This document shows, in pieces, positions 1 to 64,000 of a DNA stretch of 64,000 bases. The stretch covers positions 209 to 64,208 of the forward strand of contig CAXUFI010000001.1 in NCBI GenBank assembly GCA_964250245.1, written 5' to 3'. How positions within the stretch are numbered: the first letter of the stretch is position 1; every line of letters starts with the position of its first letter. Source of the stretch: an uncultured bacterium. Lineage in GTDB: Bacteria > Vulcanimicrobiota > Vulcanimicrobiia > Vulcanimicrobiales > Vulcanimicrobiaceae. Made by a program: the position numbers and the translations under genes. The notes below the pieces were generated by a model. It searched no databases and had not been told where the DNA came from. It was given only the letters and a program-made list of their open reading frames with translations.

Positions 1-216
1 GCGAGCGACCCTTTTATCCTAGAACGGCTAATTGTAATATTTTAGCGATGTACCATTTTGCCGCCGCGCGTCGCGCGCGCGTTATCGCGCAGACGGAGAT
101 GCGAGCGTGAGCTTTTCGGTAGGAAGAACGACTACGCGAGCATAGTGCGGTTAGCGACTTCTCTTGCAGCCGGCCGGCCGCATGTCGTGCGACCCTTCGC
201 GCCCGTCGAAAGTGCT

Positions 217-624
217 CTAACGAGCGGCGGCCCGGCGCGTACGCTGCGAGCGCCCCGCAGGCTTCTTCATCGTAGCCTTGCCGGCTTTCGGCCTGCGAGC
301 CAGCTGCGCGTTGTGGGCCGCGACGATCGCCTCGATTAGGCCCGGAAAGCGCGCATCGATCTCCGCGCCGCGCGACGTATTATGCAGTTCGACGCCGCGC
401 CGTTCGCTACGGATGAGTCCCGCTTCACGCAGCACTTTGAAGTGTTGCGAAAGCGTCGATTTCGGGACGCCGCGGTTCGTAATGTTGACGAACGTCGAGC
501 AGATCTGCGAACAATCGGAGCCGGCGATCGCAGCGTAAATCGCGACCCGCACCGGATCGGCGAGCGCGTGCAAGATGGCTTCGACCGTAACGTCTTCGAG
601 GGCAGGATGGAGCAGGGACCTCAC
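217..624 (-). CDS. ArsR/SmtB-family winged-helix transcriptional regulator
   Basis: 135-aa ORF. ALADPVRVAIY and the HTH core STLSQHFKVLREAGLIRSERRG are typical of the ArsR family. Basic C-terminal tail. Divergent from the SDR gene at 678. Confidence 0.85.
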   Translation of the reverse strand: MRSLLHPALEDVTVEAILHALADPVRVAIYAAIAGSDCSQICSTFVNITNRGVPKSTLSQHFKVLREAGLIRSERRGVELHNTSRGAEIDARFPGLIEAIVAAHNAQLARRPKAGKATMKKPAGRSQRTRRAAAR

Positions 625-641
625 GCGCCGATCATACCCTC

Positions 642-670
642 TTGACGAGTCGTTGCATAGTTCGTATAAC
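642..670 (+). promoter_or_regulatory. Sigma70-like promoter TTGACG-17 nt-TATAAC, ending 7 nt before the ATG at 678
   Basis: Read directly: ttgacg 642-647, 17-nt spacer, tataac 665-670. There is no room for a Shine-Dalgarno leader before ATG 678. Confidence 0.4.
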
Positions 671-677
671 CTGAACC

Positions 678-1453
678 ATGGAACTAATGGAACGCCCTAC
701 CCGCGACGCTCTGAAGCTGGCCGGCAAGGTCGCCGTCGTTACCGGTGCCTCGAAGGGCATCGGCGCGGCGATCGCGCGGGCGCTGGCCGCCGAAGGCGCC
801 TCCGTCGTGGTGAATTATGCCTCGAGCAAGACCGGCGCCGATCGCGTCGTCGCCGAGATCTCCGAGACCGGCGGCAAAGCCGTGGCGGTCGCCGGCGACG
901 TTTCGAAAACCGTTGACGCCGAGGGGCTGATCGAGGCCGCGATCGGCCGATACGGACGCCTCGACATCCTCGTCAACAATTCGGGGCGCTATGAGTTCAA
1001 TCCGATCGAAGCCGTTACCGAAGAGAATTACCATAAATTGTTCGACGTGAACGTCCTCGGGCTGCTGCTCACGACCAAAGCGGCGGTGAAGCACCTCGGC
1101 GAGGGCGCGAGCATCATCAACATCGGCTCCGCCGTCACGAATCTAACGCCCGCGAACAGTTCCGTCTATACCGCAACCAAGGGCGCCGTCGACGCGATCA
1201 CGGGCGTACTCGCGAAGGAACTCGGCCCCAAGAAGATCCGCGTGAATAGCATTAATCCCGGGTTCGTCCTTACGAGGGTACGCACACGGCCGGCTTCGCG
1301 GGCACGGACCTCGAGAAGGGCTTCATCGCGCAGACGCCGCTCGGCCGTTCGGGGCAACCGGACGATATCGCGAACATCGCCGTCTTTCTCGCATCGAGCG
1401 ACTCCGGCTGGCTAACGGGTGAAAAGGTCATCGCGAGCGGCGGCTTGCGCTAA
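678..1453 (+). pseudogene. Short-chain dehydrogenase/reductase (SDR), frameshifted near 1266-1274
   Basis: N-terminus has TGASKGIG, NNSG and YTATKGAV (YxxxK) up to INPGFV. The canonical C-terminus TEGTHTAGF...GRSGQPDDIANIAVFLASSDSGWLTGEKVIASGGLR* continues in another frame and stops at 1451-1453. Confidence 0.75.
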
Positions 1454-1598
1454 TCGCGGCGACACGGCTCGCTCGTTCGCCGAGTGAAGCCGCGTCCTCG
1501 GGCCTATTGCAGGCTCGAAGAAAGCGACCTTCGGCGCAACGTAGCGCGCACGCTTCAGCTAGCCGAGACGGTACGTTACTTTCGCGGTCTAACGATAC

Positions 1599-1955
1599 GT
1601 GACGCCGGAACGACCCATCATCCTATTCGATGGGATTTGCAACCTCTGTAACGCAAGCGTACGCGCTATTCGAAGTGCCGATCCGGCGGAGCGTTTCCGC
1701 TTCGAATCGTTGCAGTCCGAAGCGGCGGCCGAACTCGCGACGCGTTTCGGGCGCGAGCCGGGTGCCGCGACGAGCGTCGTGCTCGTCGATGCGACGGGCT
1801 GGCACGAGCGAAGCGACGCCGCGCTCCGCATCGCTAGCGAACTGCGGTTTCCATGGCCGCTCCTCGCCGTCTTCTTCGCGGTACCCGTGAACCTGCGCGA
1901 CCGGCTGTACGATTTCGTCGCTCGAAATCGTTACCGCTGGTTCGGTACGCGGTGA
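1599..1955 (+). CDS. DCC-family thiol-disulfide oxidoreductase (DUF393)
   Basis: 118 aa. The N-terminal ILFDGICNLCN (DGxCxLC) motif is diagnostic of the DCC1-like family. Confidence 0.85.
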   Translation: MTPERPIILFDGICNLCNASVRAIRSADPAERFRFESLQSEAAAELATRFGREPGAATSVVLVDATGWHERSDAALRIASELRFPWPLLAVFFAVPVNLRDRLYDFVARNRYRWFGTR

Positions 1956-2752
1956 GCGCTCCTTGGCTGCTGGCGATGCAATGGCGTGAGCTCTGCACGA
2001 TCCATTGGCGGGTCGAGGCGGCGCCGCTTCAAAAGCTTTTGCCGGGCGGTCTCACGCTCGACCGTTATGACGGTGCGGCTTGGCTATCCGTCGTTTCGTT
2101 TCGGATGACCGGCATTCACCTGCGCTCGGCTCCGGTCGTTTGGGGCTTTCAAGATGTGCCGGAGATAAATTTGCGCACGTACGTGCGGGCCGGCTCGTCG
2201 CGCGGCATCTACTTCTTCAGTCTCGATGCGAACTCGCCGCTCGTCGTCGCGGCCGCGCGTCTCGTAACCGGGCTGCCGTACCGCATGGCGCGCATCACCG
2301 CGGACGAGGCCGGGCCCGAAATGAGGTTTACGAGCGAACGGCTCGGCGCGCGGGCCGGTGTGGGAGCGTTCGCGGCGCGGTTCGCGGCGTCCGGCGAAGC
2401 GCGCTTCGCGGCCCCCGGCTCGCTCGAGGCCTTTCTGCACGAGCGGTACCGCTTTTTCCTCAAGCGCGCGGGCCGGCTATGGAGCGGCGAGGTCCGTCAC
2501 GAGCCGTGGCTGCTACACGAAGCGCGCATCGAAATCGAAACCAACACGCTGGGCAGCCTCGCGAACGAGCCGCTCGCGACCGCGCCGGAGCGGTGCTGGT
2601 TCGCGCGTGAACTAGACGTCTTCGCGGGAGCCGTGACTCCGTTCGCGTCGCCGTCGGCAGCGGTCGTCGCGCCCGCGAACATGACGCGTACCAGCGTTGC
2701 ATCAGCCGATCCTAACGGCGATCGAGGGCCGTCGAGAAATACGGGCCGATAG
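1952..2752 (+). CDS. DUF2071 (YqjF-like) family protein
   Basis: WLSVVSFRM...FQDVPEINLRTYV...GIYFFSLDANSPLVVAAARLVTGLPY matches the DUF2071 pattern. The GTG at 1952 overlaps the upstream TGA (GTGA), suggesting coupling. The start is uncertain. Confidence 0.8.
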   Translation: MSAPWLLAMQWRELCTIHWRVEAAPLQKLLPGGLTLDRYDGAAWLSVVSFRMTGIHLRSAPVVWGFQDVPEINLRTYVRAGSSRGIYFFSLDANSPLVVAAARLVTGLPYRMARITADEAGPEMRFTSERLGARAGVGAFAARFAASGEARFAAPGSLEAFLHERYRFFLKRAGRLWSGEVRHEPWLLHEARIEIETNTLGSLANEPLATAPERCWFARELDVFAGAVTPFASPSAAVVAPANMTRTSVASADPNGDRGPSRNTGR

Positions 2753-3218
2753 CGAGACGAAAGCCCGGAAGCGCGCGATGGCAAAACGTTTCGGTTGCCC
2801 CGAGAAGCGTCGGCACCCCCATATCGTCATGTAGCGTGATCGTTCGTGCGTTACCATCGATGATGATAACCAACGCGCTTCCGGCTTGCAGATACGCCTG
2901 GACCTTACTCGCGACGTCTCGCGCGTCGTCGCCGGGCGACAATACTTCGACCGCAACGGCGGACGCGAATTCGGGAGCCTGAATAGCCTCCATCGAGAGA
3001 CCGTGCAACATGTCGTTCGTGACGAACGCAATGTCCGGAACGAGCGGCCGGCGCGGTTCGCCGGCGACCGCAATCCGGAAGCGCCACTCCGTCCCGACCT
3101 CACCGCGGCCCGACGCCCAAGCATCGAGCGCGATCGTGGATTTCGCTTGCAGCCGCCGTCCGCGAACCCATTCCGTTTCGGGCTTCGTAAGCGGTAGCGT
3201 GATTTCGTCGCTCGGCAT
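2712..3218 (-). CDS. Uma2-family (DUF820) PD-(D/E)xK endonuclease-like protein
   Basis: MPSDEITLP...LVPDIAFV...AVAVEVLSPGD...KVQAYLQAGSALVIIID pattern. I chose the start at ATG 3218; the longer ORF extension is Arg-rich junk. Confidence 0.8.
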   Translation of the reverse strand: MPSDEITLPLTKPETEWVRGRRLQAKSTIALDAWASGRGEVGTEWRFRIAVAGEPRRPLVPDIAFVTNDMLHGLSMEAIQAPEFASAVAVEVLSPGDDARDVASKVQAYLQAGSALVIIIDGNARTITLHDDMGVPTLLGATETFCHRALPGFRLAIGPYFSTALDRR

Positions 3219-3288
3219 GACTTCACGGCATCCTATCACGCTGCAAGTGAAGCCCGCAACGAGCGCGCGCTCCGTCTTGGCGCCCGGG

Positions 3289-4135
3289 CTACGTGGCCGG
3301 CGTGCTCTTCGTTCGTCGCGGGGCCCGCTTCTTTTTCGGTGAACTATCGGGCGCAACCATCGCCGAGAGCATCGGCGCGCCCTCTAAACGCTCGGCGGCG
3401 GCGGCGGCGAAGAAGGCGAACGTCCAGCGTTCGCCGAGCGCGCGCGTTTCGACGAAGACGATCGGCACGGCCGGGTAGCGCACTTGCAAGCGGACGAGTA
3501 ACTCGCCGAGCCACGCGCCGTCGACGAAGCCGCGCCGGAGCAGTTGCGTGTACGTTCCCTCGACGACGACGGCGGTCGTTTCGAGTCGCGCGAGTTCGCC
3601 CATGGCGAACCCGAGCGTGCCGTCCACGAGCGACTTGCAAAACCTGTCCCTTAAAGCCGTAACCGTAGCGCTCGCGCGTGTCGATCGCGATCCGGTCGAC
3701 GACTCGCGTGGGACGCTGCGGCACGCGCAAACCCGGCCGAGCGTTGGCGGTCGATTTCGGCGTCTGCCAGAAAATCATCGCGCGACCGCGCGCCTGCGTG
3801 AAGACGAATTGCGCGCGCCGGTTTTGCACGCGGTCGAGAATCAGGTCGAGCACCGGCCCGCGCCGCTCGCAGTTCAGCACGCGAACCCGCTCGAGGATCT
3901 CCAGGACTGCAACGTCCACGCCTTCGGCCGGATGACAATAGACACGGCTCGAGCGCGGCCACGTCTCGCGCGCTTTAAGCCACGTCCCACCTTCGAGCGG
4001 CAAGTACACGAGAAACGGTAACGAGCTTTCCGCTTCCGGATTACGAGCCACGATGAAGGCGTCGGGCACGCGCCCCCCTTCGACGCCCGCTCGACTCGAA
4101 GCCTCGGTACGCGGCGTGCTAGTATCGCCGACCAA
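3289..4135 (-). pseudogene. ERCC4-domain-like nuclease family gene, disrupted by a frameshift or internal deletion near 3600-3640
   Basis: Frame 1 reads FIVARNPEAESSLPFLVYLPLEGG...IAIDTRERYGYGFKGQ and then degenerates. Frame 2 continues FCKSLVDGTLGFAMGELARLETTAVVVEGTY...VRYPAVPIVFVETRALGERWTF. The stretch that normally carries the GDY...ERK core appears to be missing. Confidence 0.5.
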
Positions 4136-4204
4136 AGCAGTTAATTACATCCGCGAACGGCCGATCTACGTTAGGTGATCGATATCGATTCTTCAGGAGT
4201 ACAG

Positions 4205-4855
4205 ATGTTCAAGAAACTCGTTACACCCGTCCTGATGGCGGCGCTGCTCCCGGCAGCAGCGATGGCCGCCCCCACGGCGATCGTCGCCGACAACATGGCC
4301 ATGAGCGGCAGTATGATGAGCCACGGCATGCCGCGCGGCACGATGGGCGCCGACGGCATCCCCTACTACGGTGCGCCCGATCTCGTCGCCGCCAGTTCGC
4401 TCGTCGCGGCCGGCGGTGCCCCCGAACACTTTTCGATCGTAACGGCCCTGCGCCACCTCGCCGGCAACAAGGTCGCGAACGCCGAAGTCCTCAAACTGAC
4501 GCGTCAGTACGGTCCGGGCAAGGTAGCGAGTTTCGTGAAAGTGCAGAACTTCGCCGTCGATGAGGCGGTTCGCGACGCGACCTCCGCCGGAGTCAAGTTT
4601 CCGGCGCCGACGCTTACGGGCACCGCGCTTGCCGTCCGCGTAACCAAACACGGTTTGGAAGACGGCACCTACTACGAAGGAGCGATGCTCGACAAGCTCG
4701 TGAGCCACAAGATTCATGAAGCGGTCATGGCTTCCATCGACGCACAGTACGGCACGAAAGCGGACGCGAACTACCATCGCATCGCCGATCAAGCCCATTA
4801 CGACCTCGCCCAAGCGCTCGGGGCGAAGACGGTCAAGTTAGCCGCCTACCACTAA
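4205..4855 (+). CDS. Secreted hypothetical protein (signal peptide)
   Basis: AGGAG lies 5 nt upstream of ATG 4205. N-terminus MFKKLVTPVLMAALLPAAAMAAP is signal-peptide-like. No recognised domain. Confidence 0.6.
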   Translation: MFKKLVTPVLMAALLPAAAMAAPTAIVADNMAMSGSMMSHGMPRGTMGADGIPYYGAPDLVAASSLVAAGGAPEHFSIVTALRHLAGNKVANAEVLKLTRQYGPGKVASFVKVQNFAVDEAVRDATSAGVKFPAPTLTGTALAVRVTKHGLEDGTYYEGAMLDKLVSHKIHEAVMASIDAQYGTKADANYHRIADQAHYDLAQALGAKTVKLAAYH

Positions 4856-4880
4856 CGTAACGAACGCCCCAAAAAGAAAA

Positions 4881-4913
4881 GCGGCGCCCGCTCGACGGCG
4901 CCGCTTTTCTTTT
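4881..4913. terminator. Rho-independent, bidirectional-looking terminator
   Basis: gcggcgcc (4881-4888) pairs with ggcgccgc (4897-4904). It is followed by ttttctttt and preceded by aaaaagaaaa. Confidence 0.7.
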
Positions 4914-5275
4914 GCGTCGACGATCTTCGAAGAAGCCGCCGAGCTGGCGTGCGCGCGATCGACGAAGTGGAATCTCTAAGTTTCATGCCGCCGTTGACCG
5001 CGCCCGACGAGCGAGCGCCTGGGTCGACGGGTAATCTCCGGTTAAAAGCACAGCGAGACGTTATCGCCTGAAATCTCTTCTTGCGGAGATTAGTTGATCA
5101 CCGACCCGCCATCGGTCCGCCGAACTCCGGTCCGTAGCGCTTGGCGAGCAGCTTCGCGTAGGCAAACGATGCGCTTGCCGTGTCTTCCAAGTCGACTGCC
5201 ACCGATATCACCTGCGCACGACGTACACGCAATGGGTATCCGAAAGTGCCGCGCGGAATTTCCGCGGTCGCAGCC

Positions 5276-5316
5276 GGAAAAAGAAAACGCCGGACGATGT
5301 TGCCATCGCCGGCGTG
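5276..5316 (-). terminator. Rho-independent terminator of the 5344..6174 gene
   Basis: acgccgg (5287-5293) pairs with ccggcgt (5309-5315). On the minus strand the stem is followed by tttctttttcc. Confidence 0.6.
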
Positions 5317-5343
5317 CCGTTTCCAATCGGCCGTTACGTTCGG

Positions 5344-6174
5344 TTAGTGAGTGCGGCCGCCGTGGCCCTGACTCTCGCCGCGCGGTGCGCTTCCGCCCCG
5401 GCTCTCCTGCCGGCCGGCTTGCTGCGGGGCCGCTTGGCGCATCATCGGCGGCCGGGCGAACCCTTGCTGCGCGGCGGGCTGACTAACGCGAGATTGCCGG
5501 AAGGCGGGTTGGTACGCGGGCTGCCGCAGGGCCGGCTGCCGCTGCACGAACTGCGTTTGCGCGGGCGCCGCGGGCGCCGCGGGCCGGGCGAAGGCGGCGC
5601 CGTTACCCCGCGGGGCGACGACTCTGCCTGAAGAGCGGTACGCTACACCGTTATACTCTGCGTGACTATTGCGAACGATGTTGTTGACGTTGACCTGGTT
5701 GTAGTAGCGCGCCCCGCCGCGGTAGCTGTAATCGCCGCGAAAGGCGTTACCGTGCCACCAGCCGGCACTTCCGAAGAAGAACGCCAGGCTCGTGCTCGGG
5801 CCGTAGTAGTCCCACGGGTGGCCACCGTAGTCCGCGACCCCGGCGTCGTAGGAATACGGCGTATCGATTTCGTTGGCTGCGAACTGCGAGCCGTCGCTGT
5901 AGCCGAGGATGCTGACGACCATGCCCGGCGCGAGAGTCAATCCGGTCGGATTGATGATCGTGCCGTCGTGCAAGTCGACGTTATCGACGAAACCGCGTTC
6001 GTCGTTGACGGTGAGATCGTACGCACCGTCAAAACTTGCGATCCGACCGCGAATTTGCTCGTCGGCCGTGGCGGCCTGCGGCGCGTAGGCGTACGACGGT
6101 ACATCCTGAGCGGATGCGGCGAGCGGCGTTGCCAAGAGGAGTGCCGCGAGGGCGGTGCCGAGAGTGCGTAACAT
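5344..6174 (-). CDS. Secreted hypothetical protein with a Q/P/A-rich low-complexity C-terminus
   Basis: Start chosen at MLRTLGTALAALLLATPLAASAQ (signal peptide). Gly/Tyr/Trp-rich middle and a repetitive QPA tail. No known domain recognised. Confidence 0.6.
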   Translation of the reverse strand: MLRTLGTALAALLLATPLAASAQDVPSYAYAPQAATADEQIRGRIASFDGAYDLTVNDERGFVDNVDLHDGTIINPTGLTLAPGMVVSILGYSDGSQFAANEIDTPYSYDAGVADYGGHPWDYYGPSTSLAFFFGSAGWWHGNAFRGDYSYRGGARYYNQVNVNNIVRNSHAEYNGVAYRSSGRVVAPRGNGAAFARPAAPAAPAQTQFVQRQPALRQPAYQPAFRQSRVSQPAAQQGFARPPMMRQAAPQQAGRQESRGGSAPRGESQGHGGRTH

Positions 6175-6406
6175 AGTAATCCTTAAACGCGCTCGAGGCC
6201 GCACTCGCGGTTTCGCGTGCATTCTGTGAGTGCTTCAGCGTAATCTCATGTTCGCCTCATACGAAGCAGCAGCTCGGCTGGAGGCGCGGGTCACTCACCC
6301 GAAGGTAAACGAGTAGCCTCGTGTGCCGAGATCGAGGAAAACATGCGGTCGCGAACGCTTCCGCGCCGGCGGACGAGCTGGTAAAGCCGTCGACGCGCGT
6401 TTCGGA

Positions 6407-9007
6407 TTACAGATGCGGCGCGAGCGCCGCTCGGAAGAGGCTCGCTAACCGTTCGCCGTGGCGGCCGGCGATCATCGAGTCGTGCGTGCCGTCCACGTTC
6501 TCGACGGTGAGCGCCGGCGTGTATTCGCGCCAGCCGAGGTCGAGCGGAGCGGCGCCGTACGAGCCGCTGCGAAAGAGCGTGGCCGGTGCCGATACGGTTG
6601 CGGGCGTCCACCCTTTCGCGAGCGCCGCTCGGACGAACCACACCATGTAGTGATCGAAGGCGAAGGCGACGTTTGGTGGTAACGGCACGGCGTTTCGCCG
6701 TCGCGCCACGAAGCGGCGTAAGCGCGGCGACCGGTACACGAGTACCGCCAGCCGATAGCCCGCGCGGATCGCGAGCGCCTTTCGTATACCGTGTGCGCGC
6801 ACGTCGCGCACGAACCGGGCACGTCCGCTCCGCGCCTGCGGTGTATCGTCATCGACGCGTTCGCTCTGCGTCAGATTCGTATCGAGAAGCGCGAGAAAAG
6901 CGACCTCGTTACCTGCGATCACCAGTCGCCGCGCGACTTCGTGCGCGACCCGGCCGCCGAACGAATAGCCCGCGAGGATAAGCGGGCGGTCGGGCACGTT
7001 CGCCAGGACTTGTCCGATGACGTCCTCGACGAGCGCGTCGAACGTGGCCGTCTCGCGAACGAGCGCCTCCCACGCCACGTACTTCGGCAAGAAGAAGCGT
7101 ACGTCGTCCCCGACGAGTTTCCGGAACGTCGCCAGCTTCGGCTCGTCGCCGCGCATCCCCGGGCAGAGCACGACCGTCCGGGCCGCGTGTGCTCCTGCGC
7201 CCGCGATCTCATAGCGTAATCGATGAACGAGTTCGCGGCCGCTCATCTCCGGCCAGAACGCGTCGAGATCGACGGGCCGTCCGGCGACGCGCTCGATGGT
7301 TTGAGCGAGCTGCAGCAACTTTAGCGAGTCGCCGCCGGCATCGTCCCACCGTTCGCCGTTCTCGAACGAGTCGCGGCCGAGTAATCCGTTCCAAGCGTAG
7401 GCGACGACCGCGGCCAAATCCGAACCGTCCGGCTCTCCGCGCGCTGATGTCGCCGTGCGCGGGCGCACGTGTTCGGATGCGAGGCGTTCGAGAGCGGCCA
7501 TATCGACTTTTAAGCCGGGCAGAAGCGGAATCGTATCGATGAAGCGGATCGCCGCCGGCACCATGTAGGCCGGCAACCGCGCGTGCAGCGCGCGTCGCAG
7601 GCCGCGCGCCGAGAGCACCCGGCCGTTCTCGCACGTAATGAAGGCCACCAGGCGCGGTTCGCCGTTCACCACCGGCGCGACCACGGCGGCAGCGCGAACG
7701 CCCGGCTGCGCTTGCAGGGCGGCCTCGACACCACTTAGATCCACGCGCTGACCGCGCACTTTGATCATCCGGTCGATGCGGCCGGCATGTTCGAGTAAGC
7801 CGTCCGGGCGGCGCCGGAACAGGTCGCCCGTGTGGTAGACGCGGGCTCCCGGGTCGCGAGGCGCGGGAGCGATCGGACCGGGAACGACCGCACCGGCTTC
7901 CCAAAGTCCGAGCGCGGTTGCGGCACCGGTGGAACGTAATTCTCCGAGCTCGCCCTCCGCGACGAGCGTTCCGTCGGGCGCCACGATGTCGAGCGTCGTC
8001 CCGGTTACGGCAAAGCCGGTTCCGAGGATACTGTCGCTGCGGTCGTCGACGATCCATTGCGCCACGACGCCCGCTTCGGTCGAGCCGTAATTCAGCGAGA
8101 TGCGGCACGTCTGCGGTAGCAGCGGGCGGAGCAGATCGATATCGGCGCGATGGATGCGTTCGCCGCCGAGCGTCAGCGCCCGAAGATGCTTCATCGCTTC
8201 CCGCGCGCCATCGACTCGCACGAGGGTGCGGATCAGCGTCGGGGCGCAGCGGCATATCGTAATACGTTCGTCGCCGAGCGTCGCGATAAGTTGCGGCAAG
8301 CCGGCACGCGGATCGCGCGGCACGAGAACCGCGCCGGATACCAGCGCTGCGAGCAAGGCGCGCGCGCCGGCGATGGTCGCGGGCGACCACAACGAGAGGC
8401 AGCGGTCGTCCTCGGTGATATCGAGCGCCCTTATATCGGGATAGACGCTTTCGAGCAGAGAGCGCTGCGAATGAACGATCCCTTTCGGGAAGCCCGTGCT
8501 CCCCGAGGTATAGAGCAGTACGAACGGATCGTCCGCCGGAAGCGTTCGCGGCGGATGCGGCGGCTCGCCGTCATCGCGATCGGCGTCAGGTGTATCCGGC
8601 GCGGTAATCGTTATGAGTGTAACGCCGGCGTTATCGAGAACGGTGCCGGCCGGCCGGTCCCGGCTATCGATGACCACCGGCACCCGGGCGCGACGGACGA
8701 TCTCGGCGTTGCGTTCGGCCGGATACGAGACGTCGAGCGCGACGTGCGGACAGCCGGCAGCCGCGCAGGCCAACGCCGCGATCGGAAAGAGCGCGTCGTT
8801 CGCGAGATAGAGTCCGACCGGCGTATCCGCCGCCACGAGTTCCGCGAGCTCGCCCGCGAGCCGCAGCGCGGCGGTGTAGAGTTGCCGCCGCGATACCGTG
8901 CGCGAACCGTCGGTTATCGCGGTGCGGTCCGGTACTTCGAGCATACGCGCACGAACGGCATCGATGACGGATTGACGAGACGATTTGCGGCGTTCGTCGA
9001 GCAGCAT
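6407..9007 (-). CDS. Standalone NRPS-like enzyme: adenylation - thiolation (PCP) - thioesterase
   Basis: 866 aa. A-domain cores LYTSGSTGFPKG, YHTGDLFRR...GRIDRMIKVRGQRVDL and LPGLKVD. PCP motif GGDSLKLLQL. TE motif GYSFGG. No condensation domain. Confidence 0.85.
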   Translation of the reverse strand: MLLDERRKSSRQSVIDAVRARMLEVPDRTAITDGSRTVSRRQLYTAALRLAGELAELVAADTPVGLYLANDALFPIAALACAAAGCPHVALDVSYPAERNAEIVRRARVPVVIDSRDRPAGTVLDNAGVTLITITAPDTPDADRDDGEPPHPPRTLPADDPFVLLYTSGSTGFPKGIVHSQRSLLESVYPDIRALDITEDDRCLSLWSPATIAGARALLAALVSGAVLVPRDPRAGLPQLIATLGDERITICRCAPTLIRTLVRVDGAREAMKHLRALTLGGERIHRADIDLLRPLLPQTCRISLNYGSTEAGVVAQWIVDDRSDSILGTGFAVTGTTLDIVAPDGTLVAEGELGELRSTGAATALGLWEAGAVVPGPIAPAPRDPGARVYHTGDLFRRRPDGLLEHAGRIDRMIKVRGQRVDLSGVEAALQAQPGVRAAAVVAPVVNGEPRLVAFITCENGRVLSARGLRRALHARLPAYMVPAAIRFIDTIPLLPGLKVDMAALERLASEHVRPRTATSARGEPDGSDLAAVVAYAWNGLLGRDSFENGERWDDAGGDSLKLLQLAQTIERVAGRPVDLDAFWPEMSGRELVHRLRYEIAGAGAHAARTVVLCPGMRGDEPKLATFRKLVGDDVRFFLPKYVAWEALVRETATFDALVEDVIGQVLANVPDRPLILAGYSFGGRVAHEVARRLVIAGNEVAFLALLDTNLTQSERVDDDTPQARSGRARFVRDVRAHGIRKALAIRAGYRLAVLVYRSPRLRRFVARRRNAVPLPPNVAFAFDHYMVWFVRAALAKGWTPATVSAPATLFRSGSYGAAPLDLGWREYTPALTVENVDGTHDSMIAGRHGERLASLFRAALAPHL

Positions 9008-9404
9008 CCGAAGTTATTTCAGCTTCCATGCCGGTGCCCGCCACGCAGATGGCCAATCTGCTCTTCCCGACGGCGGCAATCGAAGAAAGGTGTGACGCGG
9101 TTACCGGCGAGTTATGCTTATTCTAGATTACCGGTCGCGCTGATGAGCGCGCTCTTAGCTTCATTATTGCAAAGCATTATTAGTTGACATGGAGTCGACT
9201 CAAGCGAGCACGATCCGATCGGACTCGAAGTCGCAACCCGCGCTCCAGATGAACAGCTTCGTTAGCGACGATCGGATAGCAGAAATCGTCGTATACGTTA
9301 AAAGGCCGAAGTAGCGGCGAGGCCATACCGATTACAGCGGATCGAGAGGTTCTGCAGCGACCTCGCCACCACTCGAAACCGCAACGTCTGCATTTGAAAC
9401 CGCG

Positions 9405-9638
9405 CTACGCGGGCGGCTCGTAACCCGGCTCTTTGTAGATCGTCTCGGGTTTGCCGAGAATCTCGGGCCGGTAGACGCGCTCCGCCCACTCCGCCGGCCG
9501 CACGTCTTCGATGCCGACGGAGACGTCGGAGCTCGGACAGTCGAGGCTCTTGACGATCGCACTCGAGAGCGCTTCGGAGAGCCGAACCTTTTGTGCGTGC
9601 GAGTAGCCGACGCGTACCTTGACGAGGATATGCGGCAT
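9405..9638 (-). CDS. 4-oxalocrotonate tautomerase-family protein
   Basis: 77 aa beginning MPHILVKV (catalytic Pro1 pattern), with the typical small tautomerase length. Confidence 0.85.
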   Translation of the reverse strand: MPHILVKVRVGYSHAQKVRLSEALSSAIVKSLDCPSSDVSVGIEDVRPAEWAERVYRPEILGKPETIYKEPGYEPPA

Positions 9639-9647
9639 CGCTTTGCC

Positions 9648-10055
9648 CTAACTCGCCGTTTCCGCGAGGTACTGCTCGTCGCTCACCTGCTCGAGCCAGT
9701 CGACGTTGCGGCCGTCGAGCGATTCCTGGATGGCGATGTGCGTCATGGCGGTCGTCGGAGCGGCACCGTGCCAGTGCTTCTCACCGGCCGGAATGACGAC
9801 GACGTCGCCTGGCCGGATCTCACGGATCGGTCCGCCCCAGGTTTGGGCGCGGCCGCAGCCGGCCGTGACGATGAGCTTCTGCCCGAGCGGATGCGTGTGC
9901 CACGCCGCGCGAGCGCCGGGCTCGAACGTGACGAGCGCGGCGCTGACGCGCGCCGGATCCGCCACCGGAAAGAGCGGATCGACGCGAACCGTCCCGGTGA
10001 AGTACTCCGCCGGTCCCTTCGCGGACGGCTGCGAGCCGGCTTGCAAGATGTCCAT
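9648..10055 (-). CDS. Cupin-domain protein
   Basis: 135 aa. [16 protein letters not shown]...[16 protein letters not shown] is the cupin two-motif signature. Confidence 0.85.
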
Positions 10056-10129
10056 TCGTTACTCCAGTCCTTTCTCGGCCACGCGTTCGTGAACCGTACG
10101 CTCTCGTTGCGGGTGCGACCCTGCATCAT

Positions 10130-10318
10130 CGCTTTCGTCTGCTGGTGAATGGTGTAGCCGCCGTCGACCACGAGCGCGTGACCGACCACGTAGCTCGCGG
10201 CGGGGCTGCAGAGCCGGAGCACGGCGCCGGCGATCTCCTCGGGCCGGCCGAGCGACTGCGCTAGACGATTCGCCTGAGCCGCAAGCGCTTGGGCGATTTC
10301 GACGAACGGCGTGAGCGA
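10130..10318 (-). pseudogene. Orphan 3' fragment of an SDR gene
   Basis: The frame right after an upstream TAA reads SLTPFVEIAQALAAQANRLAQSLGRPEEIAGAVLRLCSPAASYVVGHALVVDGGYTIHQ, the last ~60 aa of an SDR. There is no N-terminal Rossmann part, and it is squeezed between the channel gene stop and the cupin start. Confidence 0.5.
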
Positions 10319-10339
10319 TTACAAACCATCGCCCGAACC

Positions 10340-11446
10340 TTATGGGTGCCGGGCGCTCACCGGCGTCTGCTCCAGAGCGATCGAACGCGCCGCGTCTTCG
10401 GCCACGCTGATGGTTCGCTCGTCGGTCCACTCGATCTTCGGCAGCAGCCAGTACCGGGCCATAGCATCGAGTTTGTAGCGATACGCCCTTTGCAGTTCTT
10501 CGAACCGGCGCTGCGCCGGTAGCTTCGAGCGCGCGGCGTATCCGGCGCCGATCAGCGCCGCGCCGATGAGTTCGGCCGGTGCGCTACGATGATCGGCGTC
10601 GCTTTTGGGATGCAGATTGAAATAGCGTACGAAGGCGTCGACGAGCCGCTGCCCCGCCGTCAACGTTCGCACGGCCTCGGTCGTCGACTCGTCTTCGACG
10701 TAGCTGATGAGGAAGGCGGCGGCATCCATGACCGCGGCGAGCGTACTTACCCACGAGTCCCCTTCGCGCGTCGAGCGGAAGTACGTCAACACCGGGTAGG
10801 CGAGATGGCTTTCCGTGACCGCTGCGATCCAACGGCGGGCGTCGCGGAAGAGCGTGACCAGATCGTCGTAGCGCTGCTGGGGATCGATCGAGAGCAGTAG
10901 CGAGAGTCCGCCGGGTGTCGCATCGACGCGCTGAGCGAGCGTCAAGACATAGTACTCGCGCTGCTGGAAACCTCCGAGAATCGAGAATAAGAACGTCGCG
11001 ACGACCGCGATAACGGCAAAGCCGCTCATTCCCGCGACGACCGAAAGCACGCGAGGCGCGGCGGACGCGGGATGGAAATCACCAAAGCCGATCGTTAGGA
11101 ACGTCGTTCCTGAAAAGTAGAGCGCTTCACCAAAATTCGCCAAGTGCGGCTGGACCTCGGCAGCCATCGCGAAGAACATGAGTGCGTAGCCGACGATCAA
11201 CGCGACGACCCAACTGACGAGAAACACGACGAGCATGAGGGACGCGTACACGGCCAGCAGCGACGTGCCCAGAAAGGAGAGGCGCTTCTGTAAACGAGTG
11301 AGGCCGTTCCAGGCGACCCTCGAGATGAGCGCGCTGAGACGCAGCAGCCGATTCGCCGGCCGCGGAAGTATTACGGTGCGGAAAATATCGGCTAGCACGA
11401 CCGTTACGAGAACGGCGCCCGCAGCGAAATAGAGAACGGCGGCCAC
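10340..11446 (-). CDS. Potassium/ion channel family protein (2-TM pore domain plus cytosolic domain)
   Basis: 368 aa. Several TM helices and a selectivity-filter-like TIGFGD motif (FLTIGFGDFHP). Confidence 0.75.
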   Translation of the reverse strand: MAAVLYFAAGAVLVTVVLADIFRTVILPRPANRLLRLSALISRVAWNGLTRLQKRLSFLGTSLLAVYASLMLVVFLVSWVVALIVGYALMFFAMAAEVQPHLANFGEALYFSGTTFLTIGFGDFHPASAAPRVLSVVAGMSGFAVIAVVATFLFSILGGFQQREYYVLTLAQRVDATPGGLSLLLSIDPQQRYDDLVTLFRDARRWIAAVTESHLAYPVLTYFRSTREGDSWVSTLAAVMDAAAFLISYVEDESTTEAVRTLTAGQRLVDAFVRYFNLHPKSDADHRSAPAELIGAALIGAGYAARSKLPAQRRFEELQRAYRYKLDAMARYWLLPKIEWTDERTISVAEDAARSIALEQTPVSARHP

Positions 11447-11533
11447 CGGGCTCGGCTATCGCAAGAGAGCTAGCACATCCTGTGCGAATGCCCGAGACGG
11501 CTGCGCGAACGTCGTACGTAGCGACGCGCTCCG

Positions 11534-11869
11534 CTATCCGTCGTTACGTCCGAGAGTCGAACGAGCGTAGATCGCATCTACGGCGATGGAGCGACATCGA
11601 CGAAGATCTCGTTATCGTCATAGGTTTCCGTCCGCCACGCGCCGTCTCGACCGCGGACGTCGACTTCGCAGCGTCGTATGTCGGTACGACGGCCGCTTCT
11701 CGACGAGATCGTAGGAACGAGTACTTCGCGATAAGACTTCGGTGACGATATAGGCTTGCTGCACCGCCGTCGCATCGTCGGCGATCGCTTCGCACGTAAC
11801 TCCAGCGTCGGCATAGTAGCACGAGTCGGCGCTTACCGGGACTTTACCGTCGGAACCGAACGTTCTACA
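11534..11869 (-). pseudogene. Uma2-family endonuclease remnant (5'-truncated, at least 2 frameshifts, internal deletion)
   Basis: Three frames together read CRTFGSDGKVPVSADSCYYADAGV...VTEVLSRSTRSYDLVEKR / DIRRCEVDVRGRDGAWRTETYDDNEIFVDV / SIAVDAIYARSTLGRNDG*. These are collinear with the intact paralog at 50581..51141. Confidence 0.6.
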
Positions 11870-11884
11870 CGTTTTTGGATTGGC

Positions 11885-12580
11885 TCAGGCAGGGTGCTCG
11901 AAGCTGCCGGGACTTGCAGGCGTACCGCTCCAGGCCGCTTCGCGTTCCTGTCGCGCTGCCGCCAAGCCGGCGCGTACGCCGTCGGCCGTTAAGTCTTTCG
12001 TGTAGACCGGCGAGCCGGGCTGCTGACGCCACGATTCGTCGAGCGTGCCGGAATCGATCGGGTCGAAGCCGAGTTCGTCGACGAGCCGCATGACGATCGC
12101 CTTTGCATTCGCGTCGTCGCCGGCTATGGGAAGCGCGATCCGCCCCGGTGAGCCCGCAGCTTTGCCGCTGCCATAGAGATGCGCGGCATAGATGTTGTTG
12201 AACGCCTTGACGACGTCGCGCCGCAATTGCTGCGCGACCCAGCGGCTCTCCGTAAGGCCCGCTTCGATGCCTTCGATCCTGCCGTCACGCTGGCGCGGAT
12301 AGTAATTTCCCGTATCGACGACGACGACCGTGCTCGCGACGCCCTCGAACAAGTTGTGCGGCAATTGTGGCACGTTCTTCTGCGGAATCGTCACGACGAC
12401 GACGTCGTTCCCTCGGGCGGCTTCCGCAACGGAAACGGCGTTCGCGCCCGTCTCATCGGCGAGCTCCGTCAAGCTCTCCGGCCCCCGCGAATTCGCAACC
12501 GATACGCGATGACCCAGTTGACGAAACCGGCGTGTTAACGCACCTCCGATATTTCCCGCGCCGATAATTCCGATGTTCAT
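11885..12580 (-). CDS. NADPH-dependent F420 reductase-like NAD(P)-binding oxidoreductase
   Basis: 231 aa. N-terminus MNIGIIGAGNIGGAL...GHRVSVANSRGPESL fits the NpdG/F420-oxidoreductase-type Rossmann fold. Confidence 0.8.
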   Translation of the reverse strand: MNIGIIGAGNIGGALTRRFRQLGHRVSVANSRGPESLTELADETGANAVSVAEAARGNDVVVVTIPQKNVPQLPHNLFEGVASTVVVVDTGNYYPRQRDGRIEGIEAGLTESRWVAQQLRRDVVKAFNNIYAAHLYGSGKAAGSPGRIALPIAGDDANAKAIVMRLVDELGFDPIDSGTLDESWRQQPGSPVYTKDLTADGVRAGLAAARQEREAAWSGTPASPGSFEHPA

Positions 12581-12833
12581 TATTGATCCTTCATGTGGTC
12601 TAAGTTGCGTCTACGGCACGCAGGCACGGCGTTTGGCCTGAATGCGCGACGATTGCATATGGTCGCGGACGCGCTGCGATCGCGCGGATATTTTACCGAA
12701 TGTCTCCCTTTTGAAGCAAATCGGTCTGCCTGGATTCCCTTGCCCGAGAACCGTCGGTACCGTCCGCCGGTCTTGAAGAAGGATCTCGTGACGGAGCCAC
12801 GATAGCGCATCTGAAAAGGCTATGCGGAACGTT

Positions 12834-13238
12834 TTACGCGACGAGCACGGTTGCAATCTTTTCTTCACGAGCCGCTTTCGCAAGTCGCGAGTCGGCAGTG
12901 AAAAAGTCGGCGCGCAGATGAGCCGCTGTCACTAGGTAAGCGGCATCATAGATACTCAACGCTCGGCGACGTGCTAATGCCGCGTACCGGCCGAGGACAG
13001 AAAAGGCGTACGGATCGACCTGAAAAGTAAGCGCTTTTATTAGATCGATCGCTTCGCCGACCTCGGCTGCTAGGATCCGTCTGCGCCGCTCGGCGACGAT
13101 TAGAATGTTCTCGATTTCGTATACGAAGATAGCCGGCACGATCGCGCCGTCACGGCTCACGCGCAAAAGCGCCGCGTCCGCCGCTTTCGAGTGCTCGTCC
13201 GGCAAAAGCCACTTCGCAGCAACCGAAGCGTCAATCAC
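12834..13238 (-). CDS. vapC: Type II toxin VapC (PIN domain)
   Basis: 134 aa. MIDASVAAKWLL...YEIENIL...YDAAYLVTA...FFTADSRL shows the PIN acidic residues. It lies directly downstream of a Phd-type antitoxin. Confidence 0.85.
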   Translation of the reverse strand: MIDASVAAKWLLPDEHSKAADAALLRVSRDGAIVPAIFVYEIENILIVAERRRRILAAEVGEAIDLIKALTFQVDPYAFSVLGRYAALARRRALSIYDAAYLVTAAHLRADFFTADSRLAKAAREEKIATVLVA

Positions 13239-13246
13239 CGGGGGCG

Positions 13247-13507
13247 TCAGCGGTCGTGTCCCTCATGAGCCAAATCTCGCAGCGTTTCTTTCGGACGCAA
13301 AAGCGTTCCCGGGAGCGAATGCCGTTCTCGAAATGCTGTAATCTTTGCGACGATCGCTTCCGGAGCCAGCCGCTCCGTCGAGACGGCGCGCAACTCCGCG
13401 ACGGCGAGGCCGTTACGTGTGATCACGATGTGCTCACCTGCCGCGGCCCGGTCGATAAGACGAGACAACTGTGTCTTCGCCTCGTAGACGCCAATGGTGG
13501 TTTGCAT
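13247..13507 (-). CDS. Phd/YefM-type antitoxin
   Basis: Start at MQTTIGVYEAKTQLSRLIDRAAAGEHIVITRNG, the classic Phd/YefM N-terminus. 8-nt gap to vapC. Confidence 0.8.
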   Translation of the reverse strand: MQTTIGVYEAKTQLSRLIDRAAAGEHIVITRNGLAVAELRAVSTERLAPEAIVAKITAFRERHSLPGTLLRPKETLRDLAHEGHDR

Positions 13508-13514
13508 CGATCCT

Positions 13515-13543
13515 AGTCTACCAGGTAGACCAGATTCAGGCAA
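13515..13543 (-). promoter_or_regulatory. Promoter TTGCCT-17-TAGACT with an overlapping 7-1-7 palindrome (candidate antitoxin operator)
   Basis: Minus strand reads ttgcct gaatctggtctacctgg tagact aggatcg ATG. The palindrome GTCTACC-n-GGTAGAC lies at 13516-13530 and overlaps the -10. Confidence 0.45.
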
Positions 13544-13564
13544 GCTGCGATGCTGCGGCCAAGA

Positions 13565-13598
13565 AAAAGGGGCACGGCTCACTCGCCGCGCCCCTTTT
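13565..13598 (-). terminator. Rho-independent terminator downstream of katG
   Basis: A perfect 9-bp stem, aaaaggggc/gcccctttt, with a 16-nt loop. On the minus strand it is followed by a T-run. Confidence 0.6.
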
Positions 13599-13611
13599 GC
13601 TTTTCCTTAAG

Positions 13612-15962
<2,351 letters not shown>

Positions 15963-16949
15963 GTGAACACGGTAACGGTCTCGGAGCTTTCTTTGCGAGA
16001 CCTCGAGTATGCTGTTGCGGTCGATCGTGAGCGTCATTTCGCGCGGGCCGCGGAATTTTGTGGTGTCAGCCAAGCTGCGCTCAGCGAGCAGCTTCGGAAG
16101 CTCGAATCGGTTCTTGGCTTTGCGCTTTTCGAGCGGACCACGCGCAAAGTCGCACCGACGGTGCGGGGTGAGGCGGTCCTGCGACAAGCCGAGGCCTTAC
16201 TCGGCGATGCGCGGCGCCTGCTCGAAGACGCGCGCCGAAGCTCGGAACCGCTCTCCGGCGAGCTTCGTCTCGGCGTGATCGCGACGCTTGGGCCGTATTA
16301 TATGCCGTCCGTCATCAAGCTCGGCCGCGAGCGCTTTCCGCAGCTCGCGCTGCGTATACGTGAGGCGACGACGGCCGAACTGCTCGTCGAGCTCCGTCAG
16401 GGTAAGCTCGACGCGATCCTCGTCGCGCTGCCGGTCCCGATGGCCGGCTTCGTCGCCGAGCCCCTGTTTTTCGAACCGTTCCGGCTCGCGTGTCCGAGCG
16501 AACACGAACTCGCACAGCGTCAGCACGTGCGCCTGCGCGACCTCGAGTGCGGTCCGCTCCTACTGATGGAGGACGGCCATTGTCTGCGCAATCAGACGCT
16601 CTCGCTCTGCGATCCGCGCCGTCTTCCGAGCCAGAGCCGCTACGCGAGTTCACTCGAAATGTTGCGGCACATGATTGCAGCCGGTGAAGGCATCTCCGTC
16701 ATCCCGCTGCTCGCGGCCGGCGAACATACGACGATGCAAGGCATGATCGCTTATCGCGAGATCGATGAAGCACAAGCAGGTCGCACAATCGCGCTTTTGT
16801 GGCGATCGATGGAGACGCGAGCAGACGATCTTCGGGCAATTGTCGACTTCATGCGAGATGGGCTGCCACCCGGGGTTCGGGCGGTCGATGCGGCTCACAA
16901 GTTGATGGCCTTAGCGACCCTTTCGCCGGCGGTTACGATAAAGCGCTAA
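15963..16949 (+). CDS. oxyR: LysR-family peroxide sensor OxyR
   Basis: 328 aa. LysR HTH N-terminus. MEDGHCLRNQTLSLC carries two Cys spaced 9 apart, as for E. coli OxyR C199/C208. Divergent from katG. Confidence 0.85.
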   Translation: MNTVTVSELSLRDLEYAVAVDRERHFARAAEFCGVSQAALSEQLRKLESVLGFALFERTTRKVAPTVRGEAVLRQAEALLGDARRLLEDARRSSEPLSGELRLGVIATLGPYYMPSVIKLGRERFPQLALRIREATTAELLVELRQGKLDAILVALPVPMAGFVAEPLFFEPFRLACPSEHELAQRQHVRLRDLECGPLLLMEDGHCLRNQTLSLCDPRRLPSQSRYASSLEMLRHMIAAGEGISVIPLLAAGEHTTMQGMIAYREIDEAQAGRTIALLWRSMETRADDLRAIVDFMRDGLPPGVRAVDAAHKLMALATLSPAVTIKR

Positions 16950-17296
16950 GTTCAACCAGCGCGCTATCACCTAAGCTTTACGAGTCACCTGATGACCCGA
17001 TTGTTGAAATGCTGCGTCGAGCTCGTGCAATGAGCGCATCGAGACCTCTCCTCCTAAATCGTACTGCCTTGCGAGGACAACAGGTTTATCCTCGTTCAAA
17101 CTCCGCGGCGCAATTAACATTGTCGACAAACTCCAGGGGCGATCTTGGCGCTTTTGCTTCTTACGTACGTAGCTGTTTGTGCGACGACCAAACCATCATG
17201 TCTCTAGCCAATAACGAGCTCGCGTCTGGATCTAGAGGCTTCAGCCTCGCACTCGACCCGAAATGCATCTCGTTTATTTAAGCGTGACTCCAATGT

Positions 17297-17974
17297 CTAT
17301 AATTTACCCTCCGCTCTACCAGGCTTTAAGACATGCACATCCGCAGCAACGGCATTTTCGATTTGGTTACGAAAGATATCGAGCAATTCAAGCACGGCCG
17401 TTTGCGTCGACCCATAATCGTCGATCGTTACTGGGAACCTATCCCCGTGAGCAATCCTATTTCGCGGAGCCAATAGACGTTCATCAATAAGTCGCGAGCG
17501 AAGCTCGAATACCGATACATCAAATTGCAACGTTAGCAACAACTTCCGTAACACTACCGAACTTAGGTTCGAATCGGTTCGCAGTAGGGACCACGAAAAA
17601 AGTTCTGGCACCTGGCTTGGTTGGGAGAGCATCTTAGAAGCACGGGAAAGGAACGGAACGATCGATGCATCTGAGTGAACGGTCAATGAACTTCCAAGTG
17701 CCAATGCAGCAAAGTGCGGGCTTAATTTATCGAATGACATGGATCGCTGCTTGATGTTATATGAAGTATAAGCAAGATATAGCGACGCCGACTCTTTAAT
17801 GAAGCCTTCCCAATGTGCATATAATAGGACGACGCCGGCACGACAAAGCGAACCTTGCCGTGCACCACTACCCAACTGCGCCATAGCATAAAAGTCGATA
17901 AGCTCTTTTTTCCTCCACGACATTTCCTCATCCAGAAACGTGAATAACTCTAAACGCGACCGACTTCGCTTCAT
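17297..17974 (-). CDS. HEPN-like nuclease (MAE_28990/MAE_18760-like family, partner of DUF262)
   Basis: 225 aa, AT-rich. C-terminal RNRIAH (Rx4H HEPN motif). Abuts the DUF262 gene with no gap (stop 17975, start 17974). Confidence 0.65.
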   Translation of the reverse strand: MKRSRSRLELFTFLDEEMSWRKKELIDFYAMAQLGSGARQGSLCRAGVVLLYAHWEGFIKESASLYLAYTSYNIKQRSMSFDKLSPHFAALALGSSLTVHSDASIVPFLSRASKMLSQPSQVPELFSWSLLRTDSNLSSVVLRKLLLTLQFDVSVFELRSRLIDERLLAPRNRIAHGDRFPVTIDDYGSTQTAVLELLDIFRNQIENAVAADVHVLKPGRAEGKL

Positions 17975-19096
17975 CTACTTAAATAATTGTCTCCCAACTC
18001 GAAGGGTTTCTGGTATGCGGCTAGTCTGCGAAACGCCCATACGAGGCTGGCTCAGGTAATTACCAGGTGCCCAAGCCTTCTTAACACGCGCATTGATCTT
18101 CTTTGCTGAATCATGCTCCGAACTCCACTTACGCCAATTAAAGGCAATCCCCAAAGCTACCACCTCGTAAGCTGATACAAGGAAGCCTCCAGTGAATCGC
18201 TTTCGGACGGTATCGTAGCGGCGAAACGAGTTATCTTCAAGCGCGGAGTCAAGTAGCGCAAATGTGCCTTTGAATGTCGACTCGAGCTCATCGTCTAGGA
18301 GTTGGCCAGCAAGTGCTCGAGCAACCATCTGCGTATTGAGAAACTGACTCAAATCTCTCAACCCTTTGAGGTTATTAACATTGATGCTGTAGAAGATGCA
18401 AAATCGCAGTGCTAATTCAACATCATACTGTTCTTCCGCATTGCGTTCTGACAACGATAAGGTATTTTTGAACGCCATATCTGACGAAATGGCTTTCAGT
18501 TTCTTGAACGATTCGCGATTTGTCATAATCAAAAGGTTGTTTCTGTTCTCTTGATCAGAGAGCGGAGACCCGTTTGTATTTAGGCGCTCAAAAAGATCGT
18601 TTTGCGTACCTGCATCGCTCGTTCGCAACATTATCTTTATATCTAGTTTCGCACGCTTGATGTCGATCTGTTGTGCGGCACTTAGATATACTGATTCGGG
18701 CCCGCCACCGTTTGGCTCAGGGTTCCACCTTTTCCCTTGCAGCAATTTTAGGTAGCGCGTTTCCTGCAGAATCAATGGTTCGACATGGCGATTGTCTTCA
18801 TACTTTAAGACACCTTGCAGCTGGAAAATCGTCGATAAGCGCTGCAAGCCATCGACCACGTCCCAAACGCCGTCTTCACGCTGGGAAACAAAGATAGAAG
18901 GCAGTGGAATCCCGAGCAGAACGGATTCGATAAGAGCGCTTTTTTGTTGGTCAGACCAGCGAAAATATCGCTGGAACTCCGGATGAATATCTAACTCCCC
19001 GCGCTCGTAGATGCTCGTAATTTCGCCAATCGACATAGCGTATCCATCGGTACGAATGCGGCGCCTGTTTGCTTCGATTTCTTGTTCTAGATCCAC
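17975..19096 (-). CDS. DUF262 (ParB/GmrSD N-terminal-like) domain protein
   Basis: 373 aa. IHPEFQRYFRW...VVDGLQRLSTI is the DUF262 signature (DGQQR-type). GTG start with AAGAGG 5 nt upstream. Confidence 0.85.
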   Translation of the reverse strand: MDLEQEIEANRRRIRTDGYAMSIGEITSIYERGELDIHPEFQRYFRWSDQQKSALIESVLLGIPLPSIFVSQREDGVWDVVDGLQRLSTIFQLQGVLKYEDNRHVEPLILQETRYLKLLQGKRWNPEPNGGGPESVYLSAAQQIDIKRAKLDIKIMLRTSDAGTQNDLFERLNTNGSPLSDQENRNNLLIMTNRESFKKLKAISSDMAFKNTLSLSERNAEEQYDVELALRFCIFYSINVNNLKGLRDLSQFLNTQMVARALAGQLLDDELESTFKGTFALLDSALEDNSFRRYDTVRKRFTGGFLVSAYEVVALGIAFNWRKWSSEHDSAKKINARVKKAWAPGNYLSQPRMGVSQTSRIPETLRVGRQLFK

Positions 19097-19224
19097 TTTG
19101 GCCTCTTAAAATTGCGTGTTAGGAAATATCAGTTGAATAAACACGCGCATGTAATATAGTTTAAGCTACTCAATTAGTTGAGCGGTCTTGGCAAACCAAT
19201 GACTTCTCGTTGCGCTTGCCAGCC

Positions 19225-22200
19225 TCACGCCGTCGTCTCTATCTCAGGAAAGCCGTGTGCGGCCGCATTCCGGCGGATACGGTCGACAATCTCCGGCGAT
19301 AGGCCATCAGCAAACTCGCCGCTGATATCAATCCCGACCTCGACACGAGATCCGCCGACAGCGTGCATATGCGCAATGATGTCGGTCGCAAGTTGCGAGG
19401 CGACGCGCGATAGCCGCGTCGGGTCATCGAGCTTAACGTTTAAGAAAATCGTACGCGCTCGTTGTAATGCGCGCACACCGTTAGCCGGTGCATCGTCCTT
19501 TGAATTAGGAGCCTTCCCCCCATCGCTTGCTCCGGGGTCATTACTGGCCGGCCCGCGTGCTTCTTCGTCGCGGCGCTTATCTGCATCGCGCTGACTGATT
19601 GCAGCGTCCGCACGTACCACCAGCCCTGCCGCAACATCGATATCATTACCCGACGTATCGATCCCAGCTCGCAGACCAAGGTATCGACCGGCCTCATCGA
19701 TACCTTCTGCGTACGCAAATGTCTCCGTCGGCCAGGTCAACAAACTAATCCCGGCGGCCACACCGGACCGCAACGTTTCGATTGACCGTAAGCGGCGTAG
19801 CCACGGATATTGAGCGAAATACTCGTAAAGCGTCGCCACGTGAATATGAGATGTCTCGCCCCAAAGCTTCTTTCCGTCGAGTTCGTGGCGCAAATTTATC
19901 CCGCCGAGCGTCGAGGCTAGTAGACCATCGCGCTCAAGACGAGCTGAGAGCGCTCCTGTTGCGGAGTCGCCGCCCTCAACTCGCAACTCCGTCAATTCGA
20001 TCGGCGCACCAGGCTCAGCCGCTTGAGAGGGCACGAGCGCGTGGCACCAACATGAGCGCAATCCTCGTGTGACGTCCTCGCTCGCTTGTCGCACCTTTTC
20101 CTCGGCGGTCCGAACCTGGGTCTGAGTCAGCTCGAAACGATCTCGTTCATCGAGAATGCGTCGCCACGCCATAGCTTGTCGTAGTGAGCCCTCAAGTGTC
20201 TCAAGCCGTGTCTCATCAGGCGCAAGAAAGATAATCGCGTTACGGTAACGACGATTTCCTTCCCCAATGTGAGCTACGGCATCTAAGGCAAAGCGCTTCG
20301 CCGACGTCTCGGCGCGCCTTCCCACGTTCGTCAGTTCGGGACCGAGCAATACCAATCGCGTATCTGGCTCGTCAGGGATTTCTGCGCTCGATCGCTTCGC
20401 AAGATGTATGCGCGTAAATGCGCCACGATCGCGCTGCCACCCGACGAGAAGCTTACCAAGTTCTTCATGAAGCTCGTAGCGTTCAAACTGATTCGCTAAT
20501 TCCTGCGCTCGGCGGTTAAGGTTAGGCGTCACCGCAAACCAAAACCGAGTCCCATCCGTATTAACGTGTGTCGCGTCGTCGGTCAGCCGGCGAGTCGCGT
20601 CGTCGAATGTTGAGAGCTGGTCGCCCGGAAACGCGCATCCAAGACGGATCGTTCTCGCATCTACTCCAAGCGTGGGCGCGCCGGGCCGGTGTTCAGCGTT
20701 CTGAGGAGCAGTCGCAAAGAAAATGGCGCGTGCGGCGCGTTGCGCGGCTTTTGCACGGCCAAGGTTCAGATGCCGTTCATCAATGCGCGCCGCTACTGAA
20801 TTGTCCCCGACGACGTCACGATTGAGAACGCTTCGCCATGGTTCGCCAAGGTAACGAATCAGGTCGCCAACGATCGTGGCATCTTCGAGCGGAAGCAGTC
20901 CCGGCACGATAAGAGGCAACGTATCTCCGCCTGCCCACAAAATATGAACGACTGCAGCCATCAGGCGAAGTACGCCACGCGTGCGCTGGAACTGCTCGAT
21001 TGCGCCCCACTCGTTGTAAAGCTTCTCGAAGAGTTCCGGATGAATAGGATAGCAGTCGCGCAGGCGCTCAAGGTATGCGGCTTCACTAGCGTGCGGCGGG
21101 AACGAGGTGTTCTTGTCACGATAGAAGCGGTGCAACTTTGCCACGACCGCATCGCGGCGGCGCTCGTGATCTGCGTCGAGCGGCTCGAAAAGCCGGCGGC
21201 GAACAATCGCGTAACTCTCACCTGCATCGGCAGGCTGCCAATTCGCTTGTTTGCGAGCTATTACATTACGAAGCCGATCCAGTGCAGCACGACCTCGTGC
21301 GCCACCAACCTCGATCTCACTCCCCTCGCGTTGGTCTTCCGTAACTGGAAGACTGACGACCAACATCGCTCCCGGCGTTGCAGAAACAGCCTCAGTCAAC
21401 GCCTGGGCAAAAGTAAACTGTGTTTCAAAAGTGCCACCGCAGAGTACGGTTTCGTCGCCGAGCTGTCGCGCGTACGCAACCCATTCGTCGACTAGAATCA
21501 GGCAGGGTGCATAACGACGGAGCAACTGGTCGAGTGCAGCCCCTGGACTTGTCCCCGTTACGTCGGCTCCGGCGACGAGCGCGTAACCCTCTGGACCACC
21601 TAGCTGATACGCCAGTTCGCCCCATATCGTACGGACGATCGTACCATCGGCCTTCTCGACTGGCTGGCCAGCCGAAAGTTTTGTCCCAACAACAACGGCG
21701 CGTTCAATCTTAGGGAGGCGCTCAATCCCGAGCGATGTGAAGAGGTCTTTAATACCGAGAAGCGACCCGGGATCGGCGCCTGAGCAGAGATGATATAGAG
21801 CGAGCAACGCGTGAGTTTTGCCGCCACCAAAACTTGTTTGTAGTTCAATCACGGGATCACCGCCAGTGCCCGTGAACCGTTTGGCTCCCGTTTCGATCAA
21901 GGCCCTAAGCCCTGACGTAAGATAGGTGCGGGCGAAGAACGCTGCTGGGTTACCGTACTCCGCGCCCGCGGTTCCCTGTGCAACTTGGAAAAGATCTGCG
22001 GCGAATTCCGCATTAACAAACCGTCGGCTCACGACATCGGGATGTGGCGACATAATGTCGCGCCAAGGAGTTAAAGTACGATCAGCAACGTCGACGGCAA
22101 GGAAGGCGGTCTGCCGTGATTCGTGACCTGCTGAATCTGATTGGGGCGTTGCCTTTTCAGGCTTAACTTGCGCAGCCGCAAAACGCTCAGATCCAGTCAA

Positions 22201-22605
22201 TTCTTTTAATGCACGGACGCGTTCGCCTTGCGGACCAGCTCCGACGGCGTTCAGGAGAGCTTCGACGGCAATGAGGGCTCCGAGAGTCCGGTCTAGATCG
22301 AATTCTTCTTGGTGCATGTGTGCATTTCGAATTGCACGTACTTCATGTAGAAGCGTTTGCTCACGTTTGCCGAGTACTTGACCGAACACAGGCTGCCAAT
22401 GAGCAATCATTACCGAGCAGAGTGCGCTTACATCGAAGGTCGGCTGCCCACGACCATCGGTCGTAAACGCGTCGCCTCGGAGCGCGGCCCGCGCCTGTTC
22501 AATCCACCCGCTTTTGTATGCCAGCGTCATCTGCTGTGCGACGAACGGATTGAGCCCGGCGCGTAAGTCGATGAGGGCATCGTCGATACGCTGCCGAGTC
22601 GTCAC
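19225..22605 (-). CDS. DUF499-type P-loop ATPase with an N-terminal Swt1-like HEPN domain
   Basis: P-loop context TSFGGGKTHALLALYHL. N-terminal HEVRAIRNAHMH (Rx4H). Start taken at GTG 22605, which overlaps the methylase TGA (GTGA); the ORF-track extension to 22719 is probably not translated. Confidence 0.8.
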   Translation of the reverse strand: MTTRQRIDDALIDLRAGLNPFVAQQMTLAYKSGWIEQARAALRGDAFTTDGRGQPTFDVSALCSVMIAHWQPVFGQVLGKREQTLLHEVRAIRNAHMHQEEFDLDRTLGALIAVEALLNAVGAGPQGERVRALKELTGSERFAAAQVKPEKATPQSDSAGHESRQTAFLAVDVADRTLTPWRDIMSPHPDVVSRRFVNAEFAADLFQVAQGTAGAEYGNPAAFFARTYLTSGLRALIETGAKRFTGTGGDPVIELQTSFGGGKTHALLALYHLCSGADPGSLLGIKDLFTSLGIERLPKIERAVVVGTKLSAGQPVEKADGTIVRTIWGELAYQLGGPEGYALVAGADVTGTSPGAALDQLLRRYAPCLILVDEWVAYARQLGDETVLCGGTFETQFTFAQALTEAVSATPGAMLVVSLPVTEDQREGSEIEVGGARGRAALDRLRNVIARKQANWQPADAGESYAIVRRRLFEPLDADHERRRDAVVAKLHRFYRDKNTSFPPHASEAAYLERLRDCYPIHPELFEKLYNEWGAIEQFQRTRGVLRLMAAVVHILWAGGDTLPLIVPGLLPLEDATIVGDLIRYLGEPWRSVLNRDVVGDNSVAARIDERHLNLGRAKAAQRAARAIFFATAPQNAEHRPGAPTLGVDARTIRLGCAFPGDQLSTFDDATRRLTDDATHVNTDGTRFWFAVTPNLNRRAQELANQFERYELHEELGKLLVGWQRDRGAFTRIHLAKRSSAEIPDEPDTRLVLLGPELTNVGRRAETSAKRFALDAVAHIGEGNRRYRNAIIFLAPDETRLETLEGSLRQAMAWRRILDERDRFELTQTQVRTAEEKVRQASEDVTRGLRSCWCHALVPSQAAEPGAPIELTELRVEGGDSATGALSARLERDGLLASTLGGINLRHELDGKKLWGETSHIHVATLYEYFAQYPWLRRLRSIETLRSGVAAGISLLTWPTETFAYAEGIDEAGRYLGLRAGIDTSGNDIDVAAGLVVRADAAISQRDADKRRDEEARGPASNDPGASDGGKAPNSKDDAPANGVRALQRARTIFLNVKLDDPTRLSRVASQLATDIIAHMHAVGGSRVEVGIDISGEFADGLSPEIVDRIRRNAAAHGFPEIETTA

Positions 22606-25421
22606 TGGAGAAGTTCCTGACGTGGCGCTACTTCCCCGGCGCGCCGTTCGATCTCCGGCCACGCCGTAATTAATGCGTTGAAATCGCGAGCTTCCGTTAC
22701 GCGCTTGTTTTGATCGCAAAGCAAGTAACAGTGGTATGCAATGCTTTTGAGACGGTCGGTGTTGTCCAAGCCGATCGTGCGTAGGAGGTTAGCAGCGTTA
22801 TCCTCGCCACCTTCTTCGCTAACCAACGCTGCAATTAACGCAACAAGCTGCGACCACGCTGGAGCCGAAGCAAATACGGCGAACGGCACATGCTCTATGT
22901 CGCGCGGACTGCGCAGTCGCGCGATACCTCCGTCAAGTTCGAGAGCGCCAGTCCCCTTTAAAGCGCCGGCTTTAGCGTTCTTGGCCCGCAGCAGATCGTC
23001 GGCCTGACCGTACTTGCCTGCATCATACGCAAAAGTATCAAACCACGCGAGGGCGAACTGGGTCTCAGCATCAACATCGGCTATCTCGCCGAGCAATATC
23101 TGCCCGAGTTCATCGTTAATAAGCTTGAGAGCGGAGCGCACGCTCATCGCACGGTCATCTGCTTCGAGAATCGCGCGATATTTTGAGAAAATTGCCATAC
23201 CGGGACCTAGGGCCGACTGCTGTAGATCGGTCGCGGCGAGGCTAGCGTCGCGAAGCCTTTGCACGGCGATCGGCAATTCCGTACGAACCTCCCGTAAAAA
23301 GTCTGCGCGACCGCAGACCGGCGCATCCGCAGATCTCGGGCGACAGACAAGGACGACAGAGGATGCCAAAGCGTTCGAATCCTGTGCTCGTTGCCGATTG
23401 GCAAGCTCACTGGTCATTGGCCAGGTTCCCGTAATGGAAAGTCCTGCGTCGAGGATAGCTGAAAGCATCGTTTCCCAACCAATGGAAACTCGGCCGGCGA
23501 GTTCAGGATCAGGCTCATCGCGATCGATCTCGGTCTGTTTGAACGCATAGAAGATAAGCGCCGGCGCCGTCGAGGTTTGCTGCTCGCGAAGTCCGATGAA
23601 AGCTTGCCTCAATCCGTCTTCGAAAAACGTGCGTGCCTTTTGCGAGTCACTTCCAAAGCGGGCTGGGTCCGCCACCAACTCTTCTCGTTTCGGAACCAAT
23701 AATGTGGCCATCGATTCGGGATACAGGTGACCAATGCTCGATCGAAGCCAAACGTAGAAAAAGTCTGATAGGTCAGCATATGGAACGTTATCGTAGTAGG
23801 GCGGGTCCGTCGCGATGAGCTTCGGTGCCGGATCTGGTGACGCGGTCGCGTCCGCTATCCACGCTCGGGCCGACGCGCCGGCGCTCGCCGCCGCTACGCA
23901 TTTGCGCACCCAATCAAGAGCTCCGCTGAAATTGCCTGAGCTATCGCTTAACGGGTTGACTTCGACGAAATCCCAAGTCATTGAAAGGGTTTGACGCGTA
24001 AAGACGTGCGTAATCTTTTCACCAGAGGCATGCCAGGTGCATAGGTTCGAGCAGTAATCAGCGAGACGATCGAGAGCGAGAGCCAGGTAAGTCGTTACTG
24101 CGGTCGCGTAGGCTCGTGCACCGGAAGCACCCGACTCCAACGAACCCAGGTGTTCCGGCATTCCTGCCGCGACGGCGTCTCGTTCGATACGATCCTGCAT
24201 GTCACGAATTAGGTCACAGAACGTAGTCATTGCCAGTAGCTGGCGTTGCGTAAAGAGATCCCCAAACGTCTTCATGCCGTAAAGTGGAGGGCTCATATAA
24301 CGTGGGTTTAGAACTAGCTCGGCGTCGATCGTCCAGCCAGGAATAGCGGAGGCAGCGTCACGCTCGTGTTGTTCGTTTGGCGGAAGGTACGTGCGGCCAC
24401 GCCCCGTGTCGGCGACGATGGCTAACATCTGCACCCCCATCCGTTTGGCCTTGCCTTCGGTACGAATGTACGCGAGGGATATGGGCTCATCACATACGAG
24501 GCATTGTGCGCCGCGCCGATTCATCGTGCCAATTCGGCTTGGCTTTCCAGCCCGTGTTGTGAAGTGCACCGTCTTTGCAACGCGATCGACGACAGGTTCC
24601 GCGCTCCATTCCTTTCCAGGCCGCGTACACAGCCCGAAGGTTTTTACGAGCGGGATCGTAGCACCGCATACAGGATTCGGACATGCTACCGTGCGCGCCC
24701 ATAGCCACGCAATCGTCGGCGCGTCAGCACCGGATAAAAGGCGCGTCGCGGGGTAAAGTGCGCCGATTTTTACTCGTGCTGCTTCGAACACATCTCGGCC
24801 GTACGCCTCGAGATCGGCAGCGAGGCCGCTCGCTTTGTCCCAAGAGCGCTCGTTTAATGGACCGCGTAACGATGGATGGACCGGGCGAGAGCCACGGAAT
24901 CGCCATGGAATTTCGGTGAGCGATTTCGTAATTAACATTGCGACGGGGTTGATGTCGCTGGCGAGCGTTGGTAGCCCAAGTCTCTGACTCTCGATTGGAA
25001 TGGCGCCACCGCCGCAAAAAGGATCATAGACGGTCGGCAGCTCGTCACCGACGCTTGCTCGGATCTCCGCTTTCGCTTCAGCGAGCACGTGTTCGTTCGT
25101 GGTGTTCTCCCACTCCACGAGGCGCCCAATCAGCCGGAAGAGTCGTTCTCGCTCCGTATCCTGTGAGGCTTTACTAGTGAACCGCTCTGGATGGGCCGAC
25201 GGGTCGTCTACGAGGGAAGCGAAAAGCACGGCGCGACAGGCTGCAAGAGGTCGGCGTGCCCACCAAAGATGCAACGTCGATGGATGACCGTGACGCAGGC
25301 TCTTCTCCCGGGCGCTTGCGGCATTGATCGCCGCTAACGGAAGTGCAACTTCAATGAGCTTCTTGCGATACGGAGGCGTCGCGGGGTCGACGACCGGGGA
25401 TAGAACGGAGTGGGGAAGCAT
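22602..25421 (-). CDS. DUF1156-type DNA methyltransferase (amino-MTase, DPPY motif)
   Basis: 939 aa. N-terminal LHLWWARRPLAACRAVLFASL (DUF1156), motif I DPFCGGGAIP, motif IV IATDPPYYDNVPY. Confidence 0.85.
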   Translation of the reverse strand: MLPHSVLSPVVDPATPPYRKKLIEVALPLAAINAASAREKSLRHGHPSTLHLWWARRPLAACRAVLFASLVDDPSAHPERFTSKASQDTERERLFRLIGRLVEWENTTNEHVLAEAKAEIRASVGDELPTVYDPFCGGGAIPIESQRLGLPTLASDINPVAMLITKSLTEIPWRFRGSRPVHPSLRGPLNERSWDKASGLAADLEAYGRDVFEAARVKIGALYPATRLLSGADAPTIAWLWARTVACPNPVCGATIPLVKTFGLCTRPGKEWSAEPVVDRVAKTVHFTTRAGKPSRIGTMNRRGAQCLVCDEPISLAYIRTEGKAKRMGVQMLAIVADTGRGRTYLPPNEQHERDAASAIPGWTIDAELVLNPRYMSPPLYGMKTFGDLFTQRQLLAMTTFCDLIRDMQDRIERDAVAAGMPEHLGSLESGASGARAYATAVTTYLALALDRLADYCSNLCTWHASGEKITHVFTRQTLSMTWDFVEVNPLSDSSGNFSGALDWVRKCVAAASAGASARAWIADATASPDPAPKLIATDPPYYDNVPYADLSDFFYVWLRSSIGHLYPESMATLLVPKREELVADPARFGSDSQKARTFFEDGLRQAFIGLREQQTSTAPALIFYAFKQTEIDRDEPDPELAGRVSIGWETMLSAILDAGLSITGTWPMTSELANRQRAQDSNALASSVVLVCRPRSADAPVCGRADFLREVRTELPIAVQRLRDASLAATDLQQSALGPGMAIFSKYRAILEADDRAMSVRSALKLINDELGQILLGEIADVDAETQFALAWFDTFAYDAGKYGQADDLLRAKNAKAGALKGTGALELDGGIARLRSPRDIEHVPFAVFASAPAWSQLVALIAALVSEEGGEDNAANLLRTIGLDNTDRLKSIAYHCYLLCDQNKRVTEARDFNALITAWPEIERRAGEVAPRQELLQ

Positions 25422-25434
25422 TAGTCCTCAATCT

Positions 25435-28400
25435 TCATGATGGCTCAGTAGCGCTCAAGAGCAGCTCCGAAATGTTGTACGTCACGCTTGTTGCTGCAAA
25501 GTCCGGTTCGCGGTTAAATGGGCGCCGGACATACCGGATGACCGGCGCCCGGTCGCGCGCTACGAGGACGAGAGCAAGAATAAAGTCGTCGGGCTTGTTA
25601 AGCCCAGTTAGGATCTCGTTTTTGGTGACCGTTACGGTCGGTGCCGCTGCATCTCGACCTTTTACCTCAAGGAAGCGGAGCCGTCCTGAGTTTCCGCACG
25701 CGGATTCGACGTCGTACCCCAGATTCAACGCGCTAACATCACGCGGAACGAAACCGAGAGCATGCTCGGCTCGGACTACCGCTTCCATTGCGATCCTTTC
25801 GACTTCGGCCCGGGATGCTGTATCGGGAGCGCTAGGATCGGCAGCAAAGAAGCCTACCGGTACGATGAGCGCCATGCCGACCAGTCGCGGTGGTAACATC
25901 GTTAGTCGCTTCTGGTTCTGAAGCTCGTCCTCTCGGCGTTGTAGACGCGCGCGAAGATCGTCGGCCCACTGTCGTTCACGATCGGCGTTGAGTCGAATTT
26001 GCTTTCCCGCGCGTGCCGCTTCATCGAGTTCCACCGCGCGGCGCTCGTGAAAGGTAATCTCGCTAACGAGTCGTTCGCGAACTTGCGCCAGCGTTCGGTC
26101 GATGCGCTCACCGGTGCTCTGTTCAAGCTCTCGGCGGCGCTGCGGTAAGATTTCACCAATCGCAAATGCCCGCGCAGGCTCCTCAACATCGTTGCTTAGC
26201 CACGGCGCAGTCAGAAGCGGCCTAAGACTTTCCAATTCAGGATTGGATGCTGGGCGATAATCTAAATGTGGCGCGTAACCCGCAGCTCGTAACACACCGT
26301 CCTGCTTGCGTTCTACGAAACACAGATCGCGCCACACAACTTCATTGCCTCCTCCTCGACGGGGGCGTCCGTCTTGGAGGGCCGCCTCATATACAAACAT
26401 TAGCCGTGGCGTACGCCCGACATCAGTCGGGTCCACAAGCACTGTGCCGGCTTGAATGCTGGCGCCGTCGCCTTCGATGGTGAGATCGACGACCGTGTCC
26501 AGTAATGGATGCCCAGGGCAAACGAAGGTGGCGGGAGGCGGCCCGGCTACGTCATTTTTATCGAAGGCCACCCGCTCATAACGTCGGGGTAACTCGGCAG
26601 ACGCGATCTGCCGGGCGCGATTGCGTACCACGAGCGGAACGTTGCGGATCTCGCATCGGCTGCCATCCGTAGATCGGACGCTCCCGCCCAGTCGTCGAAA
26701 TGCTTCGACAAAAAAACTACGTATAAAGTGAGGCTGCAGTCGACGCGCGTCTGCGCGTTCCATGTCTGCGCGGACTTTTTGTACGAGACGCAGGTCCATC
26801 GTGTCCGCAGCGAGAGCGCGCTCCGCCATGAGCGCTTTCGCACGATCAACGTCAAGAAGATTATCCAGCCGCTCTTCAAAGCGCTGACGTACCTCTGCGC
26901 TTTCGTTGTGTCGAACCGCATCAAGCAGCAGATCGCGTAGCGGCACGTCGCGGAAAAACTCGCCAAGAATATCGAAGATGCCGTCTCCGAGCATTTTGCG
27001 TTGCTCGTCGATCTTCAAAAAAAGCTTTGCGAACACATCGCCTTCGCGGGTACCGTTTGCTATAAAATTCCAAAGGTGACAGACCTCGGTCTGTCCGATG
27101 CGGTGGATACGTCCAAATCGTTGCTCGATGCGATTAGGGTTCCACGGTAAGTCGTAGTTCGCCATTAAATGGGCGCGCTGAAGGTTGATGCCCTCGCCCG
27201 CGGCGTCGGTGGCGACAAGGACTTCAACTGTTGGATCGTTGCGGAACGCTTCTTCTGCAGATTTACGCTGCTCGCGCCTCATTCCACCGTGAATGACAAC
27301 AACGGCATCTTCTCGACCGCGCAGTGCACGAATACGCTGCACGAGATCAGTAAGCGTGTCGCGATGCTCAGTGAAGATCACGAACTTGCGGCGATTCCAC
27401 GTACCGGTCGTCAGGAGGTCGCTTCCAGACATAATTTTCGACAGCTCTCGCCACTTTGCGTCGGATTCAGGGTCGCGCCGCACTCGTGCCGCCAAGCCTT
27501 CGAGGCCTTTTAGAATCTCGATCTCGGCTTGCAGTTCGCTCTCAGTTCGGGCGGCGGTAGACTCATCGACGACGCGGTCAGCAATAGCCTCAAGCTCTGC
27601 GTCGGGCAGATCATCAAGCTCATCCGGATCATCAAGGTCAAACTCGGGCGGCGCCGGCGCAGCCTCCTGTAGCCGCTTCTCGAGGTTCGTGCGACGTCTT
27701 GTCAGCGACGCTGCGATCGCCGCACTAGACGAGGCAAGTCGACGCTGAAGTATCGTGAGTGCAAAGCCAACGTTGCCCCGCCGCCGGCCGTCAAGGCGAT
27801 CCGCGCGGTTAAATTGATCGCGTACGTACGCGCTAACCGCGTCATAAAGTTCGCGCTCAAGCGGTGAGAGCTCGAATGCAACGGTAGACGCTCGCCGTTC
27901 TGGAAAGAGCCGGCGCCCGTCAAAACGCAACAGCTCTTCTTTGACCAGTCGCCGCATCAGGTCGCCAAGTTCAGCACGGTTTATCCGGCCGCGCTCGTCT
28001 CGATATCTCCCTTCGAAGCGATCGGGGTCGAGCAGCGCCAGGAAAAGTTGAAAGTCTGCTTCTTTGCCATTGTGCGGCGTGGCGGAAAGAAGTAGCAAAT
28101 GGCGCGTGAGTGGTGCGATGAGTTGGCCGAGCTGATACCGCTTCGTCCGCTTGACTTCGTTGCCGAAGACGGTCGCTGCCATCTTGTGCGCTTCATCGAC
28201 GACGATGAGATCCCAAGGCGTCACGTGTCGCAAACGTTCGTGCAACACTTCGTCCCGACTGAGCTTATCGAGACGTGCGATCGCTAGCGGATGTTCTTCG
28301 AACCAGCGCGCACCCCCAGAAGCCTCCAGCTGGTCGGCTGTGAGAATGTCGAAGCGAAGATGAAACTTGCTTTCGAGCTCGTCTTGCCACTGTTCAACAA

Positions 28401-28914
28401 GAGATCCGGGAGCGATGATGAGGCATCGCTGCAGGTCACCGCGGGCCATCAATTCACGGATAAAGAGACCTGTCATGATCGTCTTCCCGGCACCTGGATC
28501 ATCGGCGAGCAAGAAGCGCAGTGGATGGCGGGAGAGAAGCTCGCCGTAAACGGCGGTGATTTGATGTGGCAGCGGTTCGACGAGCGATGTATGCACCGCA
28601 AGCAGCGGATCAAAGAGATACGCGAGGCGGATGCGGTGCGCTTCGATCGTCAGTCGAAATCGTTCTGGGTCCGCGTTAAATAGCCAGCGCTTCGTCGCGT
28701 CGGCGACTGCGATGCCAGTAGTCGAGCCGTCGGCAACAAAGACGCCCGTTTGTCCGTCGCGTCGACGGTAGACGACGTTGAAGATGTCACTCTCCGGAAG
28801 CCGTGAGACAGCGATAACTTCAACAAGAACGCCGGACTCTACGCCCGACAATAGACTACCCGGCTTAAGCGCGGGCCAGTCGACAGCGAGGTGTTCTGAC
28901 GAACTTTCAATCAC
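25435..28914 (-). CDS. SF2 (SNF2/DEAH-like) helicase with a C-terminal DUF3883-type PD-(D/E)xK domain
   Basis: 1159 aa. ADDPGAGKT, VVDEAHKM, LLLSATPHNG, ATDAAGEGINLQ and NPNRIEQRFGRIHRIGQ. C-terminus GYDVES...LRFLEVKGR. GTG start. Confidence 0.85.
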   Translation of the reverse strand: MIESSSEHLAVDWPALKPGSLLSGVESGVLVEVIAVSRLPESDIFNVVYRRRDGQTGVFVADGSTTGIAVADATKRWLFNADPERFRLTIEAHRIRLAYLFDPLLAVHTSLVEPLPHQITAVYGELLSRHPLRFLLADDPGAGKTIMTGLFIRELMARGDLQRCLIIAPGSLVEQWQDELESKFHLRFDILTADQLEASGGARWFEEHPLAIARLDKLSRDEVLHERLRHVTPWDLIVVDEAHKMAATVFGNEVKRTKRYQLGQLIAPLTRHLLLLSATPHNGKEADFQLFLALLDPDRFEGRYRDERGRINRAELGDLMRRLVKEELLRFDGRRLFPERRASTVAFELSPLERELYDAVSAYVRDQFNRADRLDGRRRGNVGFALTILQRRLASSSAAIAASLTRRRTNLEKRLQEAAPAPPEFDLDDPDELDDLPDAELEAIADRVVDESTAARTESELQAEIEILKGLEGLAARVRRDPESDAKWRELSKIMSGSDLLTTGTWNRRKFVIFTEHRDTLTDLVQRIRALRGREDAVVVIHGGMRREQRKSAEEAFRNDPTVEVLVATDAAGEGINLQRAHLMANYDLPWNPNRIEQRFGRIHRIGQTEVCHLWNFIANGTREGDVFAKLFLKIDEQRKMLGDGIFDILGEFFRDVPLRDLLLDAVRHNESAEVRQRFEERLDNLLDVDRAKALMAERALAADTMDLRLVQKVRADMERADARRLQPHFIRSFFVEAFRRLGGSVRSTDGSRCEIRNVPLVVRNRARQIASAELPRRYERVAFDKNDVAGPPPATFVCPGHPLLDTVVDLTIEGDGASIQAGTVLVDPTDVGRTPRLMFVYEAALQDGRPRRGGGNEVVWRDLCFVERKQDGVLRAAGYAPHLDYRPASNPELESLRPLLTAPWLSNDVEEPARAFAIGEILPQRRRELEQSTGERIDRTLAQVRERLVSEITFHERRAVELDEAARAGKQIRLNADRERQWADDLRARLQRREDELQNQKRLTMLPPRLVGMALIVPVGFFAADPSAPDTASRAEVERIAMEAVVRAEHALGFVPRDVSALNLGYDVESACGNSGRLRFLEVKGRDAAAPTVTVTKNEILTGLNKPDDFILALVLVARDRAPVIRYVRRPFNREPDFAATSVTYNISELLLSATEPS

Positions 28915-29050
28915 TTAGTACCGAACGCTATTCATAATTGCGGCGTTCAGAACCTGAATTTAGCCTGCGTGCTGTACTTCAACGCACAGCATTGGCAGAA
29001 CTCTAATCTCCGCGAAAATGCGTCCGGCAATAAAGAGCAGATAGCATCGG

Positions 29051-29410
29051 CTAGAATGGGAGTTCATCGTCGGCGTCTCCTGGCAGCTGTAGTTCGTCTG
29101 TCGCATCTGGATCTTTGCCGTCAACCAAGTTCCAGACTGCCTTCTGAAGATATCCCTGACGGTCTTTAGCCATCTCTGTTAGTACGTACAAGCCCGGTAC
29201 GGCAGCATTTCTTCTTTTCCCACGGTTCTTACGAACGTATTGAAGCAATGCTTCACCTAAGCTGACGGCCGTATTATTTGAAATGAAAAAAAAGGTATTC
29301 TCGAAGGCATGAAGCCAGCTGCTAATGTCTTCTCTAGCGTTAAGGAAGTGCCTCACTTCTTCGTGATCCATAAACTCTTCAGAGTGCACCAAGATGTAGG
29401 TCCACTTCAT
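29051..29410 (-). CDS. Hypothetical small soluble protein with an acidic C-terminus
   Basis: 119 aa, AT-rich codons. No recognisable domain. Its ATG overlaps the upstream stop (ATGA). Confidence 0.5.
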   Translation of the reverse strand: MKWTYILVHSEEFMDHEEVRHFLNAREDISSWLHAFENTFFFISNNTAVSLGEALLQYVRKNRGKRRNAAVPGLYVLTEMAKDRQGYLQKAVWNLVDGKDPDATDELQLPGDADDELPF

Positions 29411-29826
29411 TTCGGATCAGTTTCGGGATCCGCTAATGCTTCCTTAGTACGGGCGTCGGCATAGCCGACTGCACTTTTCCAAGGAAGTGCATCAGCCTTC
29501 GGTGACAGCACAATTTTCGGATCTGCAGAGCGCTCCAAAAGGCGTGGGTCATTTATGATCCCGGTTCCTGACTCGAGCATGCTTAGCCGACGATGTCTTA
29601 GACGCCACTCTTCGGATTGCAAGCGGTCGGGGTTCCGGATCATAAAATAGAGATGCGTTATTGTAAATAAACCTGGGAAAAGCGCGGCTAAACCGAGATC
29701 GATACCGAGCGCGACACCCGTTAACCAATGTGCTGCCAAGATTGTAGGTAAGCCGAACCCAAGTGTTAAGACGACAAGAGGCTGCGTAATGCTCTTGATT
29801 GCGGAACCGCTAATGCGTTCTTTCAT
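29407..29826 (-). CDS. Hypothetical small membrane protein (2 predicted TM helices)
   Basis: 139 aa. Hydrophobic stretches PLVVLTLGFGLPTILAAHWL and GVALGIDLGLAALFPGLFTITHLYF, then a ~75-aa soluble tail. Confidence 0.5.
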   Translation of the reverse strand: MKERISGSAIKSITQPLVVLTLGFGLPTILAAHWLTGVALGIDLGLAALFPGLFTITHLYFMIRNPDRLQSEEWRLRHRRLSMLESGTGIINDPRLLERSADPKIVLSPKADALPWKSAVGYADARTKEALADPETDPK

Positions 29827-30894
29827 CTGCTCGGGTATTTCAATGCGTGCCTGATTGAACGCTCTCGCTTAAAGGCGGTAGGGTTGTTTACCTTGCTCCG
29901 TCGACTGATTTGGGGTACTCGCTTGCGCGTGATGGCGCTCCTTGCGTTGGACAGGCGGACAAAGCCGCAGCATGGGCATTAACGTCCCGTAAGGAACGCC
30001 GTCAAACGGCCGCGCAGTTTACGAACGCGACGCAAGTGCTCGTCGCGAATACCGACCACGAGACGGCCATCGGCGATGCCGGCTACACAATCGCTCCGCG
30101 CGGCGCCGATAACACGCGTTGTACGTCGCTTATCGTCTTGACCTTCGTCGCAAAACAATCGTTCGGCGACACGTCATTCACCGCGCACATGCGAGGGATT
30201 CGAACGGTCCGGCGCTTCGTTACCGCGGTCTCGCAAGTCGTGCCGGCAGCACCGCTTGCCGGGAACCGCGGTACACGCGAAGATCTACAAGTCGCCTCCG
30301 CCGCCGTCGAAAGGGCCGGCGACGTGATCGCCCGCTACTACGAAAGCGCGGCGGGACGAGGGCCGGGCTGCGTACGGCAGATTGGCCTTTGAGCAGTATG
30401 GCTACGGCTACCATTTCGACCTAGACCGCGTGCATTGGACGAGCGACTTGGCCGTATCGGGCAGCGTGACGTGGGATCAATACAAGGGTCACGTCGTCGC
30501 CGACTTGCGGCTCGACCGGCCCAGCCACGCGGCCGCTCGAGCGTTACTGCGCTGAATCGAACGAACGACGCGCGTGTACGATCCGCGCACTTATCGACAA
30601 TTGTCCGGTTGTCGCTATCCAACCGGCTGCGTAACGGTGAAGCCACGCGCTGCAAGGTGGCCCGCTCGTACGCGCGACCCGGCGTTTCGTAGAAGCTCTT
30701 GCTCGGCCACGTTTCGTGGGTGATACTGCGGCCGTCGTTCCGCTCGGCTAAGACGCTTCTTCGCGGACCGACGTGCGTTCCGCACCGAGTGTAGCAGCGC
30801 TCAGAGCCGCAAGTATCGATCGACCCATCTTGAACGCTTCTTGCACGAAGAAAGATCTAGGACGTTATGCAATCGTGGGATGCCGTATCAGAGG

Positions 30895-31520
30895 TTTCCG
30901 GTAGCGGCGTTCCTCGAGGATTCGAGTACGAATCTTATCGACGTCGCCTCGTCCCTGGCAGCGAAGCAATGCAGCTTTCACGATCCGCCTTACGCACGCG
31001 AGACCGTCCGCCGGCTCGTTCCAGCGACGGTAACTCTGTATTCGCAGGTAGAGGGCGATCTCGCTCGACGCTTATCGAACGCGTACGACACGCTCGCCGT
31101 GCAAGGTCTCACCGACGTGTACTTCGTCAGCGCGGATATCGCGACGTTGCCGTTACGCTTATGTTGCGCACGCCTTCGCGACACTCGCCAGGCACGGGCG
31201 CCGTCGTCGGCCCGGCTTCGGACGGTGGCAACTATTTGATCGGCCTGCGTTCCGCATGCCCGCAGCTGTTCGAGCGGATCGATTGGAGCACGAGTCGCGT
31301 CTTCGCGCAGACCTGCGAGCGCGCGATCGAGCATGGCATGTCGCCCGCTACGCTTCCCGAGTAGTAGGACGTCGATGATGTCGTCGGGCTTGCGAGGCTA
31401 CGCGCGGAACTTTTCGATTCGCAGACGCCTTTCGTCCGCGGTGAACCGGCCCCGCGATCGAAGGCGTATCTCGTATCGTTAATGGCATCCGACCGGATGC
31501 CGCGAGCTACGCTCAAGTAA
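30895..31520 (+). pseudogene. DUF2064/TIGR04282-like glycosyltransferase pseudogene
   Basis: Lacks the N-terminal ~35 codons. Frameshift after ADIATLP. PEWYDVDD of the intact copy reads PE-TAG-TAG-DVDD here. Confidence 0.7.
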
Positions 31521-32333
31521 CGCGCCCTCTCGGTTGTCGCTCGCCCGCATTTGCGGCGAAGCGTAGCATCGCGCGGGCGGGAATGTCGAGCGGCACGATC
31601 GCCCGCGCCAACAGATAGTCCGTGTCGAGACGCCCGTCCCGCACGGTCGGCGTCCCGGGGCTCAAACACGCGCCTTCGGCCGTCAACGTCGATTCGGCGG
31701 GAAGTTCGTCGAACGCGACGTTCACCCCGAGCGCGTTATTTTGCGCACGCCCGCGACCGACGATCGGTCGCAACACGTGATCTTCATCGGGAATGCCGAG
31801 CGACCGATGGAGCCAGCACAGGCGCTCAAGGTCGGGTGTCTCCGTGTCTTCCACCGTCGACCCGACGCGCACGCGCAAGCCGGCGGCGCGTAGCTTCGGT
31901 ATCGCCGCCACCACGCTCGCGTAATTTGCCCGCCGCGCAATCCGTCGTTCGCATCGGCGTCGGCCGAATCGAGCGACATCTGAAGCGCGGGCGGAAGTCC
32001 GCCGAGCGGCCGTAATTCTGCGAGCAGCAGTTCGGTTAAGAGCGTCCCGTTGGTGAGCACAACCGTTGGAAGCCGCAGTGCCAAGTGCCGCAATATGCGC
32101 GGCATCGCCGGCAACATGAACGGTTCGCCTCCCGTAACTCCGAAAGCGGTAAAGCCGGGCGCGACGGCCTCATCCGCCGCCTCGATGATGCTGTCTTCGC
32201 TTAAGATGCGACGCGGCGCGTCGGGTTTCGACTCGGTGAGGCAATAGCGGCAAGCGAGACTGCAATGGTAGTTGGTGTAGAACCATAGCCGACCACCGAG
32301 CGCTTCAGACGCGATCGCCGCACCGACGTTCAC
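31513..32333 (-). pseudogene. Radical SAM pseudogene (paralog of 43388..44209)
   Basis: The N-terminal part (LWFYTNYHCSLACRYC...SLDSADADANDGLR) and the C-terminal part (VAAIPKLRAAGLRVRVGS...) lie in different frames. Confidence 0.7.
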
Positions 32334-32790
32334 GCGATTCCTATCCTGGTACACAAACGATTCAAAGGGATCGTCGTTCCCGCAAACGTCGCGAACTCGA
32401 CAATCTGATCGTCGCGGAAGAACGGCTTGAGAAGCGGTACGGCTTCGGCCGGCCGCACGCACATCGCTTCGGCAAAAACCGTTAACGCACGCTCGCCGGC
32501 GTTCATGGTCGATGGGAACGGGAGCCCCATACTGCAAACTCGCCGCTTCTTCTGCATAGAGTCCGGCTTCGACCGCGAGCGTCGCTTGGACGCGCATGCA
32601 ATCGCGGCACCCGTTCAGCGCGGACCCGCGTACGATGACGATTCTTTTAACCGTTCCGGGATCGCGGCGAGCATTTTGCGCGGGTCCGCAAGCACGAGAA
32701 TCTCATAGGCGGCGGCTTGTCCGTCCCCTCGCCTTTTGCTTGTCCGGCGAACTTTCCGTGTCGAATGCTTACTGCGACGACGGCTCGAGG
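32330..32790 (-). pseudogene. CMD/AhpD-like (CxxC) pseudogene (paralog of 44206..44700)
   Basis: Pieces in three frames are collinear with the intact copy: AGQAKGEGTD.., IVIVRGSALNGCRDCMRVQA.., FPSTMNAGERALTVFAEAMCVRPAEAV... The upper boundary is approximate. Confidence 0.55.
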
Positions 32791-32825
32791 CAATAAAAGC
32801 GCGCAGTGCCGCCCGCGAGGCTGCT

Positions 32826-33623
32826 CTAGTTTGCGAGCAGCGACGGACTGAGGTGCCGGCGTCCGGACGTATCCAAGCGTTCGTCCCAAGCAGCGAGCAA
32901 CGTTATGGCGCGATTACCTACCGCGATGGCGTTACGAATCGCATACGAGACGTCGCGGCGCTCGCCCGTCGCGCGATTCGACTCGACGGAACACACGCTG
33001 CCGCAGCGACGCTTGAGCAAGCTGCCGAGAACGAACAGCGCCGCCGCTTCCATTTCGAATGTCAGTACGCCGTAAGCGCGCATGCGCTCCACGACTCCGC
33101 GAGAGGGCAGCTCGATTTCTACCGGTAACGCGTTGCCCTGGCCGGCGAAGAACGAGTCGGTGCTCGCGGTTAAACCGACGGCGTACGGTAAGCCGAGTTG
33201 TTCGCATGCTTCGACGAGCGCGAACGTGACGACGCGATCGGCGATAGCCGGAAACTCCGGCTCGCAGTAAGCATTCGGGCCGCCGACGAGTCGCACGGCC
33301 CCTTCGTGAATGACGAGCGTCCCGAGTTCGACCTCCGGCTGGATCGCGCCGCACATGCCGACGCGAATGAACGTGTCGCTCCCGGCAACCGAAAGTTCGA
33401 CGAGTGCGATCTCGGCCGACGGCGCACCGATCCCGGTCGAACACGCTCCGAGCGCGACGCCGTCGAGGCTGCCGCGTGCGAAGCGGAACTCGCGATTGAA
33501 CGAAACTTCTTCGAAGCCGTCCCACGTCGAGGCGATCGTTGGAACGCGCCCCGGATCTCCCGGCATCAGCATGTAGCGCGGGGCGCGCTCTTCCCCGGTA
33601 AGAACGTGGGCTTTGAACGTCAT
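32826..33623 (-). CDS. Nucleoside phosphorylase (PNP/UDP family 1, uridine-phosphorylase-like)
   Basis: 265 aa. PGDPGR, CSTGIGAPS, RVGMCGA and FEMEAAALF motifs. Its ATG overlaps the upstream stop (ATGA). Confidence 0.8.
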   Translation of the reverse strand: MTFKAHVLTGEERAPRYMLMPGDPGRVPTIASTWDGFEEVSFNREFRFARGSLDGVALGACSTGIGAPSAEIALVELSVAGSDTFIRVGMCGAIQPEVELGTLVIHEGAVRLVGGPNAYCEPEFPAIADRVVTFALVEACEQLGLPYAVGLTASTDSFFAGQGNALPVEIELPSRGVVERMRAYGVLTFEMEAAALFVLGSLLKRRCGSVCSVESNRATGERRDVSYAIRNAIAVGNRAITLLAAWDERLDTSGRRHLSPSLLAN

Positions 33624-34732
33624 GCGATGCTCCTTGCGATGACCGCGACCGGGCCGCCGCCGGGCGGCCCTTGGTGTTCGGCGCCTCCCGAGACGTAGAT
33701 CGCCGCCGTTCCCGCGAGTCCCGCGAGCAGACCCCCGAGCGCGGCTCGCGCGTGTCGCGTCGCGCTGATGTCGGTATCGTCGAGCATCGTGTGACGCGCG
33801 CCACGAATCGTTCCATCGGGCGACGCTTCGGCTTTCGCAAACACGTTAACGATGCGTTCGGGCGGCGTGCCGGCGAACGCTTTCGCCGCACCTGCGAGAT
33901 CGATCGCGTCGTCCATCACCGAGTGCGCGATCGTGAGCGCGCCCGGCACCCCCGGCGCGTTACCCATTACGATAATCACATTACGCAGCAACTCTATTCC
34001 GGCCGATGTTGAGGCAACGCCCGACGTAAGCTCCCACGCGGCCAGCACGGCGTCGTCCGCAATCGGTCCGTGCACTTCGCCGAGCGCGAGCGCGACCCCG
34101 AGCGCGGAAGCCCCGCGGGAATACGCCATCGAATGGTAGGCATCGCCCGTTGCGGTCGCGCGACCCCGTCGCTTCGCCTCTTCGACGCGCGCCGCGGTCA
34201 GCAACGGACACTTGATTTGCACGAAATGAACGTCGCCGGCGTGCGCGATGCCGGCATCCCGCACGGCCGCTCTAACCGCGCGTGCCGTTTCGTCGATTTG
34301 CGCGTGCCGCCCGATCTCTTCGGGCAAGAAGTCTCGCGTGGTGGCGATGCCGATCGCGAGCCGCGGTTGGCCCGAGGGTGCGGAACCATCGGGAACGCGC
34401 GCGAACACGGTAAGGTGCGGACTGAGCACGCCTTCGGTTCCGCCCGACATAACGATCGCGACGCGCGCATCGACATCGGCTCGCGCGACGTCGAGCCGTT
34501 CGGCAATCAACGAAGCGGTAACGTGGTGCGCGTACTCGCGCGTGAAATCGTTGACCCCGCCGTTGCCTTCGGTTTTTCCGAGAATCGCGACGATGTGTCG
34601 CGCATCCACCTGCCCGTCGTCGAGTGCGCGGCGCAATGCGGAAACGTCACCCGGGCCGCTCGTCGCAAAGCGGAAGACGTCTGCTCGATATGCGGTCACG
34701 CCGGAATGTTCGCTCGCGCGATCCCTATGCAT
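33620..34732 (-). CDS. Ring-opening amidohydrolase of the AtzD/TrzD cyanuric acid hydrolase - barbiturase family
   Basis: KTEGNGGVNDFTR, MSGGTEG, VQIKCPLLT, SRGASALG and SGGAEHQGPPGGGP. The three-fold repeat signature of this family is recognisable. The exact start is uncertain. Confidence 0.85.
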   Translation of the reverse strand: MHRDRASEHSGVTAYRADVFRFATSGPGDVSALRRALDDGQVDARHIVAILGKTEGNGGVNDFTREYAHHVTASLIAERLDVARADVDARVAIVMSGGTEGVLSPHLTVFARVPDGSAPSGQPRLAIGIATTRDFLPEEIGRHAQIDETARAVRAAVRDAGIAHAGDVHFVQIKCPLLTAARVEEAKRRGRATATGDAYHSMAYSRGASALGVALALGEVHGPIADDAVLAAWELTSGVASTSAGIELLRNVIIVMGNAPGVPGALTIAHSVMDDAIDLAGAAKAFAGTPPERIVNVFAKAEASPDGTIRGARHTMLDDTDISATRHARAALGGLLAGLAGTAAIYVSGGAEHQGPPGGGPVAVIARSIA

Positions 34733-34753
34733 CTCGCCATCCGCTTACTGCTT

Positions 34754-36115
34754 TCACGACGCGATGAGCGTGCGTACGACAACGCCGGCGGCAGCCGACA
34801 GTCGCGCGAGGTCGACGCCCACGACGGCGCCGTTTCCGACGACGATACGGCCGGAAGCGAGCACCGTCCGCGCGCCTGCGCTCCCACAGATGATCGGGCC
34901 GACCGCCGGATCGTGCAGGCCGGCGTAGCGCGGATGGTCGAGCGAGAAAATCGCAAGATCGGCGATCTGGCCCGGTGAGATCGTGCCGAGCGCGGACAAA
35001 CCGAGCACGTCTGCGCCGCCGGCCGTGCTCCAGCGGACGACGTCCTCGGGGCGCAAGGCCGCAGCCCCGGAAACGGCGCGCTGCGCGAGCCATGCGGCGT
35101 GGACTTCGCTCGGCATGTCGGCGGCTTCGTTCGAGGCTGCACCATCGACGCCGAGCGAAACGCTTACGCCGCGTGCGTCGAAGCGAACGGCCGCCGCCGT
35201 ACCCGCGCCGAGTCGCGCGTTGCTCTGCGAGCAGAGCGCGATGCCGGTTCCGGCTCGCGCGAGTTCGTCCGCTTCGCTCGAATCCACGTGAACCGCGTGC
35301 GCGAACCATACGTCGCGCCCGCTCCAGCCGTGCCGCGCGAGCCACGGCACCGGCCGTTCGCCGTAACGTTCTTCGCAGAACGCGACGGAAGCGGCCGTTT
35401 CGGAGAGATGCGTATGCAACATGATACCGAGCGAACGTGCGGCAACGGCGATTTCGCGCAGCTCGTGCGGTGCGATCGAGCCGAACGGCAGGTTCGGTGC
35501 GAACGCGACGCGACGCATCGCATCCGGAGCCGGATCGTGGTATCGCTCGGTGAGTTCCGAGACGCGGCGCAGCATCGTGTCGAGCGATTCCGAGGGCAGC
35601 GGACGCAGGTGCGCACCGCAGACCTCGGCCGCAAGGGTAGCCCCGCCGCGCGCGAGCACGAGGCGCAGTCCGAGCCGTTCCGCGACCGCGAAGAGTACGT
35701 CTGCGGCCTCCGTCGTATCGTCTTCGCCATACATGAGATGATGGTCGACGGCGGTCGTCGTTCCGCCGAGCAGCAGCTCCACGACGGCAATCGTCGCGGC
35801 GATCTCCAGGGCAGCCGTGTCGATGCGGTACCAGTAGCGGAACAACACTTCGCGCGCCCAGTCCTCGAGCGGTCGCGAAAGTCCCGCCGGCACGCCCTTG
35901 AGCACGCTTTGAGCGAAGTGATGATGCGTGCTGATCGAACCCGGATACACGACGCAATCCGTCGCGTCGATCGTTCGTTCGTGCGGGATACGCTCGATCC
36001 GGCCGAGCGCGACGATGCGGCCCGCGCGAATGTGAATGTCGCCCGTGGCGCGCTCTTGCAGGCCCGGCCGGCCTGTGAGAATGGCGCTCGCGTTTCGAAT
36101 GACGGTGTCGGTCAT
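34754..36115 (-). CDS. Amidohydrolase-superfamily deaminase (8-oxoguanine deaminase / chlorohydrolase-like, COG0402 type)
   Basis: 453 aa. PGSISTHHHFAQ, GGTTTAVDH, HTHLSET, AHAVH and GVDGAASN metal-ligand pattern. Confidence 0.8.
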   Translation of the reverse strand: MTDTVIRNASAILTGRPGLQERATGDIHIRAGRIVALGRIERIPHERTIDATDCVVYPGSISTHHHFAQSVLKGVPAGLSRPLEDWAREVLFRYWYRIDTAALEIAATIAVVELLLGGTTTAVDHHLMYGEDDTTEAADVLFAVAERLGLRLVLARGGATLAAEVCGAHLRPLPSESLDTMLRRVSELTERYHDPAPDAMRRVAFAPNLPFGSIAPHELREIAVAARSLGIMLHTHLSETAASVAFCEERYGERPVPWLARHGWSGRDVWFAHAVHVDSSEADELARAGTGIALCSQSNARLGAGTAAAVRFDARGVSVSLGVDGAASNEAADMPSEVHAAWLAQRAVSGAAALRPEDVVRWSTAGGADVLGLSALGTISPGQIADLAIFSLDHPRYAGLHDPAVGPIICGSAGARTVLASGRIVVGNGAVVGVDLARLSAAAGVVVRTLIAS

Positions 36116-37446
36116 GCGACCGCGCGAACGAGTCTTCGTGCGAGGGCGGCGAGGGCACGATCCGCGAACGCGGGACCGATTAACGTAACGCCGATCGGCA
36201 CGCCGTTCGCATAGCGATCCGATGGAAGCGCTACGGCACAGAGATCGAATAAATTAACGAAGTTCGTGTACGTGCCGAGCGTGGCATTGGTTCGGTATGG
36301 GTCGGCTGCGACCTCAGCGAGCGTGTAGATCGTCGGCGACGTCGGCACGAGCATCACCGGAACGGTACGGAAAAGCGCGTCGCTCGCGCGGCGCAAATCG
36401 CGCACGCGATATTGTGCGCGAAACGCATCGATCGCGCTGAAGCGGCGGCCGCCCGCGACGATCGTGCGCGTCACTTCGAGCAATGCAGCGGGATGCGCGT
36501 CGGCGAAGTCGCCGATCGCGGCCGTGCGTTCCGCAACGAACGCGTCTTCGTACAAGAGTCGCCCGGCCTCCGCAAACGGCGCGAAATCGAAGGCAACGGT
36601 TTCGCATCCGCTTCGCTCGAGGCGCGCGACCGCGCGGTCGAACGCCGCCTCGGCTTCGTCGTCCCCGCAAAAAACGCGGCCCGCCTGCGTGGGCACCGCA
36701 AAGCGAAACCGCTCGCCGCTCGGTGCGCTCGGGAACGTCGCTGCTCGCGAGTAGGGTTCGCGTGCATCGAACCCCGCGAGTGCCGCGAACACGGCTTCCG
36801 CGTCGTCGACGGCCGGAGCGAAGATCGAGACGCAATCGAGCGAACGGCACGCCGGCACGACGCCGGCCGCGCTCACCACACCGAACGTCGGTTTCAAGCC
36901 GACGATGCCGTTGAAGCCCGCCGGAATGCGTCCCGAACCTGCGGTATCCGTTCCGAGCGCGAAACTCACGAGTCCCCGGGCCACTGCCGTTGCCGAGCCC
37001 GAACTCGAGCCGCCCGGAATATAGCGCCCGTCGAACGGATTACTCGGAATGCCGTAGGGCGAGCGCGTGCCGACGAGACCCGTCGCGAACTGATCGAGAT
37101 TCGTCTTGCCGACGAGCATCGCGCCCGCTGCCTCCAAGCGTTCGACGACCGTCGCCGAGCGTTCGGGTACGTATGCGAACGCAGGACAGCCGGCCGTCGT
37201 CGGCATGCCCGCAACGTCGATGTTGTCTTTAACCGCGAACGGCAAACCGAAGAGCGGGAATGCGGCGCGACGGTCGCGCGGTACGGCATCGAGAACGCGC
37301 GCCCGTTCGAGCAGCGTTTCGGTCGTGACGCGCGCGATCCAAATGGCCGCGTCGCTCGCATCCGCAGCCGCCAGCGTCCGCACGGCGACCTCCGTCACAC
37401 GTTCGCCCGCGGCGTAGGCCGCGCCGAGCGACGGGCGATCGTTCAT
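36112..37446 (-). CDS. Amidase-signature enzyme, allophanate-hydrolase-like (amidase domain only)
   Basis: 444 aa. GLPFAVKDNIDVAGMPTTAGCPAFAY, GKTNLDQFATGLVGTRSPYG, GGSSSGSA and GTDTAGSGRIPA. Lacks the ~150-aa C-terminal domain of full-length AtzF-type enzymes. Confidence 0.8.
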   Translation of the reverse strand: MNDRPSLGAAYAAGERVTEVAVRTLAAADASDAAIWIARVTTETLLERARVLDAVPRDRRAAFPLFGLPFAVKDNIDVAGMPTTAGCPAFAYVPERSATVVERLEAAGAMLVGKTNLDQFATGLVGTRSPYGIPSNPFDGRYIPGGSSSGSATAVARGLVSFALGTDTAGSGRIPAGFNGIVGLKPTFGVVSAAGVVPACRSLDCVSIFAPAVDDAEAVFAALAGFDAREPYSRAATFPSAPSGERFRFAVPTQAGRVFCGDDEAEAAFDRAVARLERSGCETVAFDFAPFAEAGRLLYEDAFVAERTAAIGDFADAHPAALLEVTRTIVAGGRRFSAIDAFRAQYRVRDLRRASDALFRTVPVMLVPTSPTIYTLAEVAADPYRTNATLGTYTNFVNLFDLCAVALPSDRYANGVPIGVTLIGPAFADRALAALARRLVRAVA

Positions 37447-38777
37447 CCTGCGACCGGTACGTTTCCGGCGCCCACCGCGCCGGATTCTTCGAGCGTTTGC
37501 GCGAGAGCGAAGAGTGTCGCCTCGCTCCCCGGAGGCCCGATCAGTTGAACGCCGACGGGCAGCCGCCCGGCCCGGACCACCGGAACCGTAAGGACGGGTA
37601 CGCCGGCGAACGAGATCGGTTGCGTGAATGCACCGGCATTCGAGCGAATGTCGCTCGTGACGCCGTCGAGCGCGATCGTCGTTTGCCCGACGAGCGTCGC
37701 CGGATACGGCGTGGCCGGTGCGAGCAACACGTCATACGACACGAAGATTTCTCGCAACGCCGAGCGCACGTGCGTCCGAAAGCGCTGCGCGAGAACGTAC
37801 CAGCCGGCCGGTACGAGTGCGCCCGCGAGCAGGCGGTCGCGTACGGCCGGATCGTAGGCGCTCGCATGTTCGCGCAAACGACGCAGATGGAGTTGACCCG
37901 CTTCCGCAGCGGTGATGACGAATGCCGCTTTACGCGCGCGCTCCGCTTCTTCGAAGACGACCGTCGCCCCGCCGCCGAGCGCTTGCGCCACCGAGTCGAC
38001 GGCTTCGCGCGCTTCGGGCGTGAGGGCGGTATCGAAGTATCCGCCTAAACGTGCGACGCGTAAGCCCGTCGCGTCCACGGCTCGGACCGCCGTCGTATCG
38101 GCGAGTGCGGCGTAGGCCGCGCGCAAGTCGGCGGCGTTACGCGCGAACGGTCCGATCGCATCCAAACTATTCACGAACGGAAACGCACCTGCGCGCGAGA
38201 GCGTGCCGAATGTCGGCCGTACACCGAAGATGCCGCACAGCGCCGCCGGGACCCGAATCGAACCGTTGGTGTCCGATCCGAGCGAGAGCGGCACGATGCC
38301 GGCGGCAACGGCGGACGCAGATCCGCCGGACGAGCCGCCGGCAATCCGGGCGCGGTCGTGCGGATTGCGCGTCGTGCCGTCATGCGCGTTCTCGGTGGTA
38401 AATCCGTACGCAAACTCATCCATGTTCGTAAGGCCGATTAGGATTGCGCCCGCGCGTTCGAGCGCCGCAATGGCGTCGGCATCGCGGGCGGCCGGTGGAT
38501 CCCTGGCGGTTACCGTGGCTCCCGCTCGCGTGACCGAACCCGCCACGTCGAAGAGGTTTTTCGCTGCGAACGGCACGCCCGCAAGCGGACCGGGATCCGT
38601 GCCCGCGGCGACCTGCGCGTCGATAGACGTCGCCCGCGCGAGCGCTCGTTCATCCAGCGTCGACGTGAACGCATTTAACGTCGCACTCGCGCGGACGGCC
38701 TGCAGCGCGGCCGTAACGATCTCTCGCGCCGACGTTCGGCGGGCGCCGACGTCGGCGGCGATGCTCGAAGCGCTCAC
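37443..38777 (-). CDS. AtzE-family amidase (1-carboxybiuret hydrolase-like)
   Basis: 444 aa. GLTNMDEFAYGFTTENAHDGTTRNPHD and IAGGSSGGSASAVAAG match my recollection of the AtzE family. 4-nt overlaps on both sides. Confidence 0.8.
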   Translation of the reverse strand: MSASSIAADVGARRTSAREIVTAALQAVRASATLNAFTSTLDERALARATSIDAQVAAGTDPGPLAGVPFAAKNLFDVAGSVTRAGATVTARDPPAARDADAIAALERAGAILIGLTNMDEFAYGFTTENAHDGTTRNPHDRARIAGGSSGGSASAVAAGIVPLSLGSDTNGSIRVPAALCGIFGVRPTFGTLSRAGAFPFVNSLDAIGPFARNAADLRAAYAALADTTAVRAVDATGLRVARLGGYFDTALTPEAREAVDSVAQALGGGATVVFEEAERARKAAFVITAAEAGQLHLRRLREHASAYDPAVRDRLLAGALVPAGWYVLAQRFRTHVRSALREIFVSYDVLLAPATPYPATLVGQTTIALDGVTSDIRSNAGAFTQPISFAGVPVLTVPVVRAGRLPVGVQLIGPPGSEATLFALAQTLEESGAVGAGNVPVAG

Positions 38778-38959
38778 GGGGTGAAAGCGGCGGCGATCTC
38801 GACGTCGTCCGCGAGTCCGAACGCGGCGACGTCTGCGGCGTACGCGGCGATTCGTTCCATCACGGTGATGACCGTTGCGCGATATCCTGCTGCAATCGGC
38901 AACTCGAGCGCCCGCGCACTCGCATCGACAAAATCTGCGATCGCATCGTCGTCGTTCAT
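38774..38959 (-). CDS. AtzG-like small subunit (DUF4089)
   Basis: 61 aa. FVDASARALELPIAAGYRATV...ERIAAYAADVAAFGLADDVEIAAAFTP. The size, position immediately upstream of the AtzE-like gene and the ...FTP ending fit DUF4089/AtzG. Confidence 0.6.
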   Translation of the reverse strand: MNDDDAIADFVDASARALELPIAAGYRATVITVMERIAAYAADVAAFGLADDVEIAAAFTP

Positions 38960-39108
38960 GCCCTCGGGCGTTCTACAAGCCGCGCGTTATGTCTGGCTCG
39001 AGCGCACAAACATCGCTTCGCGCACGCTGCACTCGGCCAGCGGAGCGCGCCGGGAATGGGGCGCTGGGGCCGATTCGCGCGGTCGTCTTCGATCTTTTCG
39101 GAACTCTC

Positions 39109-39915
39109 CTAGCGGAACGTAACCGACGCCGCGCCGAGGCCTGCGATACGGGCTTCGATAACGTCGCCCGGGCGGACCGCAATGGCATCCGTGATCGCGC
39201 CGCTCAAGATAACGTCGCCTGCTTCGGCCCGGTGTCCGTGCGTCTGAAGGTGTGCGGCGAGCGCCGTGAGCGCGTTGAGCGGATCGCCGAGGACGTCGGC
39301 GGTCGAGCCCGCGAGGATCACGATTCCGTTGCGCAGGAGTTCCGTCGAGAGGTTGCCATAGTTCGGTGCGTTCGCAAGCGCGATCGACGGCGCGAGCACG
39401 TAGGCAGCCGACGACGTGTTGTCGGCGACGAGTTCGACTGCGGTACGCACGCCCGAACCGTACCGGCTATCGGTAATTTCTAAAGCGGGTGCGATCGCGG
39501 CGACGCTTGCGGCGAGCGCCTCGCGATCCATCGTCGCGTCGATCGTGCGCGCGAGCACGATTGCAATCTCCGGTTCCGCACGCGGCGCGATGAGCGATGT
39601 GTAGGAGAACTCCGCTCCGTCGAGCAGCTCTGCGCCTGCGAATAGCCGCCCGAAGAGCGGATGATCGATGCCAATGACGCGTTGTTTGACGCGGCTCGTA
39701 ATGCCGAGCTTCCAACCGCGAAGGATCGAGCCGGCCGCGGTACGGCGTGCCACGAGCGCGTCCTGTACGGCGTACGCGCCGTTCAGGCTCAAGCCGGCCA
39801 GCCGTTCCGGCGGCACGATGCCACGGCGTGCGGCATAGGCCTCGAAAAGAACGTCGGCGAGTGCTGCGATCGTTGCGTCAGGTTTCTGCGGACGGCGTTC
39901 AGGTGCTTGCGACAC
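39109..39915 (-). CDS. FAH-superfamily 2-keto-4-pentenoate hydratase / 4-oxalocrotonate decarboxylase-like protein
   Basis: 268 aa. GWKLGITSRVKQRVIGIDHPLFGRL is the MhpD/XylJ/XylI-type motif. Confidence 0.75.
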   Translation of the reverse strand: MSQAPERRPQKPDATIAALADVLFEAYAARRGIVPPERLAGLSLNGAYAVQDALVARRTAAGSILRGWKLGITSRVKQRVIGIDHPLFGRLFAGAELLDGAEFSYTSLIAPRAEPEIAIVLARTIDATMDREALAASVAAIAPALEITDSRYGSGVRTAVELVADNTSSAAYVLAPSIALANAPNYGNLSTELLRNGIVILAGSTADVLGDPLNALTALAAHLQTHGHRAEAGDVILSGAITDAIAVRPGDVIEARIAGLGAASVTFR

Positions 39916-41110
39916 GGGTCATTCGTTCTTTCGCGAGTTTCTCTCGCCCGAGCGCGATTGCGATCAGCGCGAACGTCGTGCAGTAGCAGGCTGCGGCCAG
40001 TGGAAGAGCCGCCTGCGTTCCGAAGCCCTTGACGACCCACGCGCTTATTGCGGGGGCCGCAGTACCGCCGACGGCAGAGGCGAACAGCAGCGTCGTCACG
40101 AGAGATGATGCCGCCGCTTCGAATTGCTCCGAGCCGATGGACAGCATCAACTTGTACATGCACGTCGAGGAGAATCCCAAAACGAATGTGACGGCGAAGA
40201 ACGCGCGCTCGTCATGGATCTGCGTCAATGAAAGCGTGCACAGCGCACCCGCGGTTACCGCCGTAATAAGAACCGAGCGGGGTGAAATTCGCGAGACGAG
40301 AACTGCCGCGGTCAGCAGGCCTAAGCTCGACATCCCGTAATAAGCGCTCACGATCGCTCCCGCTTGCGAAGTCGCAACGTGCAAGTCGGCATGCAGATAC
40401 GTCGGCGCCCATATCGTGAACGTATTCTGCCCCATCAGGTACGTAGCGAGCGCCATCCCGAACAGGATCACGCCGCTATATTCGCGTCGCTGCGCCACGA
40501 CCGGGGCCGAGGCCGCGTCCAAGCTTTTCCTCCGCCCGGTAACTCCCGGTAAGCGCACGAAGGCAACTGCCACGAGCAAGAGCACCGGCAGTACCGCGAC
40601 GACGATGTAGCCGATCTGCCAGGCAAAGTGCGCGGCCGTTATGGCGCTCGTGATGGCCGGAAAAACGAACCCCGCGCCACTAAACGCGCAGTCGGTTGCG
40701 AGAAACGCTACCGCGCGCACATTGTCACGCGCACTTTCCGCGATGATCACGGCGCCCGCAGAAAGCCCCGTGCCGACACCGAGCCCGATCAACGTCATAG
40801 CGGCAAACGCAAGTCCAAGTGTATGCGTCCCGGTCAAGAGTACCAGACCCACGAAGAACGAACCGTAGGCAGCGAATAACGTTTGTCGGATCGTTAGGTA
40901 TCGGAAAATAAAGAGACATATGAAAATGCCGCCGAGATTTCCGAAATTTAGATACGTGAATAGTATCGCCGTCGCGGGCAAGTCGGCATGAAAGTATTTC
41001 GCAGCCGGTCCCAAAATGATGCCGCTCTGCGTGAAGATCGCTGCAACGATGACATACGTGCCGACCGCTATCGCGAGCGCCGGAAAATTCCGAACGTTTA
41101 AGCGCGGCAA
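39899..41110 (-). CDS. MFS transporter
   Basis: 403 aa, about 12 hydrophobic segments. 17-nt overlap with the downstream hydratase gene. Confidence 0.8.
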   Translation of the reverse strand: MPRLNVRNFPALAIAVGTYVIVAAIFTQSGIILGPAAKYFHADLPATAILFTYLNFGNLGGIFICLFIFRYLTIRQTLFAAYGSFFVGLVLLTGTHTLGLAFAAMTLIGLGVGTGLSAGAVIIAESARDNVRAVAFLATDCAFSGAGFVFPAITSAITAAHFAWQIGYIVVAVLPVLLLVAVAFVRLPGVTGRRKSLDAASAPVVAQRREYSGVILFGMALATYLMGQNTFTIWAPTYLHADLHVATSQAGAIVSAYYGMSSLGLLTAAVLVSRISPRSVLITAVTAGALCTLSLTQIHDERAFFAVTFVLGFSSTCMYKLMLSIGSEQFEAAASSLVTTLLFASAVGGTAAPAISAWVVKGFGTQAALPLAAACYCTTFALIAIALGREKLAKERMTRVAST

Positions 41111-41278
41111 TCGCCGAGTTCCACAGGTATCGTGCTCGCACGGCAGCTTACGGCGCGGGCGTAGGTTTGTCGATTCATTGGGTGACTACTCCACCCGAAA
41201 GCGACAAAATACTGCCGACACATGCACCGTCGTAGGGCATTCCGCTGCCTGTTGCCGTCGTCTCACGCGACCGGCGTT

Positions 41279-42079
41279 TTATCGGGCTAGCGCATAGGCG
41301 AGTGGAATCGAGGAAAACGTTGCCAGCACCGCGGCAGCCGCGCCTCGCTGGCTCGCCAGACCGGGGACTTCCACCAGAACCGCGTGCGCGATATTGGCGG
41401 CCGTATACCCGGCTAAGCGAACCGCGATAAGTGCGGATTGCAACGCGGGCATGACTGGGTTGAACGCGGAATTTTCGGCGTAGCGGCCACGAAAGATCGT
41501 GCCGTCGTGCATCGACACGGCGACGCCGGCGAACGTACCGCTATACGGAGCGTAAGAGCGGCAAGCGGCGGCGAGCGCGGCGTTCACGAGTGCGCTCGCG
41601 GACTTTTCAACCAACTTCAGATCGGCGTGCGCGTGAAAGGGATCGGAAGCGCTTTCGACCGGCGGACAGAACGGCAGGGCCTCTGCGAGTGTTGCCTCAC
41701 GATCCGGCATGAAAATGGCGAGCTTGGCCGGGGCCACGAACTCGCGCAAAAAGTGGCGGCAGTAGCCGCAGGGCACCGCGGTGACGGCGAGTGAGACGAC
41801 ACCGGCTTCATCGTTAAGCCACGCGTTGTTCACGGCCGCGCCTTCGGCGTGAACCGTGTGGGCGAGGGTCTGCCCCGGGAATTCGAGGTTCATCCCGGCG
41901 TATAGCGCCCCCGACGTGCCTTCGGCGATCGCGCCCACGAAGCGGCCCGAGATCGGTGGATCGGCGTAACGGAGCGCCCAAGCGAGGAGCTTTCGCATAA
42001 GCTCGGGTTTGGTAATGCCGCTGGCGGCGACGCTTCGGGCGGAGACGACGCCGCGCGTGGCTGCGAGCCTCGGGATCAA
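41279..42079 (-). CDS. cdd: Cytidine deaminase, two-domain (homodimeric Cdd type)
   Basis: 266 aa. HAEGAAV...VPCGYCRHFL zinc motifs, plus the second pseudo-domain SYAPYSGTFAGVAV...GRYAENSAFNPVMPALQSAL. Confidence 0.8.
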   Translation of the reverse strand: MIPRLAATRGVVSARSVAASGITKPELMRKLLAWALRYADPPISGRFVGAIAEGTSGALYAGMNLEFPGQTLAHTVHAEGAAVNNAWLNDEAGVVSLAVTAVPCGYCRHFLREFVAPAKLAIFMPDREATLAEALPFCPPVESASDPFHAHADLKLVEKSASALVNAALAAACRSYAPYSGTFAGVAVSMHDGTIFRGRYAENSAFNPVMPALQSALIAVRLAGYTAANIAHAVLVEVPGLASQRGAAAAVLATFSSIPLAYALAR

Positions 42080-42666
42080 CGCGACGTCGACGTCAATGTC
42101 TCCTATCCCACCCGTCCGATCGGCGGCTCGGTCATGCAGTCGTCTTCCGTCATTGGAAATGAACGCCTTTGGGGTTGAGAGAGGCGCTACGAACGCTCAT
42201 CGGAGCAACATCGATGTAAAGCCTACGATGTCCGTTGGGAACCTGCGCGCGTGCCTCGGCCGACATGTTTGCGCTCGTACGACGGTTCATCGCGCGTATA
42301 GCGGTCCCGCGGTAATACCGGCGCTGCGTGTCGTTCTATCTCTCGGCGGAATCTGCGGAAGCGGCCTAACTCAGAGCGCTTCGCAACGATCATCGAGTGC
42401 CGCAAACTCCAGAAAAGATGTTGCATCGCTCGCCGGCTTAGGGCGGCTCCGTATTCCGAAGCCGATGCCCTGACGCTTACCGCATTTCCCGGCGCGCGGA
42501 CGTACGGACTCAAGAGGGTTCTACGGTTAACACGAAGCCGGGAACCTTCGGTTCTCCGGCTAACGTACGAACGCACCGCAGCCACACATTGGCCGGCCTC
42601 GCGCCGTATCGCCGGCACAAAAGATCGGTGGTCCGGACGCGCGTACCGAGTGAGACGAGGATCCAT

Positions 42667-43395
42667 TTGCTAGCGACACGGCGAGCGATCGCGCTATTCG
42701 CGAAGTCTCCGGTAGCGTCCGCGGTTAAAACTCGTCTCGTCCCTCCCCTCACGCAAGCGGAAGCCGCGGCTCTTGCGAGCGCGTTCCTCGAGGATTCGAG
42801 TGTCAACCTTATCGACGTCGCGGCTTCGCTCGCAGCCAAGGCGTGCATCTTTTACGATCCACCTTCTGCCCGCGACGCCATCCGCCGGCTCGTACCGGCG
42901 ACCACGCTTCTGTATCCGCAGGTAGAGGGCGACCTCGCTTGCCGCTTATCGAGCGCCTACGACACGCTCGCTCGCGAAGGTCTTACCGACGTCTGCTTCA
43001 TCGGCGCGGATAGTCCGACGTTGCCACGTACGTACGTCGCCGCTGCCTTCACCACGCTCGGTGCAGGCACCGACGCCGTCGTCGGCCCGGCTTCCGACGG
43101 AGGCTATTATCTGATCGGCCTGCGTTCCCCGCGCCCGCAACTTTTCGAGCGGATCGATTGGAGCACGAGTCGCGTCTTCGCGCAAACCTGCGAACGCGCG
43201 GCCGAACACGGCATCGCGCTCGCTACGCTCCCCGAGTGGTACGACGTCGACGACGTCGTCGGGCTTGCGAGGCTACGCGCGGAACTCATCGATTCGCCGC
43301 CACCCGGCATACGCGGCGAACCGGCACCGCGGACGAAAGCGTTTCTGTTATCCTTAATGGCATCCGACCGGATGCCGCGAGCTACGCTCACGTAA
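42667..43395 (+). CDS. DUF2064 / TIGR04282-family glycosyltransferase-like protein
   Basis: AIALFAKSPVASAVKTRLVPPLT...GDLACRL...GADSPTLP...VVGPASDGGYYLIGL...IDWSTSRVFAQT. The start (TTG 42667) is uncertain. Its 3' end overlaps the convergent rSAM gene by 8 nt. Confidence 0.8.
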   Translation: MLATRRAIALFAKSPVASAVKTRLVPPLTQAEAAALASAFLEDSSVNLIDVAASLAAKACIFYDPPSARDAIRRLVPATTLLYPQVEGDLACRLSSAYDTLAREGLTDVCFIGADSPTLPRTYVAAAFTTLGAGTDAVVGPASDGGYYLIGLRSPRPQLFERIDWSTSRVFAQTCERAAEHGIALATLPEWYDVDDVVGLARLRAELIDSPPPGIRGEPAPRTKAFLLSLMASDRMPRATLT

Positions 43396-44209
43396 CGCGC
43401 CCCGTCGGTTGTCGCTCGCCCGCATTCGCGGCGAAGCGTAGCATCGCGCGGGCAGGGATGTCGAGCGGCACGATCGTCCGCGTCAACAGATAGTCCGTGT
43501 CGAGACGCCCATCGCGGACGGTCGGCGTCGCGGGGCTCCAGTACGCGCCTTCGGCCGTCAACGTCAATTCGGCGGGAAGATCGTCGAACGCGACGTTCAC
43601 CCCGAGGGCGTTGTCGCGCGCTCGCCCGCGACCGACGATCGGTCGCACCACGTGATCTTCGTCGGGAATGCCGAGCGACCGGTGCAGCCGGCACAGCTGC
43701 TCGAGGTCGGGCGACTCCGTTTCTTCCACCGTCGACCCGATGCGAACGCGCAAGCCGGCGGCACGGAGCTTCGGTATCGCCGCCACGACGCTCGCGTAAT
43801 TGCCCGCTACGCGTAAGCCGTCGTTCGTACTTGCGTCGGCAGAATCCAGCGACACCTGTAGTGCGAGCGGAAGCCCGCCGAGCGGCTGTAATTCTGCGAG
43901 CAGTCGAGCGGTGAAGAGCGTCCCGTTGGTGAGCACGACCGTCGGTAGCCGCGATGCCAAGTGCCGCAGGATGCGCGGCATCGCCGGCAACATGAACGGT
44001 TCGCCCCCGGTTACGCCAAACGCGGTAAAGCCGAGCGCGACGGCCTCGTCGGCCGCTCCGACGATGGTGTCTTCGCTTAAGATGCGACGCGGTGCATCGG
44101 GCTTCGATTCGGTGAGGCAATAGCGGCAAGCGAGATTGCAATGATAGTTCGTGTAAAACCACAGCCGGCCACCGAGCGCCTCGGCCGCGATCGCCGCACC
44201 GACGTTCAC
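43388..44209 (-). CDS. Radical SAM protein (not ArsS-like; no Cys-rich C-terminal domain)
   Basis: 273 aa. CNLACRYC (CxxxCxxC) plus GVTGGEPF. GTG 44209 overlaps the upstream TGA (GTGA). Confidence 0.8.
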   Translation of the reverse strand: MNVGAAIAAEALGGRLWFYTNYHCNLACRYCLTESKPDAPRRILSEDTIVGAADEAVALGFTAFGVTGGEPFMLPAMPRILRHLASRLPTVVLTNGTLFTARLLAELQPLGGLPLALQVSLDSADASTNDGLRVAGNYASVVAAIPKLRAAGLRVRIGSTVEETESPDLEQLCRLHRSLGIPDEDHVVRPIVGRGRARDNALGVNVAFDDLPAELTLTAEGAYWSPATPTVRDGRLDTDYLLTRTIVPLDIPARAMLRFAANAGERQPTGRVT

Positions 44210-44700
44210 GCAAGCCCCACCGCGGTACAGAAACGATTGAGGAAGATCGTCGTTCCGGCAAGCGTCGCGAATTCGACGATCTGATCGTCGCGGAAGAACG
44301 GTTTGAGAAGCGGTACGGCTTCGGCCGGCCGCACGCACATCGCTTCGGCGAAAACCGATAGCGCGCGCTCGCCGGCGTTCATGCTCGCCGGGAATGCAGC
44401 CCCATACTGCAGACTCGCCACTTCTTCTGCATCGAGTCCGGCGTCGGCCGCGAGTTTCGCATGAACGCGCGTGCAGTAGCGGCATCCATTGAGCGCGGAC
44501 GTGCGTAGAACGACGATCTCCTTTAGGCGCTCGGGCAGCGCCGTCGGACCGTAGACGACCCCGAAGAACGGCATCGCAACTTCGAGGAGTTCGGGAACGT
44601 GCGCCATGAGAGCGGCGAGCGGATCTTGTTCGCCTTCCAGATATTGCTTTGCGAGCAGCGGCGCGTCTTCGTGGGCCATAAGCGGAATTACGTTAGCCAT
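44206..44700 (-). CDS. Carboxymuconolactone decarboxylase/AhpD-like family protein with a CxxC motif
   Basis: 165 aa from MANVIPLM. LRTSALNGCRYCTRVH is the AhpD-type CxxC. Resembles the peroxidase-like partner of TIGR04282/04283 clusters. Confidence 0.8.
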   Translation of the reverse strand: MANVIPLMAHEDAPLLAKQYLEGEQDPLAALMAHVPELLEVAMPFFGVVYGPTALPERLKEIVVLRTSALNGCRYCTRVHAKLAADAGLDAEEVASLQYGAAFPASMNAGERALSVFAEAMCVRPAEAVPLLKPFFRDDQIVEFATLAGTTIFLNRFCTAVGLA

Positions 44701-45500
44701 GCATCCTTCTGTATCTGAAATGGTGAAGTCAAGATCGCTGCGAGCGCGACATCTTCGTCGCTTCGGTACGCGGGCAGGCCCATCGTTCGCGCCGCACTGG
44801 ACGACGCGTCGTTCGTGAACGTCCCATGAATCATATCCCAAACGATGAGCCCCGACGACCAGTTCGCGTTCTGGAGCCGCTCGTTTGCGGCGTGATGGAT
44901 CGCGTGGACGCGCGGCGTTACGATGATACGCGCTAAGCGCTGCTCCCAACTCGCCGGAAGCCGCACGTTCGAATGGTGGAACAAAACGGACGCCGTGAAC
45001 GAGAGTTGCCAGAGCGAGAAGGCGAGCGGCGAGACGCCGATGAGCACGACCTGAAGTGCGCGATACAATATCGAAAGGGCCAGCTCGCCGAAGTGAAAGC
45101 GTAGCGCCGTCGTGACGTCCATGTCGCGATCGGTATGGTGCATCTGGTGAAAGCGCCACAGAAGCGAGGTGCGATGCGCGAGCCGATGCCATACGTACAT
45201 CGTATAATCGAGGAGCAGAACCGCAAGCAACGTCTCGAGCGCGAGCGGTAGCCGAACGACTCTGAGAAGCCCCCAGCGCTTGCGTTGCGCGATGACCGTT
45301 AGCCTGCGCGCGATCGGTGTCTCGATAAGCGCGACCGGTAGCGCGGCCGTAGCCGCCACGATCAGATTGCGACGATCGCGGAGCATCTTATTTTCGCTTG
45401 CGGACCGAAGCGGGCTGCGCACTTCGAGAATGAGGAGTCCGACGAGCTGCAACGCCGTAACGCCTGCGGCCAGCCCGGGCGGGAGCGGCCGAATGCTCAT
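44688..45500 (-). CDS. Fatty acid hydroxylase / sterol desaturase superfamily membrane di-iron enzyme
   Basis: 270 aa. His boxes HRLAH, HQMHH and HAIHH. Hydrophobic N-terminal half. Confidence 0.85.
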   Translation of the reverse strand: MSIRPLPPGLAAGVTALQLVGLLILEVRSPLRSASENKMLRDRRNLIVAATAALPVALIETPIARRLTVIAQRKRWGLLRVVRLPLALETLLAVLLLDYTMYVWHRLAHRTSLLWRFHQMHHTDRDMDVTTALRFHFGELALSILYRALQVVLIGVSPLAFSLWQLSFTASVLFHHSNVRLPASWEQRLARIIVTPRVHAIHHAANERLQNANWSSGLIVWDMIHGTFTNDASSSAARTMGLPAYRSDEDVALAAILTSPFQIQKDAWLT

Positions 45501-45514
45501 CGTAACGCTCGCAG

Positions 45515-46225
45515 GTGCGCGTCTCGATCGTCATGCCGGTTCTCAATGAGGCGCGCGCGCTCGCGCTGCGGCAGGCGGAATTGCCCGTGCAAGCGCCACC
45601 CTGGGAATGGATCGTCGTCGATGGCGGCAGCGACGACGGAACGCCGGAGATCGCGCGAACGCTCGGAGCACGAACCGTGGTTGCCGAGCGCGGGCGCGCC
45701 CGGCAAATGAATGCGGGCGCCGCCGTCGCGACCGGAGATGTCGTACTCTTCTTGCACGCCGATACCACGCTCGCGGCCGGGGCGCTCGACGAGATCCGTC
45801 GCGTCCTGCGGGACCCCGCGGTCGCCGGCGGAAACTTCACGTTGCGCTTCGACGATCCGGCGCTTCCCGCTCGGGTTCTCGCGGCGATCTACGCGCTGCA
45901 ACAGCGTGTGCTCGGCATCTGGTTCGGCGATAGCGCGATCTTTTGCCGCCGGTCGATCTTCGAGCGGTTGGGCGGATTTCCGCAGTTACCGATCATGGAA
46001 GACCTCGCATTCGTCGACCGGTTGCGTACCGCGGGACGAACGATCAAACTTGCTTTGCCGGTTATCACGTCGGCGCGAAGATATCGTGGGCGACTGTTCG
46101 CGACGAGCGTGCGCTGGATAAGCATCTATTCACTCTACCGCCTCGGCGTGGCGCCGAAGCGCCTCGCGCACTTGTATCGGCCACATTCCGAACCTACTTC
46201 GCGCCGTGAAGCCCATCGCCCGTAG
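45515..46225 (+). CDS. GT2 glycosyltransferase, TIGR04283-like
   Basis: 236 aa. VSIVMPVLNE, VVDGGSDDGT, ARQMNAGA, LFLHADT and PIMEDLAF. Its start is only 14 nt from the divergent hydroxylase start. Confidence 0.85.
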   Translation: MRVSIVMPVLNEARALALRQAELPVQAPPWEWIVVDGGSDDGTPEIARTLGARTVVAERGRARQMNAGAAVATGDVVLFLHADTTLAAGALDEIRRVLRDPAVAGGNFTLRFDDPALPARVLAAIYALQQRVLGIWFGDSAIFCRRSIFERLGGFPQLPIMEDLAFVDRLRTAGRTIKLALPVITSARRYRGRLFATSVRWISIYSLYRLGVAPKRLAHLYRPHSEPTSRREAHRP

Positions 46226-46332
46226 CACGCGTGCGTTTCATAAACTCCTTGATATTCGGCGAAAGCCGAGCTCGCAAGGAGCTTCGATTCTGCTCCGGAT
46301 TCTGCGTCGTGCGTTACGTTAGCGGCCCGCGG

Positions 46333-46361
46333 TTGACTAAGCAAGTGGACTAAGCTAGAGT
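46333..46361 (+). promoter_or_regulatory. Promoter TTGACT-17-TAGAGT ending 6 nt before ATG 46368, with an internal 8-bp direct repeat
   Basis: ttgact 46333-46338 and tagagt 46356-46361. GACTAAGC occurs at 46335-46342 and 46348-46355. Confidence 0.5.
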
Positions 46362-46367
46362 TGATGA

Positions 46368-46592
46368 ATGCGCACCGTCAACGTTCACGAAGCCAAGACG
46401 CAATTTTCAGCGTTACTTACGGCCGTCGTGGCGGGCGAGCAGATCGTTATCGCCAAGGCCGGGAAACCCGTTGCACGGCTAGTTCCGATCGAACAGCCGG
46501 CACAGCGCGAGCTTGGGATCGATGATGGGCGAATTTTCATCGCGGACGATTTCGATACGATCGTTCCAGCGGATTTCCAGCCGTATTCGTGA
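46368..46592 (+). CDS. Phd/YefM-type antitoxin
   Basis: 74 aa. MRTVNVHEAKTQFSALL...GEQIVIAKAGKPVARLVP. 4-nt overlap with vapC. Confidence 0.85.
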   Translation: MRTVNVHEAKTQFSALLTAVVAGEQIVIAKAGKPVARLVPIEQPAQRELGIDDGRIFIADDFDTIVPADFQPYS

Positions 46593-46984
46593 GATATTTG
46601 CTCGACACCAGCGCGTGGCTGTGGATGGTGGGCGCGTCAGGCAATCTCGGCGCGCAAACAAAGGCGCTTTTGCGCGAAGCGCATCATGAGTTGACTCTTT
46701 CGGTGGCGAGCGTTTGGGAAGTCGTTATCAAGTCCCAGATCGGGAAGCTCACCGTCGTTGGCGACACGGAAGACTTCATTCGATCCAGACTACGCTTACA
46801 GCAAATCACTCCTCTCGCAATCTCGCTCGAGCACTCACTGGCCTTGGGGCGCCTGCCTACGCATCACCGAGATCCATTCGATCGCATGATCGTGGCGCAA
46901 GCTCTCGTCGAGCGGCTCACTCTCGTGACTGCGGATCACCGCCTCGCGCAATATCCAATCGTGCTGCACGATGCCTGTTCGTGA
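46589..46984 (+). CDS. vapC: Type II toxin VapC (PIN domain)
   Basis: 131 aa. YLLDTSAWLW...SVWEVVIK...HRDPFDRMIVAQA...LVTAD. Confidence 0.85.
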   Translation: MRYLLDTSAWLWMVGASGNLGAQTKALLREAHHELTLSVASVWEVVIKSQIGKLTVVGDTEDFIRSRLRLQQITPLAISLEHSLALGRLPTHHRDPFDRMIVAQALVERLTLVTADHRLAQYPIVLHDACS

Positions 46985-47077
46985 AAACGCTCGGTAATCT
47001 ATCTTGAAACAAGCAGACGGATCATCGAAGCAATCTGCATTCGAGATCTTGGTGTGCTTGAAGTTTAGACATCGCTG

Positions 47078-48040
47078 ATGCCTGTCGTCTTAAGCCAACG
47101 TTTCGTAGCTGACGAGCCCAACCCAAGATACCGTGACGTCGAACGCGTGATCTATCACTATCCGCGCGTCTACTTCAAGCGAATCGTGCCCGACGATCAT
47201 TTCGTCTACTACCGGCCGGGGAAGGGATCGAGAGCGCCCGATGCCGGGACGTATTTTGGCTTTGGACGGCTCGGCGTTCCCTACGCCGATCCCATAGACG
47301 CCTCGCTGCGGTTCGTCGATATTAAAGGCTATCGGCAGTTTCCAATACCCGTTCCCGTGCGCAGCGCCGTTTGGGCCGAAACGGGAACGGCCACGTCACC
47401 GCAATTCCAGGCCGCGGTACGCGAACTCTCGACCTATGATTACCATCGCTTGCTTATTGCGGGAGGCGTGACGCTCGGTGACATCGAGACGCTGCCGACC
47501 GTTGACGATCTGCTCGATGGTCTGGTTAGCCCGCTGAGCTTAGCACCAAAGGACGCGCTGCGGACGGCGGCAGTTATTCCGGACGGTACTGGCTACGTTT
47601 GGCAAGGCGGGGCGATGCCGAACCTCGCCGAGAGTGCCGCATTACAGGAGCGCGCTCGAGCCGACCATCAGCGCGTCTTACGGCACATCAGCCGGCTCGT
47701 CGAAGCCCGCGGCGGCAGCTGGTTCTATAACAACAACATCGACCTTTACGCGAAAGTCGGCGAACAACGCGTCCTCGTCGAGGCAAAGTCACTCGCCAAC
47801 CCGGCCCGCGCTGTGGATCGGATGCGTTACGGCATGGGGCAGCTCTTCGATTACCGCGTCCGCTACGAAGCGGAAATCGCGGGTGCGGAGCCCGTGCTTG
47901 CGTTCGGAACGCCGCCCGAGCGACGCGACGCCTGGATCGCGAACATTCTCGAGGGAAACGGCGTGGCGCTCGTCGGCTTAATCGACGGGTCGCTGCGAGC
48001 GCTTAACCCTCGGGCGGAGCGGCTCGCAATCTTACAGTGA
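47078..48040 (+). CDS. Putative restriction-type nuclease: N-terminal beta-rich reader-like domain plus C-terminal PD-(D/E)xK-like domain
   Basis: 320 aa. N-terminus YHYPRVYFKRIVPDDHFVYYRP...YFGFGRL. C-terminus IDLYAK...VLVEAKS...GMGQLFDY (D...EAK). The family is not recognised with certainty. Confidence 0.55.
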   Translation: MPVVLSQRFVADEPNPRYRDVERVIYHYPRVYFKRIVPDDHFVYYRPGKGSRAPDAGTYFGFGRLGVPYADPIDASLRFVDIKGYRQFPIPVPVRSAVWAETGTATSPQFQAAVRELSTYDYHRLLIAGGVTLGDIETLPTVDDLLDGLVSPLSLAPKDALRTAAVIPDGTGYVWQGGAMPNLAESAALQERARADHQRVLRHISRLVEARGGSWFYNNNIDLYAKVGEQRVLVEAKSLANPARAVDRMRYGMGQLFDYRVRYEAEIAGAEPVLAFGTPPERRDAWIANILEGNGVALVGLIDGSLRALNPRAERLAILQ

Positions 48041-48047
48041 GCGACCC

Positions 48048-48974
48048 TTGGTAACGGTAGATCAGGTCGCAGCGCTCGCCCGCGACGCCAGCCTGTCGAG
48101 TTCGTATAAGCCGGCGCTCTTAAAGGCGTTGGTTCGCATCGTGCGAGGCGGAGCGGAGTCGCGGATCTCGCTGCTGCGAATCGGGCATGAGTTCGTCGAG
48201 CTTTATTGGGTTCAGACGGTCGTGTTTCGATTGCGGCAGGCCGCGACCATTACCGCCGAACCGGAAGTCGTACGGCGCATCCGCAGTACCTCGGACTTGA
48301 GTAACGTCCGGCGCCTGAGTGAGTTGCCGGCGGATGCTCGTCTGCGCTTAGACCGCGAGATGGCGCGCGTTCTAACGATCAACGTGCTCGATCGCTTTCA
48401 CCGGAGCGCGCCAAGCGGAATGCCGCGCCTCTACGACTGGCGCCCGGGTGACGATTCCATCACGAGCGACCATCAATCGCTAAGCTTCATCCGGACGAGC
48501 GGGCATGCGCTCGAGACGATCGCTAACCACTGGTGGGCGCGGTACCTCGAGCGCGTCAATATGCTGGCGCCACTAATCATCTAAAAGGTCGAGCGCGACG
48601 GCGCCGAGCGCGGGTCGCTTGCGAAGTACGTTAGAATTCTTCGGGTCACCGATCGTACGCAATGCTTCTATTGCGAACGCCCGATCGACGATGGAGCGAC
48701 GCCGCACGTCGATCACGTCATCCCCTGGAGCTTCCTGCTTTCTGACCCGCTCTGGGATCTCGTGCTTTCGTGTTCGTCGTGCAATCTGGCCAAATCCGAT
48801 GTGTTGCCGGATGCCCGCTATCTCGATAAGCTCGCGGCGGTCGCCGTGGCTCGCGGGAAGCGGACGTTACCGGTCGGCTTTGGCTCGCCGCTCATAACTC
48901 GAGATGAGCTCGATCGCTATTATTCGGCGGCTCTGTCGGTGGAATGGCCTTCCGGTTGGATGCCCGTGGCGTGA
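48048..48974 (+). pseudogene. HNH endonuclease with an N-terminal winged-helix-like domain, interrupted by one in-frame TAA (48582-48584)
   Basis: ORFs 48048..48584 and the HNH part (CFYCERPIDDGATPHVDHVIPW...LSCSSCNLAKSD, ending 48974) share the same reading frame (both coordinates are 0 mod 3). A single stop separates them. Confidence 0.65.
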
Positions 48975-49195
48975 GCGATTCGCAAGTACCCTGGCCGATT
49001 GCCGTCTCGTTCCTCATCCGGCCGCTCGACGAATCGTTTACGTTACCGGAGGTCTACGCGATTGCGGAGCCGCTACGGCGCAGCTTTCCGAATAACCGGC
49101 ACGTCGAGGCGAAGATCCGTCAGAGCCTTCAGATCCTTCGCGACCGTGGGCGGATCGCGTTCGACGGCAGCGGGCGGTATCGCAAACTACTTGCC
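48640..49195. repeat. ~555-bp segment (HNH 3' half plus DpnI-family 5' part), repeated at 51970..52525
   Basis: Direct alignment by eye shows more than 90% identity. The second copy carries single-base deletions. Confidence 0.8.
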
Positions 49196-49702
49196 GGCGT
49201 GCGCCCGAGCGTGCATCTGGACTTCGGCGAAGCGGCACGATATACGAGCCGATCGCAAGTCGCGCGCGTCGCCGTCGAAGCGTGGGCGGCGAGCAACGTG
49301 CGCTGCTGGCGATGTGAGGCGCCGTTGTTACTCGTCCCGGTAAATGCCAAGTTGCTCGATGCGCTCTGCAGCCGGCACGGCCACGAGATCCAAGTGAAGG
49401 CCGTTAGCGGCGTTGCCTCCAATCGGCTGACGGCAGCGGCCTACGCTCCGATGGCGGAGCGCCTCTCCGCCGGTAGCTTGCCCGATTATCTCGTCGTGTC
49501 GTACGACGTGCTGCGCGCGACCGTCATTCTTGCCGAATTCATCGATGGCGGTTCGATCGACGCTTCCCGCGTGCACGCACGATCGGCGCTCGGACCGACG
49601 GCGCGGCGAGCCGGATGGATCGGCGCCTCGATCGATCTTGCCGGACTCAAGCGGCGAGTCGCGGTGGGACCCTCGCTCGAGCCGGAACAGCGGGCCTGGT
49701 AA
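48971..49702 (+). CDS. DpnI-family (Dam-replacing family) restriction endonuclease-like protein with an N-terminal winged helix
   Basis: CWRCEAPL...NAKLLDALCSRHGHEIQVKAV...AAAYAPMAERL...PDYLVVSYD...TARRAGWIGASI matches the DpnI catalytic-domain pattern as I recall it. GTG 48971 overlaps the HNH TGA (GTGA). Confidence 0.6.
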   Translation: MSDSQVPWPIAVSFLIRPLDESFTLPEVYAIAEPLRRSFPNNRHVEAKIRQSLQILRDRGRIAFDGSGRYRKLLAGVRPSVHLDFGEAARYTSRSQVARVAVEAWAASNVRCWRCEAPLLLVPVNAKLLDALCSRHGHEIQVKAVSGVASNRLTAAAYAPMAERLSAGSLPDYLVVSYDVLRATVILAEFIDGGSIDASRVHARSALGPTARRAGWIGASIDLAGLKRRVAVGPSLEPEQRAW

Positions 49703-49811
49703 GGCCTATGCTCGGTGTCTTCAACGATGATCGCCGGCCGGCCGCCCTTATTCGCTTCTTTGGCAGGACGTCTTCCCGCCAGTCACAGACGAATACGTTT
49801 CCGGCGATCAT
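49703..49811 (-). pseudogene. Possible 5' remnant of a MazF/PemK-type toxin gene
   Basis: ATG 49811 lies 3 nt after a TAA. It reads MIAGNVFVCDWREDVLPKK, then by frameshift NKGGRPAIIVEDTEH (the K-x-RP-x-I/V-V motif of MazF-like toxins). It runs into the DpnI-family 3' end. Confidence 0.3.
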
Positions 49812-49902
49812 CGCTTACGAACGTTCCTCTTCCGGAAGACTACTTTGGAGCGCTTCGCTTCCGACGGCGGCGATCTGGTCGTAAAGATTACGAACGTTCG
49901 GG

Positions 49903-50088
49903 TCACTTCGATAACGAGCGGAAACCGCTTCGCTCCGCTCGAATCTGAGCCCGGCGCAAGTCGGCAGCACCTTTCTCGGCAAGTTCGCGAATGAGCTGCC
50001 CAACGCTTCGATCGTCCGCTAACGCGCGCGCCGAGAGGATGGCGTAGGCTCGGTCGCTCAACCGAACGGAGATTCGGGGATGCGGCAT
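49903..50088 (-). CDS. Ribbon-helix-helix (CopG/MazE-like) antitoxin-type protein, probably 3'-frameshifted
   Basis: MPHPRISVRLSDRAYAILSARALADDRSVGQLIRELAEKG is an RHH fold pattern. A second frame continues to a TAA at 49815, just before the toxin-remnant ATG. Confidence 0.55.
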   Translation of the reverse strand: MPHPRISVRLSDRAYAILSARALADDRSVGQLIRELAEKGAADLRRAQIRAERSGFRSLSK

Positions 50089-50230
50089 ACTACGTAATGT
50101 CCTACAGGGATGACTACACCGCAAGCTTCTGCCCGCGCTTTCACGCGCCATTCGTTCGAAACCCCGTCCGACCGGCAGACGGGCATATGGCCGGAACTGT
50201 ATTGCTCGATAGGCTCTGCGGCCGGCATAG

Positions 50231-50580
50231 TCACGAAATCTGGTCGCGGCGCGTAGCCCGAAGCCTATGTCGGCATCGGCCGGCGTCGGCCTGATCCTCT
50301 TCGCTGCCTTCGTTCTTCGGCTCGTCCTCCTCTAGTTCGATAGACGGGAGCCTCGGATCGACCCCGTTCGCGATTCGCCAGATGTCGGCGCCGATGCGCT
50401 GGCAACGTTCGTATTCGCTCCCGTTCGTATGCGACTCCGTACGCTGCAACCTCGTGCGCCTGTTCGCGTACCACGACGTTCGCGCGCGAGGAGCGATACG
50501 ACAGCGCGGAGTGACGAAGGCCGCAGTAAAGCGTGAAACGAGTGCGGAACCCGCCGGGCACGCGCGCGCCGCCTTGCTTC
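50231..50580 (-). pseudogene. Decayed 3' remnant of a nucleotidyltransferase paralog
   Basis: Two frames read ARVPGGF..VVREQAHEVAAYGV and SEYERCQRIGADIWRIANGVDP..EEDEPKNEGSEEDQ. These are collinear with the C-terminus of the 51309..51965 gene. Confidence 0.3.
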
Positions 50581-51141
50581 CTACGGGCCGTCCCCGCTCG
50601 CAAGCGACGAACGAGCGTAAATCGACTCGAGAGCAACGGAGCGGCCATCGACGAAGATTTCGTTATCGTCGTACGTCTCCGTTCGCCATGTGCCGTCGCG
50701 CCCGCGGACATCGACTTCGCAGCGTCGCATGTCGGCGTGAACGACGACGTATGCGACGAGCGACGCGAGCGCCCGATAAGCCGCCCGCTTCTCGACCAGA
50801 TCGTACGAGCGGGTACTTCGCGATAGAACTTCAGCAACGATGCGTGCTCGTTCCACGACCGTCGCATCGCCGGGAATGACTTCACAAATAACGCCGGCAT
50901 CTGCATAGTAAAAAGTATCCGCGCTTACTCGAACTTTGACATCCGAACCGAACGTTCTACATGGTGGCGGAAACGAGCGATCAAAGGCGGTACGCAGATT
51001 GAATGCGATGGTATCGTGATCGACCGTCCCACCGGCGAAAGCCATTACGAAGCCACGATGAAGTTCGAACTTCTCGTCTTGAGCGGCTTCCCAACCCAAG
51101 AACTCGCGCGCTGCGAGTTGAGGGATCACAGGCTCTCTCAT
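50581..51141 (-). CDS. Uma2-family (DUF820) endonuclease-like protein
   Basis: 187 aa from MREPVIPQLAAREFLGWEA...FELHRGFVMAFAGG...CRTFGSDVKVRV...AEVLSRSTRSYDLVEKRAAY. Confidence 0.8.
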   Translation of the reverse strand: MREPVIPQLAAREFLGWEAAQDEKFELHRGFVMAFAGGTVDHDTIAFNLRTAFDRSFPPPCRTFGSDVKVRVSADTFYYADAGVICEVIPGDATVVERARIVAEVLSRSTRSYDLVEKRAAYRALASLVAYVVVHADMRRCEVDVRGRDGTWRTETYDDNEIFVDGRSVALESIYARSSLASGDGP

Positions 51142-51308
51142 AGCACCTCGGCACGATCGTTCGCCGTAACGCCGGTAACTCTTATTAAGGTCTCGGGCCG
51201 CCACGCTATTCCCTCGGGCGGACGCTAGGCCATCCAGCTCAGCCACCGCGCTCGGCGAGAGTTCGATCTCAGCCGCGGCATCGAAAATACGGCGCAGCGT
51301 CACCTGGG

Positions 51309-51965
51309 CTACGGGCCTAGGGACGATACCGGCACTGACCGCCCGCTTTCGAGCCAACCCTTCCACGCGAGGGTGCCAGCCGCTAGACGAAACCCACTGC
51401 CGGTCGAAGCGCGCGTTGAAGCCCGTATCGTCATCGGCCCTGAATCGGTCTCATTCTCTTCGCCGTCTTCGATCTTCGGCTCGGCCTGCTCCGGTCGTCT
51501 CGGAAACACTCCCGGATTCACCGTGTTCGCGGTTCGCCAAAACTCGGCACCGACGCGGTCGCTACATTCGTGCTCACCAACGTCTGCTGCACTCGCGAGC
51601 TTACGGGCTTCCCGCAACGCTCGAAGTTCGATGAGGCCTGCCGCGTCCTTCGGGCGGCCGGCTGCCGTCTTCGCAACGATAAGGCCATCGATGCTCAGCA
51701 CGAGCAGCGTGAACCCCTCATACGGGACGCGAGCCGAGAACCTCTCGACTTCGACAAAGCCGCCGCTGCCTTTAATCGCTCCGAGCGAATCCACGTCGCC
51801 GGCGGTCGTTTCGAGCGTCAAGATTTCATTCGAGAGAAGCGTTTGTGCGTGGACGAATGGCAAATCCACTACCCAGCCTCGCGGCCTTGGCGTAAACGGT
51901 TCCAAAGCCGACGCAAGCCGCGTACAGTTCTCACGGCTGCGTTCGTAAGCAACGTCGATATCCAA
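51309..51965 (-). pseudogene. Nucleotidyltransferase-fold (MNT-like) gene, 5'-truncated by the HNH/DpnI repeat
   Basis: Starts within DIDVAYERSRENCTRLASAL... and continues ...LIVAKTAAGRPKDAAGLIELRAL. The N-terminal GS...D part is replaced by antisense repeat sequence. Acidic tail. Confidence 0.45.
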
Positions 51966-51969
51966 AATC

Positions 51970-52525
51970 TTCTGCGGGTCACCGATCGTACGCAGTGCTT
52001 CTATTGCGAACGCCCGATCGACGATGGAGCGACGCCGCACGTCGATCACGTGATTCCCTGGAGCTTCCTGCTTTCGGACCCGCTCTGGGATCTCGTGCTT
52101 TCGTGTGCGTCGTGCAATCTGGCTAAATCCGACGTGTTGCCGGAAGCCGCTATCTCGATAACTCGCGGCGGTCGCCGTGGATCGCGGGAAGCGAACGTTA
52201 CCGGTCGGCTTCGGCTCGCCGCTCATAACCCGAGACGAGCTCGATCGCTATTATTCGGCGGCGTTGTCGGTGGAATGGCCTTCCGGCTGGATGCCCGTGG
52301 CGTGAGCGATTCGCAAGTACCCTGGCCGATTGCCGTCTCGTTCCTCATCCGGCCGCTCGACGAATCGTTTACGTTACCGGAGGTCTACGCGATTGTGGAG
52401 CCGCTACGGCGCAGCTTTCCGAATAACCGGCGTGTCGAGGAGAAGATCCGTCAGAGCCTTCAGATCCTTCGCGACCGTGGGCGGATCGCTTTCGATGGAA
52501 GCGGGCGCTATCGCAACTGCTTGCC
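51970..52525. repeat. Second, degraded copy of the HNH 3' / DpnI-family 5' segment
   Basis: Reads LRVTDRTQCFYCERPIDDGATPHVDHVIPW..., then shifts frame. The DpnI-family winged-helix part (SFTLPEVYAIVEPLRRSFPNN...) ends abruptly at ~52525. Confidence 0.8.
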
Positions 52526-52574
52526 GACGTGCTTGCGCAAGGCTTTCACGGCCGGTTGCCGATATTAAGCGCAC

Positions 52575-54563
52575 TTGCTCACCGTTCATTTGTTGTCACC
52601 GCAGAATGAAGCGCAGCTCGTCAAGGCGCTCGAGCGCGATATCCGCCGCGCCTGGCCGGAAGTCGCGTCGGACCCGAACGACCGCGTCGACCTGCTCGTC
52701 GGCGCGCGAAGCGGCGTCGACGTCGATCTTCTCATCGTGCTGGACCTGGTAACGCCCCGCTCGATCCCCAGCGCGCAGCGTGCAGATGCGCCGACGCCCC
52801 CCTCGATCACGAGCGGCCTCATCGCGGTCGAGATTAAACAACTCGACGCCACTCGCTTCCAACGCATTGGAGACCAACTCTTCGCGATCTACAACGGCAA
52901 ACAAAGCGACCGCAGTTGTTCGGATCAAGCCCGCTCTGCCGCCTATGCTATCAAGAACTTTGCCGCAGCCAGCGGTTACGCAAATCTTTACGTTCACGCG
53001 CTCGCCTGGCTCACGCAGCTCGAGCCGTCGGCCCTCGACGGCGTCGATCCGTCAATCGTAGGCGCGAGCGATTGGCGAGGGCTGCTGACCGCCGCCTGCA
53101 ATCAGAATTCGTGGCTTTGCCGCGCCGACGAAGCGACGCGCGCGGGCGTAAGGGCGGTTCGCGATCGGTTGCTCCTGCGCCGTACGCTGACGCCGCTCGA
53201 TCGGCTCAAAGTTGAGCGCGTCGCACGCGATTCGCTCGTACGCGACCTCGTGGCAGAACTCGCGCCGCAGGCCGGTAGCGCGATGATTCGGCTTACCGGT
53301 CACGGCGGAAGCGGCAAGACAACCGCGCTGATGCTGCTCGCTACGCGTTTAGCCGTACACAACGGCGCGCGCGTACTCGTCCTCACCTTCCATCACGCGC
53401 TCGGCGGCGACATTCGGCACATCCTCACGAGCATGCCGGAGGCACAAGGACTGCTGGGATCCCGCATACACGTCGAAACGACCATGAGCTTCTTGCTGGG
53501 TCTCGTCGCCGCCGCGGGCGGCAGCGTTCCGCACACTGCGAACGCGACGATCGACTACGACCGCGTCGACGAGACGTTCCGCGAAGTCGCGACGGCCCTG
53601 ACGCCGAACGCCGGCGCAACGGGCGACGATGGCGAGGCCGTCATCGACGAAGATCGCGAGCGCTTCGACTGGGATCACGTCCTGATCGACGAGGCGCAAG
53701 ACTGGTCAGACGCCGAACGCGATCTCCTGATGGCCGTTTACGGGCCGCGCCGCCTCGTACTGGCGGACGGTCTCGTGCAACTGATCCGCCGTCAAACGTC
53801 GTGCAACTGGCTGCTCGGCGTCCCCAAAAACGAGCGCATCGCCCGCACGCTCGGCGATTCGTTGCGCATGCAGCACAACGTCGCGTTATTCGCGAACGCC
53901 TTCGCGCGGACGATCGGCTTCCCAAATTGGAACGTGGAGCCGCGAACCGACCTCGTCGGCGGACGCATCCTCATTCTCGAAGGCCGGATCGACGACGCGC
54001 CCGCACTCGTACGCGCGCTCGGCTCCGCGGCGGCAATCGGAAAAGCGCGACCGGTCGACAACCTCATTTGCGTCCCGCATTCCGAGATCGCGCGCGACGA
54101 ACGCGGCGGCCGCTGTGCGCGCCTAGCCGGCGAACTACAGGCGGCGGGCAACACCGTATGGGACGCTTGTAATCCGCTGACGCGCACCAGTGCGCCAGAA
54201 GGCAGCGACGCCTGGCGCATCGTGCAATACGACTCGTGCCGCGGCCTCGAAGGCTGGGCGACACTGCTACTCGGTCTCGACGACCTTTACGCGAATCGCA
54301 TCAAACACCCGAACATCGGCAGCACTGAGAAAGTCGACCCCGAAATCGTCGCGCGTCGCTGGTTGCTTATTCCGTTGACGAGAGCCGTTCATTTGCTCGT
54401 CATTCACATTCGCCAGCCGGAGTCCGCCGTCGCGGCGATGCTACGCGAATCCGCAGCGAGCCTGCCGAAAGGCGTGGTCGAAATCTACGGTGCAACTGAG
54501 GGAGCCGGCCGGCTGGCTGCAGCGAGAGATACGAGTTTGCGTGTGCACTCGACGAGTTTGTAG
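52575..54563 (+). CDS. NERD/PD-(D/E)xK nuclease - SF1 (UvrD-like) helicase/ATPase fusion (Nhi-like architecture)
   Basis: 662 aa. N-terminus VDVDLLIVL...GLIAVEIKQ. Walker A LTGHGGSGKTT. Walker B VLIDEAQDW. C-terminal YDSCRGLEGW and LTRAVHLLVI. Confidence 0.7.
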   Translation: MLTVHLLSPQNEAQLVKALERDIRRAWPEVASDPNDRVDLLVGARSGVDVDLLIVLDLVTPRSIPSAQRADAPTPPSITSGLIAVEIKQLDATRFQRIGDQLFAIYNGKQSDRSCSDQARSAAYAIKNFAAASGYANLYVHALAWLTQLEPSALDGVDPSIVGASDWRGLLTAACNQNSWLCRADEATRAGVRAVRDRLLLRRTLTPLDRLKVERVARDSLVRDLVAELAPQAGSAMIRLTGHGGSGKTTALMLLATRLAVHNGARVLVLTFHHALGGDIRHILTSMPEAQGLLGSRIHVETTMSFLLGLVAAAGGSVPHTANATIDYDRVDETFREVATALTPNAGATGDDGEAVIDEDRERFDWDHVLIDEAQDWSDAERDLLMAVYGPRRLVLADGLVQLIRRQTSCNWLLGVPKNERIARTLGDSLRMQHNVALFANAFARTIGFPNWNVEPRTDLVGGRILILEGRIDDAPALVRALGSAAAIGKARPVDNLICVPHSEIARDERGGRCARLAGELQAAGNTVWDACNPLTRTSAPEGSDAWRIVQYDSCRGLEGWATLLLGLDDLYANRIKHPNIGSTEKVDPEIVARRWLLIPLTRAVHLLVIHIRQPESAVAAMLRESAASLPKGVVEIYGATEGAGRLAAARDTSLRVHSTSL

Positions 54564-54653
54564 ATGGCGACCGCGTCTGATCCATTAAAATATTATTCGA
54601 TGACCGCAACTCTGTGCCGAGCGCGGCAATGCGAGAATGGCGACGTTACCTCG

Positions 54654-54890
54654 CTACCGTGAGGCGATGCCGAGTGATTCTGCGATTGCGGCCCGGATCG
54701 CACTTAGAGCGTCTGCCGCTATCGTGCCTCGCATCGTTCCAAGCCGTCGTTTCGAAATCACGGTGACTTGATGCGCGACCGCGTAAGAAGCCGTGGCTAA
54801 ACCGTTGGCCGCACTCGGCTCGATTCGTACCGACAGTGACGGAATTGCGAAGTCGAGGTATTCGTACAAGCCACCACCACGACATTCGGG
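54654..54890 (-). pseudogene. MazF/PemK-type toxin remnant (C-terminal two thirds, internal deletion)
   Basis: RGGGLYEYLDFA..IPSLSVRIEPSAANGLATASYAVAHQVTVISKRRLGTMRGTIAADALSAIRAAIAESLGI matches the MazF C-terminal pattern. About 35 aa of the core appear to be missing. Confidence 0.4.
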
Positions 54891-54907
54891 AAATTGGGTG
54901 GAAAACG

Positions 54908-55018
54908 GCGATTCGATCGACGCTTCCCCCGTTCTCGCAAGAGCGGCGCTTGGAGCGACGGCGCGGCGAGCCGGATGGAGCGGCGCCTCGATCGGTCTTG
55001 CCGGACTCGCGCGGCGAG
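54908..55018. repeat. Third fragment: ~110 bp of the DpnI-family 3' end (copy of 49548..49648)
   Basis: Translates SIDASPVLARAALGATARRAGWSGASIGLAGL, against SIDASRVHARSALGPTARRAGWIGASIDLAGL in the intact gene. Confidence 0.7.
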
Positions 55019-55153
55019 ATCGGCTCATTCTCTTGGCCGTCTTCGATCTTCGGCTCGTCCTGCGCCGGTTCGACCGGCGGTTAACCGCCCTTGTTCGCCC
55101 GCTGGCACGTGAATGAAGGCGAACGCTAATAACAGCGATGCGCGCGAACGGTC

Positions 55154-55549
55154 CTAGAGCGAAGCGTGAACGCCTTCGCCGGGTTCGCCCGGCACGACTC
55201 GGTAGGCGCCGACTTTCCCGTTCGGATCGAGCCGTAGCTCCACGACCATGCGACCGTTGGCGAAGTTCGCAGCATAGGTGTACCGTCCGGAATCGGGCGC
55301 CGAGCTCAGTTCGGCTAAGGATTTGTACTCGCCGAGCGCGTGCATCTTATCGGAGAGTAAGCCGACGTCGCCGCGCGTGACGGTCCCTTTGACGGCGTCT
55401 TCGAAATTGTCCGCCGTGGCTGCGACGTCGTTTGCGTAGACGGCCCGCGTCAGCTTTTCTGCCGTTTGAGCGGGACCGTTCGGCGCCGGTTGCGACGCGC
55501 ACGCGCTAAGTGTCGCGATGACCGAAACGGACGATGCAATCCACAGCAT
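55154..55549 (-). CDS. Lipoprotein, hypothetical
   Basis: MLWIASSVSVIATLSAC has a lipobox (LSAC). ~130 aa with no known domain. Confidence 0.6.
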   Translation of the reverse strand: MLWIASSVSVIATLSACASQPAPNGPAQTAEKLTRAVYANDVAATADNFEDAVKGTVTRGDVGLLSDKMHALGEYKSLAELSSAPDSGRYTYAANFANGRMVVELRLDPNGKVGAYRVVPGEPGEGVHASL

Positions 55550-55578
55550 AGCGGCACGCCGCGGATTCGTTACGCAGC

Positions 55579-56136
55579 TCAATAGGAGCCCCATCCGTAC
55601 GAAACGTCGCGCTGCGCCGGGGCCGGGGCCGGGCGGCCCGCTGCAGCGACGGCGACGGGAACCACTCGTGGTTCCGCCGGCCGCGCGAAAGCCGCGGTCT
55701 GGCCTCGCGTACCGGCTTTAGCGACGAGCAGCGAGCGTGTCAGCGCCGCGATTCTCGCATCCCGCTCGCGAACGGCGGCATGCTGCAGCGCCACTTCTTT
55801 GCGATACGCGCTCGCGACCGCCGCCTCGTGCGCGTACGCCTGCCTCTCCGACTCATAGGCGGCTTGGGCCTGATTGGCGCTCGCTTGCGTTTGCGCTTGA
55901 CGTTGGTCGTATTCGGCGTATTTCTGGTGCACTTTCTTGTTGTGGTTGATGATGAGGAGCGTCCCGGCGGCCGCCGCCGCGCCACCGATGATGATGTTCC
56001 TCGTACTCGCGGCTCCGTCGGCAAAGGCGGGAGCCGGCCCGGCTGCGATCCCGAGCGTCCCGGCGAGTGCGGCGATTGCGATCTGCCTCGAAATATTCAC
56101 GGATTTGGCCCTCCGATGACGCGCCGGTCTTTTCAT
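55579..56136 (-). CDS. Hypothetical secreted/membrane-anchored coiled-coil protein
   Basis: 185 aa. Signal/anchor IAIAALAGTLGIAAGPAPAFA, a second hydrophobic stretch, and a Q/A-rich heptad-like region. Confidence 0.5.
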   Translation of the reverse strand: MKRPARHRRAKSVNISRQIAIAALAGTLGIAAGPAPAFADGAASTRNIIIGGAAAAAGTLLIINHNKKVHQKYAEYDQRQAQTQASANQAQAAYESERQAYAHEAAVASAYRKEVALQHAAVRERDARIAALTRSLLVAKAGTRGQTAAFARPAEPRVVPVAVAAAGRPAPAPAQRDVSYGWGSY

Positions 56137-56359
56137 GTGTTAACGGCGGCAGGTCGAGCCGCGTTATCGCTTCGGCCGTAATGTGACATGCGAACGGCTG
56201 CGAGCGTCCGCGGGCCGTACGGTGCCGGCGGATCCCTCGGAGTCGTGCGCTCTCACGAGAGGCAACGTATTTCGATGCGGATGGTTCCTGGTTGCCCGAC
56301 TCACACTAGACCACTTCAGGTGCCAAACGTGCGACACGTCCCGCTGTTATACTCGGCAC

Positions 56360-56797
56360 ATGAGCGACAACAACATTCGCAGCAACTCCCTCAGGCTCGC
56401 GACGCTGCTCAAAGAGTCCAACACCACATCGTTTCGGCTCGATGCGACGCGCCGGATCGTCACGATCGGTGGCCGCACGCGTGAATGGTCGTTCGTCTGC
56501 AACATAGCCAACGAGTGGCTTCATATCTATACGTACGTTTGCGAGATTCCGGCAGCGGCCGGCTTACGTGCGGAACTTCTCGACGCGGCGATGCAGGCCA
56601 ACGAACCGATGTCGCTGGCGAAGTTTACGAAAGGGGCCGGCCTGTTCCTCGAGCTGCAATATCGCGACGAACACCTGGATGCGGCCGTCCTTCACGGCCT
56701 GCTCGGACTCATGCTCTCCAATGCCGAAGAATACTATCCGCGGCTCTTTCGCATCGTGTCCGGCGACGCGGCCCTCAACGCACTCGACCCCGGCTAG
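56360..56797 (+). CDS. YbjN-like / T3SS-chaperone-like small protein
   Basis: 145 aa from MSDNNIRSN. The pattern WLHIYTYVCEIP...LLDAAMQANEPMSLAKF...LFLELQY resembles YbjN-domain proteins. A weak call. Confidence 0.5.
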   Translation: MSDNNIRSNSLRLATLLKESNTTSFRLDATRRIVTIGGRTREWSFVCNIANEWLHIYTYVCEIPAAAGLRAELLDAAMQANEPMSLAKFTKGAGLFLELQYRDEHLDAAVLHGLLGLMLSNAEEYYPRLFRIVSGDAALNALDPG

Positions 56798-56806
56798 CGC
56801 GAGGCA

Positions 56807-59800
56807 CTACACCTCGACCGGCGCGAACAAGCGCTGCACGTCGTCCGCCGAGAACCGCGCGGACGTCGCGGTCGCACCTTGAGAAAAAATTGCGGCGGCG
56901 AGTTCCGCCTTGCGCGACTGTAACTCGACGATCTTCTCCTCGACCGTGCCGGCCGCAACGAGCTTGTACACGAACACGTGCTGCTTCTGCCCGATCCGGT
57001 GCGCGCGGTCGGTCGCCTGACGCTCCGCCGCGGGGTTCCACCACGGGTCGTAGTGGATCACGGTGTCGGCCGCCGTTAGGTTCAGGCCCGTCCCGCCGGC
57101 TTTCAGGCTAATGAGGAACACCGGCACGTCGCCGCTTTGAAAACGTTTAACGAGAAGCTCGCGGTTCTTCGTTTCACCCGTGAGCATCACGTAGTCGATA
57201 CCGAGCGCCTCGAGTTCCGGAACGATCAGATCGAGCATGCTCGTGAATTGCGAGAAGAGCAGCACGCGGCGGCCCTCCTCCACCATCTGCGGTAGCATAT
57301 CGCGCAAGAGTGCGAGCTTCGCGCCGTCCGCTTGTTTGTGCATGCGCTCGGGCAGCAGTCGCGGATCGCAGCAGACCTGCCGCAGTTTGAGCAGCGCGTC
57401 GAGGATGACGATCTGCGAACGCGCGAGGCCGCGCTGCGCGATCTCCTCTTGGACGCGCTCGTGCATGGCGAGGCGCACCGACTCGTAGAGGTCGCGCTGG
57501 CCGCCGGCGAGATCGACGCGCTGCACGATCTCCGACTTCTCGGGCAACTCGCTCGCAACGTCTTCCTTGATCCGGCGCAGCACGAACGGCGCGATGCGCT
57601 CGGCCAAGATGCGCTTGCGCTCGCCGTCGCCGTGCTTCTCGATCGGCGTGCGAAAGAGGCGCGAAAACCGGCCGCGGTCGCCGAGCGCGCCGGGCAACGC
57701 GACCGAAAGCAGCGACCACAGATCGCCGAGGTGATTCTCGACGGGCGTTCCGGTAAGACAGAGCCGGTGAGCGGCGGACAACCGCATGGCGACTTGCGCG
57801 GCCTTAGCCAGCGGATTTTTAATCGCTTGCGCTTCGTCGAGGATGACGGCGTGCCACGCGCGGTCGTGCAACGCGACGTCGCGCACGAGCAGCGCGTACG
57901 TCGTGATGACGAGATCGTGATCCGCAATCTCGCCGAAGCGTTCCGCGCGGCCCGCGCCGTGCAGCGGCAGCACCCGCAGCGACGGCGCGAAGCGCGCGGC
58001 TTCGTCGCGCCAATTATGGACTAGACTCGTCGGCACCACGAGCAGCGCCGGCTGCGTGAGCCTGCCGGCTTCCTGTTCGCAGAGCAGATGCGCGAGGGTC
58101 TGCACGCTCTTGCCGAGGCCCATGTCGTCGGCGAGGATCCCGCCGAAGCCGTACGCGGCGAGGAATTGCAGCCAGTCGAGACCGTCGCGTTGGTAGCCGC
58201 GCAACTCGCCACGGAACGACGCCGGGAGCGGCGCGCGCGCGATGCCGGCGAAGTTGCGTAAGCGTTCGCCGAGCTCGCGTAACCGCTCGGGCGCGTCCCA
58301 GCGCAGGTCCGACGCCGCCTCGAGTTCGCCCAGCACCGTGGCGCGCGTGCGCGGCAAGCGCAGCGTCCCGTCGTCGCGCAACGCATCGGGCTCGCCGAGC
58401 TCGATGAGCGTGTGGAGGATCGCCTTCAACCGCTCGGCGGGAAACGCGAAGGTGCCCGTACCGGGCAGCGCGGCGTAAAAGTACTCGCCCGCACCCAAAC
58501 CTTCGAGCGCGTCGAAGCCGCCCGGGCGCCGCGCGAGGTCGCGCAGGATCGGCAGCAGTTCGATCCGCGTGCCGCCGACGTCGAGCCCGATGCCGATATC
58601 GAACCAGCCGCCCGCGCGCTCGCCGACGCTCGTCTGCCACGCGTCGTCATGGCCGACGGCGACGATCGCGTGGCGGAAACTCGCGTCGATCTCGATCCGC
58701 CAGCCTTCGGCGCGCAAGACGGGCACGGACCGGTGCACGAACGCCGGCCACGACGCTTCGTCTTCGCCGGTAAAACGTAAGCAGACGGCGCGTTCGCGCG
58801 CCAGATTTTGCGTCTCCGGATCGATGCTGAGGCCGAGCGCTCGCAAGCGTTCTGCCGCGCGCCGCTCGGCCTCGGGCGAACGCTCGTAGACGAGCGACTC
58901 GCTACCCACGATCGACCGCACCTCGGCCGCTTGCGACGAAGGATCGATCGTCGACGCGCCATAGCCGAACGACCACTCGGCGAAATCGATCGCGCGCGGC
59001 GGTTCCGCTCGCGTCTGCCACCCGCGAAACGGCGCGGCCGGCAGTTCGACGCTACGCAAGCGCAACGTCGGAACGGGCTCGACGCGCAGCGCGCGCTCCG
59101 CAAGTTCGAGCGGCGGCGGGAGTGCGAGATTCGCGATCGTCCCCGCAAACGCGTCGCGCACGCGCTTGGCTTGTTCGCGGTCGAGGGCCGGCGCTTCGAG
59201 GATCGCACCGAGCGTCGCTTGCGGGAGGCCGGCCTCGACCGGTCCGGCGACGAGCGTTTGCAAGTCGACGTACCAGGGCGCGGCGCAGGGCAGCACGATC
59301 GTTTCCGGTTCGTCGAACGCGAGCGCCGGACGCTGCGTGCCGTCGGCCGCCGGCACCCATGCGATGCGCGCGGTCCGGGGCGGGCCGAGCGTCAGCGGCG
59401 GAGCGTTCGGCTCGTCGACGTACGCGCGCCCGGTCGCGACGATGCGCCGCAAAAGCTCGTCCGCCAGCGCCGTCCGGCCCTGATACGTGCGCTCGTACAT
59501 CTGCAGGAAGCGGCCGACGACCGTATCATCGGGGGCGATGGCGCGCGCGGTCGCGTTTACCAGCGCTTCGGCGTTCGTGTCGCGCACCTTCGCCCAACGC
59601 TGCGTTTTCGTCAGACGCGTTACGACGAGGTCGATCGGAAACGAGCGCGACCTCCGCGCTTCGCGAACGAACAGGTACGCGACGCGTTCGTCGCCCGCGG
59701 CCGCCGCGGACGGCGCGGCCGGAACGCTCGCGCGGATGCATTCGAGCCACCAATCGACGCGGGGATCGGCGGCGACGGGTTTTCTCTGTTGCGCGAACGT

Positions 59801-60202
59801 CGTCGCCGGTGGTTGCGCCGGCGTGACGAGCGGTTGCGCCGGCGCCGCCGGCGGTTGCGCGACCAGCACGGGCCCCGGCAGGCGTGCCGGCTCCGCTGCC
59901 GCTTTGCCGAGCGCGGCGATGAGCGCCGCCGCGACGTGCTTGCAATCGGCGGCGACCGGACACGTGCAATAGCCGCTGACGAGCGTGCGTCCGGTACGGG
60001 TGCGCGAAACGTAGACCGTGACGCTGTATGGCGCTCGCTGCGTTCCGCGCACGCTCGCCGTAACCGTGTTTCCGCCGTTACCGACTTTGAGGACCGTCAC
60101 GCGGCCGGAACGCGCGTACGCTTCGCCGCGCGAGATCGCGTCGGAGCGTAACGACGATCGAATGTCGGCGAATGTAAACCGGACCGGAGACGAGTGCGTC
60201 AC
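56807..60202 (-). CDS. SNF2-family helicase with an N-terminal SWIM zinc finger
   Basis: 1131 aa. SWIM motif YCTCPVAADCKHV. DDMGLGKSVQT, ILDEAQAIKN, LTGTPVENHLGDLWS, SLKAGGTGLNLT and ATDRAHRIGQ. Confidence 0.9.
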   Translation of the reverse strand: MTHSSPVRFTFADIRSSLRSDAISRGEAYARSGRVTVLKVGNGGNTVTASVRGTQRAPYSVTVYVSRTRTGRTLVSGYCTCPVAADCKHVAAALIAALGKAAAEPARLPGPVLVAQPPAAPAQPLVTPAQPPATTFAQQRKPVAADPRVDWWLECIRASVPAAPSAAAAGDERVAYLFVREARRSRSFPIDLVVTRLTKTQRWAKVRDTNAEALVNATARAIAPDDTVVGRFLQMYERTYQGRTALADELLRRIVATGRAYVDEPNAPPLTLGPPRTARIAWVPAADGTQRPALAFDEPETIVLPCAAPWYVDLQTLVAGPVEAGLPQATLGAILEAPALDREQAKRVRDAFAGTIANLALPPPLELAERALRVEPVPTLRLRSVELPAAPFRGWQTRAEPPRAIDFAEWSFGYGASTIDPSSQAAEVRSIVGSESLVYERSPEAERRAAERLRALGLSIDPETQNLARERAVCLRFTGEDEASWPAFVHRSVPVLRAEGWRIEIDASFRHAIVAVGHDDAWQTSVGERAGGWFDIGIGLDVGGTRIELLPILRDLARRPGGFDALEGLGAGEYFYAALPGTGTFAFPAERLKAILHTLIELGEPDALRDDGTLRLPRTRATVLGELEAASDLRWDAPERLRELGERLRNFAGIARAPLPASFRGELRGYQRDGLDWLQFLAAYGFGGILADDMGLGKSVQTLAHLLCEQEAGRLTQPALLVVPTSLVHNWRDEAARFAPSLRVLPLHGAGRAERFGEIADHDLVITTYALLVRDVALHDRAWHAVILDEAQAIKNPLAKAAQVAMRLSAAHRLCLTGTPVENHLGDLWSLLSVALPGALGDRGRFSRLFRTPIEKHGDGERKRILAERIAPFVLRRIKEDVASELPEKSEIVQRVDLAGGQRDLYESVRLAMHERVQEEIAQRGLARSQIVILDALLKLRQVCCDPRLLPERMHKQADGAKLALLRDMLPQMVEEGRRVLLFSQFTSMLDLIVPELEALGIDYVMLTGETKNRELLVKRFQSGDVPVFLISLKAGGTGLNLTAADTVIHYDPWWNPAAERQATDRAHRIGQKQHVFVYKLVAAGTVEEKIVELQSRKAELAAAIFSQGATATSARFSADDVQRLFAPVEV

Positions 60203-60314
60203 GCCCGGAGCTTCGAACCTGCCGCTTGCGCTCCTCGGCGGGTCAACACCGGCCCAGGTTACATGCAGTTACGCACGTTGAAAGGTTCGCATCGACCGCA
60301 CCGTCGCCGCCGGC

Positions 60315-60827
60315 TTAACTGTGCGCCGCGATGTATTCTTTCGGATCCTTATCGACGGGCTCGACGCCCGTTACGTGCACCGCGTTAAACGCGGCAAACC
60401 GCACGGCGAGATCGTGACGTAACGCGAGCCCGGCCTGTTGCCGGAAATCGGTGAGCCCCTCGCGCTCTTCCTCCGCCATGTGATCGCTATTCGCTTCATT
60501 CGCCGCAGCTACGGCTTTCAGCCAGCTGTCGCTACCGACCGGATGCTTCGCCGCGTCGACAACCGCATCCCGAATCTCGTTATGGTCCTTAATCGCGTCT
60601 TCGGTCTCGTCTTCGGAGCTATCTTTTCCTCCGGCGCCTTTTCCGAGCCGCAGCAAATCCGGATAAAAAATCTCTTCCTCGGCCTGCGCGTGCGTCTCTA
60701 AAAACGCCGCAAGCCGATTCCAGACGGCCTGTAACGACTTGACGTCGTTACGGTCGATTTGCTCTAAAATGGAGAAGAGCCGGCGCTGTTCGTGATGATC
60801 GTCGAGAATTAACTGGGTTATGTCCAT
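60315..60827 (-). CDS. Hemerythrin-domain protein
   Basis: MDITQLILDDHHEQRRLF...ETHAQAEEEIFYP...IKDHNEI...DHMAEEE gives the His/Glu di-iron ligands. ATG 60827 is preferred over the upstream TTG. Confidence 0.85.
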   Translation of the reverse strand: MDITQLILDDHHEQRRLFSILEQIDRNDVKSLQAVWNRLAAFLETHAQAEEEIFYPDLLRLGKGAGGKDSSEDETEDAIKDHNEIRDAVVDAAKHPVGSDSWLKAVAAANEANSDHMAEEEREGLTDFRQQAGLALRHDLAVRFAAFNAVHVTGVEPVDKDPKEYIAAHS

Positions 60828-61097
60828 GGTATCGCCTTCCGGGAACTGCAAGCGGGAATCGAATCGGCTACGGTTTCAAGCGCAGAGTTGCGAACTACTT
60901 CCGGCAACGACACCGGTAATCGTACCCAAACCCCGCGCTTTTCCCGGACTTCAGTCAGTTCACTTCAACTGCCGGCCTGGCTTCGACCGTAGGCAACGCA
61001 TGCGAGTTCGCAGTAGAGCGGGCCGGCCGGCGTAGCAGCCTCCCACGCACCTTCCGGGCCCGCGGGAGCGCGTGGCGGCGTCACGAAGCGGGCGCGG

Positions 61098-62718
61098 ATG
61101 CAGCTGTTCGCGGGTTCGAGCAACGACTTCGTCGAGGAGGGCGTCCAGAAGCAGATCGCGGCGCGGCTCGGAGATAGCTTCTACGATTACTACCGTTTTC
61201 GGGCTTCCGCTTCAGAATTTATGTCCTGGCGCAACTCGCTGAGCGCCCTCGCGTATCAGCTGCGGTACGCGGGCGTTCGCGACCACGGCGTCGTGCTGGA
61301 GATGCAACTGCCGTTAAGCTCGGCGCGACTCGACGCGTTTATTTTCGGCCGCTCGCCGGCAGGCCGCGACTCGGCCGTCCTCGTGGAACTCAAACAATGG
61401 AGCGAAGCCTCCGCGAGCGACTGGGACGATTGCGTCGAGACGTGGCTCGGCGGCAGTACGCGCAAAGTACTTCACCCGTGCGTACAAGCCCGCTCGTACG
61501 CGCACTATCTCGAAGACATGCACTCGGCATTCGACCGCGCTGCGGACGGCATCGCCATCGCGCCCTGCGCCTGGCTGCATAACATGCATCCCGGAGCTGC
61601 CTCGGAATTGCGCGATCCGCGCTTCGCGCCCGTCCTCGCCGAAGTTCCGCTGTACGTCGGCAGCGACGCGGATACGTTCAAAGACTATTTAACGAACACG
61701 GTCGGCGCGGGTCGGGGGCTGCCGGTGATGCAGCGGGCGTTGACCGGCAAGCACGCGCCTTCGCGTAATCTGCTCGAACAGACCGCCGCGATGGTGCGCG
61801 GCGAGCCGCGCTACCGGCTGATCGACGATCAAATTATCGCGTTCAACGCCGTCCTCGCGCTCGTGCGGCGCGCGCAAAAGGACAAGCGCGCACGAGCCCC
61901 GCTATACGCGCAAAGAGTTGAAGTCGACGCGCGCTCAAGTCGACGAGATCGTCGAAGCGGCGAAGGTCGCCGTCTTCTTCATCGACGACCATCAAGCCGT
62001 GCGCGCCGATGAAGTCGGCAGTTCCGTTCTACTGCGCGAGACGGCCGTGCGGCACGAGGCGCGCTTCGAGACGATCGACTTGCGAACGCAGTTCCGCTGC
62101 GCGGGATCCGATGAGTACATCGACTGGGTCGACCAGCTTCTCGAGATTCGCAAAACGGGCGTGACGCGTTTGGAGTCGCCGGAGTTCGAAGTCCGGTCGT
62201 TCGCCGATCCGCCGGCCCTCGAAGCCGCGATCGAAGCACACGTGGCCGCGGGCCGCAACGCGCGACTGACGGCCGGCTACTGTTGGCCGTGGTCGATGCC
62301 GAACGCCGACGGAACGCTCGTCGAAGACATTCGCATCGATGCGTTCCGGCGGCCGTGGAACGCGAAGCCCGACGCCCGCAAACTCGCGAAGGGCATCCCC
62401 AGCGCCCAATTCTGGGCGAGCGACGCCGGCGGTGTCCGGCAAGTCGGCTGCGTCTACACGGCGCAAGGCTTCGAATTCGACATTGCCGGCGTCATCTGGG
62501 GACCCGACCTCGTCATTCGCGACGGGATCTGGGTCGGCCAGCCGTCTGCATCGCACGATACGGTGGTCCGCACGCGCAGCGGCGCGCGGTTCACGGACAT
62601 CGTGAAGAACGCGTACCGGGTTCTGCTCACCCGCGGCCTGCGCGGCTGTTACCTGTGTGTTCTCGACGCCGAAACGCGCGAGTACGTCGCCGAGCGACTC
62701 GGCCTGCGCACTGCGTAA
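61098..62718 (+). pseudogene. DUF2075-family (nuclease-like N-domain plus ATPase) gene lacking its Walker A region and frameshifted near 61890-61925
   Basis: The N-terminal ORF has VLVELKQW... and ends ...RRAQKDKRA, then junk. The second ORF, in another frame, resumes at VDEIVEAAKVAVFFIDDHQAV...LRTQFRCAGS...YTAQGFEFD...LLTRGLRGCYL. No GxxxxGK[ST] occurs anywhere. Confidence 0.65.
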
Positions 62719-62942
62719 TCGCGGGCCCGTTTTCGCCGGCGTTATCTCAAGCGTCGTCGCAGCTGCCGGGCGGGCCGGCGCAGTAGCTGCAACGTGGCCG
62801 GACACGCCGGACCGAATCGCGCTCGTCGTCGCGACGCAGGTCGTGGCGCTTGCGACGGCCGTACGGTGTTAGCGCCGCTCTCGGGAGCAGTTTCGGCCCG
62901 CAAATCCATCTTCGCAGCGGATCGACTCACTTATATCGTTAG

Positions 62943-63011
62943 CTTTCATAACGCGGCGGCTTATTAAAGGAAGGCGCCCAACCTTTCATAAGAAAACTCC
63001 TTATGAAAGGT
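62943..63011. promoter_or_regulatory. Three copies of a 9-mer (CTTTCATAA x2 direct, TTATGAAAG inverted), including a perfect 12-bp inverted repeat spanning the Fic start codon
   Basis: ctttcataa at 62943-62951 and 62983-62991; ttatgaaag at 63001-63009. acctttcataag (62981-62992) and cttatgaaaggt (63000-63011) are separated by 7 nt. Confidence 0.5.
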
Positions 63012-64000
63012 TCCGGCGGTGAGCCGGGTGCGATCGCGAGCGGGGAATTGCGTCTCATTCGCGTTTTCAACGAGAGCTACCACGCCTTCATTCCGGAAGG
63101 CTTAATGGCAAGCCGGCCGATTCAACTTGCCGGCGCCGACGCTCTTCTTAACGACGAAGCGCGAGCTGCCTTGGCGCGACTCGACGGCCTGTCGCAGGTG
63201 ATCCCCGATGCGAATCTCTTCATCTCGATGTATCTCCGCAAGGAGGCGCTCCTGTCGGCGCAGATCGAGGGTACGCAGTCATCGCTTTCGGACGTACTGC
63301 TTTTTGAGGACGAGGATGAGGACCAGAATGAAATCGACGACGGTGCGGTCGAAGTTGCCGACTACATTCGGGCACTGCGCTACGGCCTCGGCCGCCTGAG
63401 CGAGCTTCCTCTCTCGACGCGTCTCTTCGATGAGATCCACGAACGGCTGCTCGAGCATGGGCGCGGACGAGAACTGCAACCCGGTATGATTCGCCGGAGT
63501 CAGAATTGGTTCGGTGGCACGCGTCCGGGCAACGCGCATTTCGTGCCTCCGCCGCCGACGGAGCTGCCCGAATGTTTGCGCGACTTGGAACGGTATCTCA
63601 ACCAGTCGCGAAGCACCGAGCTGCCGCTGGTCCGGATCGCACGCGCGCACGCCCAGTTCGAGACCATCCATCCTTACCTAGACGGCAACGGTCGCCTCGG
63701 CCGGCTACTTATCACGTTAGCGCTTGTTGCCTATGGCGTGATGGAAAACCCACTCCTCTATCTTAGTCTATATCTTAAAGAACATCGCGACGTTTATTAC
63801 GAACTCTTGCAGCGCACAAGAACGCACAGCGACCGGCTTGCGTGGATCCGTTTCTTTCTCGAAGGCGTGCAGCATACCGCGCGCCGAGCGACGAAAACGG
63901 CGCAGCAGATATTCACTCTCTTTCGGGGCGACCGCCTAAAGATCGAGGGCAGGCGCTCTTCCGCGACGCTTCAGCGGCTGCATGAGGAGCTGCAGCGAAC
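63003..64000 (+). CDS. Fic-family protein (class II, N-terminal inhibitory helix), partial - runs off the window end
   Basis: Open frame from ATG 63003 to the end of the window. Fic motif HPYLDGNGRLGR at 63669-63704. Inhibitory motif SAQIEG ([ST]xxxE[GN]) at 63255-63272. Confidence 0.85.
   Translation, partial: MKGSGGEPGAIASGELRLIRVFNESYHAFIPEGLMASRPIQLAGADALLNDEARAALARLDGLSQVIPDANLFISMYLRKEALLSAQIEGTQSSLSDVLLFEDEDEDQNEIDDGAVEVADYIRALRYGLGRLSELPLSTRLFDEIHERLLEHGRGRELQPGMIRRSQNWFGGTRPGNAHFVPPPPTELPECLRDLERYLNQSRSTELPLVRIARAHAQFETIHPYLDGNGRLGRLLITLALVAYGVMENPLLYLSLYLKEHRDVYYELLQRTRTHSDRLAWIRFFLEGVQHTARRATKTAQQIFTLFRGDRLKIEGRRSSATLQRLHEELQR

Follow-up and report, generated by a model that had tools for sequence, protein, structure and literature searches.

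A cyanuric acid hydrolase gene cluster with a conserved, adjoining uridine-phosphorylase-like gene in an uncultured bacterium

Organization of the gene cluster

The stretch of DNA analyzed here, a window of 64,000 nucleotides, carries nine co-directional open reading frames on its minus strand between positions 32826 and 42079 (Table 1). Pfam and NCBIfam profiles place each of them in the family named in a preliminary description of this DNA, and the five overlapping junctions reported there also agree with the coordinates, the intervals in gene order from cdd to udp being +168, -17, +149, -4, -4, -4, +21, and -4 nt. The four 4-nt overlaps join atzG, atzE, the allophanate hydrolase gene and the amidohydrolase (Amh) gene in a row and atzD to udp, and GC3 is even over all nine genes (0.70–0.78). 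We infer that the nine genes form one operon, although internal promoters could lie in the two longer intervals (149 and 168 nt). Scans for promoters and terminators were both uninformative, giving no promoter-like sites and 13 terminator-like sites where 10.1 ± 3.7 would be expected.

Table 1. Features of the cluster and its flanks
Feature	Position	Strand	Evidence
Direct repeat bracketing the cluster (diverged), left copy: decayed DUF2064 and decayed radical-SAM gene	30907..32642		80–86% identity to 42781–44517
Uridine-phosphorylase-like (Udp-like) nucleoside phosphorylase, NP-I fold, PNP_UDP_1	32826..33623	-	PF01048 119 bits; TIGR01718 216, under cutoff 280
Cyanuric acid hydrolase (CAH), AtzD/TrzD family	33620..34732	-	PF09663 478 bits; NF052395 CAH equivalog 496, cutoff 360
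Amh, PRK12393 family, near isoxanthopterin/8-oxoguanine deaminase group	34754..36115	-	NF009059/PRK12393 578, cutoff 543
Allophanate hydrolase, amidase domain only, 444 aa	36112..37446	-	NF006043 602, cutoff 487; TIGR02713 581, cutoff 511
AtzE-family amidase	37443..38777	-	NF006631 600, cutoff 461; TIGR02715 581, cutoff 426
AtzG-like small subunit of AtzEG 1-carboxybiuret hydrolase	38774..38959	-	PF13318 44 bits, cutoff 24; 4-nt overlap with atzE
FAH-family protein, MhpD/DmpH/4-oxalocrotonate decarboxylase-like	39109..39915	-	PF01557; under all NCBIfam equivalog cutoffs
MFS transporter, TsgA-like	39899..41110	-	PF07690; NF002982 238, cutoff 221; 17-nt overlap with FAH start
Cdd, two-domain (E. 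coli-type) cytidine deaminase	41279..42079	-	Pfam dCMP_cyt_deam_1 and _2; NF006537 237 bits, cutoff 153
Non-coding 0.7-kb stretch upstream of cdd, presumed regulatory region	42080..42780		Without Pfam match or promoter-like site
Direct repeat, right copy, intact: TIGR04282-type glycosyltransferase (DUF2064) and radical SAM gene	42781..44517		Repeat comparison

The presumed regulatory region holds no recognizable regulator gene and no sigma-70 consensus, and a Pfam search gave no match for the open reading frames at 42223–42666 and 42510–42848. The two repeat copies lie about 11875 nt apart, the left one bearing in-frame stops and a 1-nt deletion. Public gene calls start Cdd at an ATG that yields 239 aa (41279–41998; P0244 matches it at 100% over 239 aa).

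Cyanuric acid hydrolase and the downstream enzymes

Judged by its sequence, the AtzD-family protein is a canonical CAH and not a barbiturase, an enzyme that the same family includes (PMC3758960). It lay inside the canonical CAH group, and against PDB entries it scored 386–401 bits with cyanuric acid hydrolases versus 292 bits with barbiturase. The two enzymes are discriminated by 14 catalytic and specificity residues (Peat et al., PMC3758960), all of which are of the CAH type in the window protein and throughout the 28-member clade to which it belongs. The CAH signature (Arg195, Thr321, Arg325, Gly345, and Gly346) is present in full, and no part of the barbiturase signature (Asn195, His321, Lys325, Val345, and Ser/Ala346) is found in the protein. 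Given this pattern, the ring that it opens is most likely cyanuric acid itself.

The route from the ring onward is well supported because curated models were passed by CAH, AtzE, and the allophanate hydrolase, and a Pfam model by AtzG. CAH would convert cyanuric acid to 1-carboxybiuret, AtzEG would deamidate this to 1,3-dicarboxyurea, and, after formation of allophanate, the short allophanate hydrolase would release NH3 and CO2. No AtzH (DUF3225) gene lies within the cluster; the conserved FAH-family protein occupies its place and is a candidate non-orthologous replacement that would turn 1,3-dicarboxyurea into allophanate. Its top PDB matches are 8ih6, 1sv6, and NahK (106–127 bits). Orthologues with 56–66% identity accompany the AtzG, AtzE, and allophanate hydrolase genes in related loci L001, L168, L169, and L170, and in L174 an FAA_hydrolase gene holds the equivalent position. 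The allophanate hydrolase aligns to profile positions 12–447 of 600 and so lacks the C-terminal domain of about 150 aa; those of the related loci are likewise short (434–446 aa). The cluster is a genuine one for cyanuric acid breakdown, but calling the AtzD/AtzEG/AtzF-type pathway complete was slightly too strong: CAH, AtzG, AtzE, and an allophanate hydrolase are present, whereas AtzH and the C-terminal domain of the hydrolase are absent.

Amh scores 392 with the 8-oxoguanine deaminase model NF006055, under the cutoff of 532. Its PDB matches include 2paj (368 bits), 3hpa (256), AtzB (7ww2, 219), and TrzN (183), and its gene is present in six of nine loci of the CAH clade. We propose that it is an aminotriazine (ammelide-type) deaminase.

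Linkage of the phosphorylase gene to CAH

The start of the Udp-like gene overlaps the stop of atzD in the window, and the arrangement recurs elsewhere. The window and its relatives make up nine distinct metagenomic loci belonging to one 28-member CAH sub-clade, and a Udp-like gene comes immediately after the CAH gene in 8/9 of them versus 0/53 ordinary soil CAH loci whose sequence continues for 900 nt or more past that gene (Fisher p = 2.7e-9). In the related loci with the pair (L001, L002, L084, L168, L169, L170/171, and L174/175), the spacing is -10 to +5 nt, and the pair is retained across four unrelated genomic contexts; clade member L176/177 has the CAH gene alone. A prediction derived from the tree was checked blind on two members, with a Udp-like gene found in one and absent from the other. 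The most recent common ancestor clade spanning the CAH-linked copies coincides with the Udp-like clade drawn at no less than 63% identity, which has 35 clusters.

The link between CAH and the phosphorylase is thus real and conserved, and it is the new point of this analysis; we found no paper on such a linkage or on a pathway of this composition, in keeping with the preliminary description, which knew of none. That account had the ring-opening genes bracketed by nucleoside enzymes, and one side of the bracket stands, namely the Udp-like gene, whereas Cdd and the MFS transporter occur in one of the nine loci, the window alone. It had also held that a canonical CAH with unlinked cdd and phosphorylase genes would tell against its interpretation; the CAH is canonical and cdd is not a conserved neighbor, but the phosphorylase gene is.

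The Udp-like protein has S. pyogenes uridine phosphorylase (3qpb, 148 bits) as its top PDB match. It retains the phosphate residues Arg26, Arg44, and Arg87 and the ribose motif EMEAA, and because of these it should be an active phosphorylase, although Arg168 of the E. coli enzyme is replaced by Asn164. Its GQxN base-binding motif also occurs in second-tier relatives from ordinary deoxyribonucleoside clusters, e.g. that of Rhizobium sp. CB3060. Since two related genomes (L085 and L087) carry solitary orthologues with 65–67% identity, the protein may be the ordinary pyrimidine nucleoside phosphorylase of its lineage.

Transport genes differ among the loci. A Bmp-family binding protein gene adjoins the Udp-like gene in 7/9 of them, and its product scores 132 bits with the nucleoside receptor PnrA/TmpC versus 70 bits with the base-binding AtzT; Bmp-family proteins can, like AtzT, bind free bases or triazines (PMC6834077). 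Five related loci, among them L001, L168, L170, and L174, contain an NMT1-type ABC system, through which the free ring could be imported. No Bmp gene is present in the window, where we propose the TsgA-like MFS protein as importer; to our knowledge, no nucleoside specificity has been assigned to TsgA-type transporters. The nearest relatives of Cdd are located in other nucleoside clusters. Cdd is a second nucleoside-specific enzyme in the window and was counted for a nucleoside substrate.

Source of the triazine ring

Seen in a lineage of uncultured bacteria, this linkage is a hint that the cell may take up the ring bound to a sugar. We tentatively favor a reading in which cyanuric acid enters in the form of an N-ribosyl triazine nucleoside and the cluster mineralizes it for nitrogen, the nucleoside part being drawn from the gene linkage. 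AtzEG and the allophanate hydrolase need 1-carboxybiuret from ring opening, and therefore the ring must have three carbonyls. The imported compound would be an s-triazine nucleoside, N-ribosylated and fully oxidized in the ring, with cyanuric acid riboside and its amino counterpart ammelide riboside as candidates; it would enter through the TsgA-like protein in the window and by way of the PnrA-like Bmp protein in the relatives. In the window only, Cdd would deaminate an amino-bearing nucleoside at the nucleoside level. The Udp-like phosphorylase would then yield ribose-1-phosphate and the base, and Amh would deaminate the base to cyanuric acid where that base is an aminotriazine. A plausible origin in nature is the oxidation of 8-oxoguanine in nucleic acids to a cyanuric acid nucleoside, which is described as a recognized oxidative lesion (Gasparutto et al. 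1999, cited in PMC1636462). Where environmental cyanuric acid comes from in nature is described as poorly understood (PMC12342508).

A somewhat unlikely alternative is a nitrogen-scavenging operon for free s-triazine bases, in which cyanuric acid, ammelide, or both enter as free rings, Amh is an AtzC/TrzC-like ammelide deaminase, and Udp-like and Cdd are ordinary enzymes of pyrimidine nucleoside salvage, co-expressed in parallel. The enzyme sets would then not act in series, as in a general regulon for N-heterocycles as nitrogen source or a guard against uracil-analogue toxicity. The canonical CAH, the triazine enzymes AtzB and TrzN among the Amh relatives, the stand-alone Udp-like orthologues, the NMT1-type transporters, and the lack of conservation of Cdd are all compatible with free rings, as is the Bmp-type AtzT, which binds free guanine and ammeline and whose gene adjoins the atz operon in Pseudomonas sp. 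ADP. Against this stand the tight atzD-udp junction, kept in four genomic contexts and absent from ordinary CAH loci, and the closer likeness of the Bmp protein to PnrA than to AtzT; moreover, the cluster, on moving to the window site, retained udp and acquired Cdd. Catabolism or detoxification of a 5-azacytidine- or 5-azauridine-type natural product, one of the substrates first suggested, is improbable. Cdd and Udp-like enzymes act on azacytidine-type nucleosides, so that 5-azauridine and then 5-azauracil could form (or Amh, from a deaminase group for amino-oxo heterocycles, could deaminate 5-azacytosine) before the AtzD-family protein opens the ring. On chemical grounds, however, 5-azauracil fits poorly, as its C6-H would need oxidation and its hydrolytic opening cannot yield 1-carboxybiuret, and AtzEG and the allophanate hydrolase would therefore have no substrate. 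PRK12393-family genes of cultured Proteobacteria have a 2OG-Fe(II) oxygenase gene as partner, its product being able in principle to hydroxylate a ring C-H, and PhyH or 2OG oxygenases lie near the cluster in some relatives (L002, L168, and L174), but neither the cluster nor the whole window contains an oxygenase homologue, the CAH active site is that of the cyanuric acid enzymes, and Cdd is confined to a single locus.

Two further readings turn on other substrates of the nucleoside enzymes. Salvage of 5'-methylthioadenosine (MTA; methionine salvage), with Udp-like and Amh as phosphorylase and MTA-type deaminase as in Pseudomonas aeruginosa and CAH their neighbor by descent only, is very unlikely. 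In L001, L084, L168, L170, L174, and L176, the cluster does have a SAM synthetase-CMAS-SUI1 block on one side and an Aldolase_II (MtnB-like)-ARD-HAD operon on the other, Amh weakly matches models for 5'-deoxyadenosine deaminase (206 bits) and MTA deaminase (96 bits), and an archaeal MTA phosphorylase is among the distant PDB matches of the Udp-like protein (68 bits). Those scores compare with 131–148 bits for uridine phosphorylases and, for Amh, 578 with PRK12393; the CAH gene sits between the Amh and Udp-like genes, the Amh-AtzD-Udp trio occurs without nearby Mtn genes in L002, L169, and the window, and L176 retains the Mtn genes but has lost both the Amh and the Udp-like gene. Oxidative pyrimidine catabolism, the other route first considered, would lead from cytidine through uridine and uracil to barbiturate with the AtzD-family protein as barbiturase. 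Cdd and Udp-like would yield uracil, and the family membership of barbiturase is in its favor, but the complete CAH signature and the PDB scores bring it close to refuted. AtzEG and the allophanate hydrolase would have no role in such a route, and no uracil dehydrogenase or ureidomalonase gene was found in the cluster or among the other large open reading frames scanned in the window.

Composition and setting of the gene cluster

Searches against Pfam and NCBIfam assigned all nine products of the minus-strand cluster, those of atzE and atzG included, to the families named in the preliminary description (see the table). The cytidine deaminase (Cdd) remained under the cutoff of TIGR01355 (190 against 275). 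In gene order the junctions measure +168, -17, +149, -4, -4, -4, +21 and -4 nt, which gives the five overlaps that had been reported, atzG and atzE overlapping by 4 nt. GC3 is even over the nine genes (0.70–0.78), and internal promoters are possible in the gaps of 168 and 149 nt. Consensus scans of the cluster for promoters and terminators were uninformative, the window gave no hits in tRNA and Rfam scans, and a plasmid megablast with the whole cluster gave zero matches. In public data the window proteins occur on the source contig only, and their nearest relatives are all metagenomic.

Two diverged copies of a 1.75-kb direct repeat (80–86% identity) bracket the cluster. The left one is a decayed pair of DUF2064 and radical-SAM genes with in-frame stops and a frameshifting 1-nt deletion, which suggests that a duplicate of the flank accompanied the cluster when it was inserted or relocated. 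Left-adjacent to the cluster lies a block with a GC content of 0.51–0.58 that encodes a complete Hma defence system (HmaA 1398 bits, HmaB 973, HmaC 836, the last with an N-terminal Swt1-like HEPN domain) and adjoins a GmrSD/NsnA-like gene. Taken with this block of lower GC content and a position unlike that in most relatives, the repeat points to acquisition or relocation of the whole cluster in one piece, udp included. On the right-hand side of the cluster, the SNF2 helicase scores 694 bits to DpdE; further neighbours are listed in the table.

Coordinates of the cluster, its genes and other features in the window and in related loci (profile scores in bits, cutoffs in brackets; cluster genes in cluster order)
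Sequence	Coordinates	Feature	Profile matches
Window	32826-42079	Nine ORFs, all minus strand	
Window		Two-domain cytidine deaminase (Cdd)	NF006537 237 (153); PF00383 and PF08211 both present
Window		MFS transporter, TsgA-like	
Window	39109-39915	FAH-family protein, MhpD/DmpH-like	
Window		AtzG-like protein	PF13318 44 (24)
Window		AtzE-family amidase	NF006631 600 (461)
Window	36112-37446	Allophanate hydrolase (AH)	TIGR02713 581 (511); NF006043 602 (487) (amidase domain)
Window	34754-36115	Amidohydrolase (Amh)	NF009059 578 (543)
Window	33620-34732	AtzD-family protein (CAH)	PF09663 478; NF052395 496 (360); TIGR02714 471 (153)
Window	32826-33623	PNP_UDP_1 phosphorylase (Udp-like)	PF01048 119
Window	30907-32642	Direct repeat, left copy	
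Window	42781-44517	Direct repeat, right copy	
Window	17975-28914	Block with Hma system	
Window	48944-49702	DpnI-like restriction enzyme	
Window	52575-54563	STAND-type NTPase	
Window	56807-60202	DpdE/ZorD-like SNF2 helicase	
Window	42589-46225	TIGR04282 and TIGR04283 'arsenosugar biosynthesis' glycosyltransferases, Rv1681-like radical SAM, AhpD-domain and fatty-acid-hydroxylase-family genes	
Window	13612-16949	KatG-type catalase-peroxidase beside divergent LysR-family regulator	
L176	10001-13015	CAH gene and methionine-salvage operon	
L177	5187-8201	CAH gene and methionine-salvage operon	
L172	3186-8591	Cdd relative and neighbours	
L173	9081-10954	Cdd relative and neighbours	
L178 (Klebsiella pneumoniae)	6991-10420	PRK12393 amidohydrolase and neighbours	
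L179 (Qingshengfaniella)	5429-10485	PRK12393 amidohydrolase and neighbours	

The ring-opening enzyme and the steps after it

The AtzD-family protein scores 386–401 bits against four solved cyanuric acid hydrolases (CAHs), those of Pseudomonas and Moorella among them, 319 bits against a fifth and 292 bits against barbiturase (PDB 5hwe). Peat et al. (PMC3758960) list the substrate-contact residues of this family, which in AtzD comprise the dyads and contacts Lys42, Ser85, Lys162, Ser233, Lys296, Ser344, Arg54, Gly86 and Ala234, together with five positions that discriminate CAH (Arg195, Thr321, Arg325, Gly345 and Gly346) from barbiturase (Asn, His, Lys, Val and Ser/Ala). Motifs served to locate these 14 positions in an alignment that comprised 202 members of the family; like the window enzyme, its 28-member clade is of the CAH type. 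The three Ser-Lys dyads and the Arg, Gly and Ala contacts are identical in the window enzyme and in 27–28 of the 28 members of its clade, and the specificity positions of the window enzyme read R, T, R, G and G. Given the equivalog pass, the scores against solved structures and CAH-type residues at all 14 positions, the protein is by sequence a canonical CAH, predicted to convert cyanuric acid to 1-carboxybiuret. None of these 14 positions shows a clade-specific change that might admit an N-substituent. A single residue is fully specific to the clade, His69, which follows the equivalent of the substrate-binding Arg54 by four residues; it occurs in 28/28 members of the Udp-linked clade and in 0/174 of the other family members compared.

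Downstream of ring opening, family membership predicts that AtzEG would yield 1,3-dicarboxyurea and that AH would release NH3 and CO2. The pathway had been called complete, which holds for CAH, AtzG, AtzE and the amidase domain of AH; AtzH (DUF3225) is absent from the nine cluster products, and AH lacks its C-terminal domain. The gene for the FAH-family protein, whose kin are metal-dependent decarboxylases, is conserved with AtzG-AtzE-AH in six of the nine loci compared, and its product may act in the place of AtzH. AH has 444 residues and covers profile positions 12–447 of 600, a C-terminal domain of about 150 residues being absent, and its relatives are likewise 434–446 residues long. We consider this back end of the pathway highly probable. 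It provides two enzyme leads, an FAH-fold candidate for the AtzH step and a natural allophanate hydrolase consisting of the amidase domain only; if the assignment is true, an FAH-fold enzyme has replaced AtzH.

The atz system of Pseudomonas sp. ADP has the same AtzD, AtzEG and allophanate hydrolase families and the same chemistry, with atzG and atzE adjacent and overlapping in both, and relatives of the window cluster carry a Bmp-type (PnrA-like) binding protein near the operon, as strain ADP does with AtzT. The two differ in that atzD stands last in the window and first in strain ADP, FAH is conserved in place of AtzH, AH is shorter than the approximately 600 residues of its counterpart, and the window cluster has no AtzR regulator. 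The window adds the Udp-like gene, which is conserved, the PRK12393-family Amh gene, which is mostly conserved, and the Cdd and MFS genes, which are not found in its relatives. The CAHs of soil Proteobacteria (Bradyrhizobium, Rhizobium and Herbaspirillum type) are 57–64% identical to that of the window and share its active-site residues, but among the matches listed their loci are without AtzE and AH orthologues, and a few have an amidase match of 27–34%. Such carriers probably route cyanuric acid via biuret hydrolase.

Linkage of the CAH gene to a phosphorylase gene

To compare gene neighborhoods, the contigs of relatives were read against the window proteins, which gave nine distinct loci, the window included, in four groups. 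One relative (L169) has the contiguous FAH-AtzG-AtzE-AH-Amh-AtzD-Udp order of the window followed by a convergent Bmp gene. In four others the FAH gene is parted from atzG by two opposite-strand genes, for a HAD hydrolase and an NMT1 binding protein; two of these (L001 and L170) otherwise have the same genes, and two (L168 and L174) are without Amh. L002 and L084 have only Amh-AtzD-Udp and Bmp, and L176/177 has the CAH gene alone. Thus, the Udp-like gene lies directly downstream of the CAH gene in eight of the nine loci, Bmp is present in seven and Amh in six, whereas Cdd with MFS is confined to one, the window. The linkage to nucleoside enzymes proposed earlier is therefore conserved for the phosphorylase and not for Cdd. 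The CAH-Udp pair stands in four unrelated settings, namely the SUI1/methionine-salvage operon interval, L002, L169 and the window. In L176/177 an Aldolase_II (MtnB-like)-ARD-HAD operon for methionine salvage begins with a 4-nt overlap at the CAH stop codon, an arrangement that looks like a deletion of the Udp-like and Bmp genes.

As a control, we used 80 soil CAH loci (57–64% identity) among the matches listed in a metagenome-contig profile search, 53 of which continue for 900 nt or more past the downstream end of the CAH gene. Among these listed matches, neither the Udp-like gene nor Cdd was found at any of the 80 loci (Udp-like, 0 of the 53 with adequate flank), nor was an amidohydrolase of more than 50% identity. 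The CAH-Udp linkage of 8/9 against 0/53 control loci among the matches listed corresponds to a Fisher p of 2.7e-9. Neighbour joining places the Udp-linked CAHs in a 28-member clade that excludes all control loci as well as the Pseudomonas ADP and Moorella enzymes; of two members of unknown context examined afterwards, one has a Udp-like gene and one does not.

The Udp-like protein reaches the cutoff of neither uridine phosphorylase equivalog (216 against 280 for TIGR01718 and 157 against 262 for NF008383), and its nearest solved relative is S. pyogenes 3qpb, of the 'UP-2' type (148 bits). Arg26, Arg44 and Arg87, which bind phosphate, and the ribose motif EMEAA (E-M-E motif) are invariant in the alignment of its clade. 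We take Gln166, Arg168 and Arg223 to be the uracil-binding residues of E. coli Udp, with Arg168 contacting O4 of uracil; the Gln and Arg223 equivalents are kept (Gln162 and Arg217), and the Arg168 position is an invariant Asn164. Because the Asn-containing base motif is common to relatives of 52–56% identity in ordinary deoxyribonucleoside clusters, such as that on a Rhizobium sp. CB3060 plasmid, it is not by itself a mark of new specificity. Sequences at least 63% identical to the Udp-like protein form one clade of 35 clusters, the common ancestor of which is that of the CAH-linked copies, and the verified stand-alone copies (loci L085 and L087) make up a single nested branch. A search of genome contigs with the Udp-like alignment, the patterns of which are general to uridine phosphorylases, gave relatives of at most 54% identity among the matches listed. 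A two-domain Cdd and an NP-I-fold phosphorylase likewise make up enterobacterial cdd/udp salvage, but the Udp-like gene of the window is translationally coupled to the CAH gene. We know of no other udp gene coupled in this way.

With 132 bits, the Bmp neighbour matches the nucleoside receptor TmpC/PnrA of Treponema better than it does AtzT (70 bits). Considered at first as decisive for a nucleoside, it counts as moderate evidence, since it is closer to PnrA, yet free guanine and ammeline are ligands of AtzT, the family member of Pseudomonas ADP (PMC6834077). Amh belongs by its profile match to NF009059, a family without known function, and scores 392 against the 8-oxoguanine deaminase model NF006055, under the cutoff of 532. 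Its best solved relatives are 2paj (368 bits), presumably an isoxanthopterin deaminase, 3hpa, AtzB and TrzN. PRK12393 members on Klebsiella and Qingshengfaniella plasmids (46% identity) are not beside a CAH gene, unlike Amh of the window; in both (L178 and L179) the amidohydrolase gene stands between ABC genes, including one for a binding protein, on the upstream side and a gene for a 2OG-Fe(II) oxygenase on the downstream side.

Possible origins of the ring

CAHs occur widely among soil bacteria and are believed to be older than the industrial s-triazines. The natural source of cyanuric acid is described as poorly understood (PMC12342508). A CAH gene coupled to a phosphorylase gene, in most cases accompanied by genes for a nucleoside-type binding protein and a deaminase-like amidohydrolase, leads to the specific hypothesis that the ring enters as part of a nucleoside, which oxidative damage to nucleic acids may have produced. 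Of the nucleoside feedstock proposed in the preliminary description, the phosphorylase is borne out by conservation, whereas the bracketing Cdd is a feature of the window only. From the coupled phosphorylase, the nucleoside-type Bmp and, here, Cdd, we infer a nucleoside with a cyanuric acid or ammelide base. The passage of PMC1636462 that cites Gasparutto et al. 1999 gives a cyanuric acid nucleoside as a product of 8-oxoguanine oxidation, which could be the natural source. A specialised Udp-like enzyme would then free cyanuric acid for the translationally coupled CAH. We rate the nucleoside model as a whole at slightly less than an even chance, and its narrower form, a pathway dedicated to N-ribosyl s-triazine nucleosides (the cyanuric acid riboside or deoxyriboside of oxidised guanine, or an amino analogue), as a tentative proposal with perhaps one chance in three. 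If this is true, cyanuric acid would for the first time have a concrete biological source, one that accounts for the age and wide occurrence of CAHs. In the literature covered, to which the CAH-neighbourhood study of Aukema et al. 2020 did not belong, no paper was found that links CAH with a nucleoside phosphorylase or a cytidine deaminase, in agreement with the earlier remark that no described pathway of this composition was known.

Alternatively, ammelide or cyanuric acid may enter as the free ring, with the Udp-like protein and Cdd serving ordinary salvage in parallel. The stand-alone Udp-like orthologues, NMT1-type transporters at five related loci and the precedent of AtzT favor such uptake, which we consider possible but rather unlikely; were the phosphorylase an ordinary uridine enzyme, the cluster would simply be a known pathway arranged in a way particular to the lineage. 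Since AtzEG and AH need 1-carboxybiuret, the opened ring must carry three carbonyls, and 5-azauracil, which has C6-H, is disfavoured for this reason. This chemistry stands against the 5-azacytidine and 5-azauridine candidates put forward earlier unless an unseen oxygenase exists; none was found in the 64-kb window, and we regard the route as improbable. A role of the phosphorylase and the amidohydrolase in methionine salvage would suit the majority genomic context but conflicts with family similarity and with three contexts without Mtn genes, making it very improbable. The barbiturate route has the least to commend it. The Rhodococcus erythropolis barbiturase and the window protein are both of the Toblerone-fold family, and the barbiturase pathway could be supplied by pyrimidine-type nucleoside enzymes, but the window protein has the CAH signature and not that of barbiturase, and uracil dehydrogenase, already noted as missing, was again not found in the cluster or among the other large ORFs scanned in the window, nor was ureidomalonase. 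The oxidised-pyrimidine option is thus close to refuted, and on the enzyme's scores and residues practically excluded.

Relatives of Cdd occur in other surroundings, and some of the matches are named Candidatus Elarobacter or Vulcanimicrobiaceae, a weak taxonomic hint. The nearest one outside the contigs of the source organism (68% identity, locus L172) lies with genes for two PhyH-type dioxygenases, a 488-residue amidohydrolase (25% identical to that of the window) and a Bmp-ABC transporter, and one of the PhyH proteins shares 80% identity with the PhyH encoded next to the Bmp-ABC genes of L002, the Amh-AtzD-Udp carrier. L172 looks like a second catabolic module of nucleoside type within this lineage. 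In locus L173, an Indigoidine_A (pseudouridine-5'-phosphate glycosidase-like) gene is overlapped at its end by that of a Cdd relative (61%), which in turn faces a gene for an MFS transporter.
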